Assembly (NCBI GenBank): GCA_045613805.1
Contig: JAZLBS010000056.1
Span: forward strand, 32,438-96,437
Direction of reading: 5' to 3'
DNA length: 64,000 bases
Source of the DNA: Acutalibacteraceae bacterium
GTDB taxonomy: Bacteria; Bacillota; Clostridia; Oscillospirales; Acutalibacteraceae
Part shown: piece after piece, positions 1 through 64,000 of the stretch
Layout of the letters: every line of letters starts with the position of its first letter
How positions within the stretch are numbered: the first letter of the stretch is position 1
Made by a program: the position numbers and the translations under genes
Notes under the pieces: generated by a model
What the model saw: only the letters and a program-made list of their open reading frames with translations
The model's database searches: none
Told to the model about the DNA's origin: nothing

Positions 1-3000
1 ATGTTGATTCCTTGTAGAAGGTAACCTTCCAATCATGTTCAGCGGGTCCTGTTTTTACATCAGTCTTACCGCAAACACCACAAGTTGCCTGAAGAGTGAC
101 ACCTGTTGCACAGTTACCGCCAACAGCTACATATTCACCATACTGGTGATTATCTTTTACAGCAGGAACTGTCTTAGCAGCAAGCTTTTCGAAGCAGACC
201 GTACAGTACTGGACTGCATAACCTTCAGTGCCGCAGTTAGGTTCTTTAAGAGCTGTTGCGTCAAAGTTCTCAACTGTTACACCTTCAGGAAGAGAAGTAA
301 CAAATTCACTCTTTACATGTTTGAGAGCTGAATCCTTCTTTTCTCTTGACTGTTCTTCATTACATTTTAAGCATGTGTTCTTTTCTGTACCGTTAACGCC
401 GCACTTTGCATCGTTCTGATATACCCACTTGGTTTCGTCATATACGTGAGTACCCTTTTCACCGTAAGCTGCCTTACAGATATCACAGATAGCCTGATCC
501 TTACATGTAGCTTCACCGCCGGAGCACTTAGTTGTGGAAATCTTATATCCGCAGCCCTCTACAGTACAGTAGATAGAGTGAGTACCGTCGCCGTTTGAGG
601 TAGCAGTTTCAGCAGCTGTATGGCCGTTTGCAGCCTTTTCATTCTTAGTCCATGTAGCACCGCAGTCCGGACATGCATAGCTGTCGTAACCCTTGGTTGT
701 ACATGTGGGAGCTACTGTTTCAACGAAGGTTTCTTCGTCTGAGTAAGTCTTAGTTGTGTTGTTACCGCATACGCAAGCATTAGCGTGACTATGAACACCG
801 TTCTTTGTTCTTTCAGTGTAAGTGAATTCACACTTTTCACCGCCAACAATTACAGCTTCATCTTCACCGTTAAATGTTACTTCGTACTTAACCTGTGCAC
901 CGTCAACAACCATACCGCTTACGCCACAACCGTTAGCGCAAAGTCTGCTATGGTAAAGATTTACGGTATCGTATGTGTAAGCACCTGTGAAGTTATGGCC
1001 TGTAGCCTTATAGCCGTTGGGAAGTACGGCAGGAAGAGTGGTGTAATCACAGTCTTCATACTTACAGTCAACATAAGCGGGGTGACCGTCCTCTTCACAG
1101 GTATGATCCTTGAAGCTGAAGGTTGCGAGGTCGTGTTCACGCTTTTTGATTACTGTTTCTGACTGACCGAGGTAAGCATCGGTGCCTTCTGCATCCTTGT
1201 AATACTTCTTACAAGTATCGCAGTACCAGTATTCGAGGTTACCTGCTTCATAGCAAGTAGCAGCCTTAGCTGCGGTGTAAGCCATTGAGTGACCTGACTT
1301 TGAATCTACATCAGTCCAGGTAGCACCGTCACCGTAATCCTTGCTGGAGTTCTTACAGAGTGAGCATTCATAGTAGTATGTGGCATCATTTGCACAGTCA
1401 GCCTTTGTTGCAAGATATTTAGCATCTTCAACCTCTGCCCAATTGTGAGCAAGAGCTGTGCCTGATGAGAACTTTGTGCCATTACCTACGCCGTAAACCT
1501 CTTCTGAGGACTTACCGCAGTCTTCATACTTACAGGATGTGAAGTACTTAGCAGCTGCGAAGCATGTAGCTTCATCTGCAAGATACTTATCATCTACCTT
1601 ATTATGGAAGTCGTGCTTTCTTACTTCACCACTGATGTATGTGAGAGTTGTGTACTTTTCTGTATCGGTTTCGTCCTTTGCATTCTTGTCACAGCGTGAG
1701 CAGTCGTAGTAGTAAACGTTAGCCTGTTCACAATTAGCAGCTGATTTGAGATGTGCTTCATCATAAATCTTCTGTGTGTAGTCGTGACCGAGAGCATCGG
1801 TGTAGTTGATATTCCACTGGTGACCACAAGCGGAGCACTGTACGATGTCATAGCCCTGCGCTGTACATGTAGCGGGTTCATAGCCGTAGGAAACAGCTGA
1901 ATCTGCACAGTTAGCAGTCATTGTTTTGCCGCATCCGCGTTCACAAGTGAATGTATGTGTGAGAGTATCTGCGTTATGCTGAGCATTTACCCAAACGTGC
2001 TCGAGAGCTGTGTCTGCCTTTTCGAAGGTAGCTTCTTCAGCTGTACCCTTACTTGAAGCCTTACATTCTGAGCAGTATACATAGTATGTTTCGTTTGCTT
2101 CACATTTAGCATCTGTAGCCTTGTAAAGGAATTCAGTATTGCCTGTGAAGGTATGGGGAAGAAGATCGCCGTATGCGAAGGTTGCTTCCTTATCTGTGCC
2201 CTTGCTTGATTTCTTACAAGCTAAGCAGTAGGTGTAGTATTCAGCCTGAGCTGTACATGTAGCTTCCTCAGCTTTTTCTACGCCTTCGAAGTATGTGTTG
2301 CCGCCATAGTTATGGTCAGCAAGCTCGCCGTAAGCTGTGTTACAGAACTGACATACTGCCTTAGCTGTACAGGTAGCTTCGCCGCCTGAGCAGTTTTCTG
2401 TCTTCACGTAACCGCAATCATCACATGTAGCTGTGTGCTTGCCGGCTTCTGTGTTTGCATATGTCCAATCTGAGCAAGCAACGCTTGCATTCTTTGTGGT
2501 ACCGAAGCCGTATTCACCGCAACCGTTTGCGCAAGCGAAGGAGTGAGTGCCGTCACCGTTGTTCTTCACGCCGGATTCCTTTGTGAAGTTATGACTCTTA
2601 GCACCTTCACCGATTACTGAATAGCCGTGCTTACAGTCTGAACATTCGTATGTTGTGATTTCAGGTGCTTCACAAGTAGCAGCCTTATAATCCTTAACTG
2701 CATAATTACAGTCTGTGTCTTCTACTCTGCCGCAGACAGTACATGAACGGGTCTGAGTAGCCTTTTCTGTAGCTGAGCCGCCGACTGTGGTCCATGCTGA
2801 CCAGTCGTGAGCTTCAGCAGCGGGAGTGTAACCGCAGGTGGTACATGTGTGGCTGTGAGTTGTAGCGTCGTCCTTAGTCCATGCGCCGTAACCGCAGTTT
2901 TGGTTATTGGTTGTTGTAGCGGAACAATCATCGTATGCACATTTATATGTATATGTATGTGTACCGTTATTGTTAGTTGTTACAACAGGTGTTGTATTGA

Positions 3001-6000
3001 AATTGTGTTCACGCTTTTTACCTGTGGAGCGAGAGTCTGTTGCATTACATCCGTCACGGTCACAAGTAGCGATTTCTGTGCCTTCCTTATCGCAAGTAGC
3101 GTCACCCTGATCTACATACTTGGTAAATAAGTGATCAAGAGCTTCACCCTTGCTGTATGTTTTGCCTGTATTTGTTGTATCGTTTTCTGCTGAGATACCG
3201 CAAGTTAAGCATTCTTCGTAGTAAACTGCAGCATTGTTACAATCAGCAGCTGACTTGAGGAACTTATCTGTCTGTGACCAGTTGTGACCCTTCTTAGAAT
3301 CTACTTCACCCTTCTTAACTACTGCGCTACAAGCGTCACAGATTTCATCACCTGTGTAACCGTCAGCTGTGCATGTTGCATCAACCTTACCAACGATTGA
3401 GGTGTTAACGTGGTTGTTGGGGTTGGTCTGACCTTCGATTTCCTGAGTTTCGAGACAAGCACACTTTGTATATGTCCATCCCTTTACGGTACATGTTGCT
3501 GTTGTGCCGGGACGTGTTGCATCATCCTTAAAGTCGTGCTTAACCTGTGTTGTAGCATCGCAAGCGTTACATTTGATGGTATGAAGATCTGTATCTTTTT
3601 TACCTGTGGATGTGCCTGTAACTACAGTTGATGAGGGATTCTCTCTCTCATATGTATGACCGAGAGCGGGCATAGCGGGATCTTCAAATATTTCAGTCCA
3701 TACGAATCCGCATTTTGTACAAAGCTGGGTATATGTAGCAGCTTTTGTACAGGTAGCAGCTGACTGGTATGTCTTTGAAATGCCTGTGTGGTCCTTTGAT
3801 TTAAATGTAGCAGTAACCACAAGGTCAGAAGTTACAGCTGAGAAATCTGTATCCCACTTATCGAAATCATATTCGTAGTCTTTATCTCCTGCTCTGTTGG
3901 GATTCTGAGGAGCTGTGGCAGCTGCGCCGGGAGCTACCTGCTGAGTTTTAAGAACTGTGCCGTCCCAGTTTTTGAAGGTAACTGTGAAGAGCTGAGTCCA
4001 CTTAGCATAAACAGTATCGGAAGCCGTAAGGCCTGTAACTGATGTAAGCTTTGTGCCGTTAGCTGTGTACCAGCCGTCGAACTGATAGCCTTCTCTGGTA
4101 GGTACAAGAGCAAGATTTGTTGTGTCACCGAAATTGAAGGGTACACGGATTGTTGCATAGTCTTTTGCGTATGCATCGTAATCAGCCTTATTATAGAAGC
4201 CGATGTTTGAGTAAACAGTAGTAAAGCCTGCGCCTGTTGAACCTACTCTGAAACCAACCTGTGTACAGTTTGCAGGTGTTTTGAATGTAATCTTGCTGGT
4301 ACCTGCTGTTGTGGGATAAATACCGATATGAGAAGCTGTTTCAGGCACACCTGTGCCTCTTTCATACCAAGTTGAACCTGCTAAAGCATTGCCGTTTGCA
4401 TCGTAGAAGAATACAAACATCTGACCCTTATTACCTGCAGTAAAGGAAAGGTCTGCTTCAAATACATAGTCGGTCTCGGGTTCAACAGCTACCTTATACT
4501 GAGTAGAGCCTGAGCCGTAGTTTGTATATGTTTCACCGCCACTTGCACATTCTACTGTGATAGTACCTGCCATTACATCATATGTAGCACTGCCGTTACC
4601 ACTGATTTTGGTTGATTGTGTCTTTGCCCACTCAGCCAGTGAGAACATATTATCGTAGCCGATATCCATGGGAAGAGGCTTCCAGTCAGCATAAAGGTTA
4701 ATGGAGTTAGCTACTGTGACTGACTTTGTAACATTACCTGCTGCGTCAGTTACTTCTTCACCGCTGTCCTTGACACCGTTTACGTTAACGTTATCGATGT
4801 ACCAGCCGTTGAATGTGTAGCCGTCTCTTACGGGAACATCGAGCTTACCTGAAAGTGTTGAGCCTGATGTTACAGACTTTGTAACAGGTCTTGTTGTCCA
4901 TGAGTCAACCTCGACTGCAGTATTACGCTCTGCAGGATATACTGCGATATTCTTAAAGCGTAAGGTTGAACCTGATGAAGGACAGTCGTTATCAAAACGG
5001 ATTTCAACCTTGGTTGCACTTGCGGGAGCAGTAAAGGTTACTGAGCAAGCACCTGTACTGCCGAAGCCCTTGTTGTTGAAGGTATTGGTTCCATTGTTTG
5101 TTCCAACAACAGGATTATTGTTAGCATCATACCAGAACATAAATACTTCTGACTGAGCAGTGCCTGAAACTGATGCTTCGATATCATATCTTACAGTATA
5201 GTCCTTACCGCCTGTAACGGGCATTGAATACATTGTATCCTTGTGATTACCTGAGTATGATGAAGCTGTGGTAACTTCGCCGCCTGCTGAGTTCTTGTAA
5301 ATCTTAACAGTATCATTGTTTTCTACTGCGATTTCTACTGAAGCGCTGCTCTGAAGGTTAGCTGATGCAGAAGCTGCCCAGTCGTTGATTGAGAAAAGGT
5401 TTTCGTATGTAACGTTAACGTTTCTCTTTGTAAGTCCGTTGTATGCATTGTTAAGCTCTGTGTAAGCTGTAGACATCTGGGATGCCCATGATGTTACATT
5501 GTTTGATGTGGTGCTTACGAAGTTTTTGGGAGCAAGATCCTTTGTGATCTTGTTACATGCATTTACGAATCTCTGAAGTGAATCACGTGTGTACTGGCCT
5601 TCTTTACCGTTGAGTGTACCCTTCTTAGAGATGATATCCTGAACGAGTCTCTTATAACCCTGGATGTTCATAACATAGATGGTATGACCGGTAGCTTTTA
5701 CAGGACCGTGTACAGAGTCGTCGTTAGTACCGCCTCTGTAGCTCCACTTGGGATTATATGTTCTTACCCATTCAGTGTCACTCATTGTACCGGTGAAATA
5801 AAGATGTGTAGCTGAGAAACTCCAGTTTTTACAGCCGAAGATATAACTAGAATGTTTTGTTCCGTTGGTTGTAGCCTGAAATCCGGAAGAGCCTATCCAT
5901 AAGCAGTACATTACTGCAGGGTCATCATCAGAGTGACCGCGCCAATAAGGATTGCTTTCATCGTAGCCGAGGTAAAGACCGTCAGCATCGCCATCTAAAT

Positions 6001-6490
6001 AACAGCTTACGGTTCTGAGACTCGAGCCGTTTGAGTCAGCTTCAAGAAGAACAGCCATCTTAGCCTTACCGCCGTCATACATAAGAACAGTATCCGGGTA
6101 CCATACCTGAACACTGTCTGCGTTGGCAGTGCCAGAGATAATAGTAACAGCAGAGCCTGTGCCGGAAGTAACTATATTACCGTTATTGAAGTTAAGAACG
6201 TTCTGGTATGAATTTGATAAATGCGTAGAAGTAACGTTACTGTTGGTATCACCCAGCTTACCGTTATCCGTTCTCTTGTATTTATTGTTGGTGGTTGTTA
6301 CCATATTAGTGTCAGGATCAGTTTTGATCTGATTGAGCAGTTCTTTGTTGTAGGCTGTAACAGCGTCGCCTGCATCAATAGCTTCTGCTTCAAAGCTTAC
6401 CATACCCGGGAAGAACACCCAGGATGTCATAATCATCAGCACTGCCAAGAATACTGATAATGTTTTCTTTGCTAAAATTTTCTTTTTCAT
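1..6490 (-). CDS. Giant secreted surface-type protein, N-terminal 2163 codons only. The 3' end lies beyond window position 1. It is absent from the ORF track because no stop codon is reached.
   Basis: Hand translation of the minus strand from ATG 6490-6488 stays open to nt 1 (MKKKILAKKTLSVFLAVLMIMTSWVFFPGMVSFEAEAID...). An SD-like AAGGGGGA lies about 10 nt upstream. Features: a signal peptide; two ~170-aa jelly-roll/CBM-like repeats (..SEVFMFWYDANNNPV.. and ..GQMFVFFYDANGNAL..); three Listeria-Bacteroides (Flg_new)-type repeats (GYTFNGWY; GYQFDGWY..VYAKW; FTVTFKNWDG..). From about nt 3800 down to nt 1 there are about 30 C-x(1-4)-C knuckles in tandem Cys/His mini-repeats (GH-x-[WFY] .. A-T-C-T-x2-G-x5-C-x2-C-G). 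Confidence 0.85.
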   Translation of the reverse strand, partial: MKKKILAKKTLSVFLAVLMIMTSWVFFPGMVSFEAEAIDAGDAVTAYNKELLNQIKTDPDTNMVTTTNNKYKRTDNGKLGDTNSNVTSTHLSNSYQNVLNFNNGNIVTSGTGSAVTIISGTANADSVQVWYPDTVLMYDGGKAKMAVLLEADSNGSSLRTVSCYLDGDADGLYLGYDESNPYWRGHSDDDPAVMYCLWIGSSGFQATTNGTKHSSYIFGCKNWSFSATHLYFTGTMSDTEWVRTYNPKWSYRGGTNDDSVHGPVKATGHTIYVMNIQGYKRLVQDIISKKGTLNGKEGQYTRDSLQRFVNACNKITKDLAPKNFVSTTSNNVTSWASQMSTAYTELNNAYNGLTKRNVNVTYENLFSINDWAASASANLQSSASVEIAVENNDTVKIYKNSAGGEVTTASSYSGNHKDTMYSMPVTGGKDYTVRYDIEASVSGTAQSEVFMFWYDANNNPVVGTNNGTNTFNNKGFGSTGACSVTFTAPASATKVEIRFDNDCPSSGSTLRFKNIAVYPAERNTAVEVDSWTTRPVTKSVTSGSTLSGKLDVPVRDGYTFNGWYIDNVNVNGVKDSGEEVTDAAGNVTKSVTVANSINLYADWKPLPMDIGYDNMFSLAEWAKTQSTKISGNGSATYDVMAGTITVECASGGETYTNYGSGSTQYKVAVEPETDYVFEADLSFTAGNKGQMFVFFYDANGNALAGSTWYERGTGVPETASHIGIYPTTAGTSKITFKTPANCTQVGFRVGSTGAGFTTVYSNIGFYNKADYDAYAKDYATIRVPFNFGDTTNLALVPTREGYQFDGWYTANGTKLTSVTGLTASDTVYAKWTQLFTVTFKNWDGTVLKTQQVAPGAAATAPQNPNRAGDKDYEYDFDKWDTDFSAVTSDLVVTATFKSKDHTGISKTYQSAATCTKAATYTQLCTKCGFVWTEIFEDPAMPALGHTYERENPSSTVVTGTSTGKKDTDLHTIKCNACDATTQVKHDFKDDATRPGTTATCTVKGWTYTKCACLETQEIEGQTNPNNHVNTSIVGKVDATCTADGYTGDEICDACSAVVKKGEVDSKKGHNWSQTDKFLKSAADCNNAAVYYEECLTCGISAENDTTNTGKTYSKGEALDHLFTKYVDQGDATCDKEGTEIATCDRDGCNATDSRSTGKKREHNFNTTPVVTTNNNGTHTYTYKCAYDDCSATTTNNQNCGYGAWTKDDATTHSHTCTTCGYTPAAEAHDWSAWTTVGGSATEKATQTRSCTVCGRVEDTDCNYAVKDYKAATCEAPEITTYECSDCKHGYSVIGEGAKSHNFTKESGVKNNGDGTHSFACANGCGEYGFGTTKNASVACSDWTYANTEAGKHTATCDDCGYVKTENCSGGEATCTAKAVCQFCNTAYGELADHNYGGNTYFEGVEKAEEATCTAQAEYYTYCLACKKSSKGTDKEATFAYGDLLPHTFTGNTEFLYKATDAKCEANETYYVYCSECKASSKGTAEEATFEKADTALEHVWVNAQHNADTLTHTFTCERGCGKTMTANCADSAVSYGYEPATCTAQGYDIVQCSACGHQWNINYTDALGHDYTQKIYDEAHLKSAANCEQANVYYYDCSRCDKNAKDETDTEKYTTLTYISGEVRKHDFHNKVDDKYLADEATCFAAAKYFTSCKYEDCGKSSEEVYGVGNGTKFSSGTALAHNWAEVEDAKYLATKADCANDATYYYECSLCKNSSKDYGDGATWTDVDSKSGHSMAYTAAKAATCYEAGNLEYWYCDTCKKYYKDAEGTDAYLGQSETVIKKREHDLATFSFKDHTCEEDGHPAYVDCKYEDCDYTTLPAVLPNGYKATGHNFTGAYTYDTVNLYHSRLCANGCGVSGMVVDGAQVKYEVTFNGEDEAVIVGGEKCEFTYTERTKNGVHSHANACVCGNNTTKTYSDEETFVETVAPTCTTKGYDSYACPDCGATWTKNEKAANGHTAAETATSNGDGTHSIYCTVEGCGYKISTTKCSGGEATCKDQAICDICKAAYGEKGTHVYDETKWVYQNDAKCGVNGTEKNTCLKCNEEQSREKKDSALKHVKSEFVTSLPEGVTVENFDATALKEPNCGTEGYAVQYCTVCFEKLAAKTVPAVKDNHQYGEYVAVGGNCATGVTLQATCGVCGKTDVKTGPAEHDWKVTFYKEST

Positions 6491-6697
6491 TTTTTAATTT
6501 ATCCCCCTTATGAGATATTTGAAACTGCCCTTCTGTGTAAGGGCACTCCAGATTTTTTCGGGTTACCCCGAGGTTTAAACAAGGATGAAAGGGAAACGAA
6601 AATGCCCGAACACATCTGACCTCCTTGTGTTTTTGCCGGAGCTTTCTTTCCTTTCCATGGTAAAAGGGTACAATAACCCCTATAATTACACATACTC

Positions 6698-6726
6698 ATT
6701 ATAATGCAAGGTGAAAATAAAATCAA
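6698..6726 (-). promoter_or_regulatory. Sigma-A type promoter for the giant gene at 1-6490
   Basis: The minus strand reads TTGATT-17 nt-TATAAT. It lies about 200 nt upstream of the ATG at 6490, which implies a long 5' leader. Confidence 0.6.
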
Positions 6727-6825
6727 TATGATTTTTACAAATTATTAAAACTCACAGTACAAAAATACAAGAGTTCTTTTGTGCATTTTGCTAAATAAAA
6801 ATTATACACAAACGATTCTTCTTTT

Positions 6826-8325
6826 TCACCAATTATAGCTTATAATTTCACCGTCAATCTCCCATACAGAGGGAATTTTTGTGTCGAAAATATCAACAGG
6901 CTTTATGGTGTGGGGCTCATTGAAGGTCTTGTATGCCTTTCTTATATCCTCCCTCTGCTGAGTGTTGATTTTTTCACTGCAGGAAATGAACAAAGGGGTG
7001 TTGCTGCAGGAAAGAAGATGCAGCCACTGACTGTTTTTCTCCCATGGAATATTATCCTTGAGAATACCGACACAGTCTGCATCGCACATATAAAATTTTT
7101 CATTCTGTGCAAGACGGAATGCAAGAGTATTTACACCCATATCCCTTGTTCTGCTCCATTCCACACCGCTTGTGTCATCCCCTGTGCGGCTGATATGTAC
7201 AAGACCTGCCGAAAGATGGGAAACCGTGTTGCACCCGATTATGAGAATATCCCCCGCTGTTTCTCTGATGAGACGGTAAAAATCGAGAACTATTTCAGCA
7301 TTTGTCTTTGTCCTGTCATAAAAATGCCAGCGGTCAATCTTCGTGATTGTAGATGTAAGATTTCCGCCGAAGTCACCGAAGAGGTCTGCCGTAGAAAAAT
7401 CGTGCTTGATAAGCTCGTAGCCCCAGCTCTTTATCCGTTGGATATCAGCTCTGATGTAAGCCTGTACCTCGGGATGGGTCGGATCAAGATACTCTCTTCT
7501 TCCTTTTCTCCTGATACGGTGCTTTCTTTTAAGGCTCCTGTCCTTATTTCTTAGAAAACGCACCCATATACCCGGTCTTGCTCCCGCTTGTTTTATTTCA
7601 TCGGCAAGCTTTTTCATATCACCGAATTTTTTGTTGGGCAGCCAGGGTCCGCAGCAGGATTTTTTCTGCCAGCAATCATCAATAACCTGAAAGGGTCTGT
7701 TCTCAATACCGTCGGCAAGCTCCGACTGAAGACGGGCATCGGAGAGAATCTCCCCGTAGCTGCTCTTACCGTAAGCGTAATACCAGTTATTTCCGCCGTA
7801 AATTCTCTCCTTGGGCAAAAGAGGATTTTCACAAAGCTTACCGCAGAAATCTCTGAGATTACCGAAAACCTCACCATCAGCATAATTTTCGGCTACAAAG
7901 GTGGCAAGACAAAGTCTTCTTCCGCCAAGCTGCACACCGCTGCCGCCGTTTCTGACATCAACAAGAGCCGTTATTCCGTTCATGTCATATCTGAAGCTTA
8001 CAAAGCTGTTACAGCCTGTCTTAACACCGAAGCAAAAGCAGCTTTCCTTGTCTGTAGCAATAAAATACCAGGGCATATAACGGTCATTTTCCTTAAGCTT
8101 TAAAAATTCAAGATTACCGTAGCTTCTCTCCCAGGCGTCACCTAAAACAAGCAGATTTTCATTCGCATCTGCCCGCCAGTGCATTTCAATAAATTTCGGC
8201 TTATCAACCGTAGCCGTCAGGAAAAGCCTGAGCTCACCTTCACAGTTTTCGGCTTCAACAACAGCATCACTCGTTTCACCCTCACAAATAATTTTTGAAG
8301 TGAAATTTTTAATATCAAAAGTCAT
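6826..8325 (-). CDS. Alpha-galactosidase-like glycoside hydrolase (clan GH-D, GH27/GH36-like), cytoplasmic
   Basis: Motifs: GGNNWYY (compare GWNSW), VIDDCWQ (nucleophile region DDCW), YELIKHDF (compare LKYD), SRTGDDTSG, YMCDADCVG. No signal peptide. The track start at 8331 is a GTG only 2 nt from the GGAGG. The ATG at 8325 lies 8 nt from the GGAGG and is preferred. Confidence 0.7.
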   Translation of the reverse strand: MTFDIKNFTSKIICEGETSDAVVEAENCEGELRLFLTATVDKPKFIEMHWRADANENLLVLGDAWERSYGNLEFLKLKENDRYMPWYFIATDKESCFCFGVKTGCNSFVSFRYDMNGITALVDVRNGGSGVQLGGRRLCLATFVAENYADGEVFGNLRDFCGKLCENPLLPKERIYGGNNWYYAYGKSSYGEILSDARLQSELADGIENRPFQVIDDCWQKKSCCGPWLPNKKFGDMKKLADEIKQAGARPGIWVRFLRNKDRSLKRKHRIRRKGRREYLDPTHPEVQAYIRADIQRIKSWGYELIKHDFSTADLFGDFGGNLTSTITKIDRWHFYDRTKTNAEIVLDFYRLIRETAGDILIIGCNTVSHLSAGLVHISRTGDDTSGVEWSRTRDMGVNTLAFRLAQNEKFYMCDADCVGILKDNIPWEKNSQWLHLLSCSNTPLFISCSEKINTQQREDIRKAYKTFNEPHTIKPVDIFDTKIPSVWEIDGEIISYNW

Positions 8326-8416
8326 AAACACGTCCTCCGTTTTATGTTGATTACGGAATAATTATACCACTACTGCCGTAAGTTTTCAAGCGGTAACCAT
8401 CCACATACAGAAACGA

Positions 8417-8448
8417 AGCCCCTGTCAGATATTACTCCGACAGGGGCT
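8417..8448 (-). terminator. Stem-loop downstream of the 2595-aa gene
   Basis: AGCCCCTGTC (8417-8426) pairs with GACAGGGGCT (8439-8448): a 10-bp GC-rich stem with a 12-nt loop. On the minus strand it is followed by TCGTTTCTG. Confidence 0.55.
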
Positions 8449-8481
8449 GAATTATTCGGTTTTGCCCGTCAGGGCTCAGCT

Positions 8482-11400
8482 TTATTCAGCTGCAAAAAGA
8501 TTTTTGAACCATTCAACAATCTTTTCGAACCACGCCTTGATCTTCTGGAAGAAGGCGATAAAGCCGTTAGGTGCAAGACCCTCTTCTACGTCAAGAACAT
8601 CCTCAAAGATATCCCAACCGATGATGTCCTTTAAGAGAGCTGCGGCTGCAGGGCTGCTTTCTTCAAGATCTGCTATTGCATCCTTCCATGCCTGGTTAAG
8701 ATCGTCGTAGCCGTTTACAACACCGTCAACGCCTAAGTAAGCACCGTAGTAGATGTAGTAGAGAGTTGAAAGAGCAAGCTCCATACCAAGATCGTTACTC
8801 TTGACACATTCTGCAAGTGCAAGAAGAACACCCTTGAGATATTCCTTTGTAGCAGGATCCATATTTGTGCTCTTTTCAATCATATCAAGAAGAGCCATAA
8901 GAGTGTCGTCAAGAGTTATAAATGTAACTGCAAGTCTGAGAACGGTTGTTACCATTTCGCCCTTTGCTTCAGGACCCTGGTAAACCATTCTGTAAGCAGT
9001 TTTGCCGTTTGCAGAGGTGTAGGATTCAAGAGTACCTACTGAAAGCTCTGTAAGAGTATCAACGCTGATTGATTCAAGCTCATAGCCTGTTGCATCCTTG
9101 ATAAAGCCGAGGAGATAATTATTGAAGAGCTCCTCAAAGGTAAGCTTATCAAGATCAAGACCGAAGAGACCGTAAAGGTCTTTCTTTGTGATAGGCTCAA
9201 TAGCGGTGAGAAGAGTATTCACTGCATTGAGTGTATTCTTGACAACTGTGTCAACACCGTCAGAGTTGATGAAGTAAATAAGATTGGGAAGAATCTCAAG
9301 AAGCTCTTCTGCGGGATTGAGAAGAATTTCGTCTACTCTGTCAAGAAGAGGATTGAGTATTGATGTAAGAAGAACATCCTTCTTTCCGTTTTCAATTGCT
9401 TCATAATACTCAGCAGTTGTAAGAACACCTTCACAACTGAATGCTTCAAGTAAGGGGATGATACCGTAGGCGTAACCCTCTGCACCGTGGAGAGTGATAA
9501 TCTTGTCTTCGTTTTCGTCAACAAAGAATGTAATGTCAGCATCAGCAAGGAGCCATTCAAGAACGGGATAGATAGGTTCGAGAACATTGCAGAGCTGAGA
9601 GATGAACATAGCCTTGTCATCTTTAAACTCGGGAACTTCCACTTCTGCAATTGCATTAAGGTCTGCCACGCCGGCCTTTGCAAGGATGTTGATGATGTGA
9701 CCGCCTGCAGGAATGCTTGTTGAAAGAGTATCAACAAGACCTGTGAGAGCACCCTTGACTGTATTGATTACTGAGCTGCTGTAAACTGAACCGCCGACAG
9801 CACCTGTGATAAGGTCAGTAAAGTCACGTACAGTTTTACCGTTGAGTTCAAGACCGAGAAGGTAAATAATATTATCAACAAATGCACCGAAGCTGTCACT
9901 GATATACTGTTCCATTTCCTTGGTGTAAATTTCACCGTACTGGAAATCTGCATAAAGCTCGGAATTCTTGATGGGTGAGAAGACCTCACCTGTATCAGCC
10001 TTATCGGTAAGAGCCCAGCTGAAATCCTGTACAGGAACATTCTTTTCTACGGAAAGAACACCGATGATGCCGTTGTAAGCATCCTCGCCTACCATTTCCT
10101 TGAGTGCTTCCTCGTTGGATTCAAGCTTGATAGCCTGAATAAGGCATGTTGCGATAATTGTAAGCATATCGTATCTTGCAAACTCATCGTTGTACTGCAT
10201 CTTGAAGCCGTATTCACCGCTTGCAGATGTGTAAACAACAATGTTACCTACGCAAAGGTCAACAAGAATGTCTGCAACAGGAGTAAGGTCAAGACCGATA
10301 AGCTCCTGAACGAGAGTAAAGATTGATTCAAGGTCAAGGTTTGTAACATCAAGTGTTACTGCACTGCCTTCGGGAAGAAGACCGTTAATAAGGTCATTGA
10401 AGATTGACATAAGGTCAAGGTCAATGCCGAATTTCTCACTTACGGTGTTTGTAAGTCCTGTTACGCCTGCAAGGAGGTTCTGTACGGAAACAGATACACC
10501 GTTTGCGTTAAGGAAGTAAATGATGTTAGGAAGAAGATCAACAGCCTTATTGACAGGATCTGCGAGAATTTCATCCACACGCTCGAAGGTTGCTTCAAGA
10601 ATGCTCTTTACAGTTGCTTCGTCCTTTGCGGGTGCATCAACACCAAGAGCCTCAAGGATGGGAGCAAGACCGTAAGCATAACCTTCAGCACCCTTGATTG
10701 TGATAAGATCCTTGCCGTTCTGTGAGAAGAATGCATAATCTTCGCCGAAGAGGAGCCAATCAACAACGGGCTTGATTGTAGCAAGCACATCGGAAAGTGC
10801 TGCGGCAAATTCTGCACCTGTGCTGATTTCGGGAGCCTCGTAAGCTAAAAGAGCATTGATGTCTGCACCGAGAACAACACCTGCTGTGTCAATGAGAACC
10901 TGATCGATATCAACAAGAAGGTCAGCTACGACCTTAACGATTGCATCTACATTTTCCTTTGAGTAGATGTTTACATTAGCTTCGATAAGCTCTGCAACGG
11001 ATGCATATTCGCTGCCTGTTGCCTTAAGCACGTCAGCAACAATAGCGTCGAGATTTTCGTCTACATATTTTGCTGTGTCTTCAGTCCAGTTTGTAAGATA
11101 CTTGATTGTATTTATTGTAGGCTGGATTGTAAGACCTGATTCAAAGATTGAATCATCATAATTTTCGGGGAAGTTGTAATCCCAGTCAATGGGAAGATAT
11201 TCGGGCTCGATACCGCCGATAACAGCAGCTGCACCGCCGATATACTTCTTGATTTCTGCTGCCATTTCTGCATCGTCACCTGCAATAAGAGTTGCAAGAG
11301 CATCTGCATTGTCTTCGTCCAGTGCCCATGTAAGAGCGAAGGAAAGAACAACTGTTACAAGGTCAGCAGAGTCGAAGTATTCACCGTAAGCACCCTTCTT

Positions 11401-14400
11401 ACCTGTACCTACAAATGAGGAAGCAGAAGTGTAATCAGAAACTGTGATAACTTCACATACGTCATCAATGATTTCTTCGAGTGCTGCAAGGTCAAGACCT
11501 GTTACTGCGCCGATAATATCAAAGATAGCAGCAAAGCTGAGGTCATTAAGGTTGATTGAGAAGCCGAGGTCAGCAGTAAGACCGCTGAGAAGCTCGTTAA
11601 GGTTAAGAGCGTAAACGGGATCGATTGTTTCGATGATTACAAGCACAGGCTGAAGGAGATTTCTTACAGCTGTGGTAAGACCGTCGCTCTTAAGGAAATA
11701 GAGAACTGAGGGAATAAGACCGAGAATTTCTTCTACGGGGTCAGCAGCAATAGCATCTACTCTTTCGATGAGAGCTGTAAGAACAGCTTCAAGAGCACTG
11801 CCATCCTCACCGAGAGCAGCAGGAGCTGCACCGAGAGCCTCAAGAAGAGGAACGATAGCAGTTTCGTAGCCGTTATAACCGTAAAGCTCTACATCACCGA
11901 GAACAGTGAGGTTTTCACCCTTGAGAATGAAATTGAGAACGGGCTCGAGAGGAGCGAGAAGATTTACAAGAGCAGCTGCAAAGCCTTCCTTGTTACCGTC
12001 TTCAAAGCCCCATGTTGCATCGTCAGCAAGGTCTGCATAAGCTGCAAAAGCTGAAAGGTCGATACCTGTAAGTGCATCTACAAGTGCATTAAAGTCAGCT
12101 GCGGATGCTTCGGGTTCGGTTGTTTCTTCGCCTTCGTCGGCTGTTTCAATTTCTTCCTCAGTGCCTTCTTCGGGTTCAGCTTCTTCGCCGCCTGCAAGAA
12201 GTGCGTTGAGGTCAAGGTTTGCAAGAAGCTTAGCAAGAGCAGTGATGTTTGCGTTTGTGAAAAGCCCGTCGATAAGACCGCCGAGTGTAGCAGTAAGGCT
12301 GAAGGGTTCAGCATCCTCACCGCCTACCATTTTCATAACGGCACCGATGATTTCGTCAACATTTTCAATAATATATGTTGCAGTTTCCTTTGTCCAGTTA
12401 TTGTCGTAACCGAGATACTGATGAAGAGCAGGAGTCATACCTACTACTGTGTCTTCATTAAGCTCGCTTACGTACCATACATAATCCTTAAGGGTATCGA
12501 AGCTTGACTGGTTGAAGAGCTCAACAATAGCTGCGATTGTCTTGTCGGGATTTGCGGTAGCGCCTGCGATAATAGCCTTCACATCGTCGGAAAGCTCAAG
12601 ACCGAAGGAAGCGAGAAGGTCGGGATTTTCACCGAGAGTGTTAAGCACATATCTGAGAAGATAGATAAGAACATCAGCCTTGTTGGCTTCGATGTAAGCA
12701 GCTTTGCCTGCTTCTTTCTGATATGTATATGTCCATTCGCTTCTCTTGGTGTCTTTCCATGTAAGCTCACCGAGAGTTGCAAGATAACTTGCATCGGGTT
12801 TGGGAAGAACGATAGCGGACTCTTCTTCGCCGCCTTCAACTTCTTCGCCGTCTTCAGCTTGTTCACCGCCATTATTGAGCGCGTCTGTAACCATTGACCA
12901 GATACCGTCGAAGGAAAGGTCAAGACCCATATCTTCAAGGTTAATCATATCCTTGACATTAATCTTGATGGGCTCTTCACTCTTATAAACGTCGTTCATT
13001 GAACCGCTTGCAAGACCACTAAGAACTTTATACGATGCATTGGTTGTGTATTCAATGTCGATCTTGAGCATATCAAGAAGAGGAAGAATTCTTTCTGCCT
13101 TGATAGCATACATTGCATTTGGGATAACCTCAAGAATAGTTTCAAGAGGATCTGCTGCAAGCTTTGCAATGAAAGCATCAAGAGGAGCGAAGAGACCGTC
13201 TTCAAGAACTTTTCTTGTTGTTGTAAGATTGTTACCGTTAGGAGCTTCTACGCCGAGGAGCTCGAATACAGGAGCGAGCACATTGTTGTAACCTGCATTA
13301 GATGATACCATAAACTTAAGGTCGATGGGGTCAACTGAAAGGTTAAGAGGAACGCTCATAACGCTTGCGCTACCTGAACCTGTACCGATCTTGTTGGTTG
13401 ATTCATAGTACTGATTTGAAAGGAGAGCGAGAAGAAGAGGCTCGAGACCGGAAAGAGCGGCAACAGCAGCATCAATGAATGCTTTTCTCTTGTCTTCTGC
13501 TTCAGCAATACCCCAAGCAAAGTTGAGCTTTGTCTTGTTTGTGCCGTCTTCATCGAGAACGGGATCACCGTTTTCGTCAAGCACATTTACAAAGAGCTTT
13601 TCATCCTTCCAGGGATCGCCGTTGTATGTATCGTCGTCGTCGCCCTCGCCGTTAAGCTGATAGGATGAAGCGACAGTTACATCGTCAAGAACTGCAGCAA
13701 CTGCTTCATACTTAGTACCGTAATCTGTTCTGAGCTTTTCAGCAAGCTCAATTGGGAAGATGCTCATACCGATTGCATGAGTTGCTTTTTCGCAGGTGTA
13801 AAGGTCAAGGTAAGCTACAACGTCAGCCTTAAGACCAAACATACCTGTGTCAACATCTTCAACTGTGATTGATTCGGGAAGACCTGCCCATACCTTTGCA
13901 AATTCTTTTGTAACTGCAGGATACAGGAAGCCCATGATTGTATTAATAAGGTCATCTGTGAAGAGACCGTCAATAAGACCGTTAACAAGTGTTGCAATAT
14001 CGAAGGGCTCACCTGTGGGCTCGCCTGTTTCCTTATCCTTATTGATAAGAGAACCAAGAACCTTCTTGACTTCTTCATCAGCAAGAAGATTTTCGATTGT
14101 ATCAATAACACCGTTTATCTTTTCGTCTGTAACTGTGAAGTCACCCTTATGTGCGTCGTGAGTATCATCTGCTTCAGGTCTTACGATATCGGGAATTTCT
14201 GTCTGGTAATAGTTTTTGAAGCCACCGCACTCGTAGAAATTATAGTAATCTTCAAGACTTACTTCAGAGAGTGCATCGTACTTTGCCTTTGTTTCAGCGG
14301 GCATATCGAAGTTCACGGATGCAAGAAGGAATTCATAAACATCTCTTTCAATAACCTTGAAGGCCTGTTCATAATATGCAAAGGTTTCGAGGTTTACGAT

Positions 14401-16269
14401 GTTAGCCTGAACACTGCCTGTTTCTGCGAGAAGATCATAATATACTTTAGCAGCATCAATCTGAGCTGCAACTCTTGCATGAAGAGCTGTGTACTTGGAA
14501 TCAAGGTGAGCTCTCATTACTGCATCGTGACCCTCAATTACTGCATCAGCAATGTTATCATTATAAGCAGCCTCGATGTCACCGATAAGCTTTTTGACAC
14601 CTGTGTACCAGCTGTCATAGTTCTTAATAGCAGAAAGGAGAGATGCAGAATCTGCACCGATGTTTGTGTTTTGGTAAACTTCCTTGATGTACTTTGCAAC
14701 TTCCTTTGCAAAGTTTTCATTGTGACCTGCTAAAGCTTTGAGTGCAGAAAGATTGTCTCTGAGTGAAGTGAGAACACCGACGATATCGTTTTCACCCCAT
14801 ACTGCAACAACATTATCCTTATCATATGTGCCGATAGACTCTATCCAGCCATTAAGAGTACCGATAGCAAGGTCAAGCTTGGCACCTGTTACAGTACTGT
14901 TTACAACTGTACCGTCCTCAAGAACTGTACCGTCAGTTACATTTTCCTCGTTATATGTATAATATTCGGGAACTGTATCTTCAATAGTTGCCTTGAGATT
15001 ACGAAGCTCAACAAGCTCGATTTCACGAAGAACATCGTTGTAGAAGGTTGTAACAGCAGCACGGTTGAAGGTTTTGCCCTCATATTCGTGTGATTCTACA
15101 TAAGCCTTTACATCTGAAGCATAGCCGTCATATGCATCCGATTTACCCTTGATGTCATTGGAAAGAGCTACAAGAGCATCCCTGTTTGTAATGATACCAT
15201 CATAGCCTGCGGCTACCTTATCATAAAGGTAAAGTGCAGTTTTGGAAGCGTTGACAATTTCCACTGCCTTGTCAATGAGAGCTGAAAGAGCTTCTACATT
15301 GTAAGCAGAGAAGAAGTGGTTATAAACACTGCCTGAGAAAGCATTTACAACTGCGTTCTTTGCATCAACAACAGCTTTCTTGACTTTCCCGAGTGCTTCA
15401 GCATCAAAAACGGCTACAAGAGCGTCAAGGTCCATGGAAAAGTAGCCGGCATTTTCTTGAAGAACAGCGGCACTGTTTTTGATAACCTCAGTGCTGATTG
15501 CAGAGCCGTCTGTACTTGACACACCGCTGATATAGTAGTAGAACTTATAAGTACGGGTGTAGGTTGTCTTTGAGTTACAGCCACCTGTGGAGCCTGTAGC
15601 ATAAGTGTAGTCGTATCTGTCCTTAGCATGAGTTACGGTGAAGGTTTTCTCTGTAACCACGCTATCGGGAAGTGTATCAAGTGTACTACTTGTAATGGCA
15701 CTGCTTAATACAACTGTAAGATTGATGGGAGCAACATCAGAAAGGTTGTTTGTGGGAAGATTTTTGTTGTCGGTTGTGTTTGAGCTACCGCCTACAGTTA
15801 ATGTGCTTCCGGTACTTGTGCTTACCGAATTAGTACCGATAATGTTTTTTATGAAAGTGCTCATTGATGCCTCGTAACCGGGCATATTAGCCTTTACATA
15901 AGATTCGATAGATGCGTTAACCTGCTGAATAACTCTGTTACCCTCGGTAGAACCGGTAGTGTTCGAAGTGTTATTCGGATTACCTGTAGCAGGCTCTTTG
16001 TTTGCGAGTGTGTTAAATACATTAAAGTACGCCTCGACCGCTTTAAGAACGTTACCGTCGGGATCGTCGACTGTGTACTTGCCGTTATCAGTACTGAAAG
16101 CAGCATTCTTTACGCTGTCTGCTTTAAGAGCCGCATAAAGAGCATTCCACTGATCAGCTGTTGCTGTTCCACCTGCAGCGAATGAAACAGTTCCGAAGCA
16201 AACACTCATGCTTGACATAAGCATGATTACAGCAAGAAACACACTCAGAAGTTTTTTGGTTGTTTTCAT
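8482..16269 (-). CDS. Giant (2595 aa) secreted, predominantly helical repeat protein of unknown function
   Basis: ORF from the track. ATG start with the purine-rich tract GAAAGGAAAGAAAGCT directly upstream. Signal peptide MKTTKKLLSVFLAVIMLMSSMSVCFGTVSFAAGG. Four large internal repeats, acidic low-complexity linkers (GGEEAEPEEGTEEEIETADEGEETTEPE) and a C-terminal aromatic amphipathic helix (FIAFFQKIKAWFEKIVEWFKNLF). I recognise no catalytic motif. Confidence 0.85.
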   Translation of the reverse strand: MKTTKKLLSVFLAVIMLMSSMSVCFGTVSFAAGGTATADQWNALYAALKADSVKNAAFSTDNGKYTVDDPDGNVLKAVEAYFNVFNTLANKEPATGNPNNTSNTTGSTEGNRVIQQVNASIESYVKANMPGYEASMSTFIKNIIGTNSVSTSTGSTLTVGGSSNTTDNKNLPTNNLSDVAPINLTVVLSSAITSSTLDTLPDSVVTEKTFTVTHAKDRYDYTYATGSTGGCNSKTTYTRTYKFYYYISGVSSTDGSAISTEVIKNSAAVLQENAGYFSMDLDALVAVFDAEALGKVKKAVVDAKNAVVNAFSGSVYNHFFSAYNVEALSALIDKAVEIVNASKTALYLYDKVAAGYDGIITNRDALVALSNDIKGKSDAYDGYASDVKAYVESHEYEGKTFNRAAVTTFYNDVLREIELVELRNLKATIEDTVPEYYTYNEENVTDGTVLEDGTVVNSTVTGAKLDLAIGTLNGWIESIGTYDKDNVVAVWGENDIVGVLTSLRDNLSALKALAGHNENFAKEVAKYIKEVYQNTNIGADSASLLSAIKNYDSWYTGVKKLIGDIEAAYNDNIADAVIEGHDAVMRAHLDSKYTALHARVAAQIDAAKVYYDLLAETGSVQANIVNLETFAYYEQAFKVIERDVYEFLLASVNFDMPAETKAKYDALSEVSLEDYYNFYECGGFKNYYQTEIPDIVRPEADDTHDAHKGDFTVTDEKINGVIDTIENLLADEEVKKVLGSLINKDKETGEPTGEPFDIATLVNGLIDGLFTDDLINTIMGFLYPAVTKEFAKVWAGLPESITVEDVDTGMFGLKADVVAYLDLYTCEKATHAIGMSIFPIELAEKLRTDYGTKYEAVAAVLDDVTVASSYQLNGEGDDDDTYNGDPWKDEKLFVNVLDENGDPVLDEDGTNKTKLNFAWGIAEAEDKRKAFIDAAVAALSGLEPLLLALLSNQYYESTNKIGTGSGSASVMSVPLNLSVDPIDLKFMVSSNAGYNNVLAPVFELLGVEAPNGNNLTTTRKVLEDGLFAPLDAFIAKLAADPLETILEVIPNAMYAIKAERILPLLDMLKIDIEYTTNASYKVLSGLASGSMNDVYKSEEPIKINVKDMINLEDMGLDLSFDGIWSMVTDALNNGGEQAEDGEEVEGGEEESAIVLPKPDASYLATLGELTWKDTKRSEWTYTYQKEAGKAAYIEANKADVLIYLLRYVLNTLGENPDLLASFGLELSDDVKAIIAGATANPDKTIAAIVELFNQSSFDTLKDYVWYVSELNEDTVVGMTPALHQYLGYDNNWTKETATYIIENVDEIIGAVMKMVGGEDAEPFSLTATLGGLIDGLFTNANITALAKLLANLDLNALLAGGEEAEPEEGTEEEIETADEGEETTEPEASAADFNALVDALTGIDLSAFAAYADLADDATWGFEDGNKEGFAAALVNLLAPLEPVLNFILKGENLTVLGDVELYGYNGYETAIVPLLEALGAAPAALGEDGSALEAVLTALIERVDAIAADPVEEILGLIPSVLYFLKSDGLTTAVRNLLQPVLVIIETIDPVYALNLNELLSGLTADLGFSINLNDLSFAAIFDIIGAVTGLDLAALEEIIDDVCEVITVSDYTSASSFVGTGKKGAYGEYFDSADLVTVVLSFALTWALDEDNADALATLIAGDDAEMAAEIKKYIGGAAAVIGGIEPEYLPIDWDYNFPENYDDSIFESGLTIQPTINTIKYLTNWTEDTAKYVDENLDAIVADVLKATGSEYASVAELIEANVNIYSKENVDAIVKVVADLLVDIDQVLIDTAGVVLGADINALLAYEAPEISTGAEFAAALSDVLATIKPVVDWLLFGEDYAFFSQNGKDLITIKGAEGYAYGLAPILEALGVDAPAKDEATVKSILEATFERVDEILADPVNKAVDLLPNIIYFLNANGVSVSVQNLLAGVTGLTNTVSEKFGIDLDLMSIFNDLINGLLPEGSAVTLDVTNLDLESIFTLVQELIGLDLTPVADILVDLCVGNIVVYTSASGEYGFKMQYNDEFARYDMLTIIATCLIQAIKLESNEEALKEMVGEDAYNGIIGVLSVEKNVPVQDFSWALTDKADTGEVFSPIKNSELYADFQYGEIYTKEMEQYISDSFGAFVDNIIYLLGLELNGKTVRDFTDLITGAVGGSVYSSSVINTVKGALTGLVDTLSTSIPAGGHIINILAKAGVADLNAIAEVEVPEFKDDKAMFISQLCNVLEPIYPVLEWLLADADITFFVDENEDKIITLHGAEGYAYGIIPLLEAFSCEGVLTTAEYYEAIENGKKDVLLTSILNPLLDRVDEILLNPAEELLEILPNLIYFINSDGVDTVVKNTLNAVNTLLTAIEPITKKDLYGLFGLDLDKLTFEELFNNYLLGFIKDATGYELESISVDTLTELSVGTLESYTSANGKTAYRMVYQGPEAKGEMVTTVLRLAVTFITLDDTLMALLDMIEKSTNMDPATKEYLKGVLLALAECVKSNDLGMELALSTLYYIYYGAYLGVDGVVNGYDDLNQAWKDAIADLEESSPAAAALLKDIIGWDIFEDVLDVEEGLAPNGFIAFFQKIKAWFEKIVEWFKNLFAAE
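8900..13700 (-). repeat. Four ~400-470-aa intragenic protein repeats within the 2595-aa gene
   Basis: The recurring block is [GAEGYAYG/YNGYETA/AGYNNVLA]-x-P-[IL]-[LF]-E-[AL]-[LF]-G ... R-V-D-x-I-x-A-D-P-[VL] ... [IL]-P-[NS]-x-x-Y-[FA]-[LI]. The core motifs are encoded near nt 13275, 11865, 10680 and 9475, a spacing of about 1.2-1.4 kb. Boundaries are approximate. Confidence 0.7.
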
Positions 16270-16394
16270 AGCTTTCTTTCCTTTCTGTATTTATTTTAAA
16301 ATTAATACACTGTTTTATCTGCCGTTTTACGGTCGGCACACCGACAGCTAATGCTGTGATTTATTTTTCATTTACAGAAATTATCCAAAAAATG

Positions 16395-17135
16395 TTAAGC
16401 GGTAGCCGTTTCCTTTTCTGCCTTCTGCTTTTTTTCGATATGGCGGAAGACGAAAAGAAGAACTATACCTGCAAGCACCATAAGAGCCGACCAGATAGCA
16501 AGATTTGATATACCGAACCATCCGTCCGCCTGCTGTAAAGGAGCAATTCTGATAACCTTCTGATTATCTCTGAGGAATTCCCAGAAAAATCTTTCAGTAC
16601 CGAAAACTATATACCATATACAAAGCAGATATCCGTGTGTGTCATATTTCTTTATATGACCTACTGCAAAAACCAGAGCAAATACAAGCAAGGCCGCTAT
16701 TGATTCTCCCAACTGAACAGGAAGCATAGCTGTCCCCGTAAGCTTCATAGCAAGGTTGTACATCGGTGTTCCTTCGTGATATACAAAGCCCTGACAGCAT
16801 CCCGCAAAAATACAGGCAAGGTGCGACAAACCGTACATAAGCACACAGGCTGCCGCTTCCATATCAAAAAGCTTAACCGGATCAACCTTTGAAAATTTTG
16901 CAAGTGCGTACATAAATATGGGTAAGAGTACATATACTCTTATTCCGTTTTCGGCTCCGAACTCCTTGAAGCCCGTTTCTGCCCAAGCAAGGAATTTAAC
17001 AAGAATAAGATAAATTATCATTCCCGCTACGCCGAGTAAAAAAGATTTGATTCTTGAAATTTTAAAATTTTTTCCGTACCATGTGAAAAATATCAGATAT
17101 GCCACTACAGCAAGTCCTTGAATTAAACCGTACAT
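16395..17135 (-). CDS. Prolipoprotein diacylglyceryl transferase (Lgt) family membrane protein, paralogue
   Basis: Polytopic membrane protein with a Clostridial Lgt-family signature: ..HLACIFAGCCQGFVY.. and ..LPVQLGESIAAL.. (compare the P-x-Q-L-x-E motif of Lgt). Strong SD GGGAGGAAG 8 nt before the ATG at 17135. Confidence 0.6.
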   Translation of the reverse strand: MYGLIQGLAVVAYLIFFTWYGKNFKISRIKSFLLGVAGMIIYLILVKFLAWAETGFKEFGAENGIRVYVLLPIFMYALAKFSKVDPVKLFDMEAAACVLMYGLSHLACIFAGCCQGFVYHEGTPMYNLAMKLTGTAMLPVQLGESIAALLVFALVFAVGHIKKYDTHGYLLCIWYIVFGTERFFWEFLRDNQKVIRIAPLQQADGWFGISNLAIWSALMVLAGIVLLFVFRHIEKKQKAEKETATA

Positions 17136-17544
17136 TATTAAGACTTCCTCCCTTTTTTTCTTCGAGAAGCAATTTTACTTCCCGTCCGCAACCGTAAAGC
17201 TCCTTAAGCTGTGCTTCACCAAAGCTTGCACAGTAATCATAACCTGAAGCCAGATTCGAAATCAGAGAGAGCTCTTCGGATTTAATTTTTGATACCTTGA
17301 CATCAAGTCCGTTTTTCTGACATCTTCGGTAAAACAAGTAAGCCTGCAGCATATTGTAGCCGTCCTTGCTCCTTATCTTTTTTTCCGTCAGTCTGTTAAA
17401 CACACAGAATAAGCCCAGTGTCACACCGCTTACTATGTAATAACCGATACGGTTTACGCTGATAAAAGCAAAAATAAACATAATAAAGCTGAAAGCCAAT
17501 ACAATGAAAGATGACAAATACAATAAAATGTCTTTCTTCTTCAT
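17062..17544 (-). CDS. Small membrane protein (about 160 aa), unknown function
   Basis: ORF from the track. The preferred start is the MKKKDILLY ATG at 17544, preceded by GATAGGAGGAAC. Two N-terminal TM helices. The 3' end overlaps the Lgt-like gene by 74 nt. Confidence 0.5.
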   Translation of the reverse strand: MKKKDILLYLSSFIVLAFSFIMFIFAFISVNRIGYYIVSGVTLGLFCVFNRLTEKKIRSKDGYNMLQAYLFYRRCQKNGLDVKVSKIKSEELSLISNLASGYDYCASFGEAQLKELYGCGREVKLLLEEKKGGSLNNVRFNSRTCCSGISDIFHMVRKKF

Positions 17545-17747
17545 AGTTCCTCCTATCTTCATAATTATCCAATATAAAACTACACAGTTATTCCTATATA
17601 TTAAAACACCAACCGAACAACTAATAATAAACTTTACACTGCATTTTATGAATAAATTGTAAATTGATACTGCAGTTAATTTTCAGTTTATTTTCTGTAA
17701 GTAAAATAAGCTTGTTCTTAAATATAGTATTTAAAGGAGCGGATTGT

Positions 17748-18422
17748 GTGTTTAAAATCCTTGTTGTTGAAGATGACCGCAACGCAGCAAAGCTTATGCG
17801 GGTAATACTCAGAAACGCCGGATATACCGTTGAGCTTGCAAGCAACGGAGTCGAAGCACTCCGGGTTCTTGACAACTCCTATGTTGACCTTATTATCCTT
17901 GATGTAATGATGCCTGAAATGAACGGTTATGAATTGACGGAAACCATACGCTCAAACGGTGTCGAGCTGCCTATCCTTATGGTTACAGCCAAGCAGCTTC
18001 CCGAAGATAAATATAAAGGCTTTATTGCCGGTGCCGACGATTATCTTACAAAGCCCGTGGATGAAACGGAAATGCTTTTCAGAATCAAAGCACTTCTCAG
18101 AAGAGCAAACATTGCTAACGAACAAAAGCTTCAGATTGGCAGCGTTGTTCTTGATTATAACGCTCTTACCGTAACAAAGGACGGTGTCAGTCAGACCTTG
18201 CCAAAAAAGGAATTCTATCTTCTTTTCAAGCTCCTGTCCTATCCCGATAAAATCTTCACCCGTCTTCAGCTTATGGATGAAATATGGGGTATGAACTCAA
18301 CCTCGTTGGATACAACAGTAAATGTTCACATAAACCGTCTTCGCAAAAGATTCGGAGATTTCCCCGAATTCACCATAATGGCTATCAAAGGCATCGGATA
18401 TAAAGCGGTGATTAACCAATGA
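17748..18422 (+). CDS. OmpR/PhoB-family response regulator
   Basis: Receiver domain (KILVVEDD .. DLIILDVMMPEMNG .. LMVTAK) plus a winged-helix output domain (..LPKKEFYLLFKLL.. GIGYK). The GTG at 17748 is preceded by AAAGGAG with 8-nt spacing. The upstream extension in the track (17664) reads like non-coding promoter sequence. Confidence 0.85.
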   Translation: MFKILVVEDDRNAAKLMRVILRNAGYTVELASNGVEALRVLDNSYVDLIILDVMMPEMNGYELTETIRSNGVELPILMVTAKQLPEDKYKGFIAGADDYLTKPVDETEMLFRIKALLRRANIANEQKLQIGSVVLDYNALTVTKDGVSQTLPKKEFYLLFKLLSYPDKIFTRLQLMDEIWGMNSTSLDTTVNVHINRLRKRFGDFPEFTIMAIKGIGYKAVINQ

Positions 18423-19486
18423 GAAATAAAAACCTTAAGAAAAGAAAAAAAGACAAGATAGCCAGGCTTATACTTGTTCTCATTATGTCTTCCATAGTTT
18501 TTTCTCTTATATCAATTTCAAGTCTTGCTCTGTTTTCGATCTACGCTGTAATCAACAAGGCTCCCTTTCTTGATATAGAAATGCTGCCCCGCCATTCCGG
18601 CACCTACTTTCTCGGCATAATAAGTATTCTGATAGGCGTTGTTCTGTCAATAATTTTCAGAAGCTATATCCTCGCCCCTCTCCAGCACGCCTATGTTGCT
18701 ATGGGAAAGGTAGCTGACGGCAACTTTGATGTAAGCGTTGAGGAAAAGGGAATCAGAACAGTACGCCGCGTTGCCCGCAGTGTAAACATCACGGCAAAGG
18801 AGCTTGGCAACATTGAAACAATGAGAGATGATTTCATAGATAACTTTTCTCACGAATTCAAAACACCCATCATCTCAATTTCAGGCTTTGCGAAAATGCT
18901 TAAGGATGCCTCTCTGAGCGAGCAGGAGCGTGAGGAATATCTGGATATAATTATTTTTGAAAGCGAAAGACTTTCAAAGCTTTCCACGGATGTACTAAAC
19001 CTGACGAGACTTCGCAATCAATCCATTGCAGCAGACAGGACAGATTACAACGTTACAGAGCAGATAAGACACGTCATTATTCTTCTCGAGCATAAATGGT
19101 CAGAAAAAAACATAACCGTCAACTTCGACTGCGACGAATATTATATTCACGCAAACAAGGAGCTTTTAGGGCAGCTTTGGATAAACCTTCTTGACAATGC
19201 GATAAAATTTTCACCTGAGAGCGCTGAAATAACTGTATGCATAAAGCAAAACGGTGACAGACTTACTTTTACCTTTGAGGATCAGGGAAAGGGTATGACC
19301 GAAGAAGAGGCAAAGCATGCCTTCGACAGATTTTTTCAGGGTGATATCAACCATAAAAACATCGGTCACGGTATAGGCCTTGCTATTTCAAAAATCATCT
19401 GCGAGCTTCACGAGGGTGACATAAAAATAGCTAAGACTGATAAAAACGGTTCTGTTTTTGAGGTTACCCTACCCTCAGAAGGCTGA
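18419..19486 (+). CDS. Sensor histidine kinase with two TM helices and a very short external loop (intramembrane-sensing type)
   Basis: ATGA start/stop overlap with the regulator gene. TM1, an ~18-aa loop, TM2, a HAMP-like segment, H-box FSHEFKTPI, and an ATPase domain (NLLDNAIKF, DQGKGM, GHGIGLAI). Confidence 0.85.
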   Translation: MRNKNLKKRKKDKIARLILVLIMSSIVFSLISISSLALFSIYAVINKAPFLDIEMLPRHSGTYFLGIISILIGVVLSIIFRSYILAPLQHAYVAMGKVADGNFDVSVEEKGIRTVRRVARSVNITAKELGNIETMRDDFIDNFSHEFKTPIISISGFAKMLKDASLSEQEREEYLDIIIFESERLSKLSTDVLNLTRLRNQSIAADRTDYNVTEQIRHVIILLEHKWSEKNITVNFDCDEYYIHANKELLGQLWINLLDNAIKFSPESAEITVCIKQNGDRLTFTFEDQGKGMTEEEAKHAFDRFFQGDINHKNIGHGIGLAISKIICELHEGDIKIAKTDKNGSVFEVTLPSEG

Positions 19487-19645
19487 TATGCAGCACACAA
19501 CACAAAGGGGCTGTAAAAAAACGCAGATCGCATAAAACAAGAAAAATAAAGGTTTTCTCGGGGATTGAAAACACCAAGAACGACTTCAGAACATATAAAA
19601 CTTTAAAATTGACAAAGAAACTGCATTTTTTGTGTTTTATGCTAT

Positions 19646-19696
19646 AAACAAACTTCGCCTCTCGGCGTACCCTTGTACGCCTTCGGTTAGTTTGTT
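19646..19696. repeat. REP-like structured intergenic motif, copy A
   Basis: TTCGCCTCTCGGCGTACCCTTGTACGCCTTCGG (19654-19686). The inner hairpin is GGCGTAC-CCTT-GTACGCC. The flanking arms AACAAACT/AGTTTGTT also pair. A closely related copy lies at 40019-40058. Confidence 0.5.
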
Positions 19697-19741
19697 CATT
19701 CTGCATCATTTTTTACAGCTACTTCTATCTATATATAAATT

Positions 19742-19774
19742 AAGGCTGACACTTCCTTATGAAGCGTCAGCCTT
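19742..19774. terminator. Bidirectional stem-loop between the convergent kinase and lipoprotein genes
   Basis: AAGGCTGAC (19742-19750) pairs with GTCAGCCTT (19766-19774). A/T runs lie on both sides. Confidence 0.6.
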
Positions 19775-19787
19775 AAATTTTTCTCTA

Positions 19788-20732
19788 TTAAAAATCCTTA
19801 TATTCAACGGAGCCGTCGGAATAAGTTATGATATAGTATCCGTGGCTTGAATCTCCGCAGTCGTAAACCGCCTGCTTTGAAACAACGGTTTTTCCGGCCT
19901 GTGTTCCTACGGTAACAAGCTTGTCAACGGGCTCTTTGGTGACTTTTTCACTTATAACCTCTTTTGAGTCTTCCTTGCCGTCAACATATTTTACCTTGTA
20001 GGTTACTTCCTTTTCGCCGTTTACACCGGCTCTTGTAACCTTCTGTGTTCCCTTCTTCATGGAAGAGCTGTTTGTCTGCTTTACCGCAAAGGGTACGGTC
20101 TCGGTTCTTGTTTCTTCTTTGTATTCGACACGCTTTACGGTAACCTTTGTGCCCTTTTTGATTTTGCTTTCAAGTTTGGGAGACACCTCATCATCCTCAT
20201 CAAGGGTTATGTTCTGCTCAGCAAGAAATTCCTTTACCGTTTTTGCAAAGGTCTGACATTTTTCTGTTTTGCCGTCAGCCTTGAGCTGTACCTGTATGCT
20301 GTTTACAAGATTAATTGTCATTCCGTCTTCAAGGAAAGATTTTTCATCAACATCAGTTCTGATGCTTTCACTAAGCTCAAAGCCTGCCTTACTGACAGCC
20401 TCGGATACTGTTGCTCCCACAAGCTCAACAATCTTTTCTTCCTTACCGTTTTTCACAGTAACCTTTGCATAACGCTTTACAGTGATTTCTGTCGCATCCT
20501 TAAGCTTTGCATCGGCTTCGGGAACAGTTTCATCCTTTTCACCTAAAGTAACCCCTGCGTTTTCAAGGATTTCTCTGACTGTCATTGATGTATTTGCTTC
20601 AACCTCTGTTGTAACATTTGCGTCAACGATCTTAATTGACACATCCTTGCCGCAGCCAGCCATACACAGTACTGCAACAGCTGCAAGCACGAGCATTGCA
20701 ATTCTTAATATCTGTCTTGTTTTTCTTTTCAT
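19788..20732 (-). CDS. Lipoprotein with DUF348 repeats and a G5 domain (YabE/Rpf-accessory-like, lacking a catalytic C-terminal domain)
   Basis: Signal peptide with lipobox (LCMAGC). Three DUF348-like repeats (..VTTEVEANTSMTVREILENAGVTLGEKDE.. and similar). G5-like segment (ETRTETVPFAVKQTNSSSMKKGTQKVTRAGVNGEKEVTYKVKYVDGKE). Confidence 0.7.
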   Translation of the reverse strand: MKRKTRQILRIAMLVLAAVAVLCMAGCGKDVSIKIVDANVTTEVEANTSMTVREILENAGVTLGEKDETVPEADAKLKDATEITVKRYAKVTVKNGKEEKIVELVGATVSEAVSKAGFELSESIRTDVDEKSFLEDGMTINLVNSIQVQLKADGKTEKCQTFAKTVKEFLAEQNITLDEDDEVSPKLESKIKKGTKVTVKRVEYKEETRTETVPFAVKQTNSSSMKKGTQKVTRAGVNGEKEVTYKVKYVDGKEDSKEVISEKVTKEPVDKLVTVGTQAGKTVVSKQAVYDCGDSSHGYYIITYSDGSVEYKDF

Positions 20733-20748
20733 TTTAATTACCTCTCTT

Positions 20749-22179
20749 TTAAATTTCGACCTGTAAAACCTCGGTACTTACACTCTTTGTAGAAATGTAT
20801 CCGTCACCGTTTTTAATTACAAGGCTTATTTCTACCGACTCACTACTTATATATTCCGAGGGAATATACGCCTGAAAACGGTAATCGGAGCTGTCATCTG
20901 AAACGGTAAAGGCTTCAAATGCAGCTTCACTGCTTTCGCCGTCTCTGACAACAACAGTAAATTCACTGTCCCGGCTGCAGATTTCACTGTCCGCAGCTCC
21001 TGTTACACTTATATACTGCATATTGACAGGTGAAACCTCTGCCTTTACATCAGATAATCCTGCCTCGTTTTTTTCTGTCTCAGGGATTACTGTCATCTCT
21101 GAAGGGATAACGGGAGGATTTTTTGCAAACCAGTCAAGATTACGCTCGGCAATTACAAAAACCACCGTATCGCTCTGCTGAATCTGTGTTTCCAATGCAA
21201 GATTTACAGGGAAGGCCTTTGTAAAATATGCAGAATTATAAGCATTTGCAAAAAAGGGCAATAAAGCATTACCGAAGGAATCACGGTACATGTAAAGTCT
21301 GCCCTCTTCCTTGTTGTTTTCGGTTATTATTATAGCCTCTTCAACACTCTTTGTGGGAGTGACATAAGAATAACCGTACTGAATATCATATTCGTAATTA
21401 TACTCGGGCTTCTGAGTTGACGGATAAAGCATATTACCCAGGTCACCGTAAAAATTCTTTGTTCTGACAGCCTTTGCATCAGAGTAATCGTTATGCTCCT
21501 TGCCGATACTGTCAAGAACAGTGTTATATGCTATCAGTGCACCCTTGTTGTTCCAATGGGAATCCTGCTGATGGTAAAGAGCTTCGTCCGAATCAGAAAG
21601 TGCAGAAAGAACATCACAGTAGTTGAGACTGCTTTTTTCAAGCATTGCAGTAAAATTGCTGAGATTTCTTTTGTCGCTTTCTTTCTTGCCGTAGTAAGAA
21701 GGCATATATTCGGGATAGAGAGTGTTTTTATTTGGTGCAACAGTAAACATAAACTCAATATCATTCTCACTGAGATATTCCTGAACCCTTTCAAGATTAT
21801 GTACGGTATTGAACAGTGCACGTTCCGACATAAGATTTCTTCCGAGGAAGTTATCAAGGGTAGAGGAATAAAAAAGCCAACCGTCCTTACCCACTACAAC
21901 CGAATTAAGATTTGATGTGCCGAAAAGCTTTGACTGAATTTCTGCATCGGCTGAAATAATCTGCGGTCTGAATGCATAATGGGTCGAAAAGTAATCACCA
22001 AGCTGCTGCATAAACTGTCCGTTGAAGGTTCCGTCCTCTTTTTTAAGAGAGGGAAAGACTGTCTGCTGCTCATTTCCTATAGCTTCATTACTCGGAGCAA
22101 AGGTCATTCCGACAAAAGGAAGAACACATACTGCCAAACATACAACCGTAAAGATTAATGAAAGTATTTTATTTTTCAT
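20749..22179 (-). CDS. AlgX/AlgJ-like (DHHW-type, SGNH-like) extracytoplasmic O-acyltransferase partner protein
   Basis: N-terminal signal anchor. D-S-H-W motif (YHQQDSHWNNKGA), characteristic of the AlgJ/AlgX/DHHW family. Sits 15 nt downstream of an MBOAT gene. Confidence 0.65.
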   Translation of the reverse strand: MKNKILSLIFTVVCLAVCVLPFVGMTFAPSNEAIGNEQQTVFPSLKKEDGTFNGQFMQQLGDYFSTHYAFRPQIISADAEIQSKLFGTSNLNSVVVGKDGWLFYSSTLDNFLGRNLMSERALFNTVHNLERVQEYLSENDIEFMFTVAPNKNTLYPEYMPSYYGKKESDKRNLSNFTAMLEKSSLNYCDVLSALSDSDEALYHQQDSHWNNKGALIAYNTVLDSIGKEHNDYSDAKAVRTKNFYGDLGNMLYPSTQKPEYNYEYDIQYGYSYVTPTKSVEEAIIITENNKEEGRLYMYRDSFGNALLPFFANAYNSAYFTKAFPVNLALETQIQQSDTVVFVIAERNLDWFAKNPPVIPSEMTVIPETEKNEAGLSDVKAEVSPVNMQYISVTGAADSEICSRDSEFTVVVRDGESSEAAFEAFTVSDDSSDYRFQAYIPSEYISSESVEISLVIKNGDGYISTKSVSTEVLQVEI

Positions 22180-22194
22180 ACTGATACATCCCCC

Positions 22195-23610
22195 TTAAAA
22201 TCTGAAGTATATGAACGGATTGTAGGATGTACCCGACAGTCTTACTATGCAGCACAAAAGAAGTGCAAATGAGAAGGCGTAGAGAACTGCCTGAACTGCT
22301 GTCTGTCTGCTTGCCGTAAGCTGAGCAGCTTTTTCCCTGAATGTATCTGTAACTGCCCTGACGGGAGCACAGCAGAAAACTGCCACGGCAAGAACCGCAA
22401 TGAACCAGGGAGTAAGCTGAGCAATAAAAAGTGAAACAGATTCAGCTGAAGCATCAAAGCCCGTGAACATATTACCTATAAAATCAAAGCCCTGAGTAAT
22501 AGTCTCCGCTCTGAAAATAACAAAGCCGACTGTCACTGCAAGCAAGGTATATATGTTACCGATTGCCTTCGGAAGCTTTTTGAAAGCAGGAACAAATTCT
22601 TCGAGCAGAAGAAAAAGTCCGTGATATATTCCCCACAGAACAAAGGTCCAGCTTGCGCCGTGCCAGAGACCTGTGCAGAAAAAGACTATAAGTCTGTTGA
22701 TAACTGTTCTTGCTTTTCCCTTACGGTTACCGCCGAGAGGAATGTAAAGATATTCCTTGAACCAGGTTGAAAGAGATATATGCCACCTTCTCCAGAAATC
22801 CTGAACGCTGACTGCACCGTAGGGATAATTGAAGTTTTCCTTGAAGTCGAAGCCGAACATTTTTCCGAGACCGATAGCCATATCTGAATAACCCGAGAAG
22901 TCATAATAAATCTGGAACAGATAAGCTATGGCACCAAGCCAGGCTGTAAGCACCGACAGATAGCTCTCTTCTGCCGAAAAAACTATATCTGCAACCTGTC
23001 CCATTGTATTTGCAATAAGTACCTTCTTTGCAAGACCAAAGATGAAGCGTCTTAAGCCTTCGCCGATTTTTTCCGCGCTCTGCTTTCTGTCGCAAATCTG
23101 CTCGTTTACATCTCTGTACTTTACGATAGGGCCCGCAATAAGCTGAGGGAAGAAGGATATGTAAAGCAGAACGTAGAAGAAATTCTTCTGCGGCTCAACA
23201 TTTTTACGGTAAACATCTATTACATAAGAAAGTGCCTGAAAGGTAAAGAATGAAATGCCGATAGGAAGTCTTATTTCCGGCACAGGAAGCGAAAGTCCCG
23301 TTATACCGTTGACCGTTTCCGTAAAAAATCCTGCATATTTGAACACGGCAAGCATTCCGAGATTTATAACCACTGCCAAAGCAATAAATGCCTTACCTCT
23401 TTTTTCTGACGTTACGAGCCGTGCGCAAACATAGTTCACCAACGAGCTCAATATCATCAGTCCCACATATACAGGCTCACCGTAAGCATAAAACAGAAGG
23501 CTTGCCGCAATAAGAAGTCCGTTTCTGAATTTCAGCGACGGCACTGCTGTGTAGAGCAAAAATACCGCCGGCAGAAACACACACAAAAACGTCAATGAAC
23601 TGAAAACCAT
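22195..23610 (-). CDS. MBOAT-family membrane-bound O-acyltransferase (AlgI/DltB/PatA-like)
   Basis: Polytopic membrane protein with conserved MBOAT His regions (FWRRWHISLSTWFKEYLYIPLGGNR; GLWHGASW). Confidence 0.8.
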   Translation of the reverse strand: MVFSSLTFLCVFLPAVFLLYTAVPSLKFRNGLLIAASLLFYAYGEPVYVGLMILSSLVNYVCARLVTSEKRGKAFIALAVVINLGMLAVFKYAGFFTETVNGITGLSLPVPEIRLPIGISFFTFQALSYVIDVYRKNVEPQKNFFYVLLYISFFPQLIAGPIVKYRDVNEQICDRKQSAEKIGEGLRRFIFGLAKKVLIANTMGQVADIVFSAEESYLSVLTAWLGAIAYLFQIYYDFSGYSDMAIGLGKMFGFDFKENFNYPYGAVSVQDFWRRWHISLSTWFKEYLYIPLGGNRKGKARTVINRLIVFFCTGLWHGASWTFVLWGIYHGLFLLLEEFVPAFKKLPKAIGNIYTLLAVTVGFVIFRAETITQGFDFIGNMFTGFDASAESVSLFIAQLTPWFIAVLAVAVFCCAPVRAVTDTFREKAAQLTASRQTAVQAVLYAFSFALLLCCIVRLSGTSYNPFIYFRF

Positions 23611-23634
23611 TTTTAAAGTCCGCCTTAATAAATT

Positions 23635-26349
23635 TTATTTAACCTTTATATACATCCAGTCTACTTCCTTTTTAAAAGCATTCTTGTAGTTAGGATCCTT
23701 TGTTGTCTCATAATCAAGACCGAAGTAGGTGTGATTCTTGTAATGTCTGCCCCATTCGGGATCATAAACAAGACCGTCAATCTCTGCCCATCCGTGACCG
23801 CCGCTGTTACACAGATAAACCTCTTCATAGCCTATGGCCTTTGCCATATATGCAAATGCCGCCGCATAGCTGAAACAGTTACCCGCACCGCGGATAAACA
23901 TATCGTTGGCATAAACAATGGGCCAGTCCAATCCCTTATAGTGGGGTGTTCTCGGTCTGAGCTCGATGTAATTCTTCTGACTGTAATCAAAGCAGGCCTT
24001 AAGCTTCTTTTCCTTTGACATTTCGGGCTTTGTTACCTTAGCAACCTCTTTTGCCGCAGAGTACAGCACCTTATCGGACTGAGTCGAAACCTTTTTTGCC
24101 TTTCCGTTGCTTACAATCCACTTTTTACCCTTATATTCGATGCCGTCAACATAATTCATATTGATTACACCGTTTTTGTCAGCATAATACCAGCCGTCCT
24201 TATCAGAACCTACTATGCCGTTTTTCTTTATGTTTCCGTCCGAATCAAAATAGTAGGTCTTGCCGTCAATTTTCTGCAAGCCGCTGCGATATACACCCTG
24301 ATTGAAATTATACTTCTTTCCGCCGACCTTTATCTCACCGTGAGCGAGCTTTCCTCCAAGATAATACTTTGTCTCTTCAGAGCATACGCTTATATACTTT
24401 TTATTCTTGTCAAGACAGCGTATACCGTAGCAGTAAGCCTTATTCTTTTCGGCAGAGGTGTCGGTATAGGATGTACCTGAAGTTACATCCGCAAGCTTTT
24501 CCCATGAGGAGCCGAGAGCTCTTCTGAATACTCTGTAGCCTGAAGCAGCCTTAACTGCCTTCCATTCAATCACAAAGCCTGCATCTGTCTGAGAAGCCTT
24601 TGTAATTTTCTGAGGTGCTGTGTAAAGAGCTGATTTACCCTTTTCAGCACCGCTGACAGCCTTACCCTTACTGTCAAGACACTTTATTCTGTAGGTATAA
24701 GATTTACCGTTTTTTACATCCTTATGGGTATAGCTTGAAGATTTTGTATCTCCGAGCTTCTGCCATTTACCCTTACTGTCAAGAAGATAAACCGCATAAG
24801 CTGAGGCACCCTTGCTCTTTTCCCAGCTGAGCTTTATGCCGGAAGCTGTATTTTCGAATTTTTTAATTACGGGAGCCTTGATGTATCTGACACTCTTTTC
24901 TGTACCTGCAACGGAAATAACCTTTCCGTTTTTATCAAGACATTTCACTCTGTAGGTATACTTTTCGCCCGAAGCAACATTCTTATCGGTAAAAGAGCCC
25001 GTCTTTGATGTTCCGATGCTTTTCCATGAGGAAGAGCCGTTTTTTCTGTAAATCCTGTAAGAAGCAGCACCCTTGAGCTTATTCCATTTAATTTCGGTTC
25101 CGCCTCTTACAGATGTCACGGATGAAACAGCGGGTGCCTTGACAAAAACATTTGCCGTACCGTCTTTGTCGTAACCGCCCACAGCCTTTTTCTTTGAATC
25201 AAGACATCTTACTCTGTATGTATATGTCTTACCTGAGCTGAGCTTTTTGTGGGTATAAGAGGTTGACTTTGTCTCGCCGAGCTTTTTCCACTTCTTGTTG
25301 CTGTCGAGAAGATAAACCGCATAAGAAGAAGCGCCCTCACTCTTTTCCCACTTGATTTTTGTGTCTGTAGATGTATTTTCGAATTTTGTGATTACGGGAG
25401 CCTTGATGTGCTTAAGGCTTTTGCTTGTGCTCATAACACTTACAAGCTTTCCGTTTTTGTCAATACATCTTACGGCATAATAATATTTTTTGCCGGATTT
25501 TGCTTTTTTGTCAGTAAAGGATGCTCCCTTGGAGGTTCCTGCCTTTGTCCATGAAGAGCCTTCTGTTTTTCTGTAAACGCTGTAAGCCGAAGCACCCTTA
25601 AGTGCCTTCCATTCAACCCTTACTCCGCTTTCAACACTCTTTACTGCGGATATTACGGGAGCCTTAAGAAAGACATTACTTGTGCCGTCCTCATCGTAAG
25701 CACTGACAGCCTTTTTCTTTGAATCAAGGCATCTTACTGTGTATGTATATGTCTTACCTGAGCTGAGCTTTTTGTGTGTATAAGAGGTTGATTTTGTCTC
25801 ACCGAGCTTTTTCCAGCTTTTATTGCTGTCGAGAAGATAAACCGCATAAGAGGAAGCACCCTCGCTCTTTGACCAGGTAATTTTAGTACCTGTTGCGGTG
25901 TTTTCAAGCTTTGTGATAACCGGTGCTTTTATGTATTTTATATTCTTAGCCTGACCGTTACCGCTTGCAAAACCTCCCGTTGCATCAATACATCTTATGC
26001 TGTAGCTGTAGGTCTGACCGGACTTTGCACCTTTATCAGTATAGGTCGTAGCGGCTGACCTTCCTATCTGAACCCAGGCAGAGGCACCCGCTTTTCTGTA
26101 TATTTCGTATTCTGCCGCACCCTCTGCTGCATTCCAGCTTATTCTTACACCGTCAACGGTGTTTTCTGCCTTAAGCACTGCAGGTGCAATAAGCTGAACC
26201 GTCTCATTCTCCTGAACGGTGACGGCTGTTGTTGACACAACCTCTGAGGGTATTTCCTCAGCTGATACATATGTTCCCATAACAGCGCCCGAAAGAAGAA
26301 CGGTAACAGCAAAGGTACCGATTGCAGTCTTGAAAAATCTGAGTTTCAT
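23635..26349 (-). CDS. Secreted 904-aa protein: seven Fn3-like repeats, cell-wall-binding repeats and a C-terminal transglutaminase-like cysteine peptidase domain
   Basis: Signal peptide. Seven ~87-aa repeats. CW_binding-type repeats (GKTYYFDSDGNIKKNGIV..GWYYADKNGV). Transglutaminase-core-like motif GAGNCFSYAAAFAYMAKAIGY...GGHGWAEIDGLVYDPE (Cys, His, Asp). Confidence 0.75.
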   Translation of the reverse strand: MKLRFFKTAIGTFAVTVLLSGAVMGTYVSAEEIPSEVVSTTAVTVQENETVQLIAPAVLKAENTVDGVRISWNAAEGAAEYEIYRKAGASAWVQIGRSAATTYTDKGAKSGQTYSYSIRCIDATGGFASGNGQAKNIKYIKAPVITKLENTATGTKITWSKSEGASSYAVYLLDSNKSWKKLGETKSTSYTHKKLSSGKTYTYTVRCLDSKKKAVSAYDEDGTSNVFLKAPVISAVKSVESGVRVEWKALKGASAYSVYRKTEGSSWTKAGTSKGASFTDKKAKSGKKYYYAVRCIDKNGKLVSVMSTSKSLKHIKAPVITKFENTSTDTKIKWEKSEGASSYAVYLLDSNKKWKKLGETKSTSYTHKKLSSGKTYTYRVRCLDSKKKAVGGYDKDGTANVFVKAPAVSSVTSVRGGTEIKWNKLKGAASYRIYRKNGSSSWKSIGTSKTGSFTDKNVASGEKYTYRVKCLDKNGKVISVAGTEKSVRYIKAPVIKKFENTASGIKLSWEKSKGASAYAVYLLDSKGKWQKLGDTKSSSYTHKDVKNGKSYTYRIKCLDSKGKAVSGAEKGKSALYTAPQKITKASQTDAGFVIEWKAVKAASGYRVFRRALGSSWEKLADVTSGTSYTDTSAEKNKAYCYGIRCLDKNKKYISVCSEETKYYLGGKLAHGEIKVGGKKYNFNQGVYRSGLQKIDGKTYYFDSDGNIKKNGIVGSDKDGWYYADKNGVINMNYVDGIEYKGKKWIVSNGKAKKVSTQSDKVLYSAAKEVAKVTKPEMSKEKKLKACFDYSQKNYIELRPRTPHYKGLDWPIVYANDMFIRGAGNCFSYAAAFAYMAKAIGYEEVYLCNSGGHGWAEIDGLVYDPEWGRHYKNHTYFGLDYETTKDPNYKNAFKKEVDWMYIKVK
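24370..26190 (-). repeat. Seven tandem ~260-bp coding repeats (Fn3-like), alternating between two subtypes
   Basis: Subtype 1: AP-x-[IV]-x-x-[VL]-x-S/N..W..L.GA..Y.[VI]YRK...SW...G.S...SFTD...SG.KY.Y.V.C.DKNGK. Subtype 2: APVI[TK]K[LF]ENT..G.K[IL].W.KS.GAS.YAVYLLDS...W.KLG.TKS.SYTHK...GK.YTY.[VI].CLDSK. There are long near-identical DNA stretches, for example about 25221-25330 against about 25746-25855. Confidence 0.8.
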
Positions 26350-26528
26350 TAAAACACATCCTTTGTATTATAAAGGCAGAAAAAATGATATCTGCCTCCG
26401 ACTTTATATAAGTAATTTATTATATCATTTACATATTTAATCGTCAATATTTTTAATGAATTAAGTTGCATTAACCTTCCGAATTATATTATTTTCTCAG
26501 CAACAAATTTTTCAATCAGCAAAAATTA

Positions 26529-26567
26529 AACAGATGTGCCTCGGCAAAAAGCCTTAACACATCTGTT
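26529..26567. terminator. Stem-loop downstream of the PLC-like gene
   Basis: AACAGATGTG (26529-26538) pairs with CACATCTGTT (26558-26567). T/A runs lie on both sides. Confidence 0.6.
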
Positions 26568-26601
26568 TTGCTTTTAATTGTGTGCTTATCTATTGGTTTA
26601 T

Positions 26602-27750
26602 TTACTTAAGAAGCTTCACCGTATAGCCGTCAAAGGTGTAGGTGTGCTCCCACATTCTCACTGAACGGGGAGGATAATCTGTTGTTATTATGTGTGAGCC
26701 GCAGCTGTTGGCATAATTATATCTTTCATCACTGAAATTCGGATAACTGTCAGCACGTGTTCTTACCATAAGATTTTTTTCAGCGATTATTACAGGGTTG
26801 TTTCTGACCGCACTTTCAGGCTCATTGTCAATGATAAAAGCTGCATAATCCTTATCGGCATCCTCGGTTCTGAGAACGGGAAACATTGCCCTTTCTGTTT
26901 TCTCTTCACCGTCTATGTATTCCTGCGTCACATCACAGGGATGAAGAAGCACAATAAATTTTCCCGAAGCCTTTTTCAGCTCAGGCCATCCGTCAGCCTC
27001 TCTCATTTCCTTAAAGCTTCCGTAATCACCCAGCACCTGTGCAGGCGTCATCATTCTTTCACCTAAAATATCACTTAGTATAATATCTATCCTGCGGGCA
27101 TATTCAGCTGTGAAGTTTTTCTTGTTACTTATCGCAGGCACATCGCTTTTAGGTTCAATAAGCAGATATACCGGCAGATGACCGGGATTATTATCCGACC
27201 ACAGCACAATCTCTTCAAGCCCCTTTGCAAAATCGTATGCACTTGAAGCATTATCCGTTACAGGGTTATGCTCAACAACAAAGCTGACGTCCCTTCCGTC
27301 GTCCACTGTTATAACATCAATTTCAAGATTTCTGATTCCCTTTTCCAGCTGTTCGGTATATGTTTCCATTTCAAAATCACGCTTTCTGCCCTTCTCGCCC
27401 CCGGAAAGCACATTACGAACCTTTTCAAGAAAACGCTTCTGCGGCGTGGCAAGGGTCTGATAACTGTTATGAGTACCTATAACCGAGATTTCATTGATTT
27501 TCACTCCTTCAGAAATTGCTTCTTCTATGTTGAAATCAGCAAAGCTCTGCTCATTACAGGGAGTATAGGAATCACTGTAATATTCCGTTTTAAGATATTC
27601 AAGATGCCTGTCCTGATATTCAATGTTTTTTCCCGGCTGCATAAAGCCCGCAGCATACATTGCCAGGTTAAGCAGTCCGTAAATTATTGCAGGACACAAA
27701 ACGGCAGTCATGCAGGCTATAAGAGTAATTTTCACCTTTCTGTTTTTCAT
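26602..27750 (-). CDS. PLC-like phosphodiesterase (PI-PLC X-domain-like), membrane-anchored or secreted
   Basis: N-terminal hydrophobic anchor. ..ISVIGTHNSYQ.. resembles the catalytic His motif of bacterial PI-PLC-type phosphodiesterases. The assignment rests on this motif and on size only. Confidence 0.45.
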   Translation of the reverse strand: MKNRKVKITLIACMTAVLCPAIIYGLLNLAMYAAGFMQPGKNIEYQDRHLEYLKTEYYSDSYTPCNEQSFADFNIEEAISEGVKINEISVIGTHNSYQTLATPQKRFLEKVRNVLSGGEKGRKRDFEMETYTEQLEKGIRNLEIDVITVDDGRDVSFVVEHNPVTDNASSAYDFAKGLEEIVLWSDNNPGHLPVYLLIEPKSDVPAISNKKNFTAEYARRIDIILSDILGERMMTPAQVLGDYGSFKEMREADGWPELKKASGKFIVLLHPCDVTQEYIDGEEKTERAMFPVLRTEDADKDYAAFIIDNEPESAVRNNPVIIAEKNLMVRTRADSYPNFSDERYNYANSCGSHIITTDYPPRSVRMWEHTYTFDGYTVKLLK

Positions 27751-27899
27751 ATTTCATTCTCCTGTATTTTTAAAATTAGGTTTCTACGGATATTATACAG
27801 TAACATAATACTTTTATCAATGGATAACACAAAAAACAGAAGACAGCCCCAAACAGACTTAATTTCTGCGGGGCTGACAACAGGATTCTCCCTTAGCTT

Positions 27900-28307
27900 T
27901 TAATCATTACAATTAAAAAAGCATCTCACAAGGCAAGCTGTGGATGTCACTGCAAGGAAAAAGAAAAACAGGAGTGCACCTGTAATAACTGTACCGATTA
28001 AGCTCGTTGCAGCAAATTCAACAGCAAGCAAAACGACAGAAAGCAATACTGTTCCGACTATACCTGAAAGCAATGCCGTTACTATGCTGCAAAGATTTTC
28101 ACAGCAACGTCCGCGGAAAAGGGCAGCCGAAACAAGAACAGCAGCAAGATATACCACGGCAATACCGAGAACAACCCACAAAAAAGCGGGTGTAAGCGTT
28201 ATAACGGCAGTTATTCTGAGAAAAGCAGTAATTATACCGACAATAATACTGAATACCACAGCAATAACTGTACAACCGGGCTTGCAGCTTCCGCACGATG
28301 TTGACAT
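27900..28307 (-). CDS. Small (135 aa) four-TM membrane protein with Cys clusters at the N-terminus, the central loop and the C-terminus
   Basis: ORF with SD GGGAGGTG. MSTSCGSCKPGC.. / ..FRGRCCENLCS.. / ..CLVRCFFNCND. Confidence 0.55.
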   Translation of the reverse strand: MSTSCGSCKPGCTVIAVVFSIIVGIITAFLRITAVITLTPAFLWVVLGIAVVYLAAVLVSAALFRGRCCENLCSIVTALLSGIVGTVLLSVVLLAVEFAATSLIGTVITGALLFFFFLAVTSTACLVRCFFNCND

Positions 28308-28442
28308 AATAATTCACCTCCCACATTATTCTATGCGGAAGGCTGTCAGCGGTTACAGAGCAAATCAAAGCTCTGTGATGTGTAATTCTCTGCGATTATG
28401 CACAGCTCATATCAGATATACAGGAGGCAGACCACGGCAAGA

Positions 28443-28795
28443 GGCCTTTTTATCTGCGGTTCGTTCTCCCTGACAAATCACCGTACAAGGGTGTAGCCAT
28501 ACCAAAGCCTCCCGACACAGAGCTTGTAAAAGGCATAATTGAACTGGACAGTCACGGATATATTATTACCGACTCCGAACAAAAAACAAGCGTTGACGGA
28601 ATTTATGCCGCAGGTGATGTGTGCATAAAGCCGCTGCGTCAGGTTGTCACAGCCACGGGTGACGGTGCTTTAGCGGCTACCGAGCTTGAAAAGTATAACG
28701 TTATGAGTGTTCCCTGTCTTGTCATCAATGACGAGAAGGTATCCTTCGTCAAGAAAAATATAAATCAGGTTTTAGATTTAATCAGTCGGCAATAA
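28443..28795 (+). pseudogene. Decayed remnant: the 3' part of a thioredoxin-reductase-like gene fused in frame to the 3' end of a thioredoxin-fold gene
   Basis: Hand translation gives ..PDTELVKGIIELDSHGYIITDSEQKTSVDGIYAAGDVCIKPLRQVVTATGDGALAATELEKY (a TrxB-type C-terminus). It is joined directly to NVMSVPCLVINDEKVSFVKKNINQVLDLISRQ*, the C-terminus of a Thioredoxin_3/AhpF-N-like domain. There is no start codon and no N-terminal FAD/NADPH domains. Upstream, GLFICGS sits in another frame, which suggests a frameshift. Confidence 0.55.
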
Positions 28796-28833
28796 AACTG
28801 AGAATGAAAATTACTCTGAGCAGTAAACAAAAG

Positions 28834-28869
28834 AATCCGGACAGAGCATTTATACCCGTCCGGATTTTT
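28834..28869 (+). terminator. Rho-independent terminator
   Basis: AATCCGGAC (28834-28842) pairs with GTCCGGATT (28858-28866), followed by TTTT. Confidence 0.6.
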
Positions 28870-28930
28870 GCTGCTCCGTATCAGCTCAAATCATTTTTCT
28901 TAATTAACACGAAAGATTTCAGCCTCTGCA

Positions 28931-28959
28931 TTTACATCAGTGCTTCTATATGATAATAT
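28931..28959 (+). promoter_or_regulatory. Sigma-A type promoter for the GH43 gene
   Basis: TTTACA-17 nt-TAATAT with a TG extension (TGaTAATAT), about 33 nt upstream of the ATG at 28992. Confidence 0.5.
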
Positions 28960-28991
28960 AAGCTTAACAAGAAAATCAAAGGAGTGTGCTT

Positions 28992-29852
28992 ATGAAAAAT
29001 AAAGACATAAATATCCGCGACCCTTTTATCCTCTGTGAAAACGGCAAGTATTACATGTACGGTACAAGAGCAAGAAATTTCGGCAGAAAAACTGCTGGCT
29101 TTGATGTTTATATTTCAACGGACCTGGAAAACTGGAGTGAACCGATTGAGTGCTTCAACTCAGAAAAACACTCTATGAACCACGAGGTTAACTGGGCTCC
29201 GGAGGTACATAAATACAAAGATGCGTACTATATGTTTGCCACCTTTACAAGAGAAAGCAATAATCTGAGAGGAACCTTTGTTTTAAAGGCAGACAATCCG
29301 CTGGGACCCTTTGCACCTCACAGCAAAGGTGTTGTTACACCTGAGGAGTGGGAATGTCTTGACGGCACCCTTTATCTCAACCGTGACGGAAAGCCCTACA
29401 TTGTTTTCTGCCACGAGCACACACAGATTATCGACGGAACAATCTGTTATGCACCCCTGAGCGATGATCTTACTCAGTCAATCGGCGAGGCAAAAACAAT
29501 GTTCAAGGCTTCATCTCCCTATTGGGCAGACAAAAGCAAAGACGAAAATGAACACAGAATAACTGACGGTCCCTTTATGTACCGCACAAAAACAGATGAA
29601 CTTTTAATGCTCTGGTCAACCTTCATCAAGGGCAAGTATGCCGAATGTGCCGTCAGATTCACTGACGGTGAGTTAGGCATGAGCTTTGAGCACCTTCCGC
29701 CCATTCTTGACGACGACGGCGGCCACGGTATGATTTTCAGAAGTGAGGACAAGCTCTATCTGACCTTCCATTCTCCGAACATAAAAAATTACGAAAGACC
29801 GTGTTTTACTGAAATCGAGGATAACGGATGTAATATTTCGGTCATAAAATAA
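28992..29852 (+). CDS. Glycoside hydrolase family 43-like protein (arabinofuranosidase/xylosidase type), cytoplasmic
   Basis: ..INIRDPFILCENGKYYMYGT.. and ..NWAPEVH.. are typical GH43 blades. The ATG at 28992 lies 7 nt after AAAGGAG; the track start at 28986 is a GTG. The usual EGP acid motif reads TDGP here. Confidence 0.65.
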   Translation: MKNKDINIRDPFILCENGKYYMYGTRARNFGRKTAGFDVYISTDLENWSEPIECFNSEKHSMNHEVNWAPEVHKYKDAYYMFATFTRESNNLRGTFVLKADNPLGPFAPHSKGVVTPEEWECLDGTLYLNRDGKPYIVFCHEHTQIIDGTICYAPLSDDLTQSIGEAKTMFKASSPYWADKSKDENEHRITDGPFMYRTKTDELLMLWSTFIKGKYAECAVRFTDGELGMSFEHLPPILDDDGGHGMIFRSEDKLYLTFHSPNIKNYERPCFTEIEDNGCNISVIK

Positions 29853-29963
29853 TTTCTCGTATGTTTATATCAAACGTATTTAATTTTTCAAAGGGATAAA
29901 GATGTTATTAAATTCATCGACAGCAATTCTTAAGAAATAAAATCTTATTTATCAACAAAAAAT

Positions 29964-30010
29964 CCCCTCCTATGACAGACAGCTTAATTCTATCATAGGA
30001 AGGGTTTTCT
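29964..30010. terminator. Bidirectional stem-loop between the convergent GH43 gene and the 611-aa gene
   Basis: CCTCCTATGA .. TCATAGGAAGG, an imperfect stem. It is preceded by AAAAAA and followed by GTTTTCTTT. Confidence 0.5.
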
Positions 30011-30065
30011 TTATCCGCTTTTTTGCGTATATACGCAAATACTCCCGGAGGTTTTAAAATACATG

Positions 30066-31901
30066 CTATTTTTTCAACAAAAGAAAGATTGCAAAGCCTG
30101 TATTAATTAACGCAACCAGTATATTCAGAAATGTCCACAAATCTTTTCTCGTTGAATTTGCCTTAAATGCCTGAACAAGTGCATTGATTACCAATGCTGC
30201 CATAATAATTACACACGCAATATTATAATCGGTAAAGAATGTAAATCTTAAAGCAACAGTTAAAGCGAAAATAATTGCAAGAGCAAAAGATGAGAACTTG
30301 TAAGAATAATATGATCCATAATCACCGCAATAACAAATCAGCTGAACAATCATTATCAGATTTGCTGCCAGGACAAATCCCAACGCAACTTCACTCCACA
30401 TAAACACGCTGAAAACAGGTGCCTTCACAGCAAAAAACGCTTCCACTAAAGAAAGTAATACCGTTGCTAAAGCATACAGTGCATATTTTCTCGTCTGATC
30501 ATAAACAGCACCAACACATAAAATCATCCATAATATATTAATAACAACCATCATTATCACAAGTAAGATTGCAAAAACTTCGACGGTTTGCTTTTCGCGA
30601 CACAGCTTACAGCTTCTCGTTTTTTCCTTTAAAAGCCAAGACGAATCAGATTTGACAGTTTTCCATTTACTCCAGTTATGTTCAAACTTTTCAATTTTCT
30701 TAACTGAAGTAATTGTGCTGCATTTATCGCATACGGTTATTAAATTTACAGACTTCATACACTTCGGCTTTTTCAAATAATGCTCTGTTGTTTTGGTATG
30801 ATCAGTGCATTTTTGATTAAGCAATAAATATTCTGTGTATACTTTGTCGCATTTTTTGCATTTGTATGAAATGCTTCCTTTTTCCATATAAGCTGACTTA
30901 TCACCTTTTTTCACAACAAGCTCACACCCGATGGGTGCTTTTGTCAGCTTTTGTCCTAAGGGCTCACAGTTTTTCTGGTGAGGAATTGCAAATCCGTAAT
31001 GAAATACTATTACAGAAATTGACAAAACTGCAAACACAGCAGCAATCCATGCAGAAGGTCTGTTAATGACATCGTTCCAAAAGCCCTCGTCAATATATAC
31101 TGCAGCTATAATAACAATTGATATTATCAAAACAAGAATTGCCAAAACCACAATCCAGTTTATTTTTTCCACTTTCAAGGAATATGTTTCACCGCCGCAG
31201 GCTTTACAGCTGTAATGATTATAACCGTTTTTCCAGAAAGTTGAATGTGTAAAAGAATAAACCTTAAAATTATGACTATCGTTTACAGGAATTTTTTCTT
31301 TTTCAACGTAATCGCACTTCTTGCATTGCTTTTCCAATATTCCTTCTTTTGTACAGGTAGGTTCCTTCTTTACTTTTTCTGTATATTTATGCTCTTTAAG
31401 AGGAAGAGTCTCTTTTTTTATATCTCCGCATACTTTACAGGTATATTCTGTTACCCCTTTTTTTGCACAGGTGGATTTTATATGGTCTGACTTCGAGTAT
31501 TTATGTTCAATAACAGGAATAACTTCCTCATAGCCTTCATTACAGTAGCGACATTTTTGATGAAGCAATCCTTCACTGACACATGAAGCCTCTGTTATGA
31601 CACGATCAGTATAACTGTGCGTGTGACTGCTCAGAAAATTGTTTCTTGCCACCAGAAAATATGTAACCGCGAGGACAACAATAATGAAAGTGACCACACC
31701 GGCTACAGCCCAGTTTTTCACTTTATCTTTACGGAGCGTTTCCAATTTTAAAGATGAACCTTTATAATTTTTTAAACTACTGAAATAAAGTTCACTGTCA
31801 GAAAATTTTTTGTGTTTTACAAGAACCATATTCCATACATTCCAAAGAATAAAGGATAATACTGCTGTAATCAAAAAACCTATTATGACAAATTTCAGCA
31901 T
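30066..31901 (-). CDS. Polytopic membrane protein (611 aa) with two loops of Cys/His mini-repeats; last gene of the TerY-P-type operon
   Basis: About 9-10 hydrophobic helices. Loop 1 carries four repeats of H-x-[YF]..[ST]-C-x2-[EKG]-G-x5-C-x2-C (for example EHKYSKSDHIKSTCAKKGVTEYTCKVCGD and EHKYTEKVKKEPTCTKEGILEKQCKKCDY). Loop 2 carries further CxxC pairs. SD GGGGGAG; starts 16 nt after the upstream stop. Confidence 0.75.
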   Translation of the reverse strand: MLKFVIIGFLITAVLSFILWNVWNMVLVKHKKFSDSELYFSSLKNYKGSSLKLETLRKDKVKNWAVAGVVTFIIVVLAVTYFLVARNNFLSSHTHSYTDRVITEASCVSEGLLHQKCRYCNEGYEEVIPVIEHKYSKSDHIKSTCAKKGVTEYTCKVCGDIKKETLPLKEHKYTEKVKKEPTCTKEGILEKQCKKCDYVEKEKIPVNDSHNFKVYSFTHSTFWKNGYNHYSCKACGGETYSLKVEKINWIVVLAILVLIISIVIIAAVYIDEGFWNDVINRPSAWIAAVFAVLSISVIVFHYGFAIPHQKNCEPLGQKLTKAPIGCELVVKKGDKSAYMEKGSISYKCKKCDKVYTEYLLLNQKCTDHTKTTEHYLKKPKCMKSVNLITVCDKCSTITSVKKIEKFEHNWSKWKTVKSDSSWLLKEKTRSCKLCREKQTVEVFAILLVIMMVVINILWMILCVGAVYDQTRKYALYALATVLLSLVEAFFAVKAPVFSVFMWSEVALGFVLAANLIMIVQLICYCGDYGSYYSYKFSSFALAIIFALTVALRFTFFTDYNIACVIIMAALVINALVQAFKANSTRKDLWTFLNILVALINTGFAIFLLLKK

Positions 31902-31917
31902 TTAATCTCCCCCGTTT

Positions 31918-33165
31918 TTATTTGTACTTTCTCCAATTAAATATGTTGATTTTCCGCCCTTTTTCATATGAATCTACAGCCATATCATAAATTGTCTTAT
32001 TTGTCAGCATCTCAATCTTTTCCTGACATTCAATCTTCCTTTGCTGTGAATCCTTGAAATCAGCCAGTCTTTCAAACATTTCAGACGCCTTTTTAAGTGC
32101 TGTGACATTGGCAGCCTTACTCATAAGCTCCATTGCTTCATCGTAAGAAACATTAACTCTTGCTTCCTGAAGCCTTTTTTTACAAACGGCAAATATATCC
32201 GAAAATTCTGCTGCCTGCACGTACTTCTCATAATCCTTAAGAAATTTTTCGAGCTCCTGTGCCAGTACCTTGTAATCCGATATATTCTCTGCAGCCGCAC
32301 ATCTTGCCCGTGCGTCTTTTAAATCACGCTCAAGCTCAACAGCCCACTTTTCCTTAAGACATTCATCTAAACTGACCTTTGTCTGCAAAATAACCTTTTT
32401 TGCCGCTTCACTTAAAGCGTCACGCTCAAGAGCAACGATTGTCCTGTAAATTTTTATTTTTTGTTCAAGATCGGCTTCTTCTGCACTGTGCTTATCCTTA
32501 AGAATTTTTTCTAATTGCTTTTCAGCTGTCAGTTTATCAATAAAATCCAGACAGATACCATAATTTTTCTTTGCATCATTGAAATCCAATATCTCTGAAA
32601 ATAATCCTGCGGCTTTTTTATAATCTTCAATGCAAGAAGCAGAAGAAAGCACCGCCTTTGCTGAAAAATATGTTTTCTTACTGTTACATAAATTCTTTTC
32701 CTGACGGCAGATTTTTATCTTCTCATCCGAATCCATAAATCCGACAATCTTTTTAAACTGATGCTCCGCCTCGGTATATTCCCGTTCGGCATCTGTCCAT
32801 TTTTTTGCAGCGTTATATGCTTCAGCCTTTTTAAGCTGCAAGAGAGCATCGTCGTATATTTTTTCATTGACAGAAATTTTTTCAGCACAAAACTGACATT
32901 CGTTATACTTACTGCGACCGTCCTTATAATTCAAGGCCTTGTTATAAAAATCACTCAGAATTAAATAATCTCTTGATGTAACAGCTTTACCATAAAATTG
33001 CTCGGCAAATTCATAAGAACATTCCGCGGCTGATTCCATATCTATATTTTCACCGCACATATTACATGCTCCTATTTCTTTGAAAAAGCTCTTAGCATCA
33101 CATAAATTTATTATATTATATAAATTTTTTGTGTCACAATTTTTACACAACCAGACAATTTCCAT
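31918..33165 (-). CDS. Zinc-ribbon plus helical-repeat protein (415 aa), unknown function
   Basis: The preferred start is the MEIVWLCKNCDTKN.. ATG at 33165, with a GAGGA 7-8 nt upstream and 4 nt after the kinase stop. N-terminal CxxC..CxxC. Recurrent TPR-like units end in [FL]-x-D-[SA]-x(5,7)-C (FMDSDEKIKIC, FNDAKKNYGIC, FKDSQQRKIEC). Confidence 0.6.
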   Translation of the reverse strand: MEIVWLCKNCDTKNLYNIINLCDAKSFFKEIGACNMCGENIDMESAAECSYEFAEQFYGKAVTSRDYLILSDFYNKALNYKDGRSKYNECQFCAEKISVNEKIYDDALLQLKKAEAYNAAKKWTDAEREYTEAEHQFKKIVGFMDSDEKIKICRQEKNLCNSKKTYFSAKAVLSSASCIEDYKKAAGLFSEILDFNDAKKNYGICLDFIDKLTAEKQLEKILKDKHSAEEADLEQKIKIYRTIVALERDALSEAAKKVILQTKVSLDECLKEKWAVELERDLKDARARCAAAENISDYKVLAQELEKFLKDYEKYVQAAEFSDIFAVCKKRLQEARVNVSYDEAMELMSKAANVTALKKASEMFERLADFKDSQQRKIECQEKIEMLTNKTIYDMAVDSYEKGRKINIFNWRKYK

Positions 33166-33169
33166 ATTG

Positions 33170-34297
33170 TTATCCTCGATTCTTTTCCGTAATGTACCGT
33201 TTGTGAAGTGCAACATCCGCACGAAGAGCTAATTTAGAGCCGTCTTTATAATCTATTTTAATGTTACCGTTTGATAAAACCTCAAAGCTTTCCGCATCCT
33301 CCGGAAAATTTTCTCCTTTTATGTATTTATTATTTTTAACAGATAACAGATTCCAACGTTTCTTCTCCGGCTTTTCTTCTTTATCAATTCTGATGTAAGA
33401 CTCCGCCTTATCCGGATCAATACTCCGGAGATATTCTACAATATCAGCCATTGACGGACGTTTATCAGGCTGTCTGTCAATCATTTTCAGCAACAATTTT
33501 TTCAACCATTGCGGAATTTTATCAGATACATCTACCTTTACACCTTCAAGAACGGCATTATAAAGATAATCCCCTTTTTGAGGCTTTTTAAAGGTGAAAT
33601 CCTCTCCTGACCAATATTTATGAAAAATAATTGCCATTGCGAAAACATCACTTTTAACAGTAAATTTGTAATCGCCGTAGTATCCTTTTTTTAATTTGTA
33701 TGATGCCATTTCGGGACTCATAAAAAAGTCAGTAACAAACAATTCCTCCGGAACCGGTATATCTTCTTCCAGATGAGCGGCATCAAAGTCAATCAGTGAA
33801 CAGGTCAAAACCCTTGATTTTGTAACCGTAACAGGAATATTTTCCGGCTTTATATCACAGTGAATAATTCCCTGAGAATGTAAGAAGCTCACGGAATTTG
33901 CTGCCGTTTTAAGAATCAGCAGTTTTTCCTTGTCGCTCAACCGTGCGACTTCATCAATTGATTTTTTCTCTATCTCTCTCCAAGGAGTCACCTGATAATA
34001 TCTGTTTTTATATAAAAAGAAATCAACAGGTGCGACAAAATTACCGCCTCCGTATTTTGCTATACGGGCATTGATGGTTTTTCTCTCTTTTTCAAAACGG
34101 TCACACAAATAATTTTTGCGATTGATTTCCTCAGCGCTTGGACTTTCATCAGGATCATCTCTTATAACAGGGCGAGCCGGACCATCGAATCTTTTCAGAA
34201 AAAAATACTCTTTATTTTTTTCTGCCTTCCAATAAACTGCGCTGGACGTAAGTACGTATTCTTCGTCTATAATTTTGTATGAATTAATTGTCCTCAT
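33170..34297 (-). CDS. Ser/Thr protein kinase (Hanks type), TerY-P triad component
   Basis: YFFLKRF (catalytic Lys region), HCDIKPENI (HRD-type catalytic loop), LIDFDAA (DFG-like), FMSPEMAS (APE-like). Overlaps the upstream phosphatase gene by 14 nt. Confidence 0.8.
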   Translation of the reverse strand: MRTINSYKIIDEEYVLTSSAVYWKAEKNKEYFFLKRFDGPARPVIRDDPDESPSAEEINRKNYLCDRFEKERKTINARIAKYGGGNFVAPVDFFLYKNRYYQVTPWREIEKKSIDEVARLSDKEKLLILKTAANSVSFLHSQGIIHCDIKPENIPVTVTKSRVLTCSLIDFDAAHLEEDIPVPEELFVTDFFMSPEMASYKLKKGYYGDYKFTVKSDVFAMAIIFHKYWSGEDFTFKKPQKGDYLYNAVLEGVKVDVSDKIPQWLKKLLLKMIDRQPDKRPSMADIVEYLRSIDPDKAESYIRIDKEEKPEKKRWNLLSVKNNKYIKGENFPEDAESFEVLSNGNIKIDYKDGSKLALRADVALHKRYITEKNRG

Positions 34298-36257
34298 ACA
34301 GATTTACTTCCTTTCTGAACAATACGCTACCGTGCACAGATAAACCTGAAAGATACTTTCCGTATTCTCTGTTGTAGCTTTCTGAAACAGCATTTCTTTG
34401 CTTAATAAGCTCCTTGAGCTGCTTTTGCAGACTGATATACCGCAGCAGCTCGGAAAATTCTTTTTGATGTAATCTTTCCTCCGGTATATATTCCTGAAAT
34501 CTGTCTTTGTAAAAAATCTCTTCAGCAATTTTTTCACAGAAGGCTGCAACAATTTTTTTATGAGCTGCATTTTTACAGTTCTGAACATATACATCAGTTA
34601 TCTGAGACTTAAGCTCCTCTATTTTTCCGTAGCAATCCAACATATTTTCGCAGATTACTTTAAAGCTTTTTTTTCTTTTTATTTTTAAAGGAGAAAAAAC
34701 ATGTATCCTTTTTAAAATCGCAAACCCATTACAGATGTCCTCGCGATAGAAGCGCTCAATTTCTTCATTCCGATAATCGAAATATTCATCGACTTTTTCT
34801 TTGTTCTTATGATATAGCTGACAGTCATTCTTCGCTTTTTCTATATTCGCGGTCAGTCGTTTTGTTATTTCAAAAATCTCATCCAGAACACCGCTGCTGC
34901 AATTTTTTTCTACAGAAAGGTGTTTTGTTTTCAAAGCGGCAAGATCACAATTTATTATTTCAGAATATTCAGAGAGAGTTTTCTTCTTTTCGTAATACTC
35001 TTTTGTAGCAGAAATTATTTCATCAGAAAATCTGACCGAACCATATTCGCAGCAAAGTTTTTTCAGAAACTCTATATATCTGTCTCTCAACACTGCTTCT
35101 TCACTGTTACACATATCCTGCTTTTCTTTGCGTTCACAATCTATCTTGTAATTTGCGTTTCTTATCTCCCGGCTTACTGTATCACAGTCCGTCAAATTCC
35201 GGAACAATGGATCAGCATACAAAATTTCCTCATCCTTATGATTTTCAAGATAATTCAGTATCTCATCTGTAACAAGACGGATAATATTATCCTTTTTTAT
35301 GTTAAGCTTATGCTTTGCTTCACACAGTTCTCTCTCGGTTTCTGTATATTGCTGCTTCAGTTCCATATATGGTCTGATGTAGTTTTTAATAAGCTCAGAC
35401 CCATATCTTTCTCTCAGCTCTGATTTCAGCTCATCATCAGCAGAAAAGCCGATTATAACCCCCGCCATACTGCAGTCGTCCCTTTTAGTGAAACCGATAT
35501 CATCCAGCCTACATCCGATTTCTTCAGAAAGAAGATGAGCTTTTTCCTCGCTTATATTATCAGATTTACCAAGCCATTCAATCAGATATCCTTCCTTCTC
35601 AAAGTTACTTATCGGATCAGTAAAGCCGTCTGTTGTAGCCAAAAGAACACCCCTTCGGCTAAGCTCATAGCATGAAAAAGCAATGTGAAAATCATCATCA
35701 GCAGAAATACAGTTAGCTACCTTACACTCCGCCATCGAAAGATTTTCGCTTTCTCCGTCTTCCGCAGACAGCTTAAACAAGCCATGCCTGTTCCACCACA
35801 AAATCTCGGAATCCCCGGCACACAGAACAGTTGCTTCTACCTTTGTTTTATAAATCTTATAAATCACTGCCGCAAAAGTGGTAGGCAAAAGTCTGAAGCT
35901 CTTACCGTGTACCGTAAGAACAAGATTATCTTTCCTGACGCGGTAAAGCAAATCTTTGCGGATGCTGTCTCCAAGCTCAGTCACAATTTTTCCGATACTG
36001 CCGGCATCACCAAAAGCATCAGTCAGTCTTTCATAATTTTTGTTCAGAAACCTTTCAGCTGCTTCAGATGTTGCTCTTGAGCCTAAATAAGCCGATGTGT
36101 AATTTTCTCCGTTTACTGCATGTTCTGTCATACCGGTTGCACCCATACCGTCACAAACAATCATAAAGCCTTGTTTATTTACAACAGGAGCATCTTCGCC
36201 TTTGTTGCTTATTCTTTTTTCTATTTTTGCACGGTCAACTGAAAAAAATATATTCAT
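34284..36257 (-). CDS. PP2C-family Ser/Thr phosphatase domain (about 270 aa) with a ~390-aa helical or coiled-coil C-terminal extension
   Basis: MIVCDGMGATG and ATTDGFTD are PP2C metal-binding motifs. The remainder is Lys/Glu-rich helical sequence. Confidence 0.75.
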   Translation of the reverse strand: MNIFFSVDRAKIEKRISNKGEDAPVVNKQGFMIVCDGMGATGMTEHAVNGENYTSAYLGSRATSEAAERFLNKNYERLTDAFGDAGSIGKIVTELGDSIRKDLLYRVRKDNLVLTVHGKSFRLLPTTFAAVIYKIYKTKVEATVLCAGDSEILWWNRHGLFKLSAEDGESENLSMAECKVANCISADDDFHIAFSCYELSRRGVLLATTDGFTDPISNFEKEGYLIEWLGKSDNISEEKAHLLSEEIGCRLDDIGFTKRDDCSMAGVIIGFSADDELKSELRERYGSELIKNYIRPYMELKQQYTETERELCEAKHKLNIKKDNIIRLVTDEILNYLENHKDEEILYADPLFRNLTDCDTVSREIRNANYKIDCERKEKQDMCNSEEAVLRDRYIEFLKKLCCEYGSVRFSDEIISATKEYYEKKKTLSEYSEIINCDLAALKTKHLSVEKNCSSGVLDEIFEITKRLTANIEKAKNDCQLYHKNKEKVDEYFDYRNEEIERFYREDICNGFAILKRIHVFSPLKIKRKKSFKVICENMLDCYGKIEELKSQITDVYVQNCKNAAHKKIVAAFCEKIAEEIFYKDRFQEYIPEERLHQKEFSELLRYISLQKQLKELIKQRNAVSESYNREYGKYLSGLSVHGSVLFRKEVNLYEDN

Positions 36258-36295
36258 AGCATTATTACCTCAAAAACAAACATATACTATCTGTT

Positions 36296-37051
36296 TCAGC
36301 GTAAGGTTTCACCAAGAGTTTTCATCAGACCTTCCGTTGAAATATCACTTCCGCCCTGTTCCGGCTTGATGTAGATAACACGGCAGTTATCAAAATCTCC
36401 TTCACCGAAATAATTCCACGGGTATACGCCTTCCGGAGCAAAAATAGCCATGCGCTTACTGTAGATGTCAGTATTTATATACACATTGCTTCGGTCTGAA
36501 TTTTCTTTGCCCCACCAATCCATCAGCTCTCGGTAATTTTTCGGCATACCGCTAGGATAATGCTGATCGGTTCCGTCTTTTGACTGTTCCAGCTTGTGTG
36601 CAGGTGCATCAGTGAACAAAACAATAATGTGGCGCTTTCTTATATTGCTGTCGAAGCTTTGACACCATTTACTTTTCATCGCAAGAGCCAATGCTTCCAG
36701 GCTGTTTTCCGGTATATCACCGCCACCATTTGCCGACAGAGAATTCACAAAATTATAAAAAGCTTCTGTTTCCTCAGGCAAATTAAAAAAACTTGATTCT
36801 TCAAATGCCTTATCGGCATCGCAATAAGCATCGCGGAATCCGATAACCTTTACTCTTAAACGACTTATATTGCGCTGATAACTCTTCAGCATTATTTCCT
36901 GCAGCTCCGAGTGTAAACTCCTCGCAGTTTCTTTGACTTTATTTATGATAGGTGTCATACTTTTTGTAATATCGATGCAATACACGATATCAACATAAGT
37001 ATCCATTACATCCAGGTTCTTACTGCCTAAAAAATCAAACTCTCCGCTCAT
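36296..37051 (-). CDS. von Willebrand factor A (vWA) domain protein, TerY-like
   Basis: MIDAS-type motif VYCIDITKSM (D-x-T-x-S), ..ANGGGDIPENSLEAL.., IIVLFTDAPAH. SD GGAGGA. Confidence 0.75.
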   Translation of the reverse strand: MSGEFDFLGSKNLDVMDTYVDIVYCIDITKSMTPIINKVKETARSLHSELQEIMLKSYQRNISRLRVKVIGFRDAYCDADKAFEESSFFNLPEETEAFYNFVNSLSANGGGDIPENSLEALALAMKSKWCQSFDSNIRKRHIIVLFTDAPAHKLEQSKDGTDQHYPSGMPKNYRELMDWWGKENSDRSNVYINTDIYSKRMAIFAPEGVYPWNYFGEGDFDNCRVIYIKPEQGGSDISTEGLMKTLGETLR

Positions 37052-37071
37052 TCTTTTTCCTCCAAAACATT

Positions 37072-37431
37072 TTACTGACCTATGCCGTTGTTACAGGATT
37101 CAACACTTTCAATAGATCCTTCGATAGGATCATCATTACCGCAATGAGCGCATATAGCAGTTTTTTTTGCTTTATCATGACATGTATAATTACCGCAAGC
37201 GCCACATCTAAAAAAAGATCTGTTCCCGCAGTGAGGGCATTTATATTGCGGTCCTAGTCTGATCGAACCGTAGTTAAATTGCATATTTTCTCCAAAAGAG
37301 CTTTCTCCCGGCGGAAGGGTTTTCACACCATAAGTCAGAACCCAACGGTCATCTGCCGCTAAATCATGACGAACATAAAAGGTCTCCCGATTTTCGGCGC
37401 ACTTAACCTTCAAAAAAAATAACGTTTTCAT
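37072..37431 (-). CDS. Small (119 aa) triple CxxCGN zinc-ribbon protein (TerY-C-like metal-binding module encoded as a separate gene)
   Basis: ..CPHCGNRSFFRCGACGNYTCHDKAKKTAICAHCGN.. First gene of the operon. SD AAGGAG. Confidence 0.65.
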   Translation of the reverse strand: MKTLFFLKVKCAENRETFYVRHDLAADDRWVLTYGVKTLPPGESSFGENMQFNYGSIRLGPQYKCPHCGNRSFFRCGACGNYTCHDKAKKTAICAHCGNDDPIEGSIESVESCNNGIGQ

Positions 37432-37459
37432 TCTTTTTCACTCCTTAAAATTTTAAATT

Positions 37460-37488
37460 ATTATATCATATTCATGCATTATTGTCCA
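37460..37488 (-). promoter_or_regulatory. Sigma-A type promoter of the TerY-P-type operon
   Basis: The minus strand reads TGGACA-17 nt-TATAAT with a TG extension (TGaTATAAT), about 28 nt upstream of the ATG at 37431. Confidence 0.55.
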
Positions 37489-37557
37489 CAAAAACATATA
37501 AATTTTGTTTTATATGTCCGTAGGATTACAATTCTACATATTAAAATAGCAGTTACC

Positions 37558-37586
37558 TTGAAAAAAACAAAAATATATGATACAAT
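37558..37586 (+). promoter_or_regulatory. Sigma-A type promoter of the Lgt-MFS gene (divergent)
   Basis: TTGAAA-17 nt-TACAAT, 24 nt upstream of the ATG at 37611. Confidence 0.55.
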
Positions 37587-37610
37587 TCTGTTTTAAAGGC
37601 AGGTGATTGT

Positions 37611-39821
37611 ATGTTTAATACTTTTGGATTATATACTTCTCTGAATATAGCCGCCCGTATTTTAGTTTATGTTTTTAATATTTTAAATTTTAAAGCTAAA
37701 TCAGAAGTAATCGGTAGAGGTACAATATTTTTCACAAAACCAATAAGTAATAAATCTGAAAAACGTTTTGTAACAATTCTTCTTACATTAGGTGAAATCG
37801 TTATCATTTCATTCGCTCAATATCAGCTCAGCAGTATTAACAGCATCTTCGGCGAACTTGTCGGAACAGAAGCCAATTATTTCGGAAAACTAATTTTTTC
37901 TCCGTTCTTAGTTTCTTTTTTTTGTCTTTTGTTAGGTATAGATGTTTTCAAACAAATGGATATCATCACTCCGGCTTTACCTCTTGCTCTTGCTGTTTCA
38001 AAGTTTGGATGCTTTTGTACAGGATGCTGTCGAGGAATAGAGTGCTCTTTCGGATTGTATAATTATGACACTGAGCAAACAGAATTTCCTGTTCAATTGG
38101 TGGAAATGGCTCTGGCAATATGCATTTTTATTTTTCTTATGCTATGGCGAAAAAAAGCCAAAGAAGGAACTATGTTCCCTATTTATGTTATTCTTTACAG
38201 CTCCACAAGATTTTTCAGCGAATTTCTCAGAGCTGAAGAAAATGTTTTCCTTTTCCTCAAAACCTATCATATCCTGTGTATTTTAGGTACAGCCACAGGT
38301 GTTTTTCTGCTGTTCTTCATAAAAAAGCAAAAAGAAAGAATCCGTCAATTTTACAGCAATTTTTTTGATGCAATCGAAGATATTTTAAACGAGATCGCTG
38401 TAAGACTCGGAATAAAAAGCAGCCGTGAAATTATACACCATAAAAACAAAAAGAAGAAAAAATCATCATCAATACAAAAGGCCGAAAAAGCAACAAAAAT
38501 ATCCGATATGAAAAGATGGATAATAATCTGGACGCTCGGTCTTATCGGACAAATAGGATGGAATATTGAAGGTACCTGGTTCAATACCTTTGTATATGAA
38601 AAAATAGATAAAACACCTTCTATTATTACTCCTATGCTTATTCTCAGTGCCTTAGCTACAACAGTCTCAATTTTTCTGTTCGGAACTTTAACAGACCGAA
38701 CAGGCAAACGAAGAAATCTTATAAGCTCAGGCTTCATCGGTTGGGGTTTGCTTTTTATTTTCTTTGGAGCTACACAGTTCATAGCCCGAAAAAATCTCGC
38801 TGTAGGTATTGCATCAATCCTTGTAATGGATATGCTGATAAGCTTTTTTGGTTCAATGAGTACAGATGTCGGTTACAGCACCTGGCTTACTGATATAATG
38901 AACAATAATAACCGAGGACAAATAGGCGCTGCAATCGCTACACAAACTGTATTAGGCTCTCTGTTAGGTAACATTATCGGCGGATATATAGTCGGCAAGG
39001 AAAACAATTATCTCAGACTGTTTGTTGTGGTCGGCTCTTTGTTTGCTTTTCTCGGAATGATTTCTATCTTTCTTTTTGATAAAAAAGATGACGTTAAACC
39101 ATCTGTCAGAGGTAGTTTCACCAAACAGCTTTCAGGCATTTTTAATTTCAAAACAATATTAAAAAATAAAGAATTTATGTGGGTTAATTTAGCTGTCGCA
39201 ATATTCTTCACAGGTTATAATACCTATTTCCCTCATCTCGGCAATATGTTAACTCAATATATCGGGTACTCCGCCACGCAAATGGGTATAATCAAAGCTG
39301 TTCCCATGATTTTTGCTATGCTTGCTACATTGCCTGTCTCAAAATTCATCAACAAAAACAAATTTGTCGAGGTTTCTCTGATTTCGGTTGTAACCGGATT
39401 AATAGGAATTTTAAGTGTTTTTAAAACAAATCCGGAAAGTATTGACGTAAGCAAAACCTTTAATTTCAGACTGTTTTTTGCTATATTCCTTGTAGGTGTC
39501 AGTTATATCATTATGTTGCAGACAACAAAGACATGGACTAAAAATCTGCATCCGCAGGAAACTAAAGGACAGTTTGAGGGCATATGGGCAATCTCCTTTG
39601 CTCTCATACCCGCAATCATTGGTTCATATGTCGGTGAGTGGATTGTTAAAACCGGCGGAGAAACACTGTTTAACACTGTCACTCAAAGGTACGAGTATAT
39701 CCCCAACGGAAAAGTATTTTTAGTCGGTGCAATAATTTCCACATTCAGCTTTATCCCCATAATTATTGCAAAAAAATACGCCAATAAAAGAATCAGTGTT
39801 ACTCAAACAGAAAAAAATTAA
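37611..39821 (+). CDS. Fusion protein: N-terminal Lgt-family domain (about 250 aa) joined to a C-terminal MFS-type 12-TM transporter domain
   Basis: N-terminal part: ..SKFGCFCTGCCRGIECSFG.. and ..EFPVQLVEMALAI.., the same signature as the stand-alone paralogue at 16395-17135. A Lys-rich linker follows (HHKNKKKKKSSSIQKAEK). Then about 12 hydrophobic helices with MFS-like loops (..GTLTDRTGKRRNLI..). It is a single uninterrupted ORF. Confidence 0.65.
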   Translation: MFNTFGLYTSLNIAARILVYVFNILNFKAKSEVIGRGTIFFTKPISNKSEKRFVTILLTLGEIVIISFAQYQLSSINSIFGELVGTEANYFGKLIFSPFLVSFFCLLLGIDVFKQMDIITPALPLALAVSKFGCFCTGCCRGIECSFGLYNYDTEQTEFPVQLVEMALAICIFIFLMLWRKKAKEGTMFPIYVILYSSTRFFSEFLRAEENVFLFLKTYHILCILGTATGVFLLFFIKKQKERIRQFYSNFFDAIEDILNEIAVRLGIKSSREIIHHKNKKKKKSSSIQKAEKATKISDMKRWIIIWTLGLIGQIGWNIEGTWFNTFVYEKIDKTPSIITPMLILSALATTVSIFLFGTLTDRTGKRRNLISSGFIGWGLLFIFFGATQFIARKNLAVGIASILVMDMLISFFGSMSTDVGYSTWLTDIMNNNNRGQIGAAIATQTVLGSLLGNIIGGYIVGKENNYLRLFVVVGSLFAFLGMISIFLFDKKDDVKPSVRGSFTKQLSGIFNFKTILKNKEFMWVNLAVAIFFTGYNTYFPHLGNMLTQYIGYSATQMGIIKAVPMIFAMLATLPVSKFINKNKFVEVSLISVVTGLIGILSVFKTNPESIDVSKTFNFRLFFAIFLVGVSYIIMLQTTKTWTKNLHPQETKGQFEGIWAISFALIPAIIGSYVGEWIVKTGGETLFNTVTQRYEYIPNGKVFLVGAIISTFSFIPIIIAKKYANKRISVTQTEKN

Positions 39822-39966
39822 AAACACTCAGCCCTTCAGGGCTTTTGACAAAATATAGGTATTTCCTATCTGACTCTGTTTCGGACTGTCGATAAAGGCA
39901 CAAGAACAATAAATGACACTTTAAATATAAATATCGGACAGTCCGGATTAAATCTTTTTTATGTAC

Positions 39967-40001
39967 AAAAACGGTTGAAACATCGAATTTCAACCGTTTT
40001 T
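39967..40001. terminator. Bidirectional rho-independent terminator
   Basis: AAAAACGGTTGAAA (39967-39980) pairs with TTTCAACCGTTTTT (39988-40001), with a 7-nt loop. Confidence 0.6.
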
Positions 40002-40018
40002 CAATTATTTCGTGCTAT

Positions 40019-40058
40019 TTCGCCCTCTCGGAGTACCACTGTACACCTTCGGAGCGAA
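40019..40058. repeat. REP-like structured intergenic motif, copy B
   Basis: TTCGCCCTCTCGGAGTACCACTGTACACCTTCGGAGCGAA. By eye it matches copy A (19654-19686) at most positions over about 33 nt. Inner hairpin GGAGTAC-CACT-GTACACC; outer arms TTCGC/GCGAA. Confidence 0.5.
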
Positions 40059-40093
40059 GAAAAGCCCGTCTTGTATCTTTCTAGAAAGTCTGA

Positions 40094-40166
40094 CAGCTTG
40101 TCGAAAATAATTTTTCGACAAGCTGAAACAGAGTCGGTTGTCTTCAACAACTGACTCTGTTTTTTT
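40094..40166. terminator. Tandem hairpins at the 3' end of the NRPS operon. The second also works as a strong plus-strand terminator.
   Basis: Hairpin 1 is a perfect 14-bp stem: CAGCTTGTCGAAAA (40094-40107) pairs with TTTTCGACAAGCTG (40112-40125). Hairpin 2: ACAGAGTCGGTTG (40128-40140) pairs with CAACTGACTCTGT (40148-40160) with one G-U pair, followed by T7. The T-run overlaps the TAA of the minus-strand NRPS gene. Confidence 0.65.
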
Positions 40167-43100
40167 ATATATCCTTCATTATAATACGTATGAGTTCATC
40201 ACTGTCATCGCTTTGGAAATAATGGCTTTCAGAGTCAATAAAGCTGATATTTTCCACAAACTCCGAATAATTTTTCCACAGTATTTCAGCACTTTCATAT
40301 TTTTGGGTAAACCGATCATTTTTACTTAAGATTATACTTGTCGGTGCTTTTATTCTTTTAGCCAACGCAGAAAATGCAATCCTTGCGAAATCGGTATCTT
40401 TTCTGAAGTCCTTTAATATTTTTTCAATTTTCTTTTCCGAAAGACAGCTGAAGTTTACTCCTGCACCGATCAATATTCTTTTAAGAATTAAATCAGGTAC
40501 ATAATTCCATGTATTTCGTTTTTCTGCCTTTACAGGAGGAATACTTGCTGCAGCAAAATAATGCTCAACTGATATTAAATTGCTTTCAAGATAAGATATA
40601 ATCTGCAAAGCTACAGCCGATCCTACACAATGTGAATAAAACATTATTTTCTTATCTTTTGAAAACTTTGCTATTTCACTTGCTGCATTTTCACATTCCT
40701 CCAGAGAATGTAAATACCTGATGAAATAAACAGCAATATCATTTCTTGTCTTTTTTAGAGAACCAACAAAATTACCAAAGGCCTCTGAACTGCCACCGGC
40801 AAAAGGCAGAATAATAAGCATCCTTTTAGCTTCTTGAGGCACATATAGGGCTTCAAGATATTTGGTCTCTCTTATCGGAGCCTCGCTAAGCACAGAAGCA
40901 AGCATTGCAGGAGTAGGATTTCTCATAAACTCTGCTGCAGAAACATTTTGAAATCTATCTTCGCTCAAAAGAGAAATCATAGAATAGCTTGTTCCGCCCA
41001 AATCAAAGAAATCACTGTTTCTACCAACATTCTTTTCTCCTAAAATTTTCTCAAATACACGGCAAATATATCTTTCCGTGTCATTGACAGGCTCTGAAGT
41101 TTCTTCTTCAGTTATGATAAATTCCATTTCTGCAAGTGATTTTCTGTCAAGCTTGCCGTTGCTGTTAAGAGGTATAGAATCAAGATGAACAGTGAAAGAC
41201 GGTACCATATATTTAGGCAGCTTATTACGACAAATTTCTTTTACAGTTGCCTCGTCAACAACCTTGCCGCTGTAAAAAGCAACAAGAAACTCCCTGCCGT
41301 TCTCCTTTTTCAGAATAACTGCTACAGACTCGACCTCCTCCAGAGATAATATTACAGCTTCTATTTCTCCGATTTCAATACGCTGACCGTTTAATTTAAT
41401 CTGATTATCGATTCTTCCGCAGAACACAATATTACCGTCTTCACGCCAATATGCATTATCTCCGGTTCTGTACAGCTTTCCTTCTCCGAAGGGGTTGTCT
41501 ATGAACTTTTCTGCAGTAAGGTCTGGGTTATTAAGGTAGCCCTGTCCCACATTCATACCTGCAATGCAAAGCTCACCCATTACACCTAAGGGTACCGCCT
41601 TATTATATTTGTCTACTATATACATCTGTGTATTGTAGATGGGCTTACCGATAGGTACAGGATCTGCATCTGTCGGTGCACAGTCATAGTAGGTTACGTC
41701 TACTGCACATTCAGTAGGTCCGTACAGATTGTGAATGCCTACCTTACTGTAATCATACATACGGTAGAATCTCTGTATGAGATTCGCAGTAAGTGCCTCA
41801 CCTGACAGGAAAACATATCTTACACTTTCAAATTTATATATCTCTTCCTTGTGTGTTTCAAGATAGTTTAAAAACAGCTCAAATACAGATGGCACAAAAT
41901 GAATGTGTGTCACCTTGTTTTTATGAACCTCTTCAAGTATCTTTGCCGGAAGAAAATGTTCGCCGGGCTTTGAAACTGCGAGAGAGCCTCCGCACATACC
42001 CCACCAGAAATGCTCCCATACGGATACGTCAAAGGTATAGGGGGTTTTCTGTAAAATCACATCATCTTTTACGAGAGGATACTTGTCGTGCATCCACAGT
42101 ATTCGGTTAACGGCTGATTTATGGCTTACCATTGCACCTTTTGGATTTCCTGTTGAGCCTGAGGTGTAAATCACATAAGCAGTATCCTCCGGCTTTGCAT
42201 TGCATTCAGGTATAACCATATTTTCATCTGATGCTTTTTTCATCAGCTCAGTCACATCAATACAGGGGATGTTTCTGATCTTATCCGCAAACTTGCCCTG
42301 AACAACTGCAGCGGCTGCTGAACTGTTTTCGAGGATATATTCTATTCTTTCCTGAGGATAATCAGGGTCTATGGGCAGATATGCATTACCGCCGCGGATT
42401 ATTCCGTAAATAGCGCAGTACATTTCAGGTGAACGTTCTGCAATAACTGCTATTACAGACTTTTCTTCTTTTGTAGCTGTTCTGATTTTTGCATCAAGCT
42501 TTTCCGATGCTGTCAGAAGCTCACCGAAGGTAAGAGCTCTTTCTGTGGTTCTTATGCAGATACGCTCTTCGTTTTCCTTAGCAGTTTTTTCGAATAGGCT
42601 GTAAAGTGTTGCATTTTCTGGAATGTCATAGCTGTGTTCAGTTTCGTTGAAGCCTTCAAGCAGCTTCATATCCGTTACCGATATATCCTTAACCTTCTTT
42701 TCTCCGTCAGAGTACAATTCGAGAATAGAAATATAACTGTTGACAAACGATAAAATCTCCTCTTCGGTATATGTATCTTTCGAGTAAGATGTTCTGATAA
42801 TATATTCGCTTTTTTCTTTGAAAACAGCAACAGAAAGATTAAACTCTGTTTTTTCATTAAAGAAAACAGTCTTAGGTGATAAAAGACCTTTTTCCATATC
42901 ATCAATAAGATCTTCGCCTATATAATAATTTTCAAAGGCAAACAATGCATCGATCAATCTTCCGTTAATATTACATATTTTATAAATTTCCGAAAGAGAC
43001 AGTATTCCATATCTGTTAGCGTCAATCGTCTGCTTTTGTGTTTCAGCCATTAAATCTGCTAAAGTAGAGGTTTCATTACTCCTAAATCTTATTGGAACAG

Positions 43101-44001
43101 TATTTACAAACAGACCGATTGTATTCTCTATATTTTTAAGAGGAATGCTTCTGCCGGAAATTACCTTATCAAACAAAATGTCATTACTTCCCGAAAACTT
43201 TTGCAGAGCAATACCAAAGGCAGATTCAAATACAGTATTATTTGAAACCTTATTCTTCTTTGCATACTCTTCAATTTTATCAGATGCAGCTTTACCGATA
43301 TAAGTTCTGAACGTTACAATATCTTTATTTATACTGTCGTTCTCTTTATCAAATATATGAGAATAAGAATAATCACTGAGCAAATTTTGCCAATATTCAG
43401 AAGCCTGTGATTTATCCTGTTTCTTCAGCCAATTTACATATTGTGCATAGGAGGTCTGATCTGATACCTCTTTGTTTATTTCTTCCGCCAACTCGTCTGT
43501 ATTTTTTCCCTCTGAAAACCCTTTGTAATACCGCTGTAAATCTTTCATTATTATGGGGAAACACCAACCGTCAAGGATAATATGATGTGAACGAAAAAGC
43601 AAAAAGCATTTATCAGTAAACTCTACTATAATAACCTTGAAAAGATTGTCCTTCTGCAAATCTAAAGGTTCTTTTGCATCCTCTTTAACAATTTCATCCA
43701 GAACAGACTGCGAAAACATCTTATCCTGCGATAAAACTGTAACTTCAGCAGTTCTGTTTTCAAGAATAACCTGCTTTATTACATTTGTGGATTTCAAAAA
43801 AGCGAATGCAGTTTTCAAAACCGGATGGCGAAGAAACAGTAATTCTATACTCTTTTTTATCAAGTTAAGATCAGCATCTTTATCAATTTCGAACAATGAA
43901 TGAAAATGATATATTTTCGCATCACCGCTCTGAAAATGCTGAACATATATACCTTCCTGAGCAGGCGTTAAGCTATAAATATCTTTAATGTTATTGTTCA
44001 T
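40165..44001 (-). CDS. NRPS, module 3: C-A(Ser)-T-TE
   Basis: C domain (HHIILDGWC). A domain (YTSGSTGNPKG, FDVSVWE, NLYGPTE, GELCIAG, YRTGD, NGQRIEIGEIE). Hand-extracted specificity code DVWHFSLVDK, equal to the EntF-type Ser code. T domain (FFDLGGTSYSM). TE (LPFAGGSS .. FYSHCVGSAVA .. SKNDRF .. SESHYF). The ATG at 44001 (MNNNIKDIY..) overlaps the upstream stop by 11 nt. The track start at 44019 is a TTG. Confidence 0.9.
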   Translation of the reverse strand: MNNNIKDIYSLTPAQEGIYVQHFQSGDAKIYHFHSLFEIDKDADLNLIKKSIELLFLRHPVLKTAFAFLKSTNVIKQVILENRTAEVTVLSQDKMFSQSVLDEIVKEDAKEPLDLQKDNLFKVIIVEFTDKCFLLFRSHHIILDGWCFPIIMKDLQRYYKGFSEGKNTDELAEEINKEVSDQTSYAQYVNWLKKQDKSQASEYWQNLLSDYSYSHIFDKENDSINKDIVTFRTYIGKAASDKIEEYAKKNKVSNNTVFESAFGIALQKFSGSNDILFDKVISGRSIPLKNIENTIGLFVNTVPIRFRSNETSTLADLMAETQKQTIDANRYGILSLSEIYKICNINGRLIDALFAFENYYIGEDLIDDMEKGLLSPKTVFFNEKTEFNLSVAVFKEKSEYIIRTSYSKDTYTEEEILSFVNSYISILELYSDGEKKVKDISVTDMKLLEGFNETEHSYDIPENATLYSLFEKTAKENEERICIRTTERALTFGELLTASEKLDAKIRTATKEEKSVIAVIAERSPEMYCAIYGIIRGGNAYLPIDPDYPQERIEYILENSSAAAAVVQGKFADKIRNIPCIDVTELMKKASDENMVIPECNAKPEDTAYVIYTSGSTGNPKGAMVSHKSAVNRILWMHDKYPLVKDDVILQKTPYTFDVSVWEHFWWGMCGGSLAVSKPGEHFLPAKILEEVHKNKVTHIHFVPSVFELFLNYLETHKEEIYKFESVRYVFLSGEALTANLIQRFYRMYDYSKVGIHNLYGPTECAVDVTYYDCAPTDADPVPIGKPIYNTQMYIVDKYNKAVPLGVMGELCIAGMNVGQGYLNNPDLTAEKFIDNPFGEGKLYRTGDNAYWREDGNIVFCGRIDNQIKLNGQRIEIGEIEAVILSLEEVESVAVILKKENGREFLVAFYSGKVVDEATVKEICRNKLPKYMVPSFTVHLDSIPLNSNGKLDRKSLAEMEFIITEEETSEPVNDTERYICRVFEKILGEKNVGRNSDFFDLGGTSYSMISLLSEDRFQNVSAAEFMRNPTPAMLASVLSEAPIRETKYLEALYVPQEAKRMLIILPFAGGSSEAFGNFVGSLKKTRNDIAVYFIRYLHSLEECENAASEIAKFSKDKKIMFYSHCVGSAVALQIISYLESNLISVEHYFAAASIPPVKAEKRNTWNYVPDLILKRILIGAGVNFSCLSEKKIEKILKDFRKDTDFARIAFSALAKRIKAPTSIILSKNDRFTQKYESAEILWKNYSEFVENISFIDSESHYFQSDDSDELIRIIMKDI

Positions 44002-47000
44002 AATCACCTGTCCAATCAAATAAATCTTTTAATTCATCCAGTTCAGATTCCGTAAGCTCGTCATCAGAAAAATCCGAACGTGTTTTTATAATTATGTCAT
44101 TTTCAGTACATGCTGCAACAAGCTTTTCAATATACTCTCTGAATACCATTCCAAGCCGTTCACCAAACTTTGCTTCGTATTTCCATCTAGGAACAGATAT
44201 ACTTACCGACAGAATACCCTCTGTGACAGAGCAATCAACATTGATTCTATTACGAAAAACCGAACCATTAGAATTAAATCCGACAAGCCTGCTTTTCTCG
44301 TCTTTGTCAGCTTGATAAAAATTAAATTTTATCTCAGCATTTTTGTGAAACTCCTGTGACAGAAGAAGATAATCCACTCCGCCTCTCGGTATTCGTCTGA
44401 GTGTTTCTTTAATGTTAATGAGCTCATCGGTGATGTTTGAATTGTTATCAATTACAACGGGATAACAAACCGTAAACCAACCGACAGTACGGTCAATAGC
44501 AATCGGCTTATTAAGTTCTGCTCTGCCGTGGCCTTCAATAATTATACCGACTGAGCCCTCTGCCATTTCAGCAGCAGCAAGACCCAAAGCAGTCAGAAGC
44601 ACTTCATTGGGTTTTGTTCCGTATTTGTAATTAGTATCATTTAGCAACTTACCTGTAAGGCTTTTATCTAAAACAAAGCTGATTTTTTCTGCTTTTTCAG
44701 AATCAGTTTTTTCTTCAGAAAACACTTTTACATTATCAAGCTTTTCATCAACGCTTTTCCAATATAATTTACTCTCTTCGCTTATTGATTCGGCATATTT
44801 CTGCAATTCTTCATTCCACAGCTTAAATGATGCGGTTTTAGCCGGCAAAGAAATCGGCTCTTTATTCTTCAGCTGTTCAACGACAGTCATAAAGTCCCTT
44901 ATCAGAATTTCCCATGACACCAGATCGACCAAGAAATGGTGTATGCTGATACTGATAAAATTTCCCTCGTCAGTATTACAAAACGTAATGTGAACCGGCT
45001 TTTCATGGAGTGTTTTTTCTTCAAAATATTTCCTTAAGCTATCTGCATCAGCAGCTGTAATGCGTTCCGTTGAATATACATCTCTATCTTTTGAGGAATG
45101 AACAATGATACCCTTTTCACAAACAGTACCTCTTAAAATATCGTGATGTGAAACAAGAACATCCAAAGCTTTTACTGCTGTTTCTTCATCACAGTCAACA
45201 GAAACAGTGCACGTGTGCACAAAATCATCTGACACTGTATCGTTCTCTTTAAGGTAAGTGCGCATAATCGGACTGAACGGAATGTATCCGTTAACCTCAT
45301 CTTGAACATATATCACCTTTTCAGATATTGATTTCATAGCCTCTGCCATTTCTGAAAAGGTTTCCTTCTGCATCACATCAGAAATATGAAGCTCATATCC
45401 CTGCTCTTCAAGCTCGGAAACTATATAAATAGCCTTAATCGAGTCGCCGCCTGAATTAAAGAAATTATCCTGCATACTGATGCTGTTCAGCTTCATAACA
45501 GAGCAAACTGCATCAGAGAGAGCTTTTTCTTTAACAGTTTTCGGTACGATATATTCTGTTTCTGTACTGATACTTTCGAGTTCAATTTCAGGCAATGCGT
45601 TCCTGTCAATCTTGCCGCTTACCGTCAGCGGCATTTCTTTAAGATGAACAAATATATGAGGTATCATATATTTCGGAAGTCTCTCACCAAGTATCTGCCT
45701 GAACTGATTTGCTTCTGTTTTTTCTCCTGTATAAAAGGCACAGATAAGTGCTCTGTCCTGTGCATCACTTCTGACAACAGCGGCAGACATATTTATTCCG
45801 TCAATTCCCGAAATTGCACTTTCAATTTCTCCCAGTTCTATTCTTAAACCTCTTATCTTTACCTGAAAGTCCTTTCTGCCAGCAAAGACTATGCTTCCGT
45901 CTTCACGCCAATATGCATTGTCACCGGTTTTATAAAGCTTTCCGTTACCGAAGGGGTTGTCAATGAACTTTTCTGCTGTAAGCTCAGGATTGTTGAGATA
46001 ACCTGCACCAACACCGTCACCCGCAATGCAAAGCTCACCCGTCACGCCGACAGCTACAGGCTTAAGATAATTATCAGTAATGTATATCTTTGCATTATTT
46101 ACAGGACTACCGATGGAGAAATAAGTTCCGTCCGTGTTATCTTCGGGGCTAACGATAAAGTCTGTGCAGCTTACAGTTGCCTCTGTAGGCCCGTATTCGT
46201 TATGGATTTCTATGTGTTTGCCAAACTTATTCAAAAATTGGGCACAAGTGTCTTTATAAAAGCTTTCACCGCCAACAATCACACATCGGATATTAGGACA
46301 GCTTTTAGCAGGAACAAGCTTATTGACAATTCCGATATGTGTAGGGGTAAATTTGATAATGTTAAGCTTTTCGTTATCGAAAATACTGACAAGATCATTT
46401 TTTAATTCACCGTTATACATATACACCGTACCGCCGGTAATCAAAGGGAAATAGATAGACGGAACAGTTAAATCCACACTTTGAGACGTAAAGAACGGCA
46501 TATTTATATTCTCCGTTCCGTAAAGATTTTTAAGAACGGACATATACCACACTAAGTTCCGATGATATAAAAGAGCTCCTTTAGGACTGCCTGTAGAGCC
46601 CGAGGTATATATACAATAACAGAAATCATCAGGTACAACCGCACTGTCAGGGTTTTCTGCAACATAGTTTTCAAGCAAGCCATAAAAATTTTCTTCTGAA
46701 ATACACAGCTTTGCATTACTGTCAACAAGGATGGTTCTGTTTCTCTCTTCAGGATGGTCAGGATCCAGGGGAAGATATGCCGCACCGGTTTTGAGTACAC
46801 CGAACAAAGCTACCATAAAGCAGCTCTTTCTCGGCAGCATAAGTCCTACGATATCACCCTTGCCTATACCTTTTTCTATGAGTGCATGTGCTATTCTGTT
46901 GGCTTCTTCGTTGAGCTGCCTGTATGTGAGAGTTTTGTCGCTTGCAACTACTGCAGCCTTGTCAGGTGTTCTTTCTGCCTGTTCTTCAAAAAGCTCGTGG

Positions 47001-50000
47001 ATGCATTTGTCCTTACGGTAGTCTGAGTCTGTATCATTGAAGCTATTGATAAGAGACATATCAGTCACAGATATATCTTTGATGTACTTAGAATCGTCCA
47101 TACATTGTTCAAGCAGCTGCACATACATCTGAGCAAAACCGGTTATCTTTTCCTCTTTAAACAGCTCACTGCAGTATTCGATAGCAAGGACCACATCATC
47201 TTTTCTGGGCAGAATATTGAAGGTCATATCGCATTTTGAAACTTCGGTTGATAATGGTATGAGCTCTGCCTTCTTATCTGCAAATGATATATCTGTCATT
47301 TCAAAGCTCTGGTATGCAAGCATTACATCGTATACAGGGTTTCTACCTGATGCAGTTATACCAAGCTTCTTTACTAATTCTCCGAAGGGATAATTCTGGT
47401 TATCTATTGCTTCTATTGAACACTCTCTGATTTCAGTGAGCAGCTCAGAGAATTTCTTGTTTCCTTCAGGTCTGCTTCTGAGAGCTATTGTATTTACAAA
47501 CATACCGATGGCTCTGAGATGTCTGCTCTGTCTTCCGCTTATGGGTGTACCTGTAATAATATCCTCAGTTCCTGATAACTTGGAAAGAAACACACTGAAG
47601 CAAGCCATATAGTATACATATGGCGTTATTCCTCTTTCTTTACATTTCTCTTCTATTCTTTTATGAAGGCTGATATCTATCTGCTCATAGATATTGCTTC
47701 CCTTGAAGCTCTGTACGGCACCTCTCTGGCAATCTGTCGGTAGATTGAGCCCGAATTTTTCATCTGAAAACAGATTCAACCAGTACTTTTCGTTATCTTC
47801 GGTATATTTGTCTGTAACAGCAAACTCTCCGTACTGTACTGCTTCTCCTGATAATTCTCTGCCCATATACAGTTCATTGAGCTCTCTGAAGAATACGGGC
47901 ATGCTTTCTCCGTCAACTGTGATATGGTGCATACTTATGATAACGGTATCGTTGTTGCATCCTACTCGCAGAAGAGGTGATTTGCCAAGATCAAAGGGTT
48001 TAGTGAAGGTGTTGATATCTTCGATGCTTTCCACCGATATTTCTGCACTTTCATCAATAACCTGACAGATTACACCGTCTCTGTTTTCAAAGTGAGTTCT
48101 TAAGCTTTCGTGTCTTTCTATGAGCTTGTTGACTGCTTCTCTGAGTCTTGTTTTATCGATACTGTCACTCTTGAATGCATAAGTAACATTGTAGAGGGTT
48201 GTATCAGGAACAAGCATCTGGGCTGTATATACGCGCATCTGGGCTGCTGTTGCCGGAATTACATTTCCGTATTCTATACTCTCTTCTTCCTGCTCTTTTG
48301 CTTCAAGCTTTTCTGCAAGCTCACGGATATCCTTACCTGAGAATATTTTCTTTATCGGTACGGTGTAGCCCTTTTCCTCAATTCTTGCCGTAAGCTCTAT
48401 TGCCTTTAAGCTGTCGCCGCCGATATCAAAGAAGTTATCAAGGATACTTACTCTTTCTGCTCCGAGTACATCCACTATACAATCGATAAGTATCTTTTCT
48501 TCTTCTGTTCCGGGAGCAACATATTCTGTTTCCGTACTGATATTTTCAAGCTCAATTTCAGGTAATGCATTTCTGTTTGCCTTACCGCTTGAGGTCATGG
48601 GCATTTCTTCAAGATGTGTGAAGATATGGGGCACCATATACTTAGGAAGGCGCTTACCAAGCTCTTCTCTGAGTGCCTTTGATGCTTTTTCTTCGCCTGT
48701 ATAGAAGGCACAGATAAGCTGTCTGCCTTCCTTGTCTTTGCGGACTACTGCAACAGCACGGTCGATATTATCTGTTGCCTGCAGTGCACTTTCAATTTCT
48801 CCCAGCTCTATTCTCAGTCCTCTTATCTTTACCTGGAAGTCACTTCTGCCCACAAATACAATGTTGCCGTCTTCACGCCAATATGCATTATCACCTGTTC
48901 TGTAAAGCTTGCCTTCACCGAAGGGGTTATCGATGAATTTTTCGGCTGTGAGTTCAGGTCGGTTGAGATAACCCTGACCTACATTCATGCCTGCAATGCA
49001 AAGCTCTCCTGTTACTCCGACGGGTACAGGCTTCATATATTTGTCTGTAATGTATATCTGCGTATTGTGAATAGGTTTACCGATAGGCACAGGGTCAATA
49101 TCTGTCGGTGCACAGTCATAATATGTTACGTCAACGGCACATTCGGTAGGTCCGTAAAGGTTATGAATACTTACCTTTTCATAATCATACATTCTGTAAA
49201 ATCTCTCTATGAGATTTGCGGTTAAAGCCTCACCTGACAGGAATACATATCTTACTGAATTAAACTTTTCTATTTCATCTGTATGAACTTCAAGATAGTT
49301 AAGGAACAGCTCAAATACCGACGGCACAAAATGAATATGTGTAACCTTATTCTGACTTGCTTCATCGAGTATTTTAGCAGGAAGGAAGTGCTCTCCCGGC
49401 TTTGATACTGCCAATTTTCCTCCGCACATACCCCACCAGAAATGCTCCCACACTGATACGTCAAAGGTATAGGGTGTTTTCTGTAAAATTACATCATCTG
49501 TACCAAGAGGATACTTGTCGTGCATCCATAATATACGGTTAACGGCAGACCTGTGGCTTACCTTTGCTCCCTTGGGGTTACCCGTAGAGCCTGAGGTATA
49601 GATTACGTAAGCTGTATCGTCAGCTTCGGCTGCGCATGGCGGTATATTACTACTGTCATTTTCATCTTTGATAAGCTCTGTCATATCTATACAGGGTATA
49701 TTCTTCACCTTGTCGGCAAATTTATCCTGAACGGCAACTGCTTTCGCTCCGCTGTTTTTCAGTATATATTCTATTCTGTCCTGCGGATAATCAGGATCGA
49801 CAGGAAGATATGCATTGCCACCTCGGATTGTACCGTAAATAGCTGCATACATTTCAATTGAACGCTCAGTAATTATTGCGATAACTGACTTTTTATTTTC
49901 GGTAATACTGCGTATTTTCCCATCAATGCTTTCGCTCAGATTTAACAGTTCACCAAAGCTTACTGACATTTCTGATGTTGATATACAAATTTTATCCTTG

Positions 50001-51343
50001 TTCTCTTTGGCTGTCTTTTCAAATAGACTGTAAAGAGTAGAGTTTTCCGGAACATTATAGCTATAAACTGTATCGTTGAAATCAACATGTATTTTTTTCT
50101 TTTCTTCAGCTGAAAGCATTTCAAGCTCTGAGATTTTTTTCTCAGGATTCTCAAGTGCATCTTCAATTATAGCGATAAAAGAGTTCAACATAGTCTGAAT
50201 TTCTTTTTCAGTGAACATAGATGTTCGGTAACGAATTTTGAGATTGTGCTTTTCATTTCCGAAAGACTGCATATGAATCTCAAGAGGAAGAGAAAGAGAG
50301 TTACTGTAAACAAATTCAAACTCATAATCCTCGTTTTCGTCAAACTCCTGATAATCTGCAGCAATATCAAAAAGGTTGTTTTGCGGCTTACCTTCTTCTT
50401 TTAAAAGCTCTTTAATATCGTGTTGAGTGAACTTCTGGTGTCTGAATAAATTCATTTGTGCATCTTCAATTCCGGCAGCATTTTGTAAAAATGAACTGTC
50501 TGAAAGTTTTACAATCAAAGGGACGATGTGCATATAAAGTCCAATCGTATTAAGTTCAGCTTCAGTTGTTCTGTTAAGTACAGGAATTCCAAGTGTAAAG
50601 AAATCTGTTCCTGATGTTCTGTAAATATACACAGAATATACTGTATTGAAAAAGCTCTGAACAGATATTTCGTTATTGTAACAATATGTTTTAATTTTAT
50701 CAAACATTTCAGGAGCTACACTAAAATTAACCTCATCAGATGCGTAATCGAATGAGGTTTTCTTTTCTTCAAATATTGAGCATTGAGGGTTTAATGAAAA
50801 TTGATTTAACCAAAAATCATAGTCTTTTTTATAACGTTTTGAACCGATATAAGTTTTTTCATTCTGTATATGTGTTTGATAGTCTTCTGCTTTTTTCGAA
50901 TAGGATCCTTCATTTATAACAGTATTCAAAAAATCACACATTATTTGTCCGCTAAGACCATCAAGTATCAAATGATGGGCATTTATTATATAACCGGAAC
51001 CTCCATCAGTTTGAAAAATTATACAACCAAATAAACTTTGTTTAATGTCAATAGGTTTATTAACTAAAAGGTTTACTTCCTTTACCAGATGTTCCTTATT
51101 GTCGAAGCTCATAAAAGGATAATTAACTCTTTTGAAAGGTGTAACAGTTGTACTTGAGTTGCTATTTGATACAATTCTTATAGAATCAAATTTTTCAACG
51201 AAACAATTAAAAGAATCATTTAACCGTTCGTATGAATATCTTTTATAAAACCAACAAACCAGGCCATGGTTCCAAAGGTTTTCCTTAGATTTTATCAAAA
51301 AATTTTTTTGCGATGAAGTAACCTCAAATTTCAAAAATATCAC
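43991..51343 (-). CDS. NRPS, modules 1-2: Cs(starter C)-A(Ser)-T-C-A(Asn-like)-T-E
   Basis: Starter-type C domain (HHLILDGLS). A1 code DVWHFSLVDK (Ser). T1 (FFDIGGDSLKAIEL). C2 (MHHITVDGES). A2 code read as DLPKIGEVSK, closest remembered code Asn DLTKLGEVGK. T2 (FFNSGGDSIKAIY). The terminal domain has the epimerase-type motif HHFLVDLVSWEIL. The start is a GTG at 51343 or a TTG at 51334; this is uncertain. Confidence 0.9.
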   Translation of the reverse strand: MIFLKFEVTSSQKNFLIKSKENLWNHGLVCWFYKRYSYERLNDSFNCFVEKFDSIRIVSNSNSSTTVTPFKRVNYPFMSFDNKEHLVKEVNLLVNKPIDIKQSLFGCIIFQTDGGSGYIINAHHLILDGLSGQIMCDFLNTVINEGSYSKKAEDYQTHIQNEKTYIGSKRYKKDYDFWLNQFSLNPQCSIFEEKKTSFDYASDEVNFSVAPEMFDKIKTYCYNNEISVQSFFNTVYSVYIYRTSGTDFFTLGIPVLNRTTEAELNTIGLYMHIVPLIVKLSDSSFLQNAAGIEDAQMNLFRHQKFTQHDIKELLKEEGKPQNNLFDIAADYQEFDENEDYEFEFVYSNSLSLPLEIHMQSFGNEKHNLKIRYRTSMFTEKEIQTMLNSFIAIIEDALENPEKKISELEMLSAEEKKKIHVDFNDTVYSYNVPENSTLYSLFEKTAKENKDKICISTSEMSVSFGELLNLSESIDGKIRSITENKKSVIAIITERSIEMYAAIYGTIRGGNAYLPVDPDYPQDRIEYILKNSGAKAVAVQDKFADKVKNIPCIDMTELIKDENDSSNIPPCAAEADDTAYVIYTSGSTGNPKGAKVSHRSAVNRILWMHDKYPLGTDDVILQKTPYTFDVSVWEHFWWGMCGGKLAVSKPGEHFLPAKILDEASQNKVTHIHFVPSVFELFLNYLEVHTDEIEKFNSVRYVFLSGEALTANLIERFYRMYDYEKVSIHNLYGPTECAVDVTYYDCAPTDIDPVPIGKPIHNTQIYITDKYMKPVPVGVTGELCIAGMNVGQGYLNRPELTAEKFIDNPFGEGKLYRTGDNAYWREDGNIVFVGRSDFQVKIRGLRIELGEIESALQATDNIDRAVAVVRKDKEGRQLICAFYTGEEKASKALREELGKRLPKYMVPHIFTHLEEMPMTSSGKANRNALPEIELENISTETEYVAPGTEEEKILIDCIVDVLGAERVSILDNFFDIGGDSLKAIELTARIEEKGYTVPIKKIFSGKDIRELAEKLEAKEQEEESIEYGNVIPATAAQMRVYTAQMLVPDTTLYNVTYAFKSDSIDKTRLREAVNKLIERHESLRTHFENRDGVICQVIDESAEISVESIEDINTFTKPFDLGKSPLLRVGCNNDTVIISMHHITVDGESMPVFFRELNELYMGRELSGEAVQYGEFAVTDKYTEDNEKYWLNLFSDEKFGLNLPTDCQRGAVQSFKGSNIYEQIDISLHKRIEEKCKERGITPYVYYMACFSVFLSKLSGTEDIITGTPISGRQSRHLRAIGMFVNTIALRSRPEGNKKFSELLTEIRECSIEAIDNQNYPFGELVKKLGITASGRNPVYDVMLAYQSFEMTDISFADKKAELIPLSTEVSKCDMTFNILPRKDDVVLAIEYCSELFKEEKITGFAQMYVQLLEQCMDDSKYIKDISVTDMSLINSFNDTDSDYRKDKCIHELFEEQAERTPDKAAVVASDKTLTYRQLNEEANRIAHALIEKGIGKGDIVGLMLPRKSCFMVALFGVLKTGAAYLPLDPDHPEERNRTILVDSNAKLCISEENFYGLLENYVAENPDSAVVPDDFCYCIYTSGSTGSPKGALLYHRNLVWYMSVLKNLYGTENINMPFFTSQSVDLTVPSIYFPLITGGTVYMYNGELKNDLVSIFDNEKLNIIKFTPTHIGIVNKLVPAKSCPNIRCVIVGGESFYKDTCAQFLNKFGKHIEIHNEYGPTEATVSCTDFIVSPEDNTDGTYFSIGSPVNNAKIYITDNYLKPVAVGVTGELCIAGDGVGAGYLNNPELTAEKFIDNPFGNGKLYKTGDNAYWREDGSIVFAGRKDFQVKIRGLRIELGEIESAISGIDGINMSAAVVRSDAQDRALICAFYTGEKTEANQFRQILGERLPKYMIPHIFVHLKEMPLTVSGKIDRNALPEIELESISTETEYIVPKTVKEKALSDAVCSVMKLNSISMQDNFFNSGGDSIKAIYIVSELEEQGYELHISDVMQKETFSEMAEAMKSISEKVIYVQDEVNGYIPFSPIMRTYLKENDTVSDDFVHTCTVSVDCDEETAVKALDVLVSHHDILRGTVCEKGIIVHSSKDRDVYSTERITAADADSLRKYFEEKTLHEKPVHITFCNTDEGNFISISIHHFLVDLVSWEILIRDFMTVVEQLKNKEPISLPAKTASFKLWNEELQKYAESISEESKLYWKSVDEKLDNVKVFSEEKTDSEKAEKISFVLDKSLTGKLLNDTNYKYGTKPNEVLLTALGLAAAEMAEGSVGIIIEGHGRAELNKPIAIDRTVGWFTVCYPVVIDNNSNITDELINIKETLRRIPRGGVDYLLLSQEFHKNAEIKFNFYQADKDEKSRLVGFNSNGSVFRNRINVDCSVTEGILSVSISVPRWKYEAKFGERLGMVFREYIEKLVAACTENDIIIKTRSDFSDDELTESELDELKDLFDWTGDYEQ

Positions 51344-51368
51344 CTTTCAACCATATAATAATAAGACA

Positions 51369-52016
51369 TCATTTTTCCAGCGGAGTATCGTATAGTTTTA
51401 AATATGTATTACTTTCTTGTGCTGCATGTTTGCAAAAGAAATTAAAATAACGAGTAAATTTTCTTGCTTGCTGTTCTGTTAAATTGTCAACGCCTGTAAA
51501 AGCTTCTGCTTCTTCAAATAAAAATGTTGCATTGTGTGCCACATACTCTTTGCCGAGCTCAACATAAAAACAAAGAGTTTGCTCAAAACTTACATTCTCA
51601 ATCATGCCATAATCAATGCCGTGACTCAATATTCCACCAAAAGAACAGTCCAAGTATGCTGTAAAAGATTCTAAATATTTTTCACAACATCTGCGTTGAG
51701 AAGCTTCCGGATAACCGCTTTGCAATACATATGAAATGTTTTTATTTTTAATAGAATTTTTATTCTTAGATAATAGTTCTAAAAACTCCTTAAACAGACT
51801 TGGTACAATACCCACATAAACAGGTGTTGCAAAAACAATGTTATCTGCATCTGAAATTTTCTTTATTATTTGTTCCCATTCTGTCCTTTTGCATAAATAC
51901 AAAATTTCTGTTTCGCCCTTGCTTTCCAATATTCCTTTTTTAAAAGCCTTTATAAGCCTGTTTGTGTTACTGTATTCAAGAGAATGAGGTGTAGCGCTTA
52001 TTATCAAAACATGCAT
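51369..52016 (-). CDS. Flavodoxin-fold NAD(P)H-dependent FMN reductase-like protein
   Basis: MHVLIISATPHS..NTNRL..(x)..DADNIVFATPVYVGIVPSLFKEFLE, typical of the FMN_red/flavodoxin_2 family. SD GAGGAGG. 13-nt overlap with the upstream gene. Confidence 0.6.
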   Translation of the reverse strand: MHVLIISATPHSLEYSNTNRLIKAFKKGILESKGETEILYLCKRTEWEQIIKKISDADNIVFATPVYVGIVPSLFKEFLELLSKNKNSIKNKNISYVLQSGYPEASQRRCCEKYLESFTAYLDCSFGGILSHGIDYGMIENVSFEQTLCFYVELGKEYVAHNATFLFEEAEAFTGVDNLTEQQARKFTRYFNFFCKHAAQESNTYLKLYDTPLEK

Positions 52017-52516
52017 TTTATCGCCTCCTCAATATCAGCCAAGTGAAAAGTTCCCAGCGATTTATCACTGAAATGGTCCACATATAAATCCAACCAAGAG
52101 TTAAGCATAGTATTATCTGCTTCACCCTTATAAAGAACACCAATATTAAACTCTTTTGAATACCTTGACGGGTGTCTTATTTGCCCGTTTCTCCATTCGG
52201 AATAAACTATAACAAAACAATATCTTCTTTCAAAAAGCCGCATAGCTTTGTAGCTTAGAAAATTCATTTCTGTATCGGCAATAAATATTATATTGTCATA
52301 TTTAAAAAATAATCGTGCAATATCATTGTAATCGTCATTCAAACAACAAACACCAGGATTTTCAATCATACATTTATTGCATCCCGTACAATGCATAATA
52401 TTCATTTCACAGGTATTTACAACCTTTACATTGTCTGATATTTCCGAAAGTTTTTTTATAGCCTTAATCGCATCTTCATCATCTTCCGGCAAAGTATTAA
52501 TTATAAGCAAACTCAT
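52004..52516 (-). CDS. Flavodoxin-fold protein with a Cys cluster (iron-sulfur flavoprotein-like)
   Basis: MSLLIINT.. ..IMHCTGCNKCMIENPGVCCLNDDY.. ..DNIIFIADTEMNFLSYKAMRLFER resembles the Isf/NADPH-dependent FMN reductase family. Confidence 0.5.
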   Translation of the reverse strand: MSLLIINTLPEDDEDAIKAIKKLSEISDNVKVVNTCEMNIMHCTGCNKCMIENPGVCCLNDDYNDIARLFFKYDNIIFIADTEMNFLSYKAMRLFERRYCFVIVYSEWRNGQIRHPSRYSKEFNIGVLYKGEADNTMLNSWLDLYVDHFSDKSLGTFHLADIEEAIKCMF

Positions 52517-52536
52517 ATTTTATCATCTTCCAAATC

Positions 52537-52758
52537 TTATAATACTTTCTCAAGATATTCCACAACATCCTTGACAGTTTTGAACTTCTTCATGTCAGCA
52601 TTTGAAATCTCAATATCATATTCATCCTCAATTGCACAAATAAGCTGAACAAGACCTAAAGAAGAAAGTGGTAAATCCTTCATTTTGGTTTTCAAAGTCA
52701 ATTCTATATCTTCACGACCTACAACATCATTAAAAAGCTTCTGAAGTTCTGAAAGCAT
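52537..52758 (-). CDS. Stand-alone acyl carrier protein
   Basis: 73 aa, acidic, four-helix pattern. The phosphopantetheine-attachment context is ..DLPLSSLGLVQLICAIEDEY.. . SD AAAGGAG. Starts 5 nt after the ligase stop. Confidence 0.75.
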   Translation of the reverse strand: MLSELQKLFNDVVGREDIELTLKTKMKDLPLSSLGLVQLICAIEDEYDIEISNADMKKFKTVKDVVEYLEKVL

Positions 52759-52763
52759 ATTAA

Positions 52764-54494
52764 TTACTCCTTTATATCGTTTATCTCTTTTTCTAAAGAC
52801 AGATAATTCACCTTACCCATATTTGTTACAGGCAATTCATCTCTGAATATAATCTCATGAGGAAGAGAATATTCAGACAGATTGTTCTTACAACATTCCA
52901 TTATCTTTTCTTTCACTGCATCTTTGTCGGCATCCTTGTTGTTAAGTACAACAAATGCAGCGATTTTCTGTCCGTAAATTCTGTCACTTACCCCGACTAC
53001 ACAGCTCTGAGCCACAGCAGGACAGGTGCATATAGCATCTTCAACCTGTGTTGCATATACATTGTAACCGCCGCAGATTATCATACGGGAATTTCGCTGG
53101 CGGAAGTATATGAAACCGTCCTTATCTTTAGAAAACATATCGCCCGTGTGAAGCCACACCTTACCGTCACTGTGTAACTGTAAAGCCTTTGCGGTAGCCT
53201 CTTCATTTTTATGGTAGCCTTTCATTACAAGCGGGCCTGAAACACAAAGCTCACCGTCTTCACCGTCAGGCAATTCTTCTTGTGTTCCGGGTTTGACTAT
53301 TTTAAAATATACATCGGGATATGCAATACCCGCACTACCGATTCTTGTATCAAACTTAGGATTTATAGAACAGCCTGCAACACATTCAGTCTGACCGTAA
53401 GCCTCCCTGAGCACTACGTCAGCTCCGCCCTTTTTCAGCGTTTTATTGACTCTTTTCTGAAGCTTTTCAGGAAGCTTGTCGCCACCACAAACAAGAAGCT
53501 CCATAAAAGACAAATCTGCTTTATCAATATATTCACTTCTTATAAGCGCTTCAAATAGGCCGGGCACACCGTAAATACAATTAATCTTTTTCTTAAAGAT
53601 CAGCTTACTGCATTCATTGAAATCATATTTCGGAAGAAGATACACATGAAAGCCTAAGCTTAACATTGCATGAACACAAATCACCAGGCCAAACCCATGA
53701 AAAAGAGGCATAACAGCAAGAGATTTTTTTCCGACTACATCCTCTATACCGCCAATATCATATGTGTGTAATGCAAGACTGTTTATATTAAGATTGGTTA
53801 TCATAACACCTTTTGGTGTACCCGAAGAACCGCCACTGTAAAGAATAACGGCTGTATCGTCTGCTTTACCGTCATCTGTCGGCAATTCTCTTTTCTCTCT
53901 TTTGCCTTCGCTAATAAAATCATTCCAATAAATAACATCATGCTCCGGATTGAAAGTAAGCTTCAATTTATTCTTTGCTGAATAGACAGGCTTAGCATAC
54001 CAAGGCAGAGCATCAGCAATTTTCGCAAGAATCATTTTAGGCTCTTTTGAGGTATTCCACCGGATTTTCGCGAATTTAGGATAAATCATATCCAGGGTAA
54101 GAATTGCCACACTATCGGTATTTTCTACAAACTCCTGAATCTCTTTTGCAGAAAGTAGGGGATGAATCATATTGGCTATTGCACCTATACGGTTAAGTGC
54201 ATATATCATAAAAAGAGCTTGGGGTGTATTCGGTGCAACAATAGAAACACAGTCTCCTTTTTTAACCCCTGTTGCAATCAATGCCTTTGCAGCTTCTTCT
54301 ATATTTTTTATCAATTGCTTATAGGAATATTTTTTTCCCTGAAACTCTAAAGCACATAAATCAGGATATTTTAAAGCGCCTCTCCTCAGATGCTCAAAAA
54401 AAGAATATTCCGGATATTCAGAAATCCACTTGTCCGGATTCATATGGTCAAACCATATGGTTTTCACTCTATCCACAACAAACACCTCCCCCAT
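52764..54494 (-). CDS. Acyl-AMP/acyl-CoA ligase (ANL superfamily), the presumed lipo-initiation enzyme loading the adjacent ACP
   Basis: AMP-binding motifs (LYSGGSSGTPKG, EAYGQTE, GELCVSG, HTGD, GGYNV). The start is uncertain. The ATG at 54494 lies only about 10 nt from the -10 box and has no SD. An in-frame GTG at 54476 is preceded by GGGGGAGGTG. Confidence 0.8.
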   Translation of the reverse strand: MGEVFVVDRVKTIWFDHMNPDKWISEYPEYSFFEHLRRGALKYPDLCALEFQGKKYSYKQLIKNIEEAAKALIATGVKKGDCVSIVAPNTPQALFMIYALNRIGAIANMIHPLLSAKEIQEFVENTDSVAILTLDMIYPKFAKIRWNTSKEPKMILAKIADALPWYAKPVYSAKNKLKLTFNPEHDVIYWNDFISEGKREKRELPTDDGKADDTAVILYSGGSSGTPKGVMITNLNINSLALHTYDIGGIEDVVGKKSLAVMPLFHGFGLVICVHAMLSLGFHVYLLPKYDFNECSKLIFKKKINCIYGVPGLFEALIRSEYIDKADLSFMELLVCGGDKLPEKLQKRVNKTLKKGGADVVLREAYGQTECVAGCSINPKFDTRIGSAGIAYPDVYFKIVKPGTQEELPDGEDGELCVSGPLVMKGYHKNEEATAKALQLHSDGKVWLHTGDMFSKDKDGFIYFRQRNSRMIICGGYNVYATQVEDAICTCPAVAQSCVVGVSDRIYGQKIAAFVVLNNKDADKDAVKEKIMECCKNNLSEYSLPHEIIFRDELPVTNMGKVNYLSLEKEINDIKE

Positions 54495-54503
54495 CTTACT
54501 CGT

Positions 54504-54532
54504 ATTTTATCACTTATAGATTAAAAATTCAA
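54504..54532 (-). promoter_or_regulatory. Sigma-A type promoter of the NRPS operon
   Basis: The minus strand reads TTGAAT-17 nt-TAAAAT. Confidence 0.55.
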
Positions 54533-54676
54533 GTACATTGACTAAATGTATGGTTCAAGTAAAGCTCAACATAAATAGTTTTATTTTTCAAAATTCAAAA
54601 CAACTGAATAAAAAACAGGAATCTTAAGTTTGCGATTCCTATGATTTTTTGTCAGAAACATAAAAGTCTAATCTGA

Positions 54677-54835
54677 TATCAGTCCTCATTGAAATATCAA
54701 CCGAGTTTTGAAAAGAAGAAAATGATTGTGAACTGCCTGATTAAACGGGTTGAGGTCAGCAGAGGGTATAAGCTGAAAGTTGAGTTTAATATTAACTTTG
54801 AGCAGTTTATGACAGGTATTGATAAAGCACTGTAA
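54677..54835 (+). pseudogene. Possible 3' remnant of a large serine recombinase-type gene (C-terminal about 50 codons only)
   Basis: Hand translation: YQSSLKYQPSFEKKKMIVNCLIKRVEVSRGYKLKVEFNINFEQFMTGIDKAL*. The ..LIKRVEV..x..KLKVEFNINF.. ending resembles the C-terminal beta-hairpin tail of Clostridial serine recombinases, from memory only. An imperfect hairpin follows (54843-54880). Confidence 0.3.
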
Positions 54836-54886
54836 TAACAAAAGGCTTCCCATAGTTTTCTTTCTATGAGGAGCCATTTTATACTG

Positions 54887-55351
54887 TTAAAAATTCTCTA
54901 TCAGATATTCTTTTGCTTTTATCGTTACGAAAAAAAATTCTCTAGCAGGAACAGGGTCTGCTGCATAATCAACTAATTTTTGTCTGCGCTTCTCCAGTGG
55001 ATTGCGTTCTTCCCATTCAATAAACTTTCGTAGCCTTTCTTTTATTAAAGATTTATTTGTCCACTCATCACACCATTTTTCAAATTTAGTCATAATTTCT
55101 TGTGGTGTTGTAGGTTCAATATCTGTCATCCAATGACCATAATACAAATCTGTCGGCATTAAATCATTTATAAAAATTCCGGGACTAATATAATAATCCT
55201 CTTTATCATAAGAACTGCCTTGTATTAAGAAAGAAATGGTAAAATCATCCGTTTGTTTCGTCCATCTTTTGTTTTTCTTTTTAAATCCCTTTGCCTTTAA
55301 ATACGGCTTAACAAATTCAATCAATTCTGTTTCAGATAGTTTGTATTTCAT
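54887..55351 (-). CDS. Small cytoplasmic protein (154 aa), unknown function (DUF4304-like from memory)
   Basis: ORF with SD AGGTGGTGA and its own promoter. No TM segment and no catalytic motif. Confidence 0.5.
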   Translation of the reverse strand: MKYKLSETELIEFVKPYLKAKGFKKKNKRWTKQTDDFTISFLIQGSSYDKEDYYISPGIFINDLMPTDLYYGHWMTDIEPTTPQEIMTKFEKWCDEWTNKSLIKERLRKFIEWEERNPLEKRRQKLVDYAADPVPAREFFFVTIKAKEYLIENF

Positions 55352-55369
55352 AATTTCACCACCTATGAA

Positions 55370-55397
55370 ATTATATAATAATCATAAAATCAATCAA
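55370..55397 (-). promoter_or_regulatory. Sigma-A type promoter of the 154-aa gene
   Basis: The minus strand reads TTGATT-16 nt-TATAAT, 18 nt upstream of the ATG at 55351. Confidence 0.5.
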
Positions 55398-55435
55398 CAT
55401 ACCCGTAAAGCAGAAACGCACCCAACAATAAGCAT

Positions 55436-55474
55436 AATAAGCCTGTTGAACAAGCAGTTAACAACAGGCTTATT
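55436..55474 (-). terminator. Perfect 13-bp hairpin ending the five-gene Hsp70-like/AAA+ operon
   Basis: AATAAGCCTGTTG (55436-55448) pairs with CAACAGGCTTATT (55462-55474). It lies about 100 nt downstream of the stop at 55573. The T-tract is only moderate. Confidence 0.45.
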
Positions 55475-55572
55475 GATTTAATATACTTAAAAATAAAATA
55501 TAATAACCGGATTTTCAATATAAGAATAGTTTTAAGAAATTTTCTTATAGTATGTTGCAATCTGATGTGTTA

Positions 55573-56700
55573 TCAATATGGCAACTCGTCTGTCCAGAGT
55601 CTTTCATACAGTTTATCTTCATCTACTGTAGAAAACACAGGTTTATTCACCGGATCCTCTGCTTCTTGCACATCTTCTGATCTTTCGTAATTGTAGATAA
55701 TTTCTTCTGTATAGTAATCTTCAGAACCAACACTCGTTATTTCTTCTTTATTACTGTCAGATACGGAAATATACTTATCGGATAAGCTGAGCACGTCGCA
55801 GTTCAGAACATCGCTGAAGAACATATATAAAATCATTATCGGCAAAGCAGAAGCAAACACTACAACAAGAGATCCTATAAGAACCGCCTCTATGGCGACA
55901 AATGCGGTTTCTGCAAAGCATACAGCTGTAAGCGCAATCATTGCTGCAACAATAAGCAATGCAAGCATCCAGAAAAGCCAGGCCATGCCGTAATCATTTT
56001 CACTGATTGTTCCTTCTTCTTTTCTGATTGTAAGAGTGCCCATGAAAGCTTCGGTGCTTACAGCGTTAACAGTCTGATCAATAGTTATGCCTTCAGGAAA
56101 ATCCTTAAAATGACCATTTTTTACCATTGTATAAATAATCATGGATTGTACGGCAGCTATAGCTCTGTCATCAAAGGTTCCGTTTACATTGATTCTTGCT
56201 CTGATATCTTCTATGCTACAGTTTGAGAAAAGCTCAGAGAAACTTCCCATAACTTCGGGAGACTCCATAACGGAAACTGCCTCATCAAGAAGTGTTTCAA
56301 GATTTTTTGATGAATCCATCTGATACATTGCTTTCAAAGCACTTTCATCAACGGTAATACCTTTTTTTATTTTGTAAATGTTCCCGAAAGAATGTTTTGC
56401 CGCCATAAGAATTTCTGCTTTTTGTTCATCAGTAAAGCCGTTCAGCATATCTGAAAGCTTTTCCTTTACCGTATCGCCCTTTGCGTCACAGACCTTTTCA
56501 TATGTGTTGAAAAGATTGTTTACGGTAGAAATAATACTATCTGCCATAAGCTCTGCCTGTTTTTCAGATTTCCCCTGCATATTTTCAAGGTAAATCTTTT
56601 TAAGAACATCCTTCGTGTCAGCACCTTCATCAAAATGAGAAAGTGCAAATGCTGTATTTTTTTGCAGCTCAATTTTTTCTTCAGGTGTTAAATTTAACAT
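55573..56700 (-). CDS. 375-aa protein: helical cytoplasmic N-domain, two adjacent TM helices, acidic C-tail; unknown function
   Basis: ORF with SD AAAGGAGG. TM hairpin ..WLFWMLALLIVAAMIALTAVCFAETAFVAIEAVLIGSLVVVFASALPIMILYMFF.. . I recognise no motif. Confidence 0.6.
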   Translation of the reverse strand: MLNLTPEEKIELQKNTAFALSHFDEGADTKDVLKKIYLENMQGKSEKQAELMADSIISTVNNLFNTYEKVCDAKGDTVKEKLSDMLNGFTDEQKAEILMAAKHSFGNIYKIKKGITVDESALKAMYQMDSSKNLETLLDEAVSVMESPEVMGSFSELFSNCSIEDIRARINVNGTFDDRAIAAVQSMIIYTMVKNGHFKDFPEGITIDQTVNAVSTEAFMGTLTIRKEEGTISENDYGMAWLFWMLALLIVAAMIALTAVCFAETAFVAIEAVLIGSLVVVFASALPIMILYMFFSDVLNCDVLSLSDKYISVSDSNKEEITSVGSEDYYTEEIIYNYERSEDVQEAEDPVNKPVFSTVDEDKLYERLWTDELPY

Positions 56701-56789
56701 AATAAAACCTCCTTTTAGATTTATTATATCTTTCCGATCTTAAAACTTCGATGGTTCATCAAGAAAAAAAGTGATTAAAAGTAGTTTTT

Positions 56790-58766
56790 TTAACAACAAT
56801 CGTTCATATATTCATTTTCCTCTATACGGGCAGCCATCAAGGAAATTCTGTCTTTCATTACTTTGAAAAAAGCTTCGTCATAATACTTATCCGATTTACA
56901 ATCTCCCTGATAATATGCTTCGATTTTTTCGCCTTTGTATTCTACCTTATATCTCTCGTTTTCGAACAGACTGTTATCCCCCACGGGAACGAAGCTTTTT
57001 CTGAGAAGTCTCACATAGCATGCAGCAATTTTATTGAGATCTGCATAAGAACTGCCAAGCGTAACAGTACCGGAATCGTTAATAGTTTTTTCTAGTGCGT
57101 TTTTCCAATCAATAAATGATATGGGAGATTCAAGCTTTTCTTCAGGAAAGCTTCTGAGAGCACTGATTATAATTTTTTCAATGTCAGCACCGGTAACAAA
57201 TTTGATTTTATCCGATTCTTTTTTGTTGCCGTTTTCATCTTCGGTAAAAAGCTTCATAATTGATTCAAGTGCTTCATCTGTGAAGCATCCTAAAGTTTTG
57301 TCATCACTGAATAAATTCTGCGGCATTTTCATACCGAATTCCTCTGCACGCTTTTTTCTGCGTCTTTCGGCTCTTTTCATCTGCTCGGAGAAAATGCTTT
57401 TACACTCCTCGTGATTAGGCATAAACACACCGTAAAGAACATCAAATCGTCCGCTTCTGAATAATTCAGGCGGAAATTTGCTGATATCGTTTGCCGTAGC
57501 AAAAACAAAGCATGGACTTTCCTTTTCCTGAAGCCAGGTGAGAAGATGTCCGAACATTCTTTTAAAGGTTCCGCCGTCACCGGAAGAGTTTGTAGCACCA
57601 CTGAGACCCTTGTCAAGCTCATCTATCCAGAGCACGCACGGTGCCATTGCTTCAGCCTGAGACAAAGCTTGTCTGAGATTCCTTTCGGACTGACCGAGAA
57701 GACCGCCCATAAGAGCATCAATGTCAAGGCGAAGCATCGGTATTCCAAGCTGACGGTAGATTACCTTTGCAGCTTCTGATTTACCGCAGCCTGGTACACC
57801 TACAAAAAGTGTTCCCTTATAATCCTTTGTGCCTGAAGTTACAACAAATCTGCCGCCGTTCCTCATTGTTATTCCTATTTTTTCAACCCATTTCACATAA
57901 GCGGACATACCACCTATCTGATTTTCTCCGGAGATTTTTTTCTCTCCTCTGTTTTCTTCTTCGTCTTTATCTTCATAATAGAGCTTCAGAAGACCGCCAT
58001 AGCGCTTTAAATTCTGTTTTTTTGCTTCGAGAATTATCTTTCTTCTTGCTTCCTCGTTGTGAAGCTTTGGTTCTCCGCTTTCCTGTGTCAGATAAAGCAT
58101 CATACTTGTATAGAACTCCACCTGTATAAGTGTAAAGCCTAACATAGAACGAGCAATCTCATCTGCATAAGAATCTTTTTCAAAAGGATGCCCGAAATTT
58201 TCCGCCAATTCAAGTACAGTGCTTTTTATTTCCTCGAAATCGGGATAATCCACCGTGATAATCTGGGTATAGGATTTAATGTCATCAGGAAGTAGTGTAG
58301 GATCGCCGTATAACAGAACGCAGCTCGATCTCAATGGAGAATGGTCATTATGTGAAAGCACATAATTTCTGACATAATTTCTCAATGCACTTATAATACT
58401 TATATTCTCAGGATTTCCTGTTGAATCAGAATTACCGTTAAGACTTAACAGCACAAGCTTTGCATTCATATTGTGATCATCATTCATTCCGGCTGAGCAC
58501 AACTCTTTAAGTGATGATATGTGTGCAGAAAAATTTTCAAAGGTTTCTAATAAATCCTTATCTAAGTCGAAAAACTTGACATACCTTTCAATTTCTACAT
58601 TTTTAACTATAGCCTTTCTGAAAAGCTCAACAGTGTTGCACCTTGCAGCTACACGGTTGGCAAGTTCAATTTCTTCTGTATCAATCATAATAAGCGGCGT
58701 GTGCGCATGGTAGTAATCTCTTACTTGTCTGCATATTTTATCAACAACACTCATTTTATTTTTCAT
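56790..58766 (-). CDS. Classical AAA+ ATPase (658 aa) with a degenerate N-terminal AAA-like half and one intact AAA module
   Basis: Walker A GVPGCGKSEAAK. Walker B VLWIDELDK. Second region of homology ATANDISKFPPELFRSGRFD. Lid FVTGADIEKII. The N-terminal half lacks a P-loop (..SSCVLLYGDPTLLPDD.., ..MLGFTLIQVEFY..). The ATG at 58766 is preceded by GAGGAG (7 nt) and overlaps the upstream stop in the string ATGAAAAATAA. Confidence 0.85.
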   Translation of the reverse strand: MKNKMSVVDKICRQVRDYYHAHTPLIMIDTEEIELANRVAARCNTVELFRKAIVKNVEIERYVKFFDLDKDLLETFENFSAHISSLKELCSAGMNDDHNMNAKLVLLSLNGNSDSTGNPENISIISALRNYVRNYVLSHNDHSPLRSSCVLLYGDPTLLPDDIKSYTQIITVDYPDFEEIKSTVLELAENFGHPFEKDSYADEIARSMLGFTLIQVEFYTSMMLYLTQESGEPKLHNEEARRKIILEAKKQNLKRYGGLLKLYYEDKDEEENRGEKKISGENQIGGMSAYVKWVEKIGITMRNGGRFVVTSGTKDYKGTLFVGVPGCGKSEAAKVIYRQLGIPMLRLDIDALMGGLLGQSERNLRQALSQAEAMAPCVLWIDELDKGLSGATNSSGDGGTFKRMFGHLLTWLQEKESPCFVFATANDISKFPPELFRSGRFDVLYGVFMPNHEECKSIFSEQMKRAERRRKKRAEEFGMKMPQNLFSDDKTLGCFTDEALESIMKLFTEDENGNKKESDKIKFVTGADIEKIIISALRSFPEEKLESPISFIDWKNALEKTINDSGTVTLGSSYADLNKIAACYVRLLRKSFVPVGDNSLFENERYKVEYKGEKIEAYYQGDCKSDKYYDEAFFKVMKDRISLMAARIEENEYMNDCC

Positions 58767-59940
58767 TTTTTTGCTCCTCAAAATAATCACCTATTGTAAC
58801 ATAGCGTTTTTCCGTCTTTTTACTGCTGTTTGTGTGTATTTTTCCTTCCGGATCAAGATACACATAATATCCCTTGTGAAAAGCAACCTCAACCGCAGAT
58901 GACTGGCACAGATATCCGATATTACGCTGAGTGTACCAATAATCTTCGATTCCTTTCTCTGTAACGGCAAGAAATCCGATATCTCTTTCCTCAGCAGCAA
59001 AGCTTATCATTTCCGAGTCGCCGAACGCTATAGTCTCCGTTTTCTCTGAAATAAAATCAGAAAAAAGTATGGTATCGACCTTTCTTTCAACCGAACAAAG
59101 ATTGCTTTCGCTTCTTACAGGATGAACATAAACGGGCAGGTTTTCAACAATGTTTATGTATCTGTAGTCACCGGGCATAAAGCTTACTGTCTCTTTTTCA
59201 CCTTCTGTATTCTCTTTGTATATATGAAGAGTTACGGGTATATTGGCAGCACCCTGACCGTGTGGGGCTGCCACAATCTTTTTATATCTAATCTGAGCTT
59301 TTTCTCCTTCAACAAGCTTTTTTGCTTCAGCAGATTTCAAAATTATTACATAAGGCTCTTCTCTTGCCTTCAGAAAAACAGCATTTTTCTCTTCTGTTAA
59401 TGAAACAGCAGTATCTGCATCATCAACCCTCTTTTTCAGATATGCATTTTCAGCCTGCTGCGCTGTTACGGAATATCCGTTTTCATCAGGATCTTTTCCC
59501 GAAATGGCATACGCTGAGGTAAGAAGACAGAAAAGTATCTGCTTATCATTTTCAGCAAGAGAGGTATCCTGAACGACATTCCATACTTTTTTTGCAAGCT
59601 CTCTGACTTTTGTTCTTTCAAGCTCATCCCTCAGATAATCTCTTTTTATTTTTGACAGTAAATTTACTCCTGTCTTTTTATGCTCTTTACAAGCGAATTC
59701 TGCCTTTTCGTAATCTGACGGTCTCCTGAACTGATAAAGGAGAAGACGTTTATCACCTAAAAATACCATCTGAAAAAAAATCTCTGTGTGATATCCGTCA
59801 ATTATAGAAAGATGTCTGACCTTATTGCGGAGAAACCCTGCAACAAGCTCTTTGTTATAAAGAACATCTTCTGCAGAGAAGTATCGACAAAAGTCTCCGT
59901 GAGTATGTATTGCTTTTGAATTCATAATCAATTGTTGCAT
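58756..59940 (-). CDS. 394-aa cytoplasmic protein, unknown function
   Basis: ORF with SD AAAGGAGAAGG. Starts 19 nt after the Hsp70-like stop and is translationally coupled to the AAA+ gene. I recognise no motif. Confidence 0.6.
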   Translation of the reverse strand: MQQLIMNSKAIHTHGDFCRYFSAEDVLYNKELVAGFLRNKVRHLSIIDGYHTEIFFQMVFLGDKRLLLYQFRRPSDYEKAEFACKEHKKTGVNLLSKIKRDYLRDELERTKVRELAKKVWNVVQDTSLAENDKQILFCLLTSAYAISGKDPDENGYSVTAQQAENAYLKKRVDDADTAVSLTEEKNAVFLKAREEPYVIILKSAEAKKLVEGEKAQIRYKKIVAAPHGQGAANIPVTLHIYKENTEGEKETVSFMPGDYRYINIVENLPVYVHPVRSESNLCSVERKVDTILFSDFISEKTETIAFGDSEMISFAAEERDIGFLAVTEKGIEDYWYTQRNIGYLCQSSAVEVAFHKGYYVYLDPEGKIHTNSSKKTEKRYVTIGDYFEEQKNEK

Positions 59941-59959
59941 TAACCCTTCTCCTTTGCTG

Positions 59960-62083
59960 TTATTTTATATCAGGCTTTTCGTCAAAGACATAGAACATCA
60001 CCTTACCCAAAATTGCTTCGGCATCAACCAAAAGCTTGGTAATTTCTTTAGAGCTTATATAATTATCACCTTTCATTTTAGAGGAAACTTTTTTCCTCAC
60101 CGTATGCTTAAATATACGTAATTTCATAATAGCATAAAGAGTTTTAAGTACAACTATCGGAATTTTAGTATCCTTTTTTTCGAGATAACCCTTTACTTTA
60201 TTCACAAGACCGTCCTTGTCAACTTCTTTATACGCAAAAATTAATGCTGCAGCCTCAAAACTTATTGGCAAAGCAATTACGGCAATTATATTAATAACAG
60301 AAGACAAAAGAGACTGTATAATTGCTTTTTCTCCGTTACTTTTATACTGTGCGCTGAATTCATCAGGCATATTTCCTTTTCCCACCGGCGTTTCAGGCGA
60401 AATACTGAAATCCTCTTTGTATATATCTCTGGAAATCTCGTTTGTTTTTTTTGAAACATCTGCACGGTAGCTTGAAACGGCTTCCGAAAATACAGTTTTT
60501 ATTTTTTGGGTTTCTGTTCCGTTTTCAGAATGAAGACCTTCTTTGCTTTTTTTTTCAATAAATGCAACAATCTCATTATAAGATTTCGGATTATTGCTTT
60601 GTATAATTTCATCTATAACCAGAAATATGGTATCCATAACATACGGAACAAAAAACTTTGAGGTTTGGTCAATCACATTTTTGTATGTTTTACACGCTTT
60701 TTTATATGCATATTTCTTATAATTTTTCAGGTAATCAATACCTTTCATCTCTAATTTCTTGATAAGACAAAGACCGTCTGCGACACAAAGTGAAGGATTA
60801 TCTATCTTGGGGATCTTTTCTTCACCGAAAATATCGGAAGCAAGCTCAGTTAAAGGAATAACCTTGCTGCAACCGCCTGCCAGAATTACCTTATCACAAT
60901 TGTTGCCTTTTAAGGTTCCTTTACATTCGAGAAGAAAGGCCCTGATTCTATCGATAAACTTACCTGTGCCTGGGCGTTCTTCTGAGTTCAGAGCTTCCAT
61001 TATAACCTCATTGGTTATTTCAAACTCTTCACAGAGCATAGAAAATTTAATTTTAAAATTACCTTTTGAATTAAAAAATCTCTCTTTTGCATCACGGACA
61101 GAGACAAGAACACCCGGCAAATCTTTGTCGGATATATCTGCTTTTTTCATCTTCTTGCCGGCAAGAAGAACATCAAGAATAAGCTTATCAATAATATGAC
61201 CGCCTATGTTAATGCTTCTGGTTACCAGTTTTATGCCGGGTAAAATATATGTAAAGTCGATGGTACTGGAGCCGAAATCAAAAATTGCAATTCCCTTGTT
61301 CAGATCAATTTTTCCGTTACCCTTGATTCTTATGTTGTTGCTCTTTAAAAGAAGAGACATAAGTGCTGCTGTTGATTCGGGTACAACAGCAACTGCTTCA
61401 ACACCTGTTGCTTCGCTTATAAGCTTTGCATATTTTTTTACGGCATCGGCTCTTGTCCATTTTGTTGAAGCGGGGCAGCCTACACAGATAAGAACTTTTC
61501 CATTTTCATATGCAGCCTCAAGATCCGCACCGTTATGAGTCCGTATCTGCTCAAAAAGCTTTTTATAATAAGCAGATATCAGTCTTTTCGGCGGATATGC
61601 CACTTCATCATCTTGTTTATCCCATATAAGAGGAGAAACCTTAAAATGCTGAAAAAAAACAGGCGCGTCTTTAGCATCCGAACCTATATACGGTTCATCA
61701 TTTTCATCAAAAGCTATCATTGTGGGAATAACAGTATCCTTTTCGGTAAGCTTTGCCGCCTCCGAAAAATATTCGGTTGTTTTTTTCTCTTCATTGTAGA
61801 CTCTTTTTAAAATATACGCCGCTGTTTCACCATGACCGAAATCAATGCCGAGAACATAATCATATTTACACTTATAAGTCTCTTCACCATCTTCTTTTTT
61901 AAAGGTTAAGCTCTTAAGAACAGAATAAAAGTCGTCTGTAGTAAGGCTGCCATTGATAAGATAACATTCTGACATTACACGTTTTTTTGATTCGGTGCTT
62001 TCTGCAGCTTTCTTTTCAGGCTCAGCTGTTTCAATTTCAGAGTCCTTCTTGACTGTTAAGTCAGTAACTTTTGTGTCGTTCAT
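59960..62083 (-). CDS. Hsp70/actin-fold ATPase (707 aa) lacking a DnaK-type substrate-binding domain, with a C-terminal hydrophobic helix
   Basis: Phosphate-1 VLGIDFGHGETAA. VPESTAALMSL (compare EPTAAA). Phosphate-2 IAIFDFGSSTIDF. IGGHIIDKLI. Adenosine motif VILAGGCSKVIPL. NPSLCVADGLC. The C-terminal ~230 aa include VINIIAVIALPISFEAAALIFAY. SD GGAGGAAG. Confidence 0.8.
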   Translation of the reverse strand: MNDTKVTDLTVKKDSEIETAEPEKKAAESTESKKRVMSECYLINGSLTTDDFYSVLKSLTFKKEDGEETYKCKYDYVLGIDFGHGETAAYILKRVYNEEKKTTEYFSEAAKLTEKDTVIPTMIAFDENDEPYIGSDAKDAPVFFQHFKVSPLIWDKQDDEVAYPPKRLISAYYKKLFEQIRTHNGADLEAAYENGKVLICVGCPASTKWTRADAVKKYAKLISEATGVEAVAVVPESTAALMSLLLKSNNIRIKGNGKIDLNKGIAIFDFGSSTIDFTYILPGIKLVTRSINIGGHIIDKLILDVLLAGKKMKKADISDKDLPGVLVSVRDAKERFFNSKGNFKIKFSMLCEEFEITNEVIMEALNSEERPGTGKFIDRIRAFLLECKGTLKGNNCDKVILAGGCSKVIPLTELASDIFGEEKIPKIDNPSLCVADGLCLIKKLEMKGIDYLKNYKKYAYKKACKTYKNVIDQTSKFFVPYVMDTIFLVIDEIIQSNNPKSYNEIVAFIEKKSKEGLHSENGTETQKIKTVFSEAVSSYRADVSKKTNEISRDIYKEDFSISPETPVGKGNMPDEFSAQYKSNGEKAIIQSLLSSVINIIAVIALPISFEAAALIFAYKEVDKDGLVNKVKGYLEKKDTKIPIVVLKTLYAIMKLRIFKHTVRKKVSSKMKGDNYISSKEITKLLVDAEAILGKVMFYVFDEKPDIK

Positions 62084-62170
62084 AATTCTTCCTCCAATGT
62101 TTTTAATTCTGTTTTAACTGTATTATAATACATTCCTTTATGTAAAAAAAACAGGTTGTCGAGAAAAAAA

Positions 62171-63100
62171 CTATTCTTTATATGGGGAACTGAACTCACC
62201 GTAATTTTCTCTGCCACTTGACAAATAGTCAACTATTTCCATGACATCGGTGGGATCCTTACGTCCGAGCAGCTTATAACCTGTGGTAATTGCTGTCAGA
62301 AACGCCAGATCACAGACCATAACAAAGTCACTGCCCGCTTTGTTTAAAAATGCTTTTGCCGTATCCGCTTCAAAACCGAAGCCTGTAATCAGCTTGAGCA
62401 GTGTACCCTGAGAGGTTCTTGATTTTTTGGAATTTTCGATTTTATCATTCGACTCTTCTTTAGTCTTTTCACTGATTTTTCTCCACGCATCCGTACTGAT
62501 ATAGGAATAAATAAGAAAATCTTCAACTCCCATACCTGTAGCTTCTCTCAATGCATATATTTCATTACGAAACTCAAAAGAAAGATAGAAATATCTGGGC
62601 ATATTAAGTGCTTTCATTTCCTCTTTTTCTTCTTCTGTGAGATTAAGCCCGACAGATAGTTTTTCAATGGTTTTATCTGAGGTATATTTCATTGCATATA
62701 TAAAATCAAGAAAAACCTTTGTATTGAGTTTTATCTCTTTACATAAGGCAATACGCTCCTTCTTAATGAGCATTTTTTTCAGCTCATCCAGAGCACTCTT
62801 TTTATTCATATATGCCAACGTATTAATCTGCTTTATCGCTCTTTCCGAAAGGCCCGTTATGTTGGTTGTGCTTTTTAAAATTTCTAAAACCCTTTCAAAT
62901 GCAACCATATCGTTTTCGAGAAAAGCCTTCTGAATATCTTCAGTTATTCCAAGATCATATACAAGTGTTTTTTCTGCACGCAGCATAAGCTTATCCATAA
63001 CAAAGTCACTGCACGCAGTTCTGCGCTTTTTTATCTTTTCATCCATTAAAAGGTTGTTCATATTCTCTTCAAGGGCAATTAATTCGCTTTTTGTAAGCAT
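62171..63100 (-). CDS. 309-aa helical protein with several degenerate HTH-like segments; first gene of the operon
   Basis: The preferred start is the MLTKSELIALEE.. ATG at 63100, with GGAG 9 nt upstream. The 40-codon N-terminal extension in the track covers the promoter. Repeated segments: DLGITEDIQKAFLEN, ITGLSERAIKQINT, VGLNLTEEEKEEM, ITGFGFEADTAKAFLNK. Confidence 0.6.
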   Translation of the reverse strand: MLTKSELIALEENMNNLLMDEKIKKRRTACSDFVMDKLMLRAEKTLVYDLGITEDIQKAFLENDMVAFERVLEILKSTTNITGLSERAIKQINTLAYMNKKSALDELKKMLIKKERIALCKEIKLNTKVFLDFIYAMKYTSDKTIEKLSVGLNLTEEEKEEMKALNMPRYFYLSFEFRNEIYALREATGMGVEDFLIYSYISTDAWRKISEKTKEESNDKIENSKKSRTSQGTLLKLITGFGFEADTAKAFLNKAGSDFVMVCDLAFLTAITTGYKLLGRKDPTDVMEIVDYLSSGRENYGEFSSPYKE

Positions 63101-63137
63101 AACACAACATCTCCTTGTACATATAATATGTGAATCT

Positions 63138-63166
63138 ATTTTAACACTTTGAACAAAATATTTCAA
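63138..63166 (-). promoter_or_regulatory. Sigma-A type promoter of the Hsp70-like/AAA+ operon
   Basis: The minus strand reads TTGAAA-17 nt-TAAAAT with a TG extension (TGtTAAAAT), about 38 nt upstream of the ATG at 63100. Confidence 0.6.
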
Positions 63167-63249
63167 CAAAAAAACAAATATATTATAAAATACATGTATT
63201 GTGATATTCATGAGCAGCAATGTAGTACTTTTGCTTATCTTACTTTTTG

Positions 63250-63288
63250 AGCAAACAAAGAAGGGCGGCTGCTAAATGCAACCGCCCC
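63250..63288 (-). terminator. Rho-independent terminator of the gene at 63300-64000
   Basis: GGGCGG (63263-63268) pairs with CCGCCC (63282-63287), extended by a further TG/CA pair. On the minus strand it is followed by TTCTTTGTTTGCTC. Confidence 0.6.
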
Positions 63289-63299
63289 GTTCAAATTGC

Positions 63300-64000
63300 T
63301 TATACAATTACTGTTGCGGGCGTCTGTACCTGAAATTCTGCTTTTGCCGATTCAGTATGAGCCTCTGTAACCTCTTGGCTTTCTACATCAATGGTATCTG
63401 CAATGATTTCAAGACCGTCAAGTACATCTTCACGGTTGTAGCTTGCATATCTGTGCTTTGCTACAAAACTACCTATACAGGTTGATTCATCTACTTTTTT
63501 TTCAACAGCACAAAGGCCGACACATGCAATAAGACTAAAAATTGCAGCCAGAATTAATACTGCTGCCAATTCCTCAGAAGCTAATAATATTACACTGGCA
63601 ATAGCGGCTATCAAGAAAAAATATTGTCCGGTACTAGTAATAGAATTAATAAGATTTTTAGCATGTTCGTTGGTAATCTCGCCGAATCTGGCTGCACATG
63701 CAACTGCCTGAATGTCAGCTTCCTGACTGCCAAGATACACAGCCTCTTCAACACTCATGGTTCCGTTTCGGAGATATAAATCCATTGAGTGGATACATCT
63801 GTATCTGTACCCCATCTCTCCGAGAACGACAGAAGTAGCCAAAGGATCATATGATTTCGAAAGTTTTCTCTTATAGTCTCTGAGATGATTGGAAGAAAGA
63901 CAGCTGTGAGAAAGCTTTTCTTTGATGCTTTCAACAAGGTTTTCTTCTGAACACTCTTTGTAGCCCTCTGCCTTCATATACTTATCAAAACGAGTTTTCA
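63300..64000 (-). CDS. Membrane protein (at least 225 aa) with a TM hairpin; possibly 5'-truncated by the window edge
   Basis: ORF from the track (first Met at 63977). The frame stays open upstream to nt 64000 (..KTRFDKY-M..) and there is no obvious SD before 63977. TM hairpin YFFLIAAIASVILLASEELAAVLILAAIFSLIACVGLCAV. Confidence 0.5.
   Translation of the reverse strand, partial: KTRFDKYMKAEGYKECSEENLVESIKEKLSHSCLSSNHLRDYKRKLSKSYDPLATSVVLGEMGYRYRCIHSMDLYLRNGTMSVEEAVYLGSQEADIQAVACAARFGEITNEHAKNLINSITSTGQYFFLIAAIASVILLASEELAAVLILAAIFSLIACVGLCAVEKKVDESTCIGSFVAKHRYASYNREDVLDGLEIIADTIDVESQEVTEAHTESAKAEFQVQTPATVIV

Follow-up and report, generated by a model that had tools for sequence, protein, structure and literature searches.

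A six-gene vWA–PP2C–kinase operon of TerY-P-like architecture in an Acutalibacteraceae genome, with a clade-specific membrane protein

A run of six genes on the minus strand of contig JAZLBS010000056.1 of an Acutalibacteraceae bacterium, a Clostridia genome of gut type (37431→30066 of the window, as the whole analysed stretch of 64,000 nt is called here), raises the question which of its parts belong to a known phospho-switch and what the others might contribute. The TerY-P triad was defined by Anantharaman, Iyer & Aravind 2012, as far as it is summarised in PMC11090510, PMC4978471 and PMC7699616, and anti-phage activity was reported for it by Gao et al. 2020, according to the summaries in PMC7699616 and PMC11090510. 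The original prediction had recognised a TerY-P triad (vWA, PP2C and kinase) at this locus and had named it as an anti-phage candidate; the core has indeed the architecture described in PMC11090510 and PMC4978471, and the second point agrees with the summaries of Gao et al. It had also placed four components outside the triad: a split-off TerY-C-like module, a coiled-coil extension of the phosphatase and the two downstream genes.

The coordinates of all six ORFs were checked and the intergenic distances from g1 to g6 were recomputed, and both were identical to those given before (20, 38, -14, 4 and 16 nt; Table 1), g4 overlapping g3 by 14 nt. The near-consensus TGGACA-17-TATAAT site proposed as the promoter is present and was the top-scoring one, with AAGGAG downstream of it, 7 nt ahead of the g1 ATG. 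Its role was assigned from position only and, by position and score, it is a plausible rather than a proven operon promoter, since sites resembling promoters abound in this AT-rich DNA (the scan gave 40, with 26 expected). At the other end a strong terminator hairpin was added to the earlier description, which had given none; 0 of 200 shuffles folded as well, and the consensus terminator scan, limited to loops of 3-8, did not report it, presumably owing to its 9-nt loop. The hairpin is predicted to close the transcription unit and, judging from promoter, tight spacing and terminator together, the six genes appear to form a single unit. The operon was confirmed as real and tightly packed, and its grouping as more than chance, because seven further, independent contigs show the same six-gene order between unrelated flanks (eight loci in total, 24–69% identity). 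In the window the flanks comprise GH43, PI-PLC, an MFS-LGT fusion and NRPS genes, and no mobile-element or defence genes were found among the nearby flanking genes.

Table 1. Positions of the operon features in the window.
Feature	Position	Strand	Basis or description
Candidate promoter, sigma-70-type	37460..37488	(-)	TGGACA-17-TATAAT with extended -10 TG; 11/12 matches, top scan site
g1, 119-aa stand-alone TerY_C-like zinc-binding protein	37072..37431	(-)	three CxxCGN motifs, Pfam TerY_C
g2, 251-aa cytoplasmic vWA protein, intact MIDAS	36296..37051	(-)	Pfam VWA_4
g3, whole gene, 657 aa	36257-34284	(-)	ORF
g3, N-terminal PP2C phosphatase domain, aa 1-270	35448..36257	(-)	AF2 and Foldseek
g3, C-terminal tail of long helices, coiled-coil-like, aa 274-637	34284..35447	(-)	DSSP on AF2 model
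g4, 375-aa Hanks-type Ser/Thr kinase	33170..34297	(-)	Pfam Pkinase, 75.6 bits
g5, 415-aa soluble protein	31918..33165	(-)	N-terminal zinc ribbon, TPR/Sel1-like helical repeats
g6, 611 aa, about 10 TM segments	30066..31901	(-)	TM scan
Predicted intrinsic terminator	29956..30011	(-)	hairpin with 16-bp main stem, then U6; -28.8 kcal/mol, z = -6.4

The description of g1 as a triple-CxxCGN zinc-ribbon protein was borne out, with CxxC motifs at residues 65, 76 and 94 and GN after each, and the protein is TerY_C-like: it reached 25.1 bits against Pfam TerY_C, slightly below the 28.4-bit cut-off, its orthologue in locus L005 reached 32.7 bits, and a paralogue covers the entire 129-position profile. 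This stand-alone gene is no extra component, because the classical ter cluster normally has its TerY-C as a separate gene ahead of terY (terY-C Y X Y W; PMC12054061) and because stand-alone homologues of g1 occur in 30 of the 94 loci of the lineage. The vWA assignment of g2 is supported by a match to Pfam VWA_4 (45.8 bits, cut-off 27 bits) and by the expected MIDAS motif D27-x-T29-x-S31; D27, T29, G110, G111, D112, T147 and D148 are invariant among 18 homologues, S31 is nearly invariant (at least 90%), and a hydrophobic-segment scan revealed no TM segment.

For the PP2C domain of g3, the AF2 model (pLDDT 88) was matched by Foldseek to tPphA, PstP, PppA and Stp1 in the PDB, with E down to 8e-10 and TM(target) of about 0.7. 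Among 19 homologues, six of which match Pfam PP2C_2, residues E21, D22, D36, G37, D210, G211, D260 and D261, metal ligands included, are invariant. The tail, previously estimated at about 390 aa, comprises about 365 aa and is all-helical with helices of 30-50 residues throughout, and in the PDB its profile matched only coiled-coil or designed helical proteins. Its sequence is detectable in 13 loci only; PP2Cs with long C-terminal tails (proteins of 580-1040 aa) are common in the wider lineage, a correction to the view of the extension as an extra component.

The g4 product is a cytoplasmic, active-looking Hanks kinase with intact catalytic residues: K35, H146, D148, N153, D170, F171, P195 and E196 are invariant among 15 homologues, D172 is nearly invariant (at least 90%), and its profile matched 716 kinases in the PDB at E<=1e-10. 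It ends in a small conserved beta-rich domain (aa ~320-372), and no relatives were detectable on enterobacterial ter plasmids. The vWA, PP2C and kinase assignments thus all passed profile or structure tests.

In g5 both the zinc ribbon and the helical repeats of the original prediction were recovered by homologue alignment. The ribbon has the form W-x-C-x2-C...C-x2-C-G, and the protein ends in a conserved tail, KINIFNWRKY. Of the three possible starts (415, 434 and 380 aa) the 415-aa one is best supported: homologues can be aligned from its first residue, no variation was seen at C7, C10, C34 or C37, and its ATG has a GAGGA ribosome-binding site in front. Inside the gene there are also a promoter-like site and an alternative start. 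No Pfam family matched g5, and only 7 relatives at E<=1e-30 were found among 1.84 billion representative proteins. Its ribbon is shared more widely than its body: among 72 loci with a kinase, 46 have a gene near the kinase that begins with this ribbon, as does the gene after the kinase in the L005/L007 variant, and the ribbon corresponds to the C-terminal one that is fused to canonical TerY-P kinases (PMC11090510). The claim that g5 lies outside the triad holds for the helical-repeat body and fails for the ribbon.

The g6 product is, as anticipated, polytopic with Cys/His-repeat loops. Seven CxxC-containing repeats were found by sequence scan, and two large loops (aa 85-249 and 301-444) are accompanied by a conserved basic cytoplasmic loop (aa 28-63), in which the serine of K-x-F-S-x-S-E is nearly invariant, and by a C-terminal 6-TM bundle. 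The large loops are probably extracytoplasmic, because the Cys repeats align only with signal-peptide-bearing surface proteins that carry LRR_5, GH25, PG_binding, dockerin or Big_2 domains; this topology is based on repeat homology and the positive-inside rule rather than on a dedicated predictor, and the AF2 model reached a pLDDT of only 61, a low confidence. With its loops probably outside, g6 looks more sensor-like than effector-like. Its N-terminal half is kept in eight loci and its C-terminus varies: the bundle is present in five and absent from three of the eight clade members (L003, L008, L011) as well as from four further database homologues, and relatives swap or add extracellular-type modules (an F5/8-type-C domain or a beta-rich insert). 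The conserved part is therefore taken to be the TM hairpins with the outside loops and the cytoplasmic loop. Pfam and NCBIfam searches revealed no similarity of the bundle to known pore or channel families, and no separate effector domain was recognisable in the window; the suggested sensor and effector arms stay hypothetical, the g6 loops fitting a sensor.

The genes g5 and g6 occur always together, in the same order and only in this small Clostridia clade (8 of the 11 informative loci carrying this PP2C type), which answers the question of their co-occurrence: they are conserved with the triad within one clade, and only g6 as a whole and, in g5, the body of helical repeats are truly clade-specific. 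Across the eight loci the core proteins share 35-69% identity and g5 and g6 only 24-52%, as is typical of specificity components, which diverge faster. The operon is part of a far larger vWA–PP2C–kinase lineage with at least 485 metagenomic relatives, where it is common to find TerY_C as a separate gene, a long tail on the PP2C and, at the start of a gene near the kinase, a W-x-C-x2-C...C-x2-C-G zinc ribbon. This particular system is rare, with only 23 clusters of PP2C-like proteins among 5.8 billion and, under a stringent scan pattern, 2 of 185,579 species representatives; searches of viral contigs gave no close relatives. In relatives the vWA gene is duplicated up to threefold and entire output modules are exchanged, g5 and g6 being replaced by transglutaminase, M48 or kinase-STAND genes in L005, L007 and L017, and some copies are truncated or IS-disrupted (L008, L012). 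Neighbours of conflict type include a CHAT protease trio, TIR, serine recombinases, a kinase-NB-ARC-TPR protein, transglutaminase, M48 peptidases and an ADP-ribosylglycohydrolase with RtcB. Sister operons of the same vWA lineage carry the ribbon on TM proteins with Flg_new_2 or DUF6273, in most cases on a single-pass membrane protein, and also encode Big_2 surface proteins or Sel1-repeat proteins; the simple ones are abundant in gut metagenomes and adjoin Ig-like surface proteins and lipoproteins.

Taken together, the operon is read as a Ser/Thr phospho-switch of the TerY-P kind that is coupled to the membrane, with sensing at the envelope and the kinase as output, a tentative reading given a probability of about 0.45. 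The g6 protein would be the surface-exposed receptor subunit and g5 an adaptor whose zinc ribbon docks on the kinase/PP2C/vWA core, while the repeats and the conserved tail of g5 would make contact with the basic loop of g6 in the cytoplasm. The helical PP2C tail would scaffold the complex and hold the phosphatase beside the kinase, which would be silent at rest. Envelope perturbation, most plausibly phage attachment or another surface attack, would shift the balance to the kinase, and phosphorylation of the vWA/TerY_C module, of cellular targets or of both would lead to protection or growth arrest. The kinase would itself be the output, as it is in other defence systems that are built on kinases. 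This reading is supported by the domain and catalytic-residue evidence, the single unit and its synteny, the surface-type repeats of g6, the lower divergence of the core, the module swapping among g6 relatives, the ribbons on TM proteins in sister operons, the conflict-type neighbours and the reported anti-phage activity of TerY-P, as summarised in PMC7699616 and PMC11090510. It is weakened by the lack of PADLOC matches for vWA and PP2C, the ordinary flanks in the window and the negative search in viral contigs.

The position of the simple sister operons beside Ig-like proteins and lipoproteins fits ordinary envelope signalling too, and a non-immune function is an unlikely though serious alternative: a split receptor-kinase, like a PASTA kinase/PP2C pair, whose extracellular Cys/His repeats would signal the state of the cell wall, of metals or of redox and adjust the physiology of the surface or cell wall. 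The surface and metabolic genes flanking the operon, the abundance and conservation of the simple sister operons, the metal binding suggested by both the Cys3His-type repeats and TerY_C, and the missing vWA and PP2C matches in the defence library all point that way. However, the very patchy occurrence, unrelated flanks in every locus, vWA duplication, variable g6 C-termini, swapped output modules and CHAT, TIR, STAND and recombinase neighbours are traits of a conflict system and not of housekeeping. The direction of signalling could also be reversed, as in an abortive infection in which the cytoplasmic vWA/TerY_C proteins sense a phage protein or a metal or redox change, the kinase is freed from PP2C, and g5 and g6 act as the effector whose 6-TM bundle depolarises or permeabilises the membrane. 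This would accord with the published prediction of TerY-P as a cytoplasmic metal-sensing phospho-switch (PMC11090510), with the bundle at the end of g6 in five loci and with the other candidate output modules in L005, L007 and L017, but it is judged quite improbable, as the bundle is the part that several g6 proteins lack and that resembles no known pore, and the surface-type loop pair is the part that is kept. That the genes are chance neighbours or a decaying operon without joint function could be suspected from the internal promoter-like site and start in g5 and from the damaged relatives, and is very improbable indeed given intact ORFs, invariant catalytic and metal-binding residues, tight or overlapping spacing and an order retained in eight loci at identities down to 24-35%. 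The operon joins a known type of kinase/phosphatase/vWA switch to a putative adaptor with a zinc ribbon and to a membrane protein that is probably exposed at the surface, and this rare variant may sense cell-surface events.

With TerY-P the operon shares the co-operonic vWA, PP2C and Hanks Ser/Thr kinase genes, an associated TerY-C zinc domain, a kinase-associated zinc ribbon and a mobile, patchy distribution, often beside conflict genes. It differs in that the vWA is of the Pfam VWA_4 lineage, the ribbon sits on the next gene, g5, unfused to the kinase, g4 has its beta-rich domain in place of a zinc ribbon or OB fold, and the helical PP2C tail and the polytopic, probably surface-exposed membrane protein are added; no ter or DNA-processing genes were seen among the adjoining genes. 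An automatic TerY-P call, suggested earlier as a check, is unsupported because no PADLOC model matched the vWA or PP2C of this operon, nor did any match those of five sister operons. The classical tellurite-resistance cluster (terY-C Y X Y W / terZABCDEF; PMC12054061) likewise has TerY-C directly upstream of the TerY vWA, the order of g1 and g2, whereas TerZ/A/B/C/D/E/F, TerX and TerW are absent in and beside the present operon and g1 is only marginal to Pfam TerY_C. By architecture, the actinobacterial GAP1-N2 GTPase-linked modules of kinase, PP2C and vWA (Kaur et al. 2020, PMC7159879) are alike in the stand-alone vWA, the adjacent PP2C and an active kinase with zinc ribbon, beta-rich domain or TM helices. 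The host here belongs to the Clostridia, and GAP1-N2 GTPase, MoxR and STAND NTPase were undetected in the six operon proteins and the nearest scanned flanking genes.

The kinase domain also scored against the models of defence kinases in PADLOC-DB (Stk2, PD-T4-6, MADS MAD6, MkoA), for which the kinase as output is the simplest model as it is here. The best matches of g4 were mad6 (1.5e-26), PD-T4-6 (2e-18) and MkoA; only the generic kinase fold is common to them (80 bits against NCBIfam MAD6, cut-off 460 bits), and none of their partner genes is present. In the PASTA-type receptor kinase/PP2C pairs of Firmicutes, Stk1/Stp1 and PrkC/PrpC, an extracellular sensing module is linked, as is proposed here, to a Hanks kinase whose opponent is a PP2C from the same transcript, and weak NCBIfam matches to Stk1 and Stp1 as well as Stp1 structures among the Foldseek matches were obtained. 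In the present operon, however, the proposed sensor, the proposed adaptor and the kinase are three separate proteins, PASTA domains are absent, vWA and TerY_C partners are present, and the system, unlike a core gene pair, is rare and mobile. In the PpkA/PppA/Fha1 threonine-phosphorylation pathway of the Pseudomonas aeruginosa H1-T6SS, PpkA has a periplasmic, kinase-fused vWA domain; the vWA here is separate and cytoplasmic, an FHA protein and a secretion system are absent, and no sequence relationship extends past the shared folds, the PppA structure 6jkv being among the Foldseek matches of g3. The working principle proposed here is similar: in that pathway a switch of Hanks kinase, PP2C and vWA relays an envelope signal via membrane accessory proteins to a defensive output.

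The six minus-strand genes g1 to g6 were found at the positions and with the gaps that had been predicted (see table), the spacings being 20, 38, -14, 4 and 16 nt. The vWA, PP2C and kinase genes g2, g3 and g4 are adjacent and co-directional with gaps of 38 and -14 nt, and this arrangement is kept in all relatives. The promoter named in the original prediction is present as the best site in the scan and is followed by an AAGGAG ribosome-binding site. Since promoter-like hexamers are frequent in the AT-rich DNA of the window (40 found versus 26 expected), the promoter of g1 is plausible by its position rather than proven. A terminator hairpin, which the prediction did not contain, follows g6, and with the promoter it bounds the operon at both ends. 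Neither Rfam elements nor tRNA genes were found at the operon, and its flanks show nothing convincing in the way of direct repeats or att-like sites. The drop in GC content at about 30 kb (0.42 to 0.35) was considered as a sign of a discrete island but was rejected as evidence, because it reaches far past the operon and through the region of nonribosomal peptide synthetase (NRPS) genes.

Features of the six-gene operon, with positions in the window
Feature	Position	Strand	Description
Promoter	37488-37460	-	TGGACA-17-TATAAT, TG before the -10 box; top-scoring site of the promoter scan
g1	37431-37072	-	119 aa; TerY_C-like zinc protein
g2	37051-36296	-	251 aa; vWA protein
g3	36257-34284	-	657 aa; PP2C with helical tail
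g4	34297-33170	-	375 aa; Hanks kinase
g5	33165-31918	-	415 aa; zinc ribbon with helical repeats
g6	31901-30066	-	611 aa; polytopic membrane protein
Terminator	30011-29956	-	hairpin followed by U6; -28.8 kcal/mol, z = -6.4

The assignment of the three core proteins as vWA, PP2C and kinase holds, by Pfam for g2 and g4 and by the AF2 model, Foldseek and invariant ligands for g3. The g2 protein matches VWA_4 with 45.8 bits (cut-off 27 bits) and carries the D-x-T-x-S MIDAS motif, with D27, T29, G110, G111, D112, T147 and D148 invariant and S31 nearly invariant (at least 90%) in 18 homologues; match and motif place it among the vWA proteins in general and do not separate a 'TerY-like' from another vWA clade. 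No solved structure was matched by the vWA family profile in the sequence search. The g3 protein itself has no Pfam match, while PP2C_2 is matched by 6 of its 19 homologues. Sequence searches of the PDB with g3 alone and with the 19-member profile returned only chance or coiled-coil matches, so that the PP2C call depended on the AF2 model (pLDDT 88) and Foldseek. Residues 1-270 of this model match the PP2C structures tPphA, PstP, PppA and Stp1 (E 8e-10, TM(target) about 0.7), residues 274-637 form long helices, and the metal ligands E21/D22, D36/G37, D210/G211 and D260/D261 are invariant in the 19 homologues. For g4, the Pkinase match scored 75.6 bits; K35, H146-x-D148, N153, D170-F171 and P195-E196 are invariant in the homologue alignment and D172 of the D-F-D motif is nearly so, and the protein ends in a beta-rich domain of about 55 aa without Cys pairs. 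The g4 kinase and the g3 phosphatase hence look active and g2 appears MIDAS-competent, as far as can be judged from their residues.

The g1 gene is a stand-alone TerY_C-like gene, not fused to the vWA gene. Its product scored 25.1 bits against TerY_C, under the Pfam cut-off of 28.4 bits; an orthologue with 46% identity at locus L005 scored 32.7 bits, above the cut-off, and a paralogue spans the full profile. No membrane segments were detected in g1 to g5.

The g5 gene opens 4 nt downstream of g4 with an N-terminal zinc ribbon in which C7, C10, C34 and C37 are invariant. The ribbon is followed by helical repeats ending in F-x-D-S/A-K…C and by a conserved tail, KINIFNWRKY. Only seven true relatives of g5 were found when 1.84 billion representative proteins were searched in full with HMMER. 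In the window copy, an AT-rich insertion of 12 aa lies between the two zinc knuckles (region 33052-33165, especially about 33075-33137); none of the nine homologues has it. Additionally, a promoter-like GTGACA-16-TATAAT (33137-33110) lies inside the zinc-ribbon region; next come AGGAG and an ATG in frame (M36, nt 33060). A gene caller chose this start, giving a 380-aa product. A g5 isoform lacking the zinc ribbon is possible.

In the g6 protein, about ten segments are hydrophobic and seven repeats contain CxxC. Beyond its orthologues, it was matched only via its Cys/His-repeat regions (residues about 86-248 and about 342-445), mostly by proteins that start with a signal peptide and carry LRR_5, GH25 and SH3, PG_binding, dockerin, Big_2 or Listeria-Bacteroides repeat domains. 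The loop between TM1 and TM2 comprises 36 residues, 10 of them Lys or Arg, and belongs to the most strongly conserved parts of g6: K31 and F33 are invariant there, and S34 and E37 nearly so. With the repeat regions outside and this loop inside, the positive-inside rule is satisfied; we infer that the repeat regions are extracellular and the TM1-TM2 loop cytoplasmic. Some relatives of g6 have an additional beta-rich insert or F5/8-type-C domain and some do without the C-terminal six-TM bundle, leaving as conserved core the TM hairpins, the outside loops and one cytoplasmic loop, and such a core would fit a receptor better than an effector. The beta-rich insert was considered as a pre-peptidase C-terminal (PPC) domain, a reading that was dropped as there was no Pfam match. 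The AF2 model of g6 is weak (pLDDT 61, pTM 0.38). The protein seems internally duplicated, a Cys-repeat region plus TM helix segment being present twice; the DNA contains repeats at 30539-30578, 31109-31148 and 30078-30095, including direct repeats 570 nt apart, and residues 286-492 cross-match the first repeat region of a homologue.

The grouping of g5 and g6 with the triad in one extended operon was borne out by seven further independent loci (L001, L002, L003, L008, L009, L011 and L012), in which the full order g1-g2-g3-g4-g5-g6 recurs; the refuting case, extra genes that are not kept with the triad, thus does not hold for this clade. The flanks of these loci are unrelated and include the his operon, genes for a T4SS coupling protein and ferredoxin genes, among others. 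Identity to the window proteins ranges from 24% to 69% across this clade and is lowest for g5 and g6, which are invariably found together, and the vWA gene is up to threefold duplicated. Tailed PP2C proteins of the g3 type are rare, forming 23 clusters in a set of 5.8 billion proteins. At three loci with the same PP2C type (L005, L007 and L017), g5 and g6 are replaced by another module composed of a short TM protein opening with a g5-type zinc ribbon, a small polytopic protein and a second TerY_C, with a transglutaminase-like protein, an M48 peptidase, DUF1810 and a kinase-NB-ARC-TPR protein as further members. The relatives come from metagenome-assembled genomes of Lachnospiraceae and Acutalibacteraceae. 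A scan of genome contigs with the PP2C alignment gave two species, an undercount, as the pattern was too strict and misses the MIVCDGMGA of the window itself. Viral contigs scanned with the PP2C and vWA alignments yielded no relatives or just vWA proteins with 26-30% identity; these scans give no evidence of phage carriage. Two clade members show signs of decay or remodelling: L008 has a Y1 transposase between two kinase copies and a PP2C gene shortened to 569 aa (region 9116-14044), and the PP2C gene of L012 (7713-8888) encodes only 391 aa, most of the helical tail being missing.

At least 485 relatives turned up when metagenomes were scanned with the vWA alignment, and 94 loci, namely the best 80 of these plus the earlier loci, were analysed. 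Among these 94 loci, a matching PP2C is present in 78, a kinase in 72 and a stand-alone TerY_C protein in 30, and g5 and g6 occur in only 8, the window and the seven loci of the same order. The PP2C proteins of this wider lineage are often 580-1040 aa long. In the classical ter cluster, a stand-alone TerY-C gene preceding terY is standard (PMC12054061). The claim of three extra components therefore stands in part: the stand-alone TerY_C is no extra, being standard in ter clusters and common in the lineage, and the PP2C tail is likewise widespread, whereas what is truly specific to the clade is g6 as a whole and, in g5, the repeat body and the tail. The zinc ribbon of g5 has counterparts, since a neighbouring gene starts with W-x-C-x2-C…C-x2-C-G in 46 of the 72 loci that have the kinase, and in most cases a charged linker and a TM helix come next; these zinc-ribbon TM proteins or their neighbours bear extracellular-type modules (Flg_new_2, Big_2, DUF6273) or Sel1 repeats. 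A Herpetosiphon plasmid carries a minimal triad of the same lineage (vWA 42%, PP2C 27% and kinase 31% identical to those of the window), and a Calothrix plasmid encodes a vWA protein (42%), a kinase (29%) and a 1042-aa PP2C_2 protein without a BLAST link to g3.

A simple sister operon recurs with little change at some 30 metagenome loci (L055-L090), mostly in human-gut assemblies; its order is ZnR-TM-Flg_new_2, signal-peptide Big_2 x3, PP2C (377 aa), kinase (335 aa) and vWA (230 aa). One more small gene, lipoprotein-like in L057, usually comes after the vWA gene. This sister operon has no PADLOC match.

In four relatives an ADP-ribosylglycohydrolase and a calcineurin-like phosphoesterase are encoded directly upstream of the operon on the same strand, and two of the four add RtcB and a HAD 'Swiss-army-knife' RNA-repair domain. 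An ADP-ribosylglycohydrolase also occurs near the operon of L008, and two copies flank an unrelated TerY-C/kinase/VWA/PP2C operon on a Prevotella plasmid (positions: L001 5629-8794, L009 4119-8769, L011 181-1706, L015, L008 233-1012 and L095 2465-7089). In the window, no ADP-ribosylglycohydrolase, phosphoesterase, RtcB or HAD genes adjoin the operon. A conserved set of three genes encoding proteins of about 410 aa, about 220 aa and a CHAT protease of about 870 aa is a neighbour of the system in two divergent members of the clade, with 30-32% identity, and a CHAT-like domain is also encoded upstream of the Herpetosiphon triad (L003 8641-13134, L008 1233-5795 and L013 2748-5924); the set may be a linked effector module or a mere defence-island neighbour. 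Around the window operon, a 736-aa fusion of LGT (prolipoprotein diacylglyceryl transferase) and an MFS transporter, an unusual architecture, is encoded divergently at 37611-39821 (plus strand). An NRPS cluster at 40165-54494 (minus strand), comprising a 1284-aa C-A-T-TE protein, a 2450-aa ORF, an FMN reductase and a stand-alone AMP-binding enzyme, shares the low-GC block (0.32-0.42) of the operon. Further minus-strand ORFs encode a 135-aa Cys-rich, strongly hydrophobic protein without a family match (27900-28307) and a 2595-aa protein (8482-16269).

The preferred reading, to which we assign a probability of about 0.45, is that g6 acts as receptor, g5 as adaptor and the kinase as output. The zinc ribbon of g5 would dock on the core and its repeats or tail would touch the cytoplasmic loop of g6, while the PP2C tail would scaffold the complex and hold the kinase silent, until a perturbation of the surface tips the balance to the kinase, itself the output. 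This reading is based on one conserved transcription unit that unites kinase, PP2C, vWA, zinc modules and a membrane protein with surface-type loops; that these genes are chance neighbours or a decaying operon is highly improbable. Ordinary envelope, metal or redox signalling would suit the mundane flanks in the window and the abundance of simple sister operons, but it is somewhat unlikely given an extremely patchy distribution, swapped modules and, in relatives, neighbours of the conflict type (the CHAT trio, TIR, recombinases, STAND and ADP-ribosylglycohydrolase/RtcB). Abortive infection working from the inside out, with g6 as the membrane effector, is unlikely too, and the dispensability of the TM bundle of g6 argues against it.

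An outside-in version of the receptor reading would make the operon, together with the larger gut-associated lineage in which membrane proteins bearing extracellular Ig-, lectin- or Cys-repeat domains carry the zinc ribbon, a split 'receptor-kinase' immune system detecting outside threats. In this doubtful extension, g6 would detect, at the cell surface, an attaching phage, a bacteriocin or a contact-dependent attack, and g5 would relay this to the TerY-P phospho-switch before foreign DNA or protein enters the cytoplasm. We know of no bacterial anti-phage system for which outside-in sensing is established and, to our knowledge, TerY-P is among the least understood of the validated systems, with neither trigger nor output known. 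The operon may represent a natural version with the zinc ribbon of the kinase placed on an adaptor and wired to a putatively surface-exposed membrane protein, and its lineage is large, common in human-gut metagenomes and without a match in PADLOC-DB 2.0.0. If the membrane arm is a sensor, it offers a testable model for coupling envelope events to an immune or stress response via a Ser/Thr kinase and phosphatase, and it would then suggest that the zinc ribbon of canonical TerY-P kinases serves for docking to partner proteins. If it serves ordinary envelope signalling, it would still be a new split receptor kinase architecture in Clostridia.

For the comparison with known systems, the definition of the TerY-P triad (Anantharaman et al. 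2012) was taken via PMC11090510 and PMC4978471. By its predicted architecture the operon is a TerY-P-type triad, with vWA, PP2C, kinase and the single-operon arrangement all present, and to this extent the TerY-P interpretation stands. The TerY-C feature is borderline in g1, which stands alone as in the ter cluster, and the kinase-ribbon fusion is missing: canonical TerY-P kinases end in a zinc ribbon, or in an OB fold in phage-tested versions (PMC11090510), whereas g4 lacks such a fusion and the ribbon sits on g5, which reads as a split of the canonical fusion. In published TerY-P work, associations with CoCoNuT and T7SS have been described. No Ter domains were found by Pfam in ten neighbouring proteins, which contain GH43, PI-PLC, MFS and LGT, NRPS and similar domains instead, and the g4 kinase has no detectable relative on ter plasmids. 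PADLOC-DB 2.0.0 gave no match at E<=0.1 for the vWA or PP2C proteins of the window operon or of five sister operons. The matches of these operons and of the Prevotella TerY-C operon were to generic kinases only and are uninformative on TerY-P membership, a TerY-named model being absent from the listed matches even for the Prevotella operon (kinase matches listed in full). A literature search of limited extent found no description of the six-gene form. Actinobacteria show a theme of kinase-ZnR/TM, PP2C and vWA (Kaur et al. 2020, PMC7159879), and the vWA-MoxR/VMAP ternary conflict systems (Kaur et al. 2020), in which a MoxR AAA+ ATPase and a VMAP partner adjoin the vWA protein, differ in that no AAA+ or MoxR domain occurs in g1 to g6 or the scanned flanking genes.

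Support from this analysis for a likeness to PpkA/PppA and PASTA systems consists of PppA and Stp1 among the Foldseek matches of g3 only. By mode of action, the closest parallels are the PpkA/PppA pathway of the Pseudomonas T6SS and PASTA kinase/PP2C pairs. The triad is known; the receptor-like membrane arm, the lineage-wide zinc-ribbon adaptor theme and the lack of PADLOC-DB matches to vWA and PP2C provide a useful route to what TerY-P senses.

Follow-up and report, generated by a model that had tools for sequence, protein, structure and literature searches.

The NRPS assembly line in the window (the whole stretch of DNA analysed here, 64,000 nucleotides) ends in a thioesterase (TE) domain that carries cysteine at the position of the nucleophile. 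This domain is best explained as a functional thioesterase of the ObiF/SulM class that works through a Cys-His-Asp triad, the acid being at the late, type-II-like position. We infer that ObiF-like release of a lipotripeptidyl serine beta-lactone is the most likely mechanism, with a probability of roughly 0.5.

Organisation of the termination module and the assembly line

The C-A-T-TE termination module is encoded by an ORF at 40165..44019 on the minus strand, which is 1284 aa long when read from TTG and has an ATG six codons in. An earlier note on this DNA had read the nucleophile elbow as FYSHCVGSAVA with the Cys codon TGT at 40629-40627 of the minus strand, and both were found as described in this ORF, where the cysteine is residue 1131 (codon 40627-40629). 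The features of the module and of the region directly downstream are:

42673..43986, minus strand: condensation (C) domain of the termination module (Pfam, residues 12-449)
41152..42594, minus strand: adenylation (A) domain 3, predicted to load L-Ser (Pfam AMP-binding 476-829 and AMP-binding_C 885-956)
40894..41070, minus strand: carrier (T) domain 3 with a GGTS phosphopantetheine site (Pfam PP-binding 984-1042)
40168..40836, minus strand: thioesterase domain, alpha/beta-hydrolase fold, ObiF/SulM/type-II-like subclass (residues ~1062-1284; Pfam PF00975)
40125..40163, no strand assigned: 17-bp perfect hairpin directly 3' of the TE stop codon

In the Pfam architecture the TE domain is fused after the last carrier domain. 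The Pfam Thioesterase model (PF00975) matches residues 1068-1281 with 24.9 bits, under the gathering cut-off of 26.4, and with such a sub-threshold score standard cluster annotation can miss the Cys-TE domain. The hairpin is likely to be a terminator common to the convergent TE and Lgt-MFS genes.

The assembly line reads as an acyl-CoA ligase, a subunit with the order starter C-A(Ser)-T-C-A(Asn-like)-T-E and the termination subunit DCL-A(Ser)-T-TE(Cys). The genes upstream of the termination module are:

43991..51343, minus strand: NRPS subunit A, starter C-A(Ser)-T-C-A(Asn-like)-T-E with a C-terminal docking tail (Pfam)
51369..52516, minus strand: two small flavodoxin-like genes between the ligase and the NRPS, co-conserved with the ligase
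52764..54494, minus strand: fatty acyl-CoA ligase-like enzyme (Pfam and the NCBIfam long-chain-fatty-acid--CoA ligase families)

The ligase presumably supplies the N-acyl starter, and ORFs of the acyl-CoA ligase type were found in 58 related loci, a count that may include edge-truncated NRPS A-domain fragments. The flavodoxin-like pair consists of a 215 aa protein (FMN_red/Flavodoxin_2) and a 170 aa Cys-rich protein with no Pfam match, and both genes are kept alongside the ligase in the relatives L001, L026, L031, L071 and L077. Subunit A begins with a divergent C domain and its E domain carries the motifs HHFLVD, EGHGRA and RTVGWFT. The C domain of the termination module is DCL-like and would accept a D-configured donor: its best PDB sequence matches are BacC (after its E domain), TycB1 and SrfA-C, and the final domain of subunit A is an E domain. 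No aryl carrier, aryl A domain or MbtH-like domain was found in the NRPS subunits of the window.

Specificity codes of the adenylation domains

Alignment to the GrsA-PheA reference positions gave the code DVWHFSLV(D)K for the terminal A domain, which predicts serine; the assignment of DVWHFSLVDK to Ser is made through the EntF code. As far as the code can tell, this agrees with the earlier proposal that the last module loads Ser. In subunit A, the codes are DVWHFSLVDK (Ser) for the first A domain and DLPKIGEVSK (Asn-like) for the second. Dap was considered as the terminal residue and rejected: the SulA3 Dap code DVWEMNADDK has Asp-Asp at positions 8/9 whereas in the window code position 4 is His and positions 8/9 are Val-Asp, and no Dap-synthesis genes were seen.

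The preference for serine extends to the family. Among the 87 members with an upstream A domain, the code of this domain resembles that for Ser in 61 and that for Thr in 10; 3 more codes look ObiF-like and 2 look SulM/Dap-like, so that about 87% are expected to load a beta-heteroatom residue. A non-Ser terminal code, DYA[TM]CSVVWK, was observed in a few close relatives (L071, L077 and P0022).

Catalytic residues and fold of the thioesterase domain

The residues that form the putative active site are:

40627..40629, minus strand: Cys1131, nucleophile at the elbow S-H-C-V-G, aligning with ObiF1 Cys1146
40630..40632, minus strand: His1130, directly before the nucleophile and nearly invariant, equivalent to ObiF1 His1145
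40315..40317, minus strand: Asp1235 (SKNDRFT; SKNDRF from residue 1232), acid of the triad, aligning with ObiF1 Asp1254 and placed at the late position II, as is typical of RifR, type II TEs, ObiF and SulM
40222..40224, minus strand: His1266 (SESHYFQ; SESHYF from residue 1263), triad histidine, aligning with ObiF1 His1284

HMMER aligned Cys1131 with the serine in the GHSxG motif of SrfAD, YbtT and BorB and with the catalytic Cys in ObiF1. The AlphaFold model puts the cysteine between strand 63-69 and helix 72-85 (domain numbering), which is the nucleophile elbow, and Asp1235 after strand 166-170. The family profile alignment matches Cys1131/Asp1235/His1266 residue for residue with Cys1146/Asp1254/His1284 of ObiF1, a triad that was defined by mutation (PMC6668435), and puts Ala at the position of ObiF1 Gly1173, the canonical Asp position I; the ObiF1 numbering offset in the alignment was checked against the same paper. 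His1145 of ObiF1 has been assigned a role in stabilising the oxyanion (PMC6668435). The earlier note had proposed comparing the elbow with the ObiF, SulM and surfactin TEs, and by HMMER, profile alignment and AlphaFold model the Cys is indeed the elbow residue, while its candidate Asp (SKNDRF) and His (SESHYF) align with the ObiF1 triad. In a set of 14 homologues H69, C70, D174 and H205 (domain numbering) were found to be invariant or nearly so, and the HYF motif around the triad His is nearly invariant in the Cys-TE family.

The AlphaFold (AF2) model of the domain has a pLDDT of 93.7. Its best Foldseek matches in the PDB are the SulM TE (8w2d/8w2c), which gave the best E-value (2e-13, TM 0.82), and ObiF1 (6n8e), which gave the highest TM-score (0.86, rmsd 2.6); type II thioesterases come next and SrfTE (1jmk) ranked only 43rd. 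ObiF1 was also the best sequence match of the family profile against the PDB (E 1.5e-9, full length), and the identity of the window TE to ObiF1 and SulM is only 17-19%. The comparison with ObiF and SulM drawn in the earlier note therefore stands, as these are the closest solved sequence and structures. The window TE thus shares an enzyme clade with the two domains that are, among those solved, the only ones known to form strained four-membered rings.

Conservation and distribution of the Cys-TE family

An exhaustive HMMER search of 1.84 billion representative proteins recovered 143 elbow segments of the family, every one with cysteine, and the residue is likewise present in 80 of the 80 loci kept from a GTDB genome scan seeded with a 6-sequence alignment. 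All of these loci are from gut Clostridia that are uncultured, and many bear the label Acutalibacteraceae or Ca. Fimenecus. Cys-TEs form 221 representative clusters at 50% identity and the window subfamily has relatives in at least 95 GTDB species, so that the rarity ascribed earlier to Cys-nucleophile NRPS TEs applies to characterised enzymes and does not extend to sequence space. Because Cys-TEs are plentiful there, resequencing of the codon is unnecessary. TGT is one substitution from AGT or TCT, and the Cys codon might in principle be a one-base artefact of a Ser codon, from a sequencing error or in a decaying pseudogene, but the reading frames are intact and every homologue from independent assemblies has Cys, which leaves this explanation with a negligible probability.

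The invariance of the cysteine also bears on plain hydrolysis, in which the chain would leave as the linear acyl-Ser-D-Xaa-Ser acid and the Cys would be a lineage trait from a type-II-like ancestor. The fold and the Asp position are common to the hydrolytic type II TEs RedJ, YbtT and RifR, and thioesters and oxoesters are similarly reactive toward hydrolysis (PMC11536411), so a Cys enzyme could hydrolyse. However, Cys-to-Ser variants of both ObiF1 (PMC6668435) and BulbE (PMC11536411) turn to hydrolysis. This switch in outcome shows why selection would retain the cysteine; hydrolysis gives no reason for it since the Ser variants are the better hydrolases, and it leaves unexplained both the 143 of 143 conservation and the association with Ser/Thr modules (~80%). 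We therefore consider hydrolysis unlikely.

The closest relative is L001, from an Acutalibacteraceae MAG. Its termination subunit is 82% identical; module 1 is absent while the terminal Ser and the Cys-TE are kept. An exact-sequence look-up with the window protein, read from the ATG, gave no match. Among the 80 related genomes the upstream modules range from 0 to 3, and the terminal Ser code was observed to be kept in nearly all. This pattern is difficult to reconcile with macrolactonisation onto the Ser1 side chain, an alternative in the earlier note that would give a strained 10-membered depsipeptide ring. Ser1 is predicted by its code and Cys-TEs are associated with difficult cyclisations (PMC11536411), but a relative without module 1 and others with different upstream modules retain the same terminus, and we regard this cyclisation as very improbable. 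Some related clusters are single-module C-A(Ser)-T-TE systems, and a minimal cluster such as L025 consists of the ligase, C-A(Ser)-T-TE(Cys), the Lgt-like protein and a PPTase. The cluster-member names of ten distant family members carried no informative annotation. Literature searches that covered Acutalibacteraceae NRPS, TEs forming Ser/Thr beta-lactones, the GXCXG motif and biosynthetic clusters with Lgt returned nothing on this family and no known product for any member of the window subfamily.

The Lgt-fold partner gene

The gene that converges with the TE gene is:

37611..39821, plus strand: membrane domain with an Lgt fold (1-270) in fusion with an MFS transporter (Pfam LGT and MFS_1)

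In ~62 of ~72 informative loci the gene after the TE is a divergent Lgt-like one, and its product is often fused to an exporter. Cys134, Cys139, Cys140 and Cys223 of the Lgt-like protein are invariant. A sequence search with the Lgt-MFS protein against the PDB gave no match; for an AF2 model of the Lgt-like domain the only significant Foldseek match was E. coli Lgt (5azb, E 4.6e-4). The protein falls outside Lgt membership, as its scores are below the curated NCBIfam cut-offs (44.4 against 118.9 for TIGR00544 and 52.4 against 334 for NF000778) and not all of the catalytic residues His103/Arg143/Asn146/Glu151/Arg239/Glu243 seem to be kept. Judged tentatively against the E. coli sequence, R239 and E243 are retained, but other residues seem to stand in place of R143, N146, E151 and H103. 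With scores so far under the Lgt cut-offs and catalytic residues apparently missing, it is unlikely that the gene is a resistant copy of a drug target. The exporter fusion and the apparent loss of catalytic residues may fit immunity or export at least as well as acyl transfer.

The tight linkage of this protein to the TE, which rests on the related loci and on reverse look-ups, and the handling of phosphatidylglycerol by Lgt enzymes, would suit an intermolecular acyl transfer or iterative esterification in which an external hydroxyl attacks the acyl-S-Cys. Candidate acceptors are a Ser side chain in another peptide chain, as in EntF/SwrW-like oligoesters, a glycerolipid or another Lgt-coupled acceptor, and the single-module relatives share the EntF/SwrW architecture. 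We give such a transfer a low probability: the known iterative Ser-esterifying TEs have a Ser nucleophile and a position-I Asp whereas the window TE groups with ObiF and SulM, and the frequent exporter fusion and tentative lack of canonical catalytic residues in the Lgt-like protein also speak against it.

Proposed mechanism of release

In the proposed mechanism, a fatty acyl starter would be passed by the acyl-CoA ligase to the starter C domain, and acyl-L-Ser-D-Xaa-L-Ser, in which Xaa is presumably Asn-like, would be built on carrier domain 3. With the help of His1130 and of His1266/Asp1235, an energy-neutral transthioesterification would move the chain onto Cys1131. The C-terminal Ser would then attack the acyl-S-enzyme thioester through its beta-hydroxyl (4-exo-trig) to give the lipotripeptidyl serine beta-lactone, an electrophile that would be able to acylate hydrolase nucleophiles.

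We favour the beta-lactone because of the equivalence of the triad with that of ObiF1, the Ala at the Gly1173 position and the best folds being SulM and ObiF1, and because an invariant Cys is combined with upstream A domains that mostly load beta-heteroatom residues. The retention of the terminal Ser while upstream modules vary points the same way, as do the single-module relatives, in which no internal nucleophile other than the Ser hydroxyl is obvious. The earlier note had put the beta-lactone forward as a hypothesis, and the clade-wide association of Cys-TEs with Ser/Thr-loading modules and these single-module relatives lend it indirect support. The logic of the L025-type minimal cluster is that of ObiF, namely an N-acyl beta-hydroxy amino acid on one module. 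Counted against the beta-lactone are the low identity to ObiF1 and SulM together with a fold class that includes purely hydrolytic type II TEs, the non-Ser terminal codes in the three relatives named above, and BulbE, an example of a Cys-TE that carries out a demanding acylation of another kind (PMC11536411). In addition, the Lgt-like partner may point to other chemistry as it lacks an ObiF or SulM counterpart, and no duplicated hydrolase-type immunity gene, as found in some beta-lactone clusters, was recognised in the cluster.

Extended to the relatives, the proposal is more doubtful: a large gut-Clostridia family may make N-acyl-serine or lipopeptidyl-serine beta-lactones, paired with an Lgt-fold, Cys-rich immunity or lipid-coupling protein.

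Implications

The Cys-dependent NRPS thioesterases characterised in the accessible literature are only ObiF, SulM and BulbE, and they carry out chemistry that is impossible for serine enzymes. The ObiF/SulM-type Cys-TEs form a coherent and well-populated sequence clade with Ser/Thr-loading modules in ~80%, and this coupling therefore provides a simple sequence rule for mining candidate beta-lactone or beta-lactam producers. The product of the cluster is probably a reactive lipopeptide serine beta-lactone, with related clusters in many uncultured gut Clostridia. If serine beta-lactones are made, the microbiome would be the origin of a new class of covalent enzyme inhibitors that could supply warheads, and diffusible covalent hydrolase inhibitors would be made widely in animal guts; the Lgt-fold partner would then be a new type of immunity or lipid-coupling protein.

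Comparison with known systems

ObiF1 (obafluorin synthetase, 6n8e) shares with the window the C-A-T-TE order, a His before the Cys nucleophile, a late, RifR-like Asp and a small residue where the Asp usually lies, and in both the last module is expected to load an N-acylated beta-hydroxy amino acid. The two differ in the elbow (S-H-C-V-G in the window, G-H-C-A-G in ObiF; ~19% identity), in the substrate (a predicted fatty-acyl tripeptide ending in Ser against DHB-beta-OH-nitro-homoPhe) and in the host (a gut Clostridia bacterium against a proteobacterium); in addition, the window cluster has an Lgt-like partner gene, and no ThrRS-type immunity gene was recognised in it. SulM (sulfazecin monobactam synthetase, 8w2c/8w2d) has the same Cys nucleophile, position-II Asp and grouping with type II TEs. 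SulM-type lactam formers are recognised by a Gln-Cys-Asn motif, an Arg-rich pocket, a Dap-specific last A domain and a sulfotransferase (PMC11298585), whereas the window has the elbow S-H-C-V-G, a Ser code in place of the Dap code and no sulfotransferase among the cluster genes. BulbE (bulbiferamide indolylamide macrocyclase) also uses Cys, which it needs for non-hydrolytic release, but its Asp is earlier (Cys961/Asp988) and its nucleophile is a Trp indole, to which the window substrate has nothing comparable.

The type II editing TEs (RifR, RedJ, YbtT and SrfAD) resemble the window TE in fold subclass, PFAGG N-terminal motif and Asp position and are its next-best matches; unlike these free-standing enzymes with a GHSxG Ser nucleophile, it is fused in a 1284-aa ORF and has an invariant Cys. 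EntF and SwrW are single-module C-A(Ser)-T-TE enzymes of ~1250-1290 aa with an identical Ser code, as in the minimal relatives of the window cluster, but their TEs use Ser, build oligoesters and lie in a different sequence clade. TEs of the SrfTE/EntF type have a Ser nucleophile and an Asp ~27 residues downstream, in contrast to the Cys nucleophile and the Ala at position I found here. What was observed in the window is the combination seen in the ObiF/SulM class: a fused TE domain with an elbow Cys, a position-II Asp and a C-terminal His, behind a module predicted to load a beta-hydroxy residue.

Thioesterase domain of the termination subunit

The termination ORF encodes 1284 aa from a TTG codon, with an ATG six codons further in, and contains Condensation (residues 12-449), AMP-binding (476-956), PP-binding (984-1042) and Thioesterase (1068-1281) domains in Pfam, the last scoring 24.9 bits and so slightly below its gathering cut-off of 26.4. 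The earlier note had read a Cys in the nucleophile elbow of this thioesterase (TE), with candidate Asp and His residues following; the ORF, motifs and codon were re-located in the sequence, and the note's coordinates and residue readings were found to be correct:

40165-44019, minus strand: termination ORF
40627-40629, minus strand: TGT codon of Cys1131 in FYSHCVGSAVA
40315-40317, minus strand: Asp1235 in SKNDRF
40222-40224, minus strand: His1266 in SESHYF

In a single-sequence HMMER search of PDB sequences, the window segment 'MFYSHCVGSAVA' was aligned with 'VVYGHCAGNALA' of ObiF1, the Cys-dependent TE of obafluorin, and the Cys occupies the column of the GHSMG serine of SrfAD, YbtT and BorB. 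A profile of six subfamily members matched ObiF1 across the entire TE domain (E 1.5e-9), with SrfAD (9e-5) and the sulfazecin TE SulM (4.5e-4) ranking lower. Once the ObiF1 numbering was corrected (PDB chain index = published number + 20), Cys1131, Asp1235 and His1266 aligned exactly with Cys1146, Asp1254 and His1284, the triad established in ObiF1 through mutagenesis (PMC6668435), which bears out the candidate Asp and His. The His preceding Cys1131 corresponds to ObiF1 His1145, and the position of ObiF1 Gly1173, where EntF-type domains have their Asp, is an Ala in the window TE.

Modelling with AlphaFold2 from 15 sequences (mean pLDDT 93.7) put the Cys after strand 63-69 and before helix 72-85 (domain numbering), as in a classical nucleophile elbow. 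Foldseek against the PDB ranked SulM-TE first (E 2e-13, TM 0.82), followed by ObiF1 (E 1.6e-12, TM 0.86, rmsd 2.6) and then the type II thioesterases RedJ, YbtT and RifR, with SrfTE only at rank 43. Because of the alignment, the elbow placement in the model and the Foldseek ranking, the structure-based check suggested earlier is positive and the Cys is located at the nucleophile elbow.

Conservation of the cysteine

A word-indexed search found 14 homologues in which H69, C70, D174 and H205 (domain numbering) were nearly invariant. When 1.84 billion representatives were scanned exhaustively with HMMER, 221 proteins matched at E<=1e-3. From the 150 matches listed among these 221, together with the 14 word-search homologues, 143 elbow segments were recovered; Cys was present in all 143, and the D..T and HYF motifs were kept too. 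Scanning GTDB with a single genome for each species gave at least 95 relatives, and each of the 80 loci kept has the elbow Y-S-H-C-[VA]-G. Across these alignments the Cys defines the clade and has been kept by selection. Its presence in 143/143 elbows and 80/80 loci rules out, with near certainty, a sequencing error or artefact as its source. The earlier view that Cys-TEs are rare holds among characterised enzymes (ObiF, SulM and the bulbiferamide TE BulbE) but not in sequence space, where those 221 proteins and at least 95 GTDB relatives form a sizeable clade.

PF00975 captures this clade poorly: the window TE (40177-40818) is below the gathering threshold and several of the homologues P0003-P0012 have no precomputed Pfam match. 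With such weak scores, automated cluster annotation may overlook the release domain of this family.

Assembly line and related loci

The first two modules are carried by one subunit:

43991-51343, minus strand: NRPS subunit A, with a divergent N-terminal C domain and, at the C-terminus, an E domain and an acidic docking tail

Specificity codes were read by alignment to GrsA-PheA reference positions, where the reference fragment returned its own code DAWTIAAICK. Modules 1 and 3 gave DVWHFSLVDK and DVWHFSLV(D)K, which match the EntF Ser code, and module 2 gave DLPKIGEVSK, tentatively nearest to Asn codes. Loading of Ser by the last module, as first proposed, is thus predicted from its code; Dap was rejected since the SulA3 Dap code is DVWEMNADDK (PMC12042044). 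The epimerisation domain shows the motifs HHFLVD, EGHGRA and RTVGWFT ahead of the docking tail, and the termination-subunit C domain is nearest to C domains downstream of E domains (BacC, TycB1, SrfA-C). Upstream of the NRPS genes are a fatty acyl-CoA ligase-like gene and two flavodoxin-like genes. The predicted chain is acyl-L-Ser-D-Xaa(Asn-like)-L-Ser. The two flavodoxin-like genes are small (51369-52516, minus strand), and one of them lacks a Pfam match and has a CxxCxxC...CC motif; the pair also accompanies the ligase in related loci L001, L026, L031, L071 and L077, and its products may alter the acyl starter.

Each of the 80 related loci lies in a MAG of uncultured gut Clostridia that bears the label Acutalibacteraceae, Ca. 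Fimenecus or 'Clostridia bacterium'. Many of these MAGs are from ruminant hindgut samples, and the window cluster represents a large uncharacterised gut family. The terminal A code DVW[H/E/D]FSLVDK was observed in nearly all readable loci, and the number and codes of upstream modules vary. One minimal cluster, L025, lies between sugar-metabolism genes and is made up of four genes, for a ligase, C-A(Ser)-T-TE(Cys), an Lgt-like protein and a PPTase. In the closest relative, L001 (2512-6846), the termination subunit is 82% identical to that of the window and module 1 is missing altogether. In the window, the adenylation domains A1 (48400-50050) and A3 (41150-42600) share the Ser code and are 69% identical, versus 36% for A2 and A3. 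Together with L001, these identities suggest that the window synthetase gained a Ser module, apparently as an A(Ser)-T-C unit inserted behind the starter C domain.

An A domain precedes the TE in 87 members of the wider family, and its code is Ser-like in 61, Thr-like in 10 and SulM Dap-like in 2; three of the 87 resemble ObiF, with an internal TE and the code DLAKIAHVSK. Position 4 of the terminal code is Glu or Asp, not His (DVWEFSLVDK or DVWDFSLVDK), in L006, L008, L009, L012, L014, L017, L024, L027, L042, L045, L055, L073 and L074. Glu at this position also occurs in the SulM Dap code; Ser or a diamino acid are candidates here, and a diamino acid, if true, would lead to lactams. A minority of close relatives (loci L071 and L077, proteins P0022 and P0050) have DYA[TM]CSV[VE][WC]K in place of the Ser code; the Cys-TE is kept in all four, and the Lgt-like neighbour is present in L071 and L077 at least.

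The Lgt-like neighbour and flanking genes

Next to the TE gene lies a membrane protein gene:

37611-39821, plus strand: Lgt-fold domain fused to an MFS transporter (Pfam), convergent with the TE gene

A 17-bp hairpin is the likely common terminator of both genes. A homologue, mostly free-standing and about 290 aa, was found directly downstream of the TE in ~62 of ~72 informative loci, and reverse look-ups from Lgt-like homologues led in 2/2 cases to Cys-TE NRPSs with Ser codes. This divergent gene is a near-universal neighbour, just 3' of the TE, across L001-L080. The domain scores far under curated Lgt cut-offs, with E. coli Lgt as its sole significant fold match. It has four invariant cysteines and, tentatively, has lost the Lgt catalytic residues Arg143, Asn146, Glu151 and His103 and kept Arg239 and Glu243. 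The protein could serve in immunity, export coupling or lipid transfer. An unlikely alternative for the TE is intermolecular release, by esterification or transfer, to which this protein may be coupled.

A second, more divergent Lgt-like gene with the same GCCxG motif (16395-17135, minus strand) adjoins a 2595-aa ORF (8482-16269, minus strand). This ORF has no Pfam match and a high content of Ala, Leu, Asp and Glu; by eye, it begins with a hydrophobic, signal-peptide-like N-terminus. Two groups of apparently unrelated genes border the cluster: one encodes a Ser/Thr protein kinase, a vWA-domain protein and a TerY-C-like protein (33170-37431, minus strand), the other an AAA ATPase and a 707-aa MreB/Hsp70-like protein (56790-62083, minus strand).

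Release chemistry

Judged from the loci compared, the constant features are the Cys-TE and a C-terminal residue with a beta-heteroatom, which speaks for chemistry in which this residue's own side chain takes part. ObiF takes up the chain on its Cys by transthioesterification, and attack by the beta-hydroxyl then forms a beta-lactone (PMC6668435); BulbE is analogous, with a weak indole nucleophile (PMC11536411). The window TE would release a lipotripeptidyl serine beta-lactone in the manner of ObiF. Owing to triad homology, fold class and substrate logic this is the best-supported reading, with a probability of roughly 50%. Simple hydrolysis, the only activity of the ObiF Cys-to-Ser variant (PMC6668435), is improbable to about the same degree as intermolecular transfer. 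Macrolactonisation onto Ser1 is very unlikely, as the upstream modules vary while only the Cys-TE and the beta-heteroatom residue are constant. At the level of sequence and predicted structure, the beta-lactone proposal of the earlier note gains support from the elbow, triad, fold and Ser code, and its Ser1 alternative is disfavoured by L001, which lacks module 1. In the literature, no paper on the family was found and no product is known for any of its members.

Comparison with known systems

In sequence and predicted structure, the window domain has every testable feature of an ObiF-class Cys-TE. A SulM-type assignment was rejected, as the tested SulM-specific motif, Dap code and sulfotransferase were not found. 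Compared with the ObiF and SulM systems, the window is a Firmicutes lipopeptide version distinguished by its S-H-C-x-G elbow, terminal Ser and Lgt-like partner, the last being the main feature without a counterpart in either.

Follow-up and report, generated by a model that had tools for sequence, protein, structure and literature searches.

Our analyses indicate that the locus examined here is one copy of a real gene cluster, strictly conserved among gut anaerobes, in which a predicted Hsp70-type ATPase and a predicted classical AAA+ ATPase are encoded together with four partner families. We tentatively propose, at somewhat short of an even chance, that G0 and G1 to G5 make up a single conserved module, acting as a membrane-associated protein-remodelling machine that the two ATPases power. 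The window (the whole stretch of Acutalibacteraceae DNA that was analysed, 64,000 nucleotides) contains the following features, all on the minus strand:

63300..64000, minus strand: G0, predicted membrane-hairpin protein and G5 paralogue; frame open to the window end
63262..63288, minus strand: intrinsic terminator after G0; 11-pair stem with 8 GC pairs and a T-rich tail
63138..63166, minus strand: predicted sigma-70-type promoter with extended -10 before G1; TTGAAA-17-TAAAAT plus TG, 10/12 matches
62171..63100, minus strand: G1, 309 aa, soluble helical protein with repeated degenerate Xre-type HTH-like units
59960..62083, minus strand: G2, 707 aa, predicted Hsp70-type nucleotide-binding domain (NBD) at ~76-445, long helix at 430-496, all-helical C-terminal domain
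58756..59940, minus strand: G3, 394 aa, helical N-domain (1-170) and beta-rich C-domain
56790..58766, minus strand: G4, 658 aa, predicted classical AAA+ ATPase of SpoVK/Ycf46 type
55573..56700, minus strand: G5, 375 aa, helical N-domain, two-helix membrane hairpin and acidic tail
55436..55474, minus strand: closing hairpin, perfect over 13 bp; inverted repeat AATAAGCCTGTTG/CAACAGGCTTATT, read directly from the sequence

Layout and conservation of the cluster

A sequence-only reading of this DNA had described G1 to G5 as five co-directional genes, and the ORF coordinates agree with its sizes and with its intergenic gaps (87, 19, -11 and 89 nt from G1 to G5). The Shine-Dalgarno sequences that it mentioned were also found, since a GGAG-type sequence lies ahead of every start codon (aaggaga, ggagga, aaggaga, gaggag and aaggagg). 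The same coordinates bear out an 11-nt overlap of G3 and G4, ATGAAAAATAA, through which G3 appears to be translationally coupled to G4. The claimed promoter was recovered by a scan at 63166-63138, and the claimed terminator of the upstream gene was returned as the 11-pair, 8-GC stem at 63288-63262. The predicted G1 promoter overlaps an 11-nt direct repeat, TTTGAACAAAA/TTTCAACAAAA, with 13-nt spacing (63148-63171). The closing hairpin is present as described at 55474-55436, and a consensus scan scored its inner 6 pairs alone.

The description of a cleanly delimited five-gene unit did not hold. The upstream gene G0 runs off the end of the window and lacks ~120 N-terminal residues; its residues 1-197 align with positions 122-306 of a 334-aa homologue from locus L001 at 41% identity. 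Comparison of G0 with G5 by hhalign gave a probability of 96, indicating paralogues. Since G0 is conserved just upstream of the other genes and is a paralogue of G5, the unit would comprise at least six genes, not five.

Collecting homologues and scoring their partners, a check suggested earlier, revealed complete co-occurrence in 18 distinct Oscillospirales/Clostridia loci. G3, G4, G5, G1 and G0 were present in every locus with enough flank; counted over only those of the 18 that had sufficient flank, the figures were 15/15 for G3, 12/12 for G4, 12/12 for G5, 14/14 for G1 and 14/14 for G0. Chance is excluded because the whole gene set is conserved in these distinct loci. G3 always adjoins G4, in most cases with an overlap. 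The family of G3 is a rare one; identities of 25-50% between genera point to fast divergence of the cluster.

A rearranged, eight-gene version found in Bacteroidales keeps the AAA+, Hsp70-like, G3-like and G5/G0-like proteins. Using hhalign, G4 aligned with the Bacteroidales AAA+ protein over its full length (probability 100, 602 columns), the G2 NBD with the Hsp70-like NBD (99.9), G5 with the G5/G0-like protein Bc3 (98.7) and G3 with its counterpart (97.5), whose gene lies beside that of the AAA+ protein there too. Adjacency or overlap of G3 and G4 is kept in both phyla despite the different gene order. Between the Clostridial and the Bacteroidales version, the Hsp70-like proteins show no relationship in their C-terminal domains. 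In Bacteroidales a zincin (SprT/M48-like) peptidase is added immediately upstream of the AAA+ unit, an addition that points to protein processing. Related Bacteroidales loci carry an Hsp70-like/TM pair together with a HerA/FtsK-like ATPase, a SprT-like peptidase, MORN repeats and a radical SAM enzyme.

The two ATPases and their partner families

The ATPase motif assignments made earlier for G2 and G4 were upheld by profile and structure searches and by conserved residues. G2 has the phosphate-1, phosphate-2 and adenosine motifs and the catalytic Glu and Lys residues of an actin-fold NBD, and across 22 homologues these residues do not vary (D81, G83, G85, E86; K148; E236; D269, G271, S272; G403, G404). 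Sequence searches matched PDB Hsp70 NBDs (2e-6) and HscA (4e-9); the window G2 did not pass the Pfam HSP70 model, and its match to MreB_Mbl (5e-6, 26 bits) fell below the cutoff of 27. Structural models were made with AF2 for G2 and G3. In the G2 model (pLDDT 80.8, pTM 0.78) an Hsp70-like NBD is followed by helices alone past residue 430, and no beta-sandwich substrate-binding domain with a helical lid was found in it. The best Foldseek matches were the NBDs of BiP and DnaK (E 4e-13, TM 0.63-0.69), and the top 50 were all Hsp70 proteins (TM 0.6-0.69). G2 is thus predicted to consist of an Hsp70-type NBD, as the sequence-only reading had it, and an all-helical tail. The membrane tether that this reading placed in the tail is not a conserved feature: the hydrophobic helix (586-619) is missing from several homologues.

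In G4 an N-region of ~285 aa precedes a single intact AAA module (~300-470), which is followed by a lid and a C-terminal region that is conserved. By its sequence G4 has all the motifs expected of a classical AAA+ ATPase that is active and forms rings. The Walker A, Walker B, sensor-1 and Arg-finger motifs are conserved (GVPGCGKS, ILWIDELDK, ATAND and FRSGRFD). It gave a single match to PF00004 (1e-26, residues 320-445), and its best matches were p97 D2 (5e-36), PAN and FtsH. A Bacteroides orthologue, alignable with the whole of G4, is named 'SpoVK/Ycf46/Vps4 family AAA+' in RefSeq; on this name and alignment G4 is a candidate member of that group. Pore loop 1 reads GG[LVY]VG, and processive threading by G4 is not assured because this loop has no aromatic residue of the usual kind. 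While the intact classical module proposed earlier was confirmed, the degenerate AAA-like half before it was weakly backed. The N-region lacks a Walker A motif (LLYGDP, no GKT), the top PDB match of its profile was the paraplegin AAA lid (E 0.07), and hhalign found no match between it and the AAA domain of G4 itself.

The libraries searched assigned no function to the four partner families G0, G1, G3 and G5 and recognised only the two ATPase cores. G1 is a helical protein of 309 aa as described, with a repeated motif visible in the homologue alignment. The Pfam search gave no match for the window G1, and its HTH-like nature leans on weak matches among homologues (HTH_31 at 3e-5 in one; HTH_26 weak). 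The AF2 model of G3 (pLDDT 87) returned only RCC1/WD40 proteins in Foldseek (E ~3e-3, TM ~0.2) and no confident structural match, and the modelled C-domain bears a weak resemblance to propeller blades. The membrane hairpin and acidic tail claimed for G5 were seen in alignment and hydropathy, the two-helix hydrophobic hairpin lying at ~236-306. The tail ends in a motif, LYxxLWxDxLP[IY], that is present in one subclade only. In G0 a hydrophobic hairpin occupies residues 113-162, and both paralogues are predicted to keep a helical domain and a tail in the cytoplasm, joined by a tight membrane hairpin of two helices.

Possible functions of the cluster

In the remodelling machine that we propose, G3, with its helical and propeller-like domains, would be the adaptor of the G4 ring, and the G0/G5 hairpin proteins may be membrane anchors or clients. 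The acidic tail of G5, which ends in a conserved amphipathic motif, could serve as a docking or engagement site, and G4 would spend ATP to pull on, disassemble or extract G0/G5 or their oligomers. G2 may act as a nucleotide-gated clamp or scaffold via its long helical tail, and G1, with its HTH-like repeats, as the operon regulator or a partner of G2. The output would be an altered membrane complex; stress tolerance, envelope biogenesis and conflict were considered as its purpose. Evidence counted in favour includes the complete co-occurrence in 18 loci, the retention of the core in a second phylum, the persistence of G3-G4 adjacency or overlap in both phyla, the intact ATPase motifs, models that agree with the assignments, the hairpin topology of G0/G5, the G5 C-terminal motif and the Bacteroidales zincin. 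Counted against it are the non-aromatic pore loop, the restriction of the G5 motif to one subclade, the unrelated Hsp70-like C-terminal domains and the want of a confident structural match for G3.

A wider claim, which we consider rather doubtful, is that the cluster defines a new membrane-acting class in gut Bacillota and Bacteroidota, in which an Hsp70-like sensor or clamp, a Ycf46-type ring and a propeller-like adaptor control the hairpin paralogues. In its boldest version, infection or stress would lead to ATP-driven release of the hairpin proteins and then to membrane collapse or remodelling. If true, it would amount to a new principle of immunity or membrane repair, to which HerA-like and SprT-like modules could optionally be added.

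We also considered an abortive anti-phage or conflict system, in which G2 and/or G3 would sense an invader protein and G4 would free or activate G0/G5 so that the membrane is damaged. With 169 representatives out of 1.84 billion, the family is rare and patchy. Its fast divergence, the modularity of the Bacteroidales relatives with their HerA/FtsK-like, SprT-like, MORN and radical SAM additions, and a defence ATPase, IetA, as the best library match of the G4 core are all consistent with conflict, as are the integrase, HipA or PDC-S01 genes that adjoin some loci and the ADP-ribosylglycohydrolase genes that recur nearby. However, no toxin, nuclease or NADase domain was recognisable, and PADLOC v2 matched no component past the AAA core of G4: G0, G1, G2 and G3 had no match and G5 a weak one to PDC-M25B (0.007). 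The sequence-only reading had suggested an accessory conflict module and had placed the gene set in no named defence, secretion or stress system. The second statement stands, as PADLOC, Pfam and NCBIfam returned nothing beyond the two ATPase cores and no description of the cluster was found in the papers searched; by these comparisons no system in the libraries and papers covered corresponds to the cluster. The first is not backed by the genomic surroundings. Housekeeping genes make up most of the neighbours in the 14 Clostridial and 12 Bacteroidales loci covered, with few defence matches, so that the context lends no support to a defence role, and no copies were found in phage, plasmid and viral-contig collections. 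On balance we regard a conflict role as unlikely.

A dedicated assembly or export chaperone for nearby surface or membrane proteins (EcsC-family, BspA-type LRR_5, or a 10-TM protein with DUF1810) is improbable. An EcsC-family gene follows G5 in eight loci of a second gene order, and LRR_5 and a D369 plus DUF1810 pair recur less than 5 kb away in several genera, even after a rearrangement, but none of these genes lies beside the window copy or in L001 and none recurs in Bacteroidales. The core, moreover, contains no secretion-type ATPase, signal-peptide cargo or channel protein.

RodZ is an HTH-type adaptor of MreB, and the HTH-like repeats of G1 would fit a similar part if G2 were a polymerising actin-like protein (ParM/MreB/FtsA-like) forming a cytoskeletal or positioning filament on the membrane, with G4 as the disassembly factor. 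The MreB_Mbl score just under the Pfam cutoff and weak FtsA, MamK and PilM matches lean the same way. We nevertheless hold this reading to be quite improbable, as the structure search places the NBD with Hsp70s and not with MreB or ParM, and the PDB sequence matches also rank Hsp70 first; G2 was rejected as an MreB/ParM/FtsA filament former on this ranking.

Comparison with known systems

Like DnaK-ClpB, the cluster brings together an Hsp70-type ATPase domain and a ring-forming AAA+ protein, here in one operon, but the analogy drawn earlier fails at the family level and a paralogous general disaggregase of this type has a very remote chance of being correct: G2 has no substrate-binding domain, the operon holds no J-domain or GrpE protein, and the constant presence of four dedicated partner families, of which two are membrane proteins, argues for a specific client. 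DnaJ and GrpE were found neither in the six proteins nor among the top families of 104 neighbouring proteins, and G2 was rejected as a complete Hsp70/DnaK chaperone for want of a beta-sandwich domain and co-chaperones. G4, a classical-clade protein with one active module, no M-domain and closest similarity to p97 D2 and SpoVK/Ycf46, was likewise rejected as ClpB/Hsp100, the ClpA model matching only residues 318-350, at Walker A (E 0.003).

With IetAS the cluster shares the AAA core of G4, whose best library matches are PADLOC IetA (3e-22) and NCBIfam IteA (6e-20). The match is limited to profile positions ~120-275, its 72 bits fall short of the cutoff of 510, and with no IetS protease gene in the operon the identification as IetAS was rejected.

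Hsp70-family ATPases serve outside general chaperoning in CoCoNuT, as CnuD (PMC11090510), and in DO-GTPase/tubulin/HSP70 systems (PMC7159879), and in one CoCoNuT extension the Hsp70 is accompanied by a SpoVK-like AAA+ protein of which the second module alone is active (PMC11090510). In contrast to these systems, the cluster core and its surroundings have no McrB-type GTPase, McrC, HEPN, vWA, tubulin or GAP1-type GTPase, and the available portions of the two papers make no mention of the G0, G1, G3 and G5 families.

The Cdc48/p97, Vps4 and Msp1 types include the closest solved structures to G4 by sequence (p97 D2), and G4 may share with them an inactive first half before the active module. G4 also has, as these machines do, a dedicated gene for an adaptor-like partner, a role that G3 may play, and candidate clients whose acidic tail ends in an amphipathic motif. 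They differ in that no double-psi barrel, MIT domain, ubiquitin-like or ESCRT-III-like partner was detected in the cluster and in that the G4 pore loop lacks the aromatic residue. G4 was rejected as a Cdc48/p97/VAT protein proper, with an N-domain and two Walker-competent modules, given its one PF00004 match and an N-region without Walker A.

Whereas in the cluster the ATPase, peptidase and membrane anchor are separate proteins, and the peptidase is SprT/M48-like rather than M41 and missing from the Clostridial version, FtsH, a AAA+ protein of the same clade as G4, works at the membrane, and like the Bacteroidales version it combines the AAA+ ATPase with a zinc peptidase.

Layout of the operon and its surroundings

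Five minus-strand ORFs, G1 to G5, were found at the positions claimed by the sequence-only reading, and the ORF coordinates give the intergenic gaps of 87, 19, −11 and 89 nt. A GGAG-type ribosome-binding site precedes the start codon of each. A consensus scan recovered the extended −10 promoter (63166-63138) and a strong terminator (63288-63262), and the perfect 13-bp hairpin at 55474-55436 was read directly in the sequence. The unit, which had been taken to comprise five genes, has at least six, since the upstream gene G0 belongs to it.

Genes of the cluster
63300 to window end, minus strand: G0, frame open up to the window edge
62171-63100, minus strand: G1, 309 aa
59960-62083, minus strand: G2, Hsp70-like ATPase, 707 aa
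58756-59940, minus strand: G3, 394 aa
56790-58766, minus strand: G4, AAA+ ATPase, 658 aa
55573-56700, minus strand: G5, 375 aa

The promoter of G1 shares its −35 box and spacer with an 11-nt direct repeat (TTTGAACAAAA / TTTCAACAAAA, plus strand, 13-nt spacing, 63148-63171), which may be an operator, perhaps one for the HTH-like G1. The operon sits in the lower-GC half of the window, where GC content is approximately 0.32-0.42 (30-64 kb) versus 0.39-0.46 in the preceding part (1-30 kb). This drop near position 30000 suggests a different history for the second half of the window, operon included. Neither tRNA genes nor Rfam matches were found in the window.

Other features of the window
8482-16269, minus strand: 2595-aa ORF
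26602-27750: PI-PLC-like protein, in the higher-GC half
28986-29852: GH43 glycosidase, in the higher-GC half
30066-37051, minus strand: TerY-P-like operon, with the next five entries
30066-31901, minus strand: 611 aa, no Pfam match
31918-33222, minus strand: 434 aa, no Pfam match
33170-34297, minus strand: Ser/Thr kinase
34284-36257, minus strand: 657 aa, no Pfam match
36296-37051, minus strand: vWA protein
37611-39821, plus strand: LGT (prolipoprotein diacylglyceryl transferase) fused to an MFS transporter domain, 736 aa
40165-54494, minus strand: region with two very large ORFs (1284 and 2450 aa)
51369-52016, minus strand: flavodoxin-like FMN reductase, after the two large ORFs
52764-54494, minus strand: AMP-binding enzyme, after the two large ORFs
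54887-55351, minus strand: DUF4304 protein with its own promoter-like site, directly downstream of the operon hairpin

The region 40165-54494 fits the NRPS island proposed earlier as a candidate. The DUF4304 neighbor is not conserved beside the system in other loci.

The two ATPases and their partner proteins

G2 matches Hsp70 nucleotide-binding domains (NBDs) in the PDB at 2e-6 and HscA at 4e-9, while its MreB_Mbl match falls just short of the cutoff for that family. An alignment of 22 homologs shows no variation at the phosphate-1, phosphate-2 and adenosine positions or at the catalytic Lys/Glu. In the AF2 model (pLDDT 80.8, pTM 0.78) the N-terminus is disordered; the NBD comes next, then a helix of 67 residues and a C-terminal domain made only of helices, with no beta-sandwich. 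The model's top Foldseek matches are all Hsp70 NBDs (E 4e-13, TM 0.63-0.69). These results bear out the assignment of G2 as an ATPase of the Hsp70 type that lacks a substrate-binding domain. The membrane tether proposed for it proved unreliable: the hydrophobic helix at residues 586-619 is absent in several homologs and in the Bacteroides protein, so tethering is not a conserved property of G2. A word-indexed search of 5.8 billion proteins detected only about 48 relatives of this protein.

The intact classical AAA module reported for G4 was upheld by a PF00004 match at 1e-26 and by conservation of Walker A, Walker B, sensor-1 and the arginine fingers. The solved structure closest by sequence is p97 D2 (5e-36). 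Pore loop 1 reads GG[LVY]VG and lacks the usual aromatic residue. For the degenerate AAA-like first half, support is weak: LLYGDP occurs in the N-region, as does a stretch resembling a lid, for which the paraplegin AAA lid is the top PDB match (E 0.07), but profile comparison finds no similarity between the N-terminal 285 residues and the AAA module. An internal duplication was rejected by hhalign of the two regions (probability 1%). The N-region may tentatively be viewed as a degenerate AAA half. The phage family phrog_8638 matches G4 residues 127-472, part of the N-region included, at 3e-63; therefore, some phages encode the same AAA+ subtype. In RefSeq, the Bacteroides ortholog of G4 is named a SpoVK/Ycf46/Vps4-family AAA+ protein.

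The remaining proteins have no family in Pfam, NCBIfam, PHROGs or PADLOC, and profile searches of G1, G3 and G5 against PDB sequences gave no match below E 0.03. G1 is soluble and helical, and contains degenerate HTH-like units of Xre type in repeated copies. The G3 model (pLDDT 87) has a helical N-domain and a beta-rich C-domain, and its sole structural resemblance, a weak one, is to RCC1/WD40 propeller blades (E ~3e-3, TM ~0.2); the family is rare, with 169 representatives among 1.84 billion proteins at E 1e-3 or better. In G5, a helical domain of some 230 residues in the cytoplasm is followed by a tight hairpin of two helices and then by an acidic tail, which in one subclade ends in LYxxLWxDxLP[IY]; a homolog search returned only two proteins. 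G0 aligns with residues 122-306 of a 334-aa homolog and is a paralog of G5 in profile comparison (probability 96). Judged by its sequence, G0, which lies upstream of the terminator, is not an unrelated neighbor gene.

Conservation in Clostridia and Bacteroidales

Locus contexts were collected by exact look-up, a scan of GTDB species genomes and a metagenome scan, and all ORFs in the retrieved loci were searched with family HMMs. The 28 Clostridial-type loci represent 18 clusters at 90% identity or less. Counted only over loci whose contig is long enough, G3 was present in 15 of 15, G0 and G1 each in 14 of 14, and G4 and G5 each in 12 of 12. The gene set is thus complete wherever the flank suffices across the 18 clusters, and co-occurrence extends beyond this genome. 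Two gene orders were observed, G0-(Gx)-G1-G2-G3-G4-G5, as in the window, and G1-G0(x1-2)-Gy-G2-G3-G4-G5, often with an EcsC-family gene coming after it. The hosts are MAGs of Oscillospirales and other Clostridia from animal and human guts.

A rearranged eight-gene operon occurs in 13 Bacteroidales loci, including cultured Bacteroides intestinalis, in the order Bc2-Bc3-Bc6-Bc7-AAA-Bc5-Bc4-Hsp70-like. Profile-profile comparison matched its AAA+ protein to G4 (602 columns aligned, probability 100), its Hsp70-like NBD to G2 (99.9), Bc5 to G3 (97.5), and Bc3 to both G5 (98.7) and G0 (97.5). On these profile matches, the system spans two phyla. Bc6 is a zincin peptidase (annotated as SprT-like, YgjP-like or M48). 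No relationship to any other family was found for Bc2, Bc4, Bc7, G1, Gy206 or the C-terminal domain of G2.

The pair of Bc4 and Hsp70-like genes also occurs without the AAA+ gene in many further gut loci, which carry a second Hsp70-like gene, a 944-aa HerA/FtsK-like ATPase, MORN repeats, a radical SAM enzyme and an SprT-like peptidase. A NusG-like and a sigma-factor-like gene stand ahead of the HerA/FtsK-like ATPase gene set, and in some loci both modules are concatenated, with this set directly after the AAA+ operon.

Related Bacteroidales module
L069 7013-19839: module with HerA/FtsK-like ATPase and Bc4 (TM); also in loci L048, L101, L105, L107 and L113

Possible function and relation to known systems

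The gene set is strictly co-inherited, the AAA+/G3 pair is adjacent in two phyla, both ATPases keep intact catalytic motifs, and G0 and G5 are paralogous membrane-hairpin proteins. In the molecular reading that we prefer, G3 would be an adaptor of the G4 ring, whose targets would be the tails or cytoplasmic domains of G0 and G5; G2 would serve as a nucleotide-gated clamp or scaffold, and G1 as a regulator or partner of G2. In Bacteroidales the peptidase would complete a processing pathway. Taken as a whole, this reading is possible, though short of probable.

A role in conflict or defense, as suggested by the sequence-only reading, appears unlikely. The rarity, divergence and modularity of the system are compatible with it, but the neighbors (the scans covered 104 proteins at Clostridial loci and 87 at Bacteroidales ones) are mostly housekeeping genes such as PFK, tRNA methyltransferases, two-component systems, HflX, RNase P and RlmN, with only scattered defense matches. 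Tblastn of G2 against plasmids gave only DnaK and one unrelated match, G4 matched only AAA cores in phages, and a scan of viral contigs found no copies of the system. The idea is therefore without contextual support. A sporulation role is unlikely because the cluster is present in non-sporulating Bacteroidales; no family model of sporulation, pilus, secretion or ESX systems matched. All rivals other than defense are rated less likely still.

The few recurrent neighbor families are EcsC, LRR_5, DUF1810, ADP-ribosylglycohydrolase, WG repeats and DUF1232. ADP-ribosylglycohydrolase genes lie within a few kb downstream of the Hsp70-like gene in three Bacteroidales loci (L040, L043 and L048), and an NADAR-domain gene lies near the system in one Clostridial locus (L005 20238-22166), which hints at a link to ADP-ribosylation.

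If correct, the proposed mechanism would be a novel link, at the bacterial membrane, between an Hsp70-type ATPase and a classical AAA+ ring, and the SpoVK/Ycf46 branch of AAA+ proteins, which is poorly understood, would gain a function. Four of the six families are unannotated, yet the set is intact in at least 18 Clostridial lineages, and Bacteroides common in the human gut, B. intestinalis among them, have the rearranged form. Since a cultured, genetically tractable Bacteroides has a version, the question is directly testable.

As had been proposed, no named system matches: Pfam, NCBIfam, PHROGs and PADLOC recover only the ATPase cores, and the single PADLOC match in the operon, of the G4 AAA core to IetA, scores 72 bits against a curated NCBIfam cutoff of 510. 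The suggested analogy to DnaK-ClpB failed every family test, and the logic can be likened only loosely. No description of this system was found in the literature searched, of which coverage was incomplete. In the available parts of their accounts, the published Hsp70-containing conflict systems (CoCoNuT CnuD, PMC11090510; DO-GTPase/tubulin/HSP70, PMC7159879) center on McrB-type GTPases, or on GAP1-type GTPases with tubulin, and have no partner genes in common with this cluster. The cluster is real and seems not to have been described as a system before, though its ATPase folds are already known.
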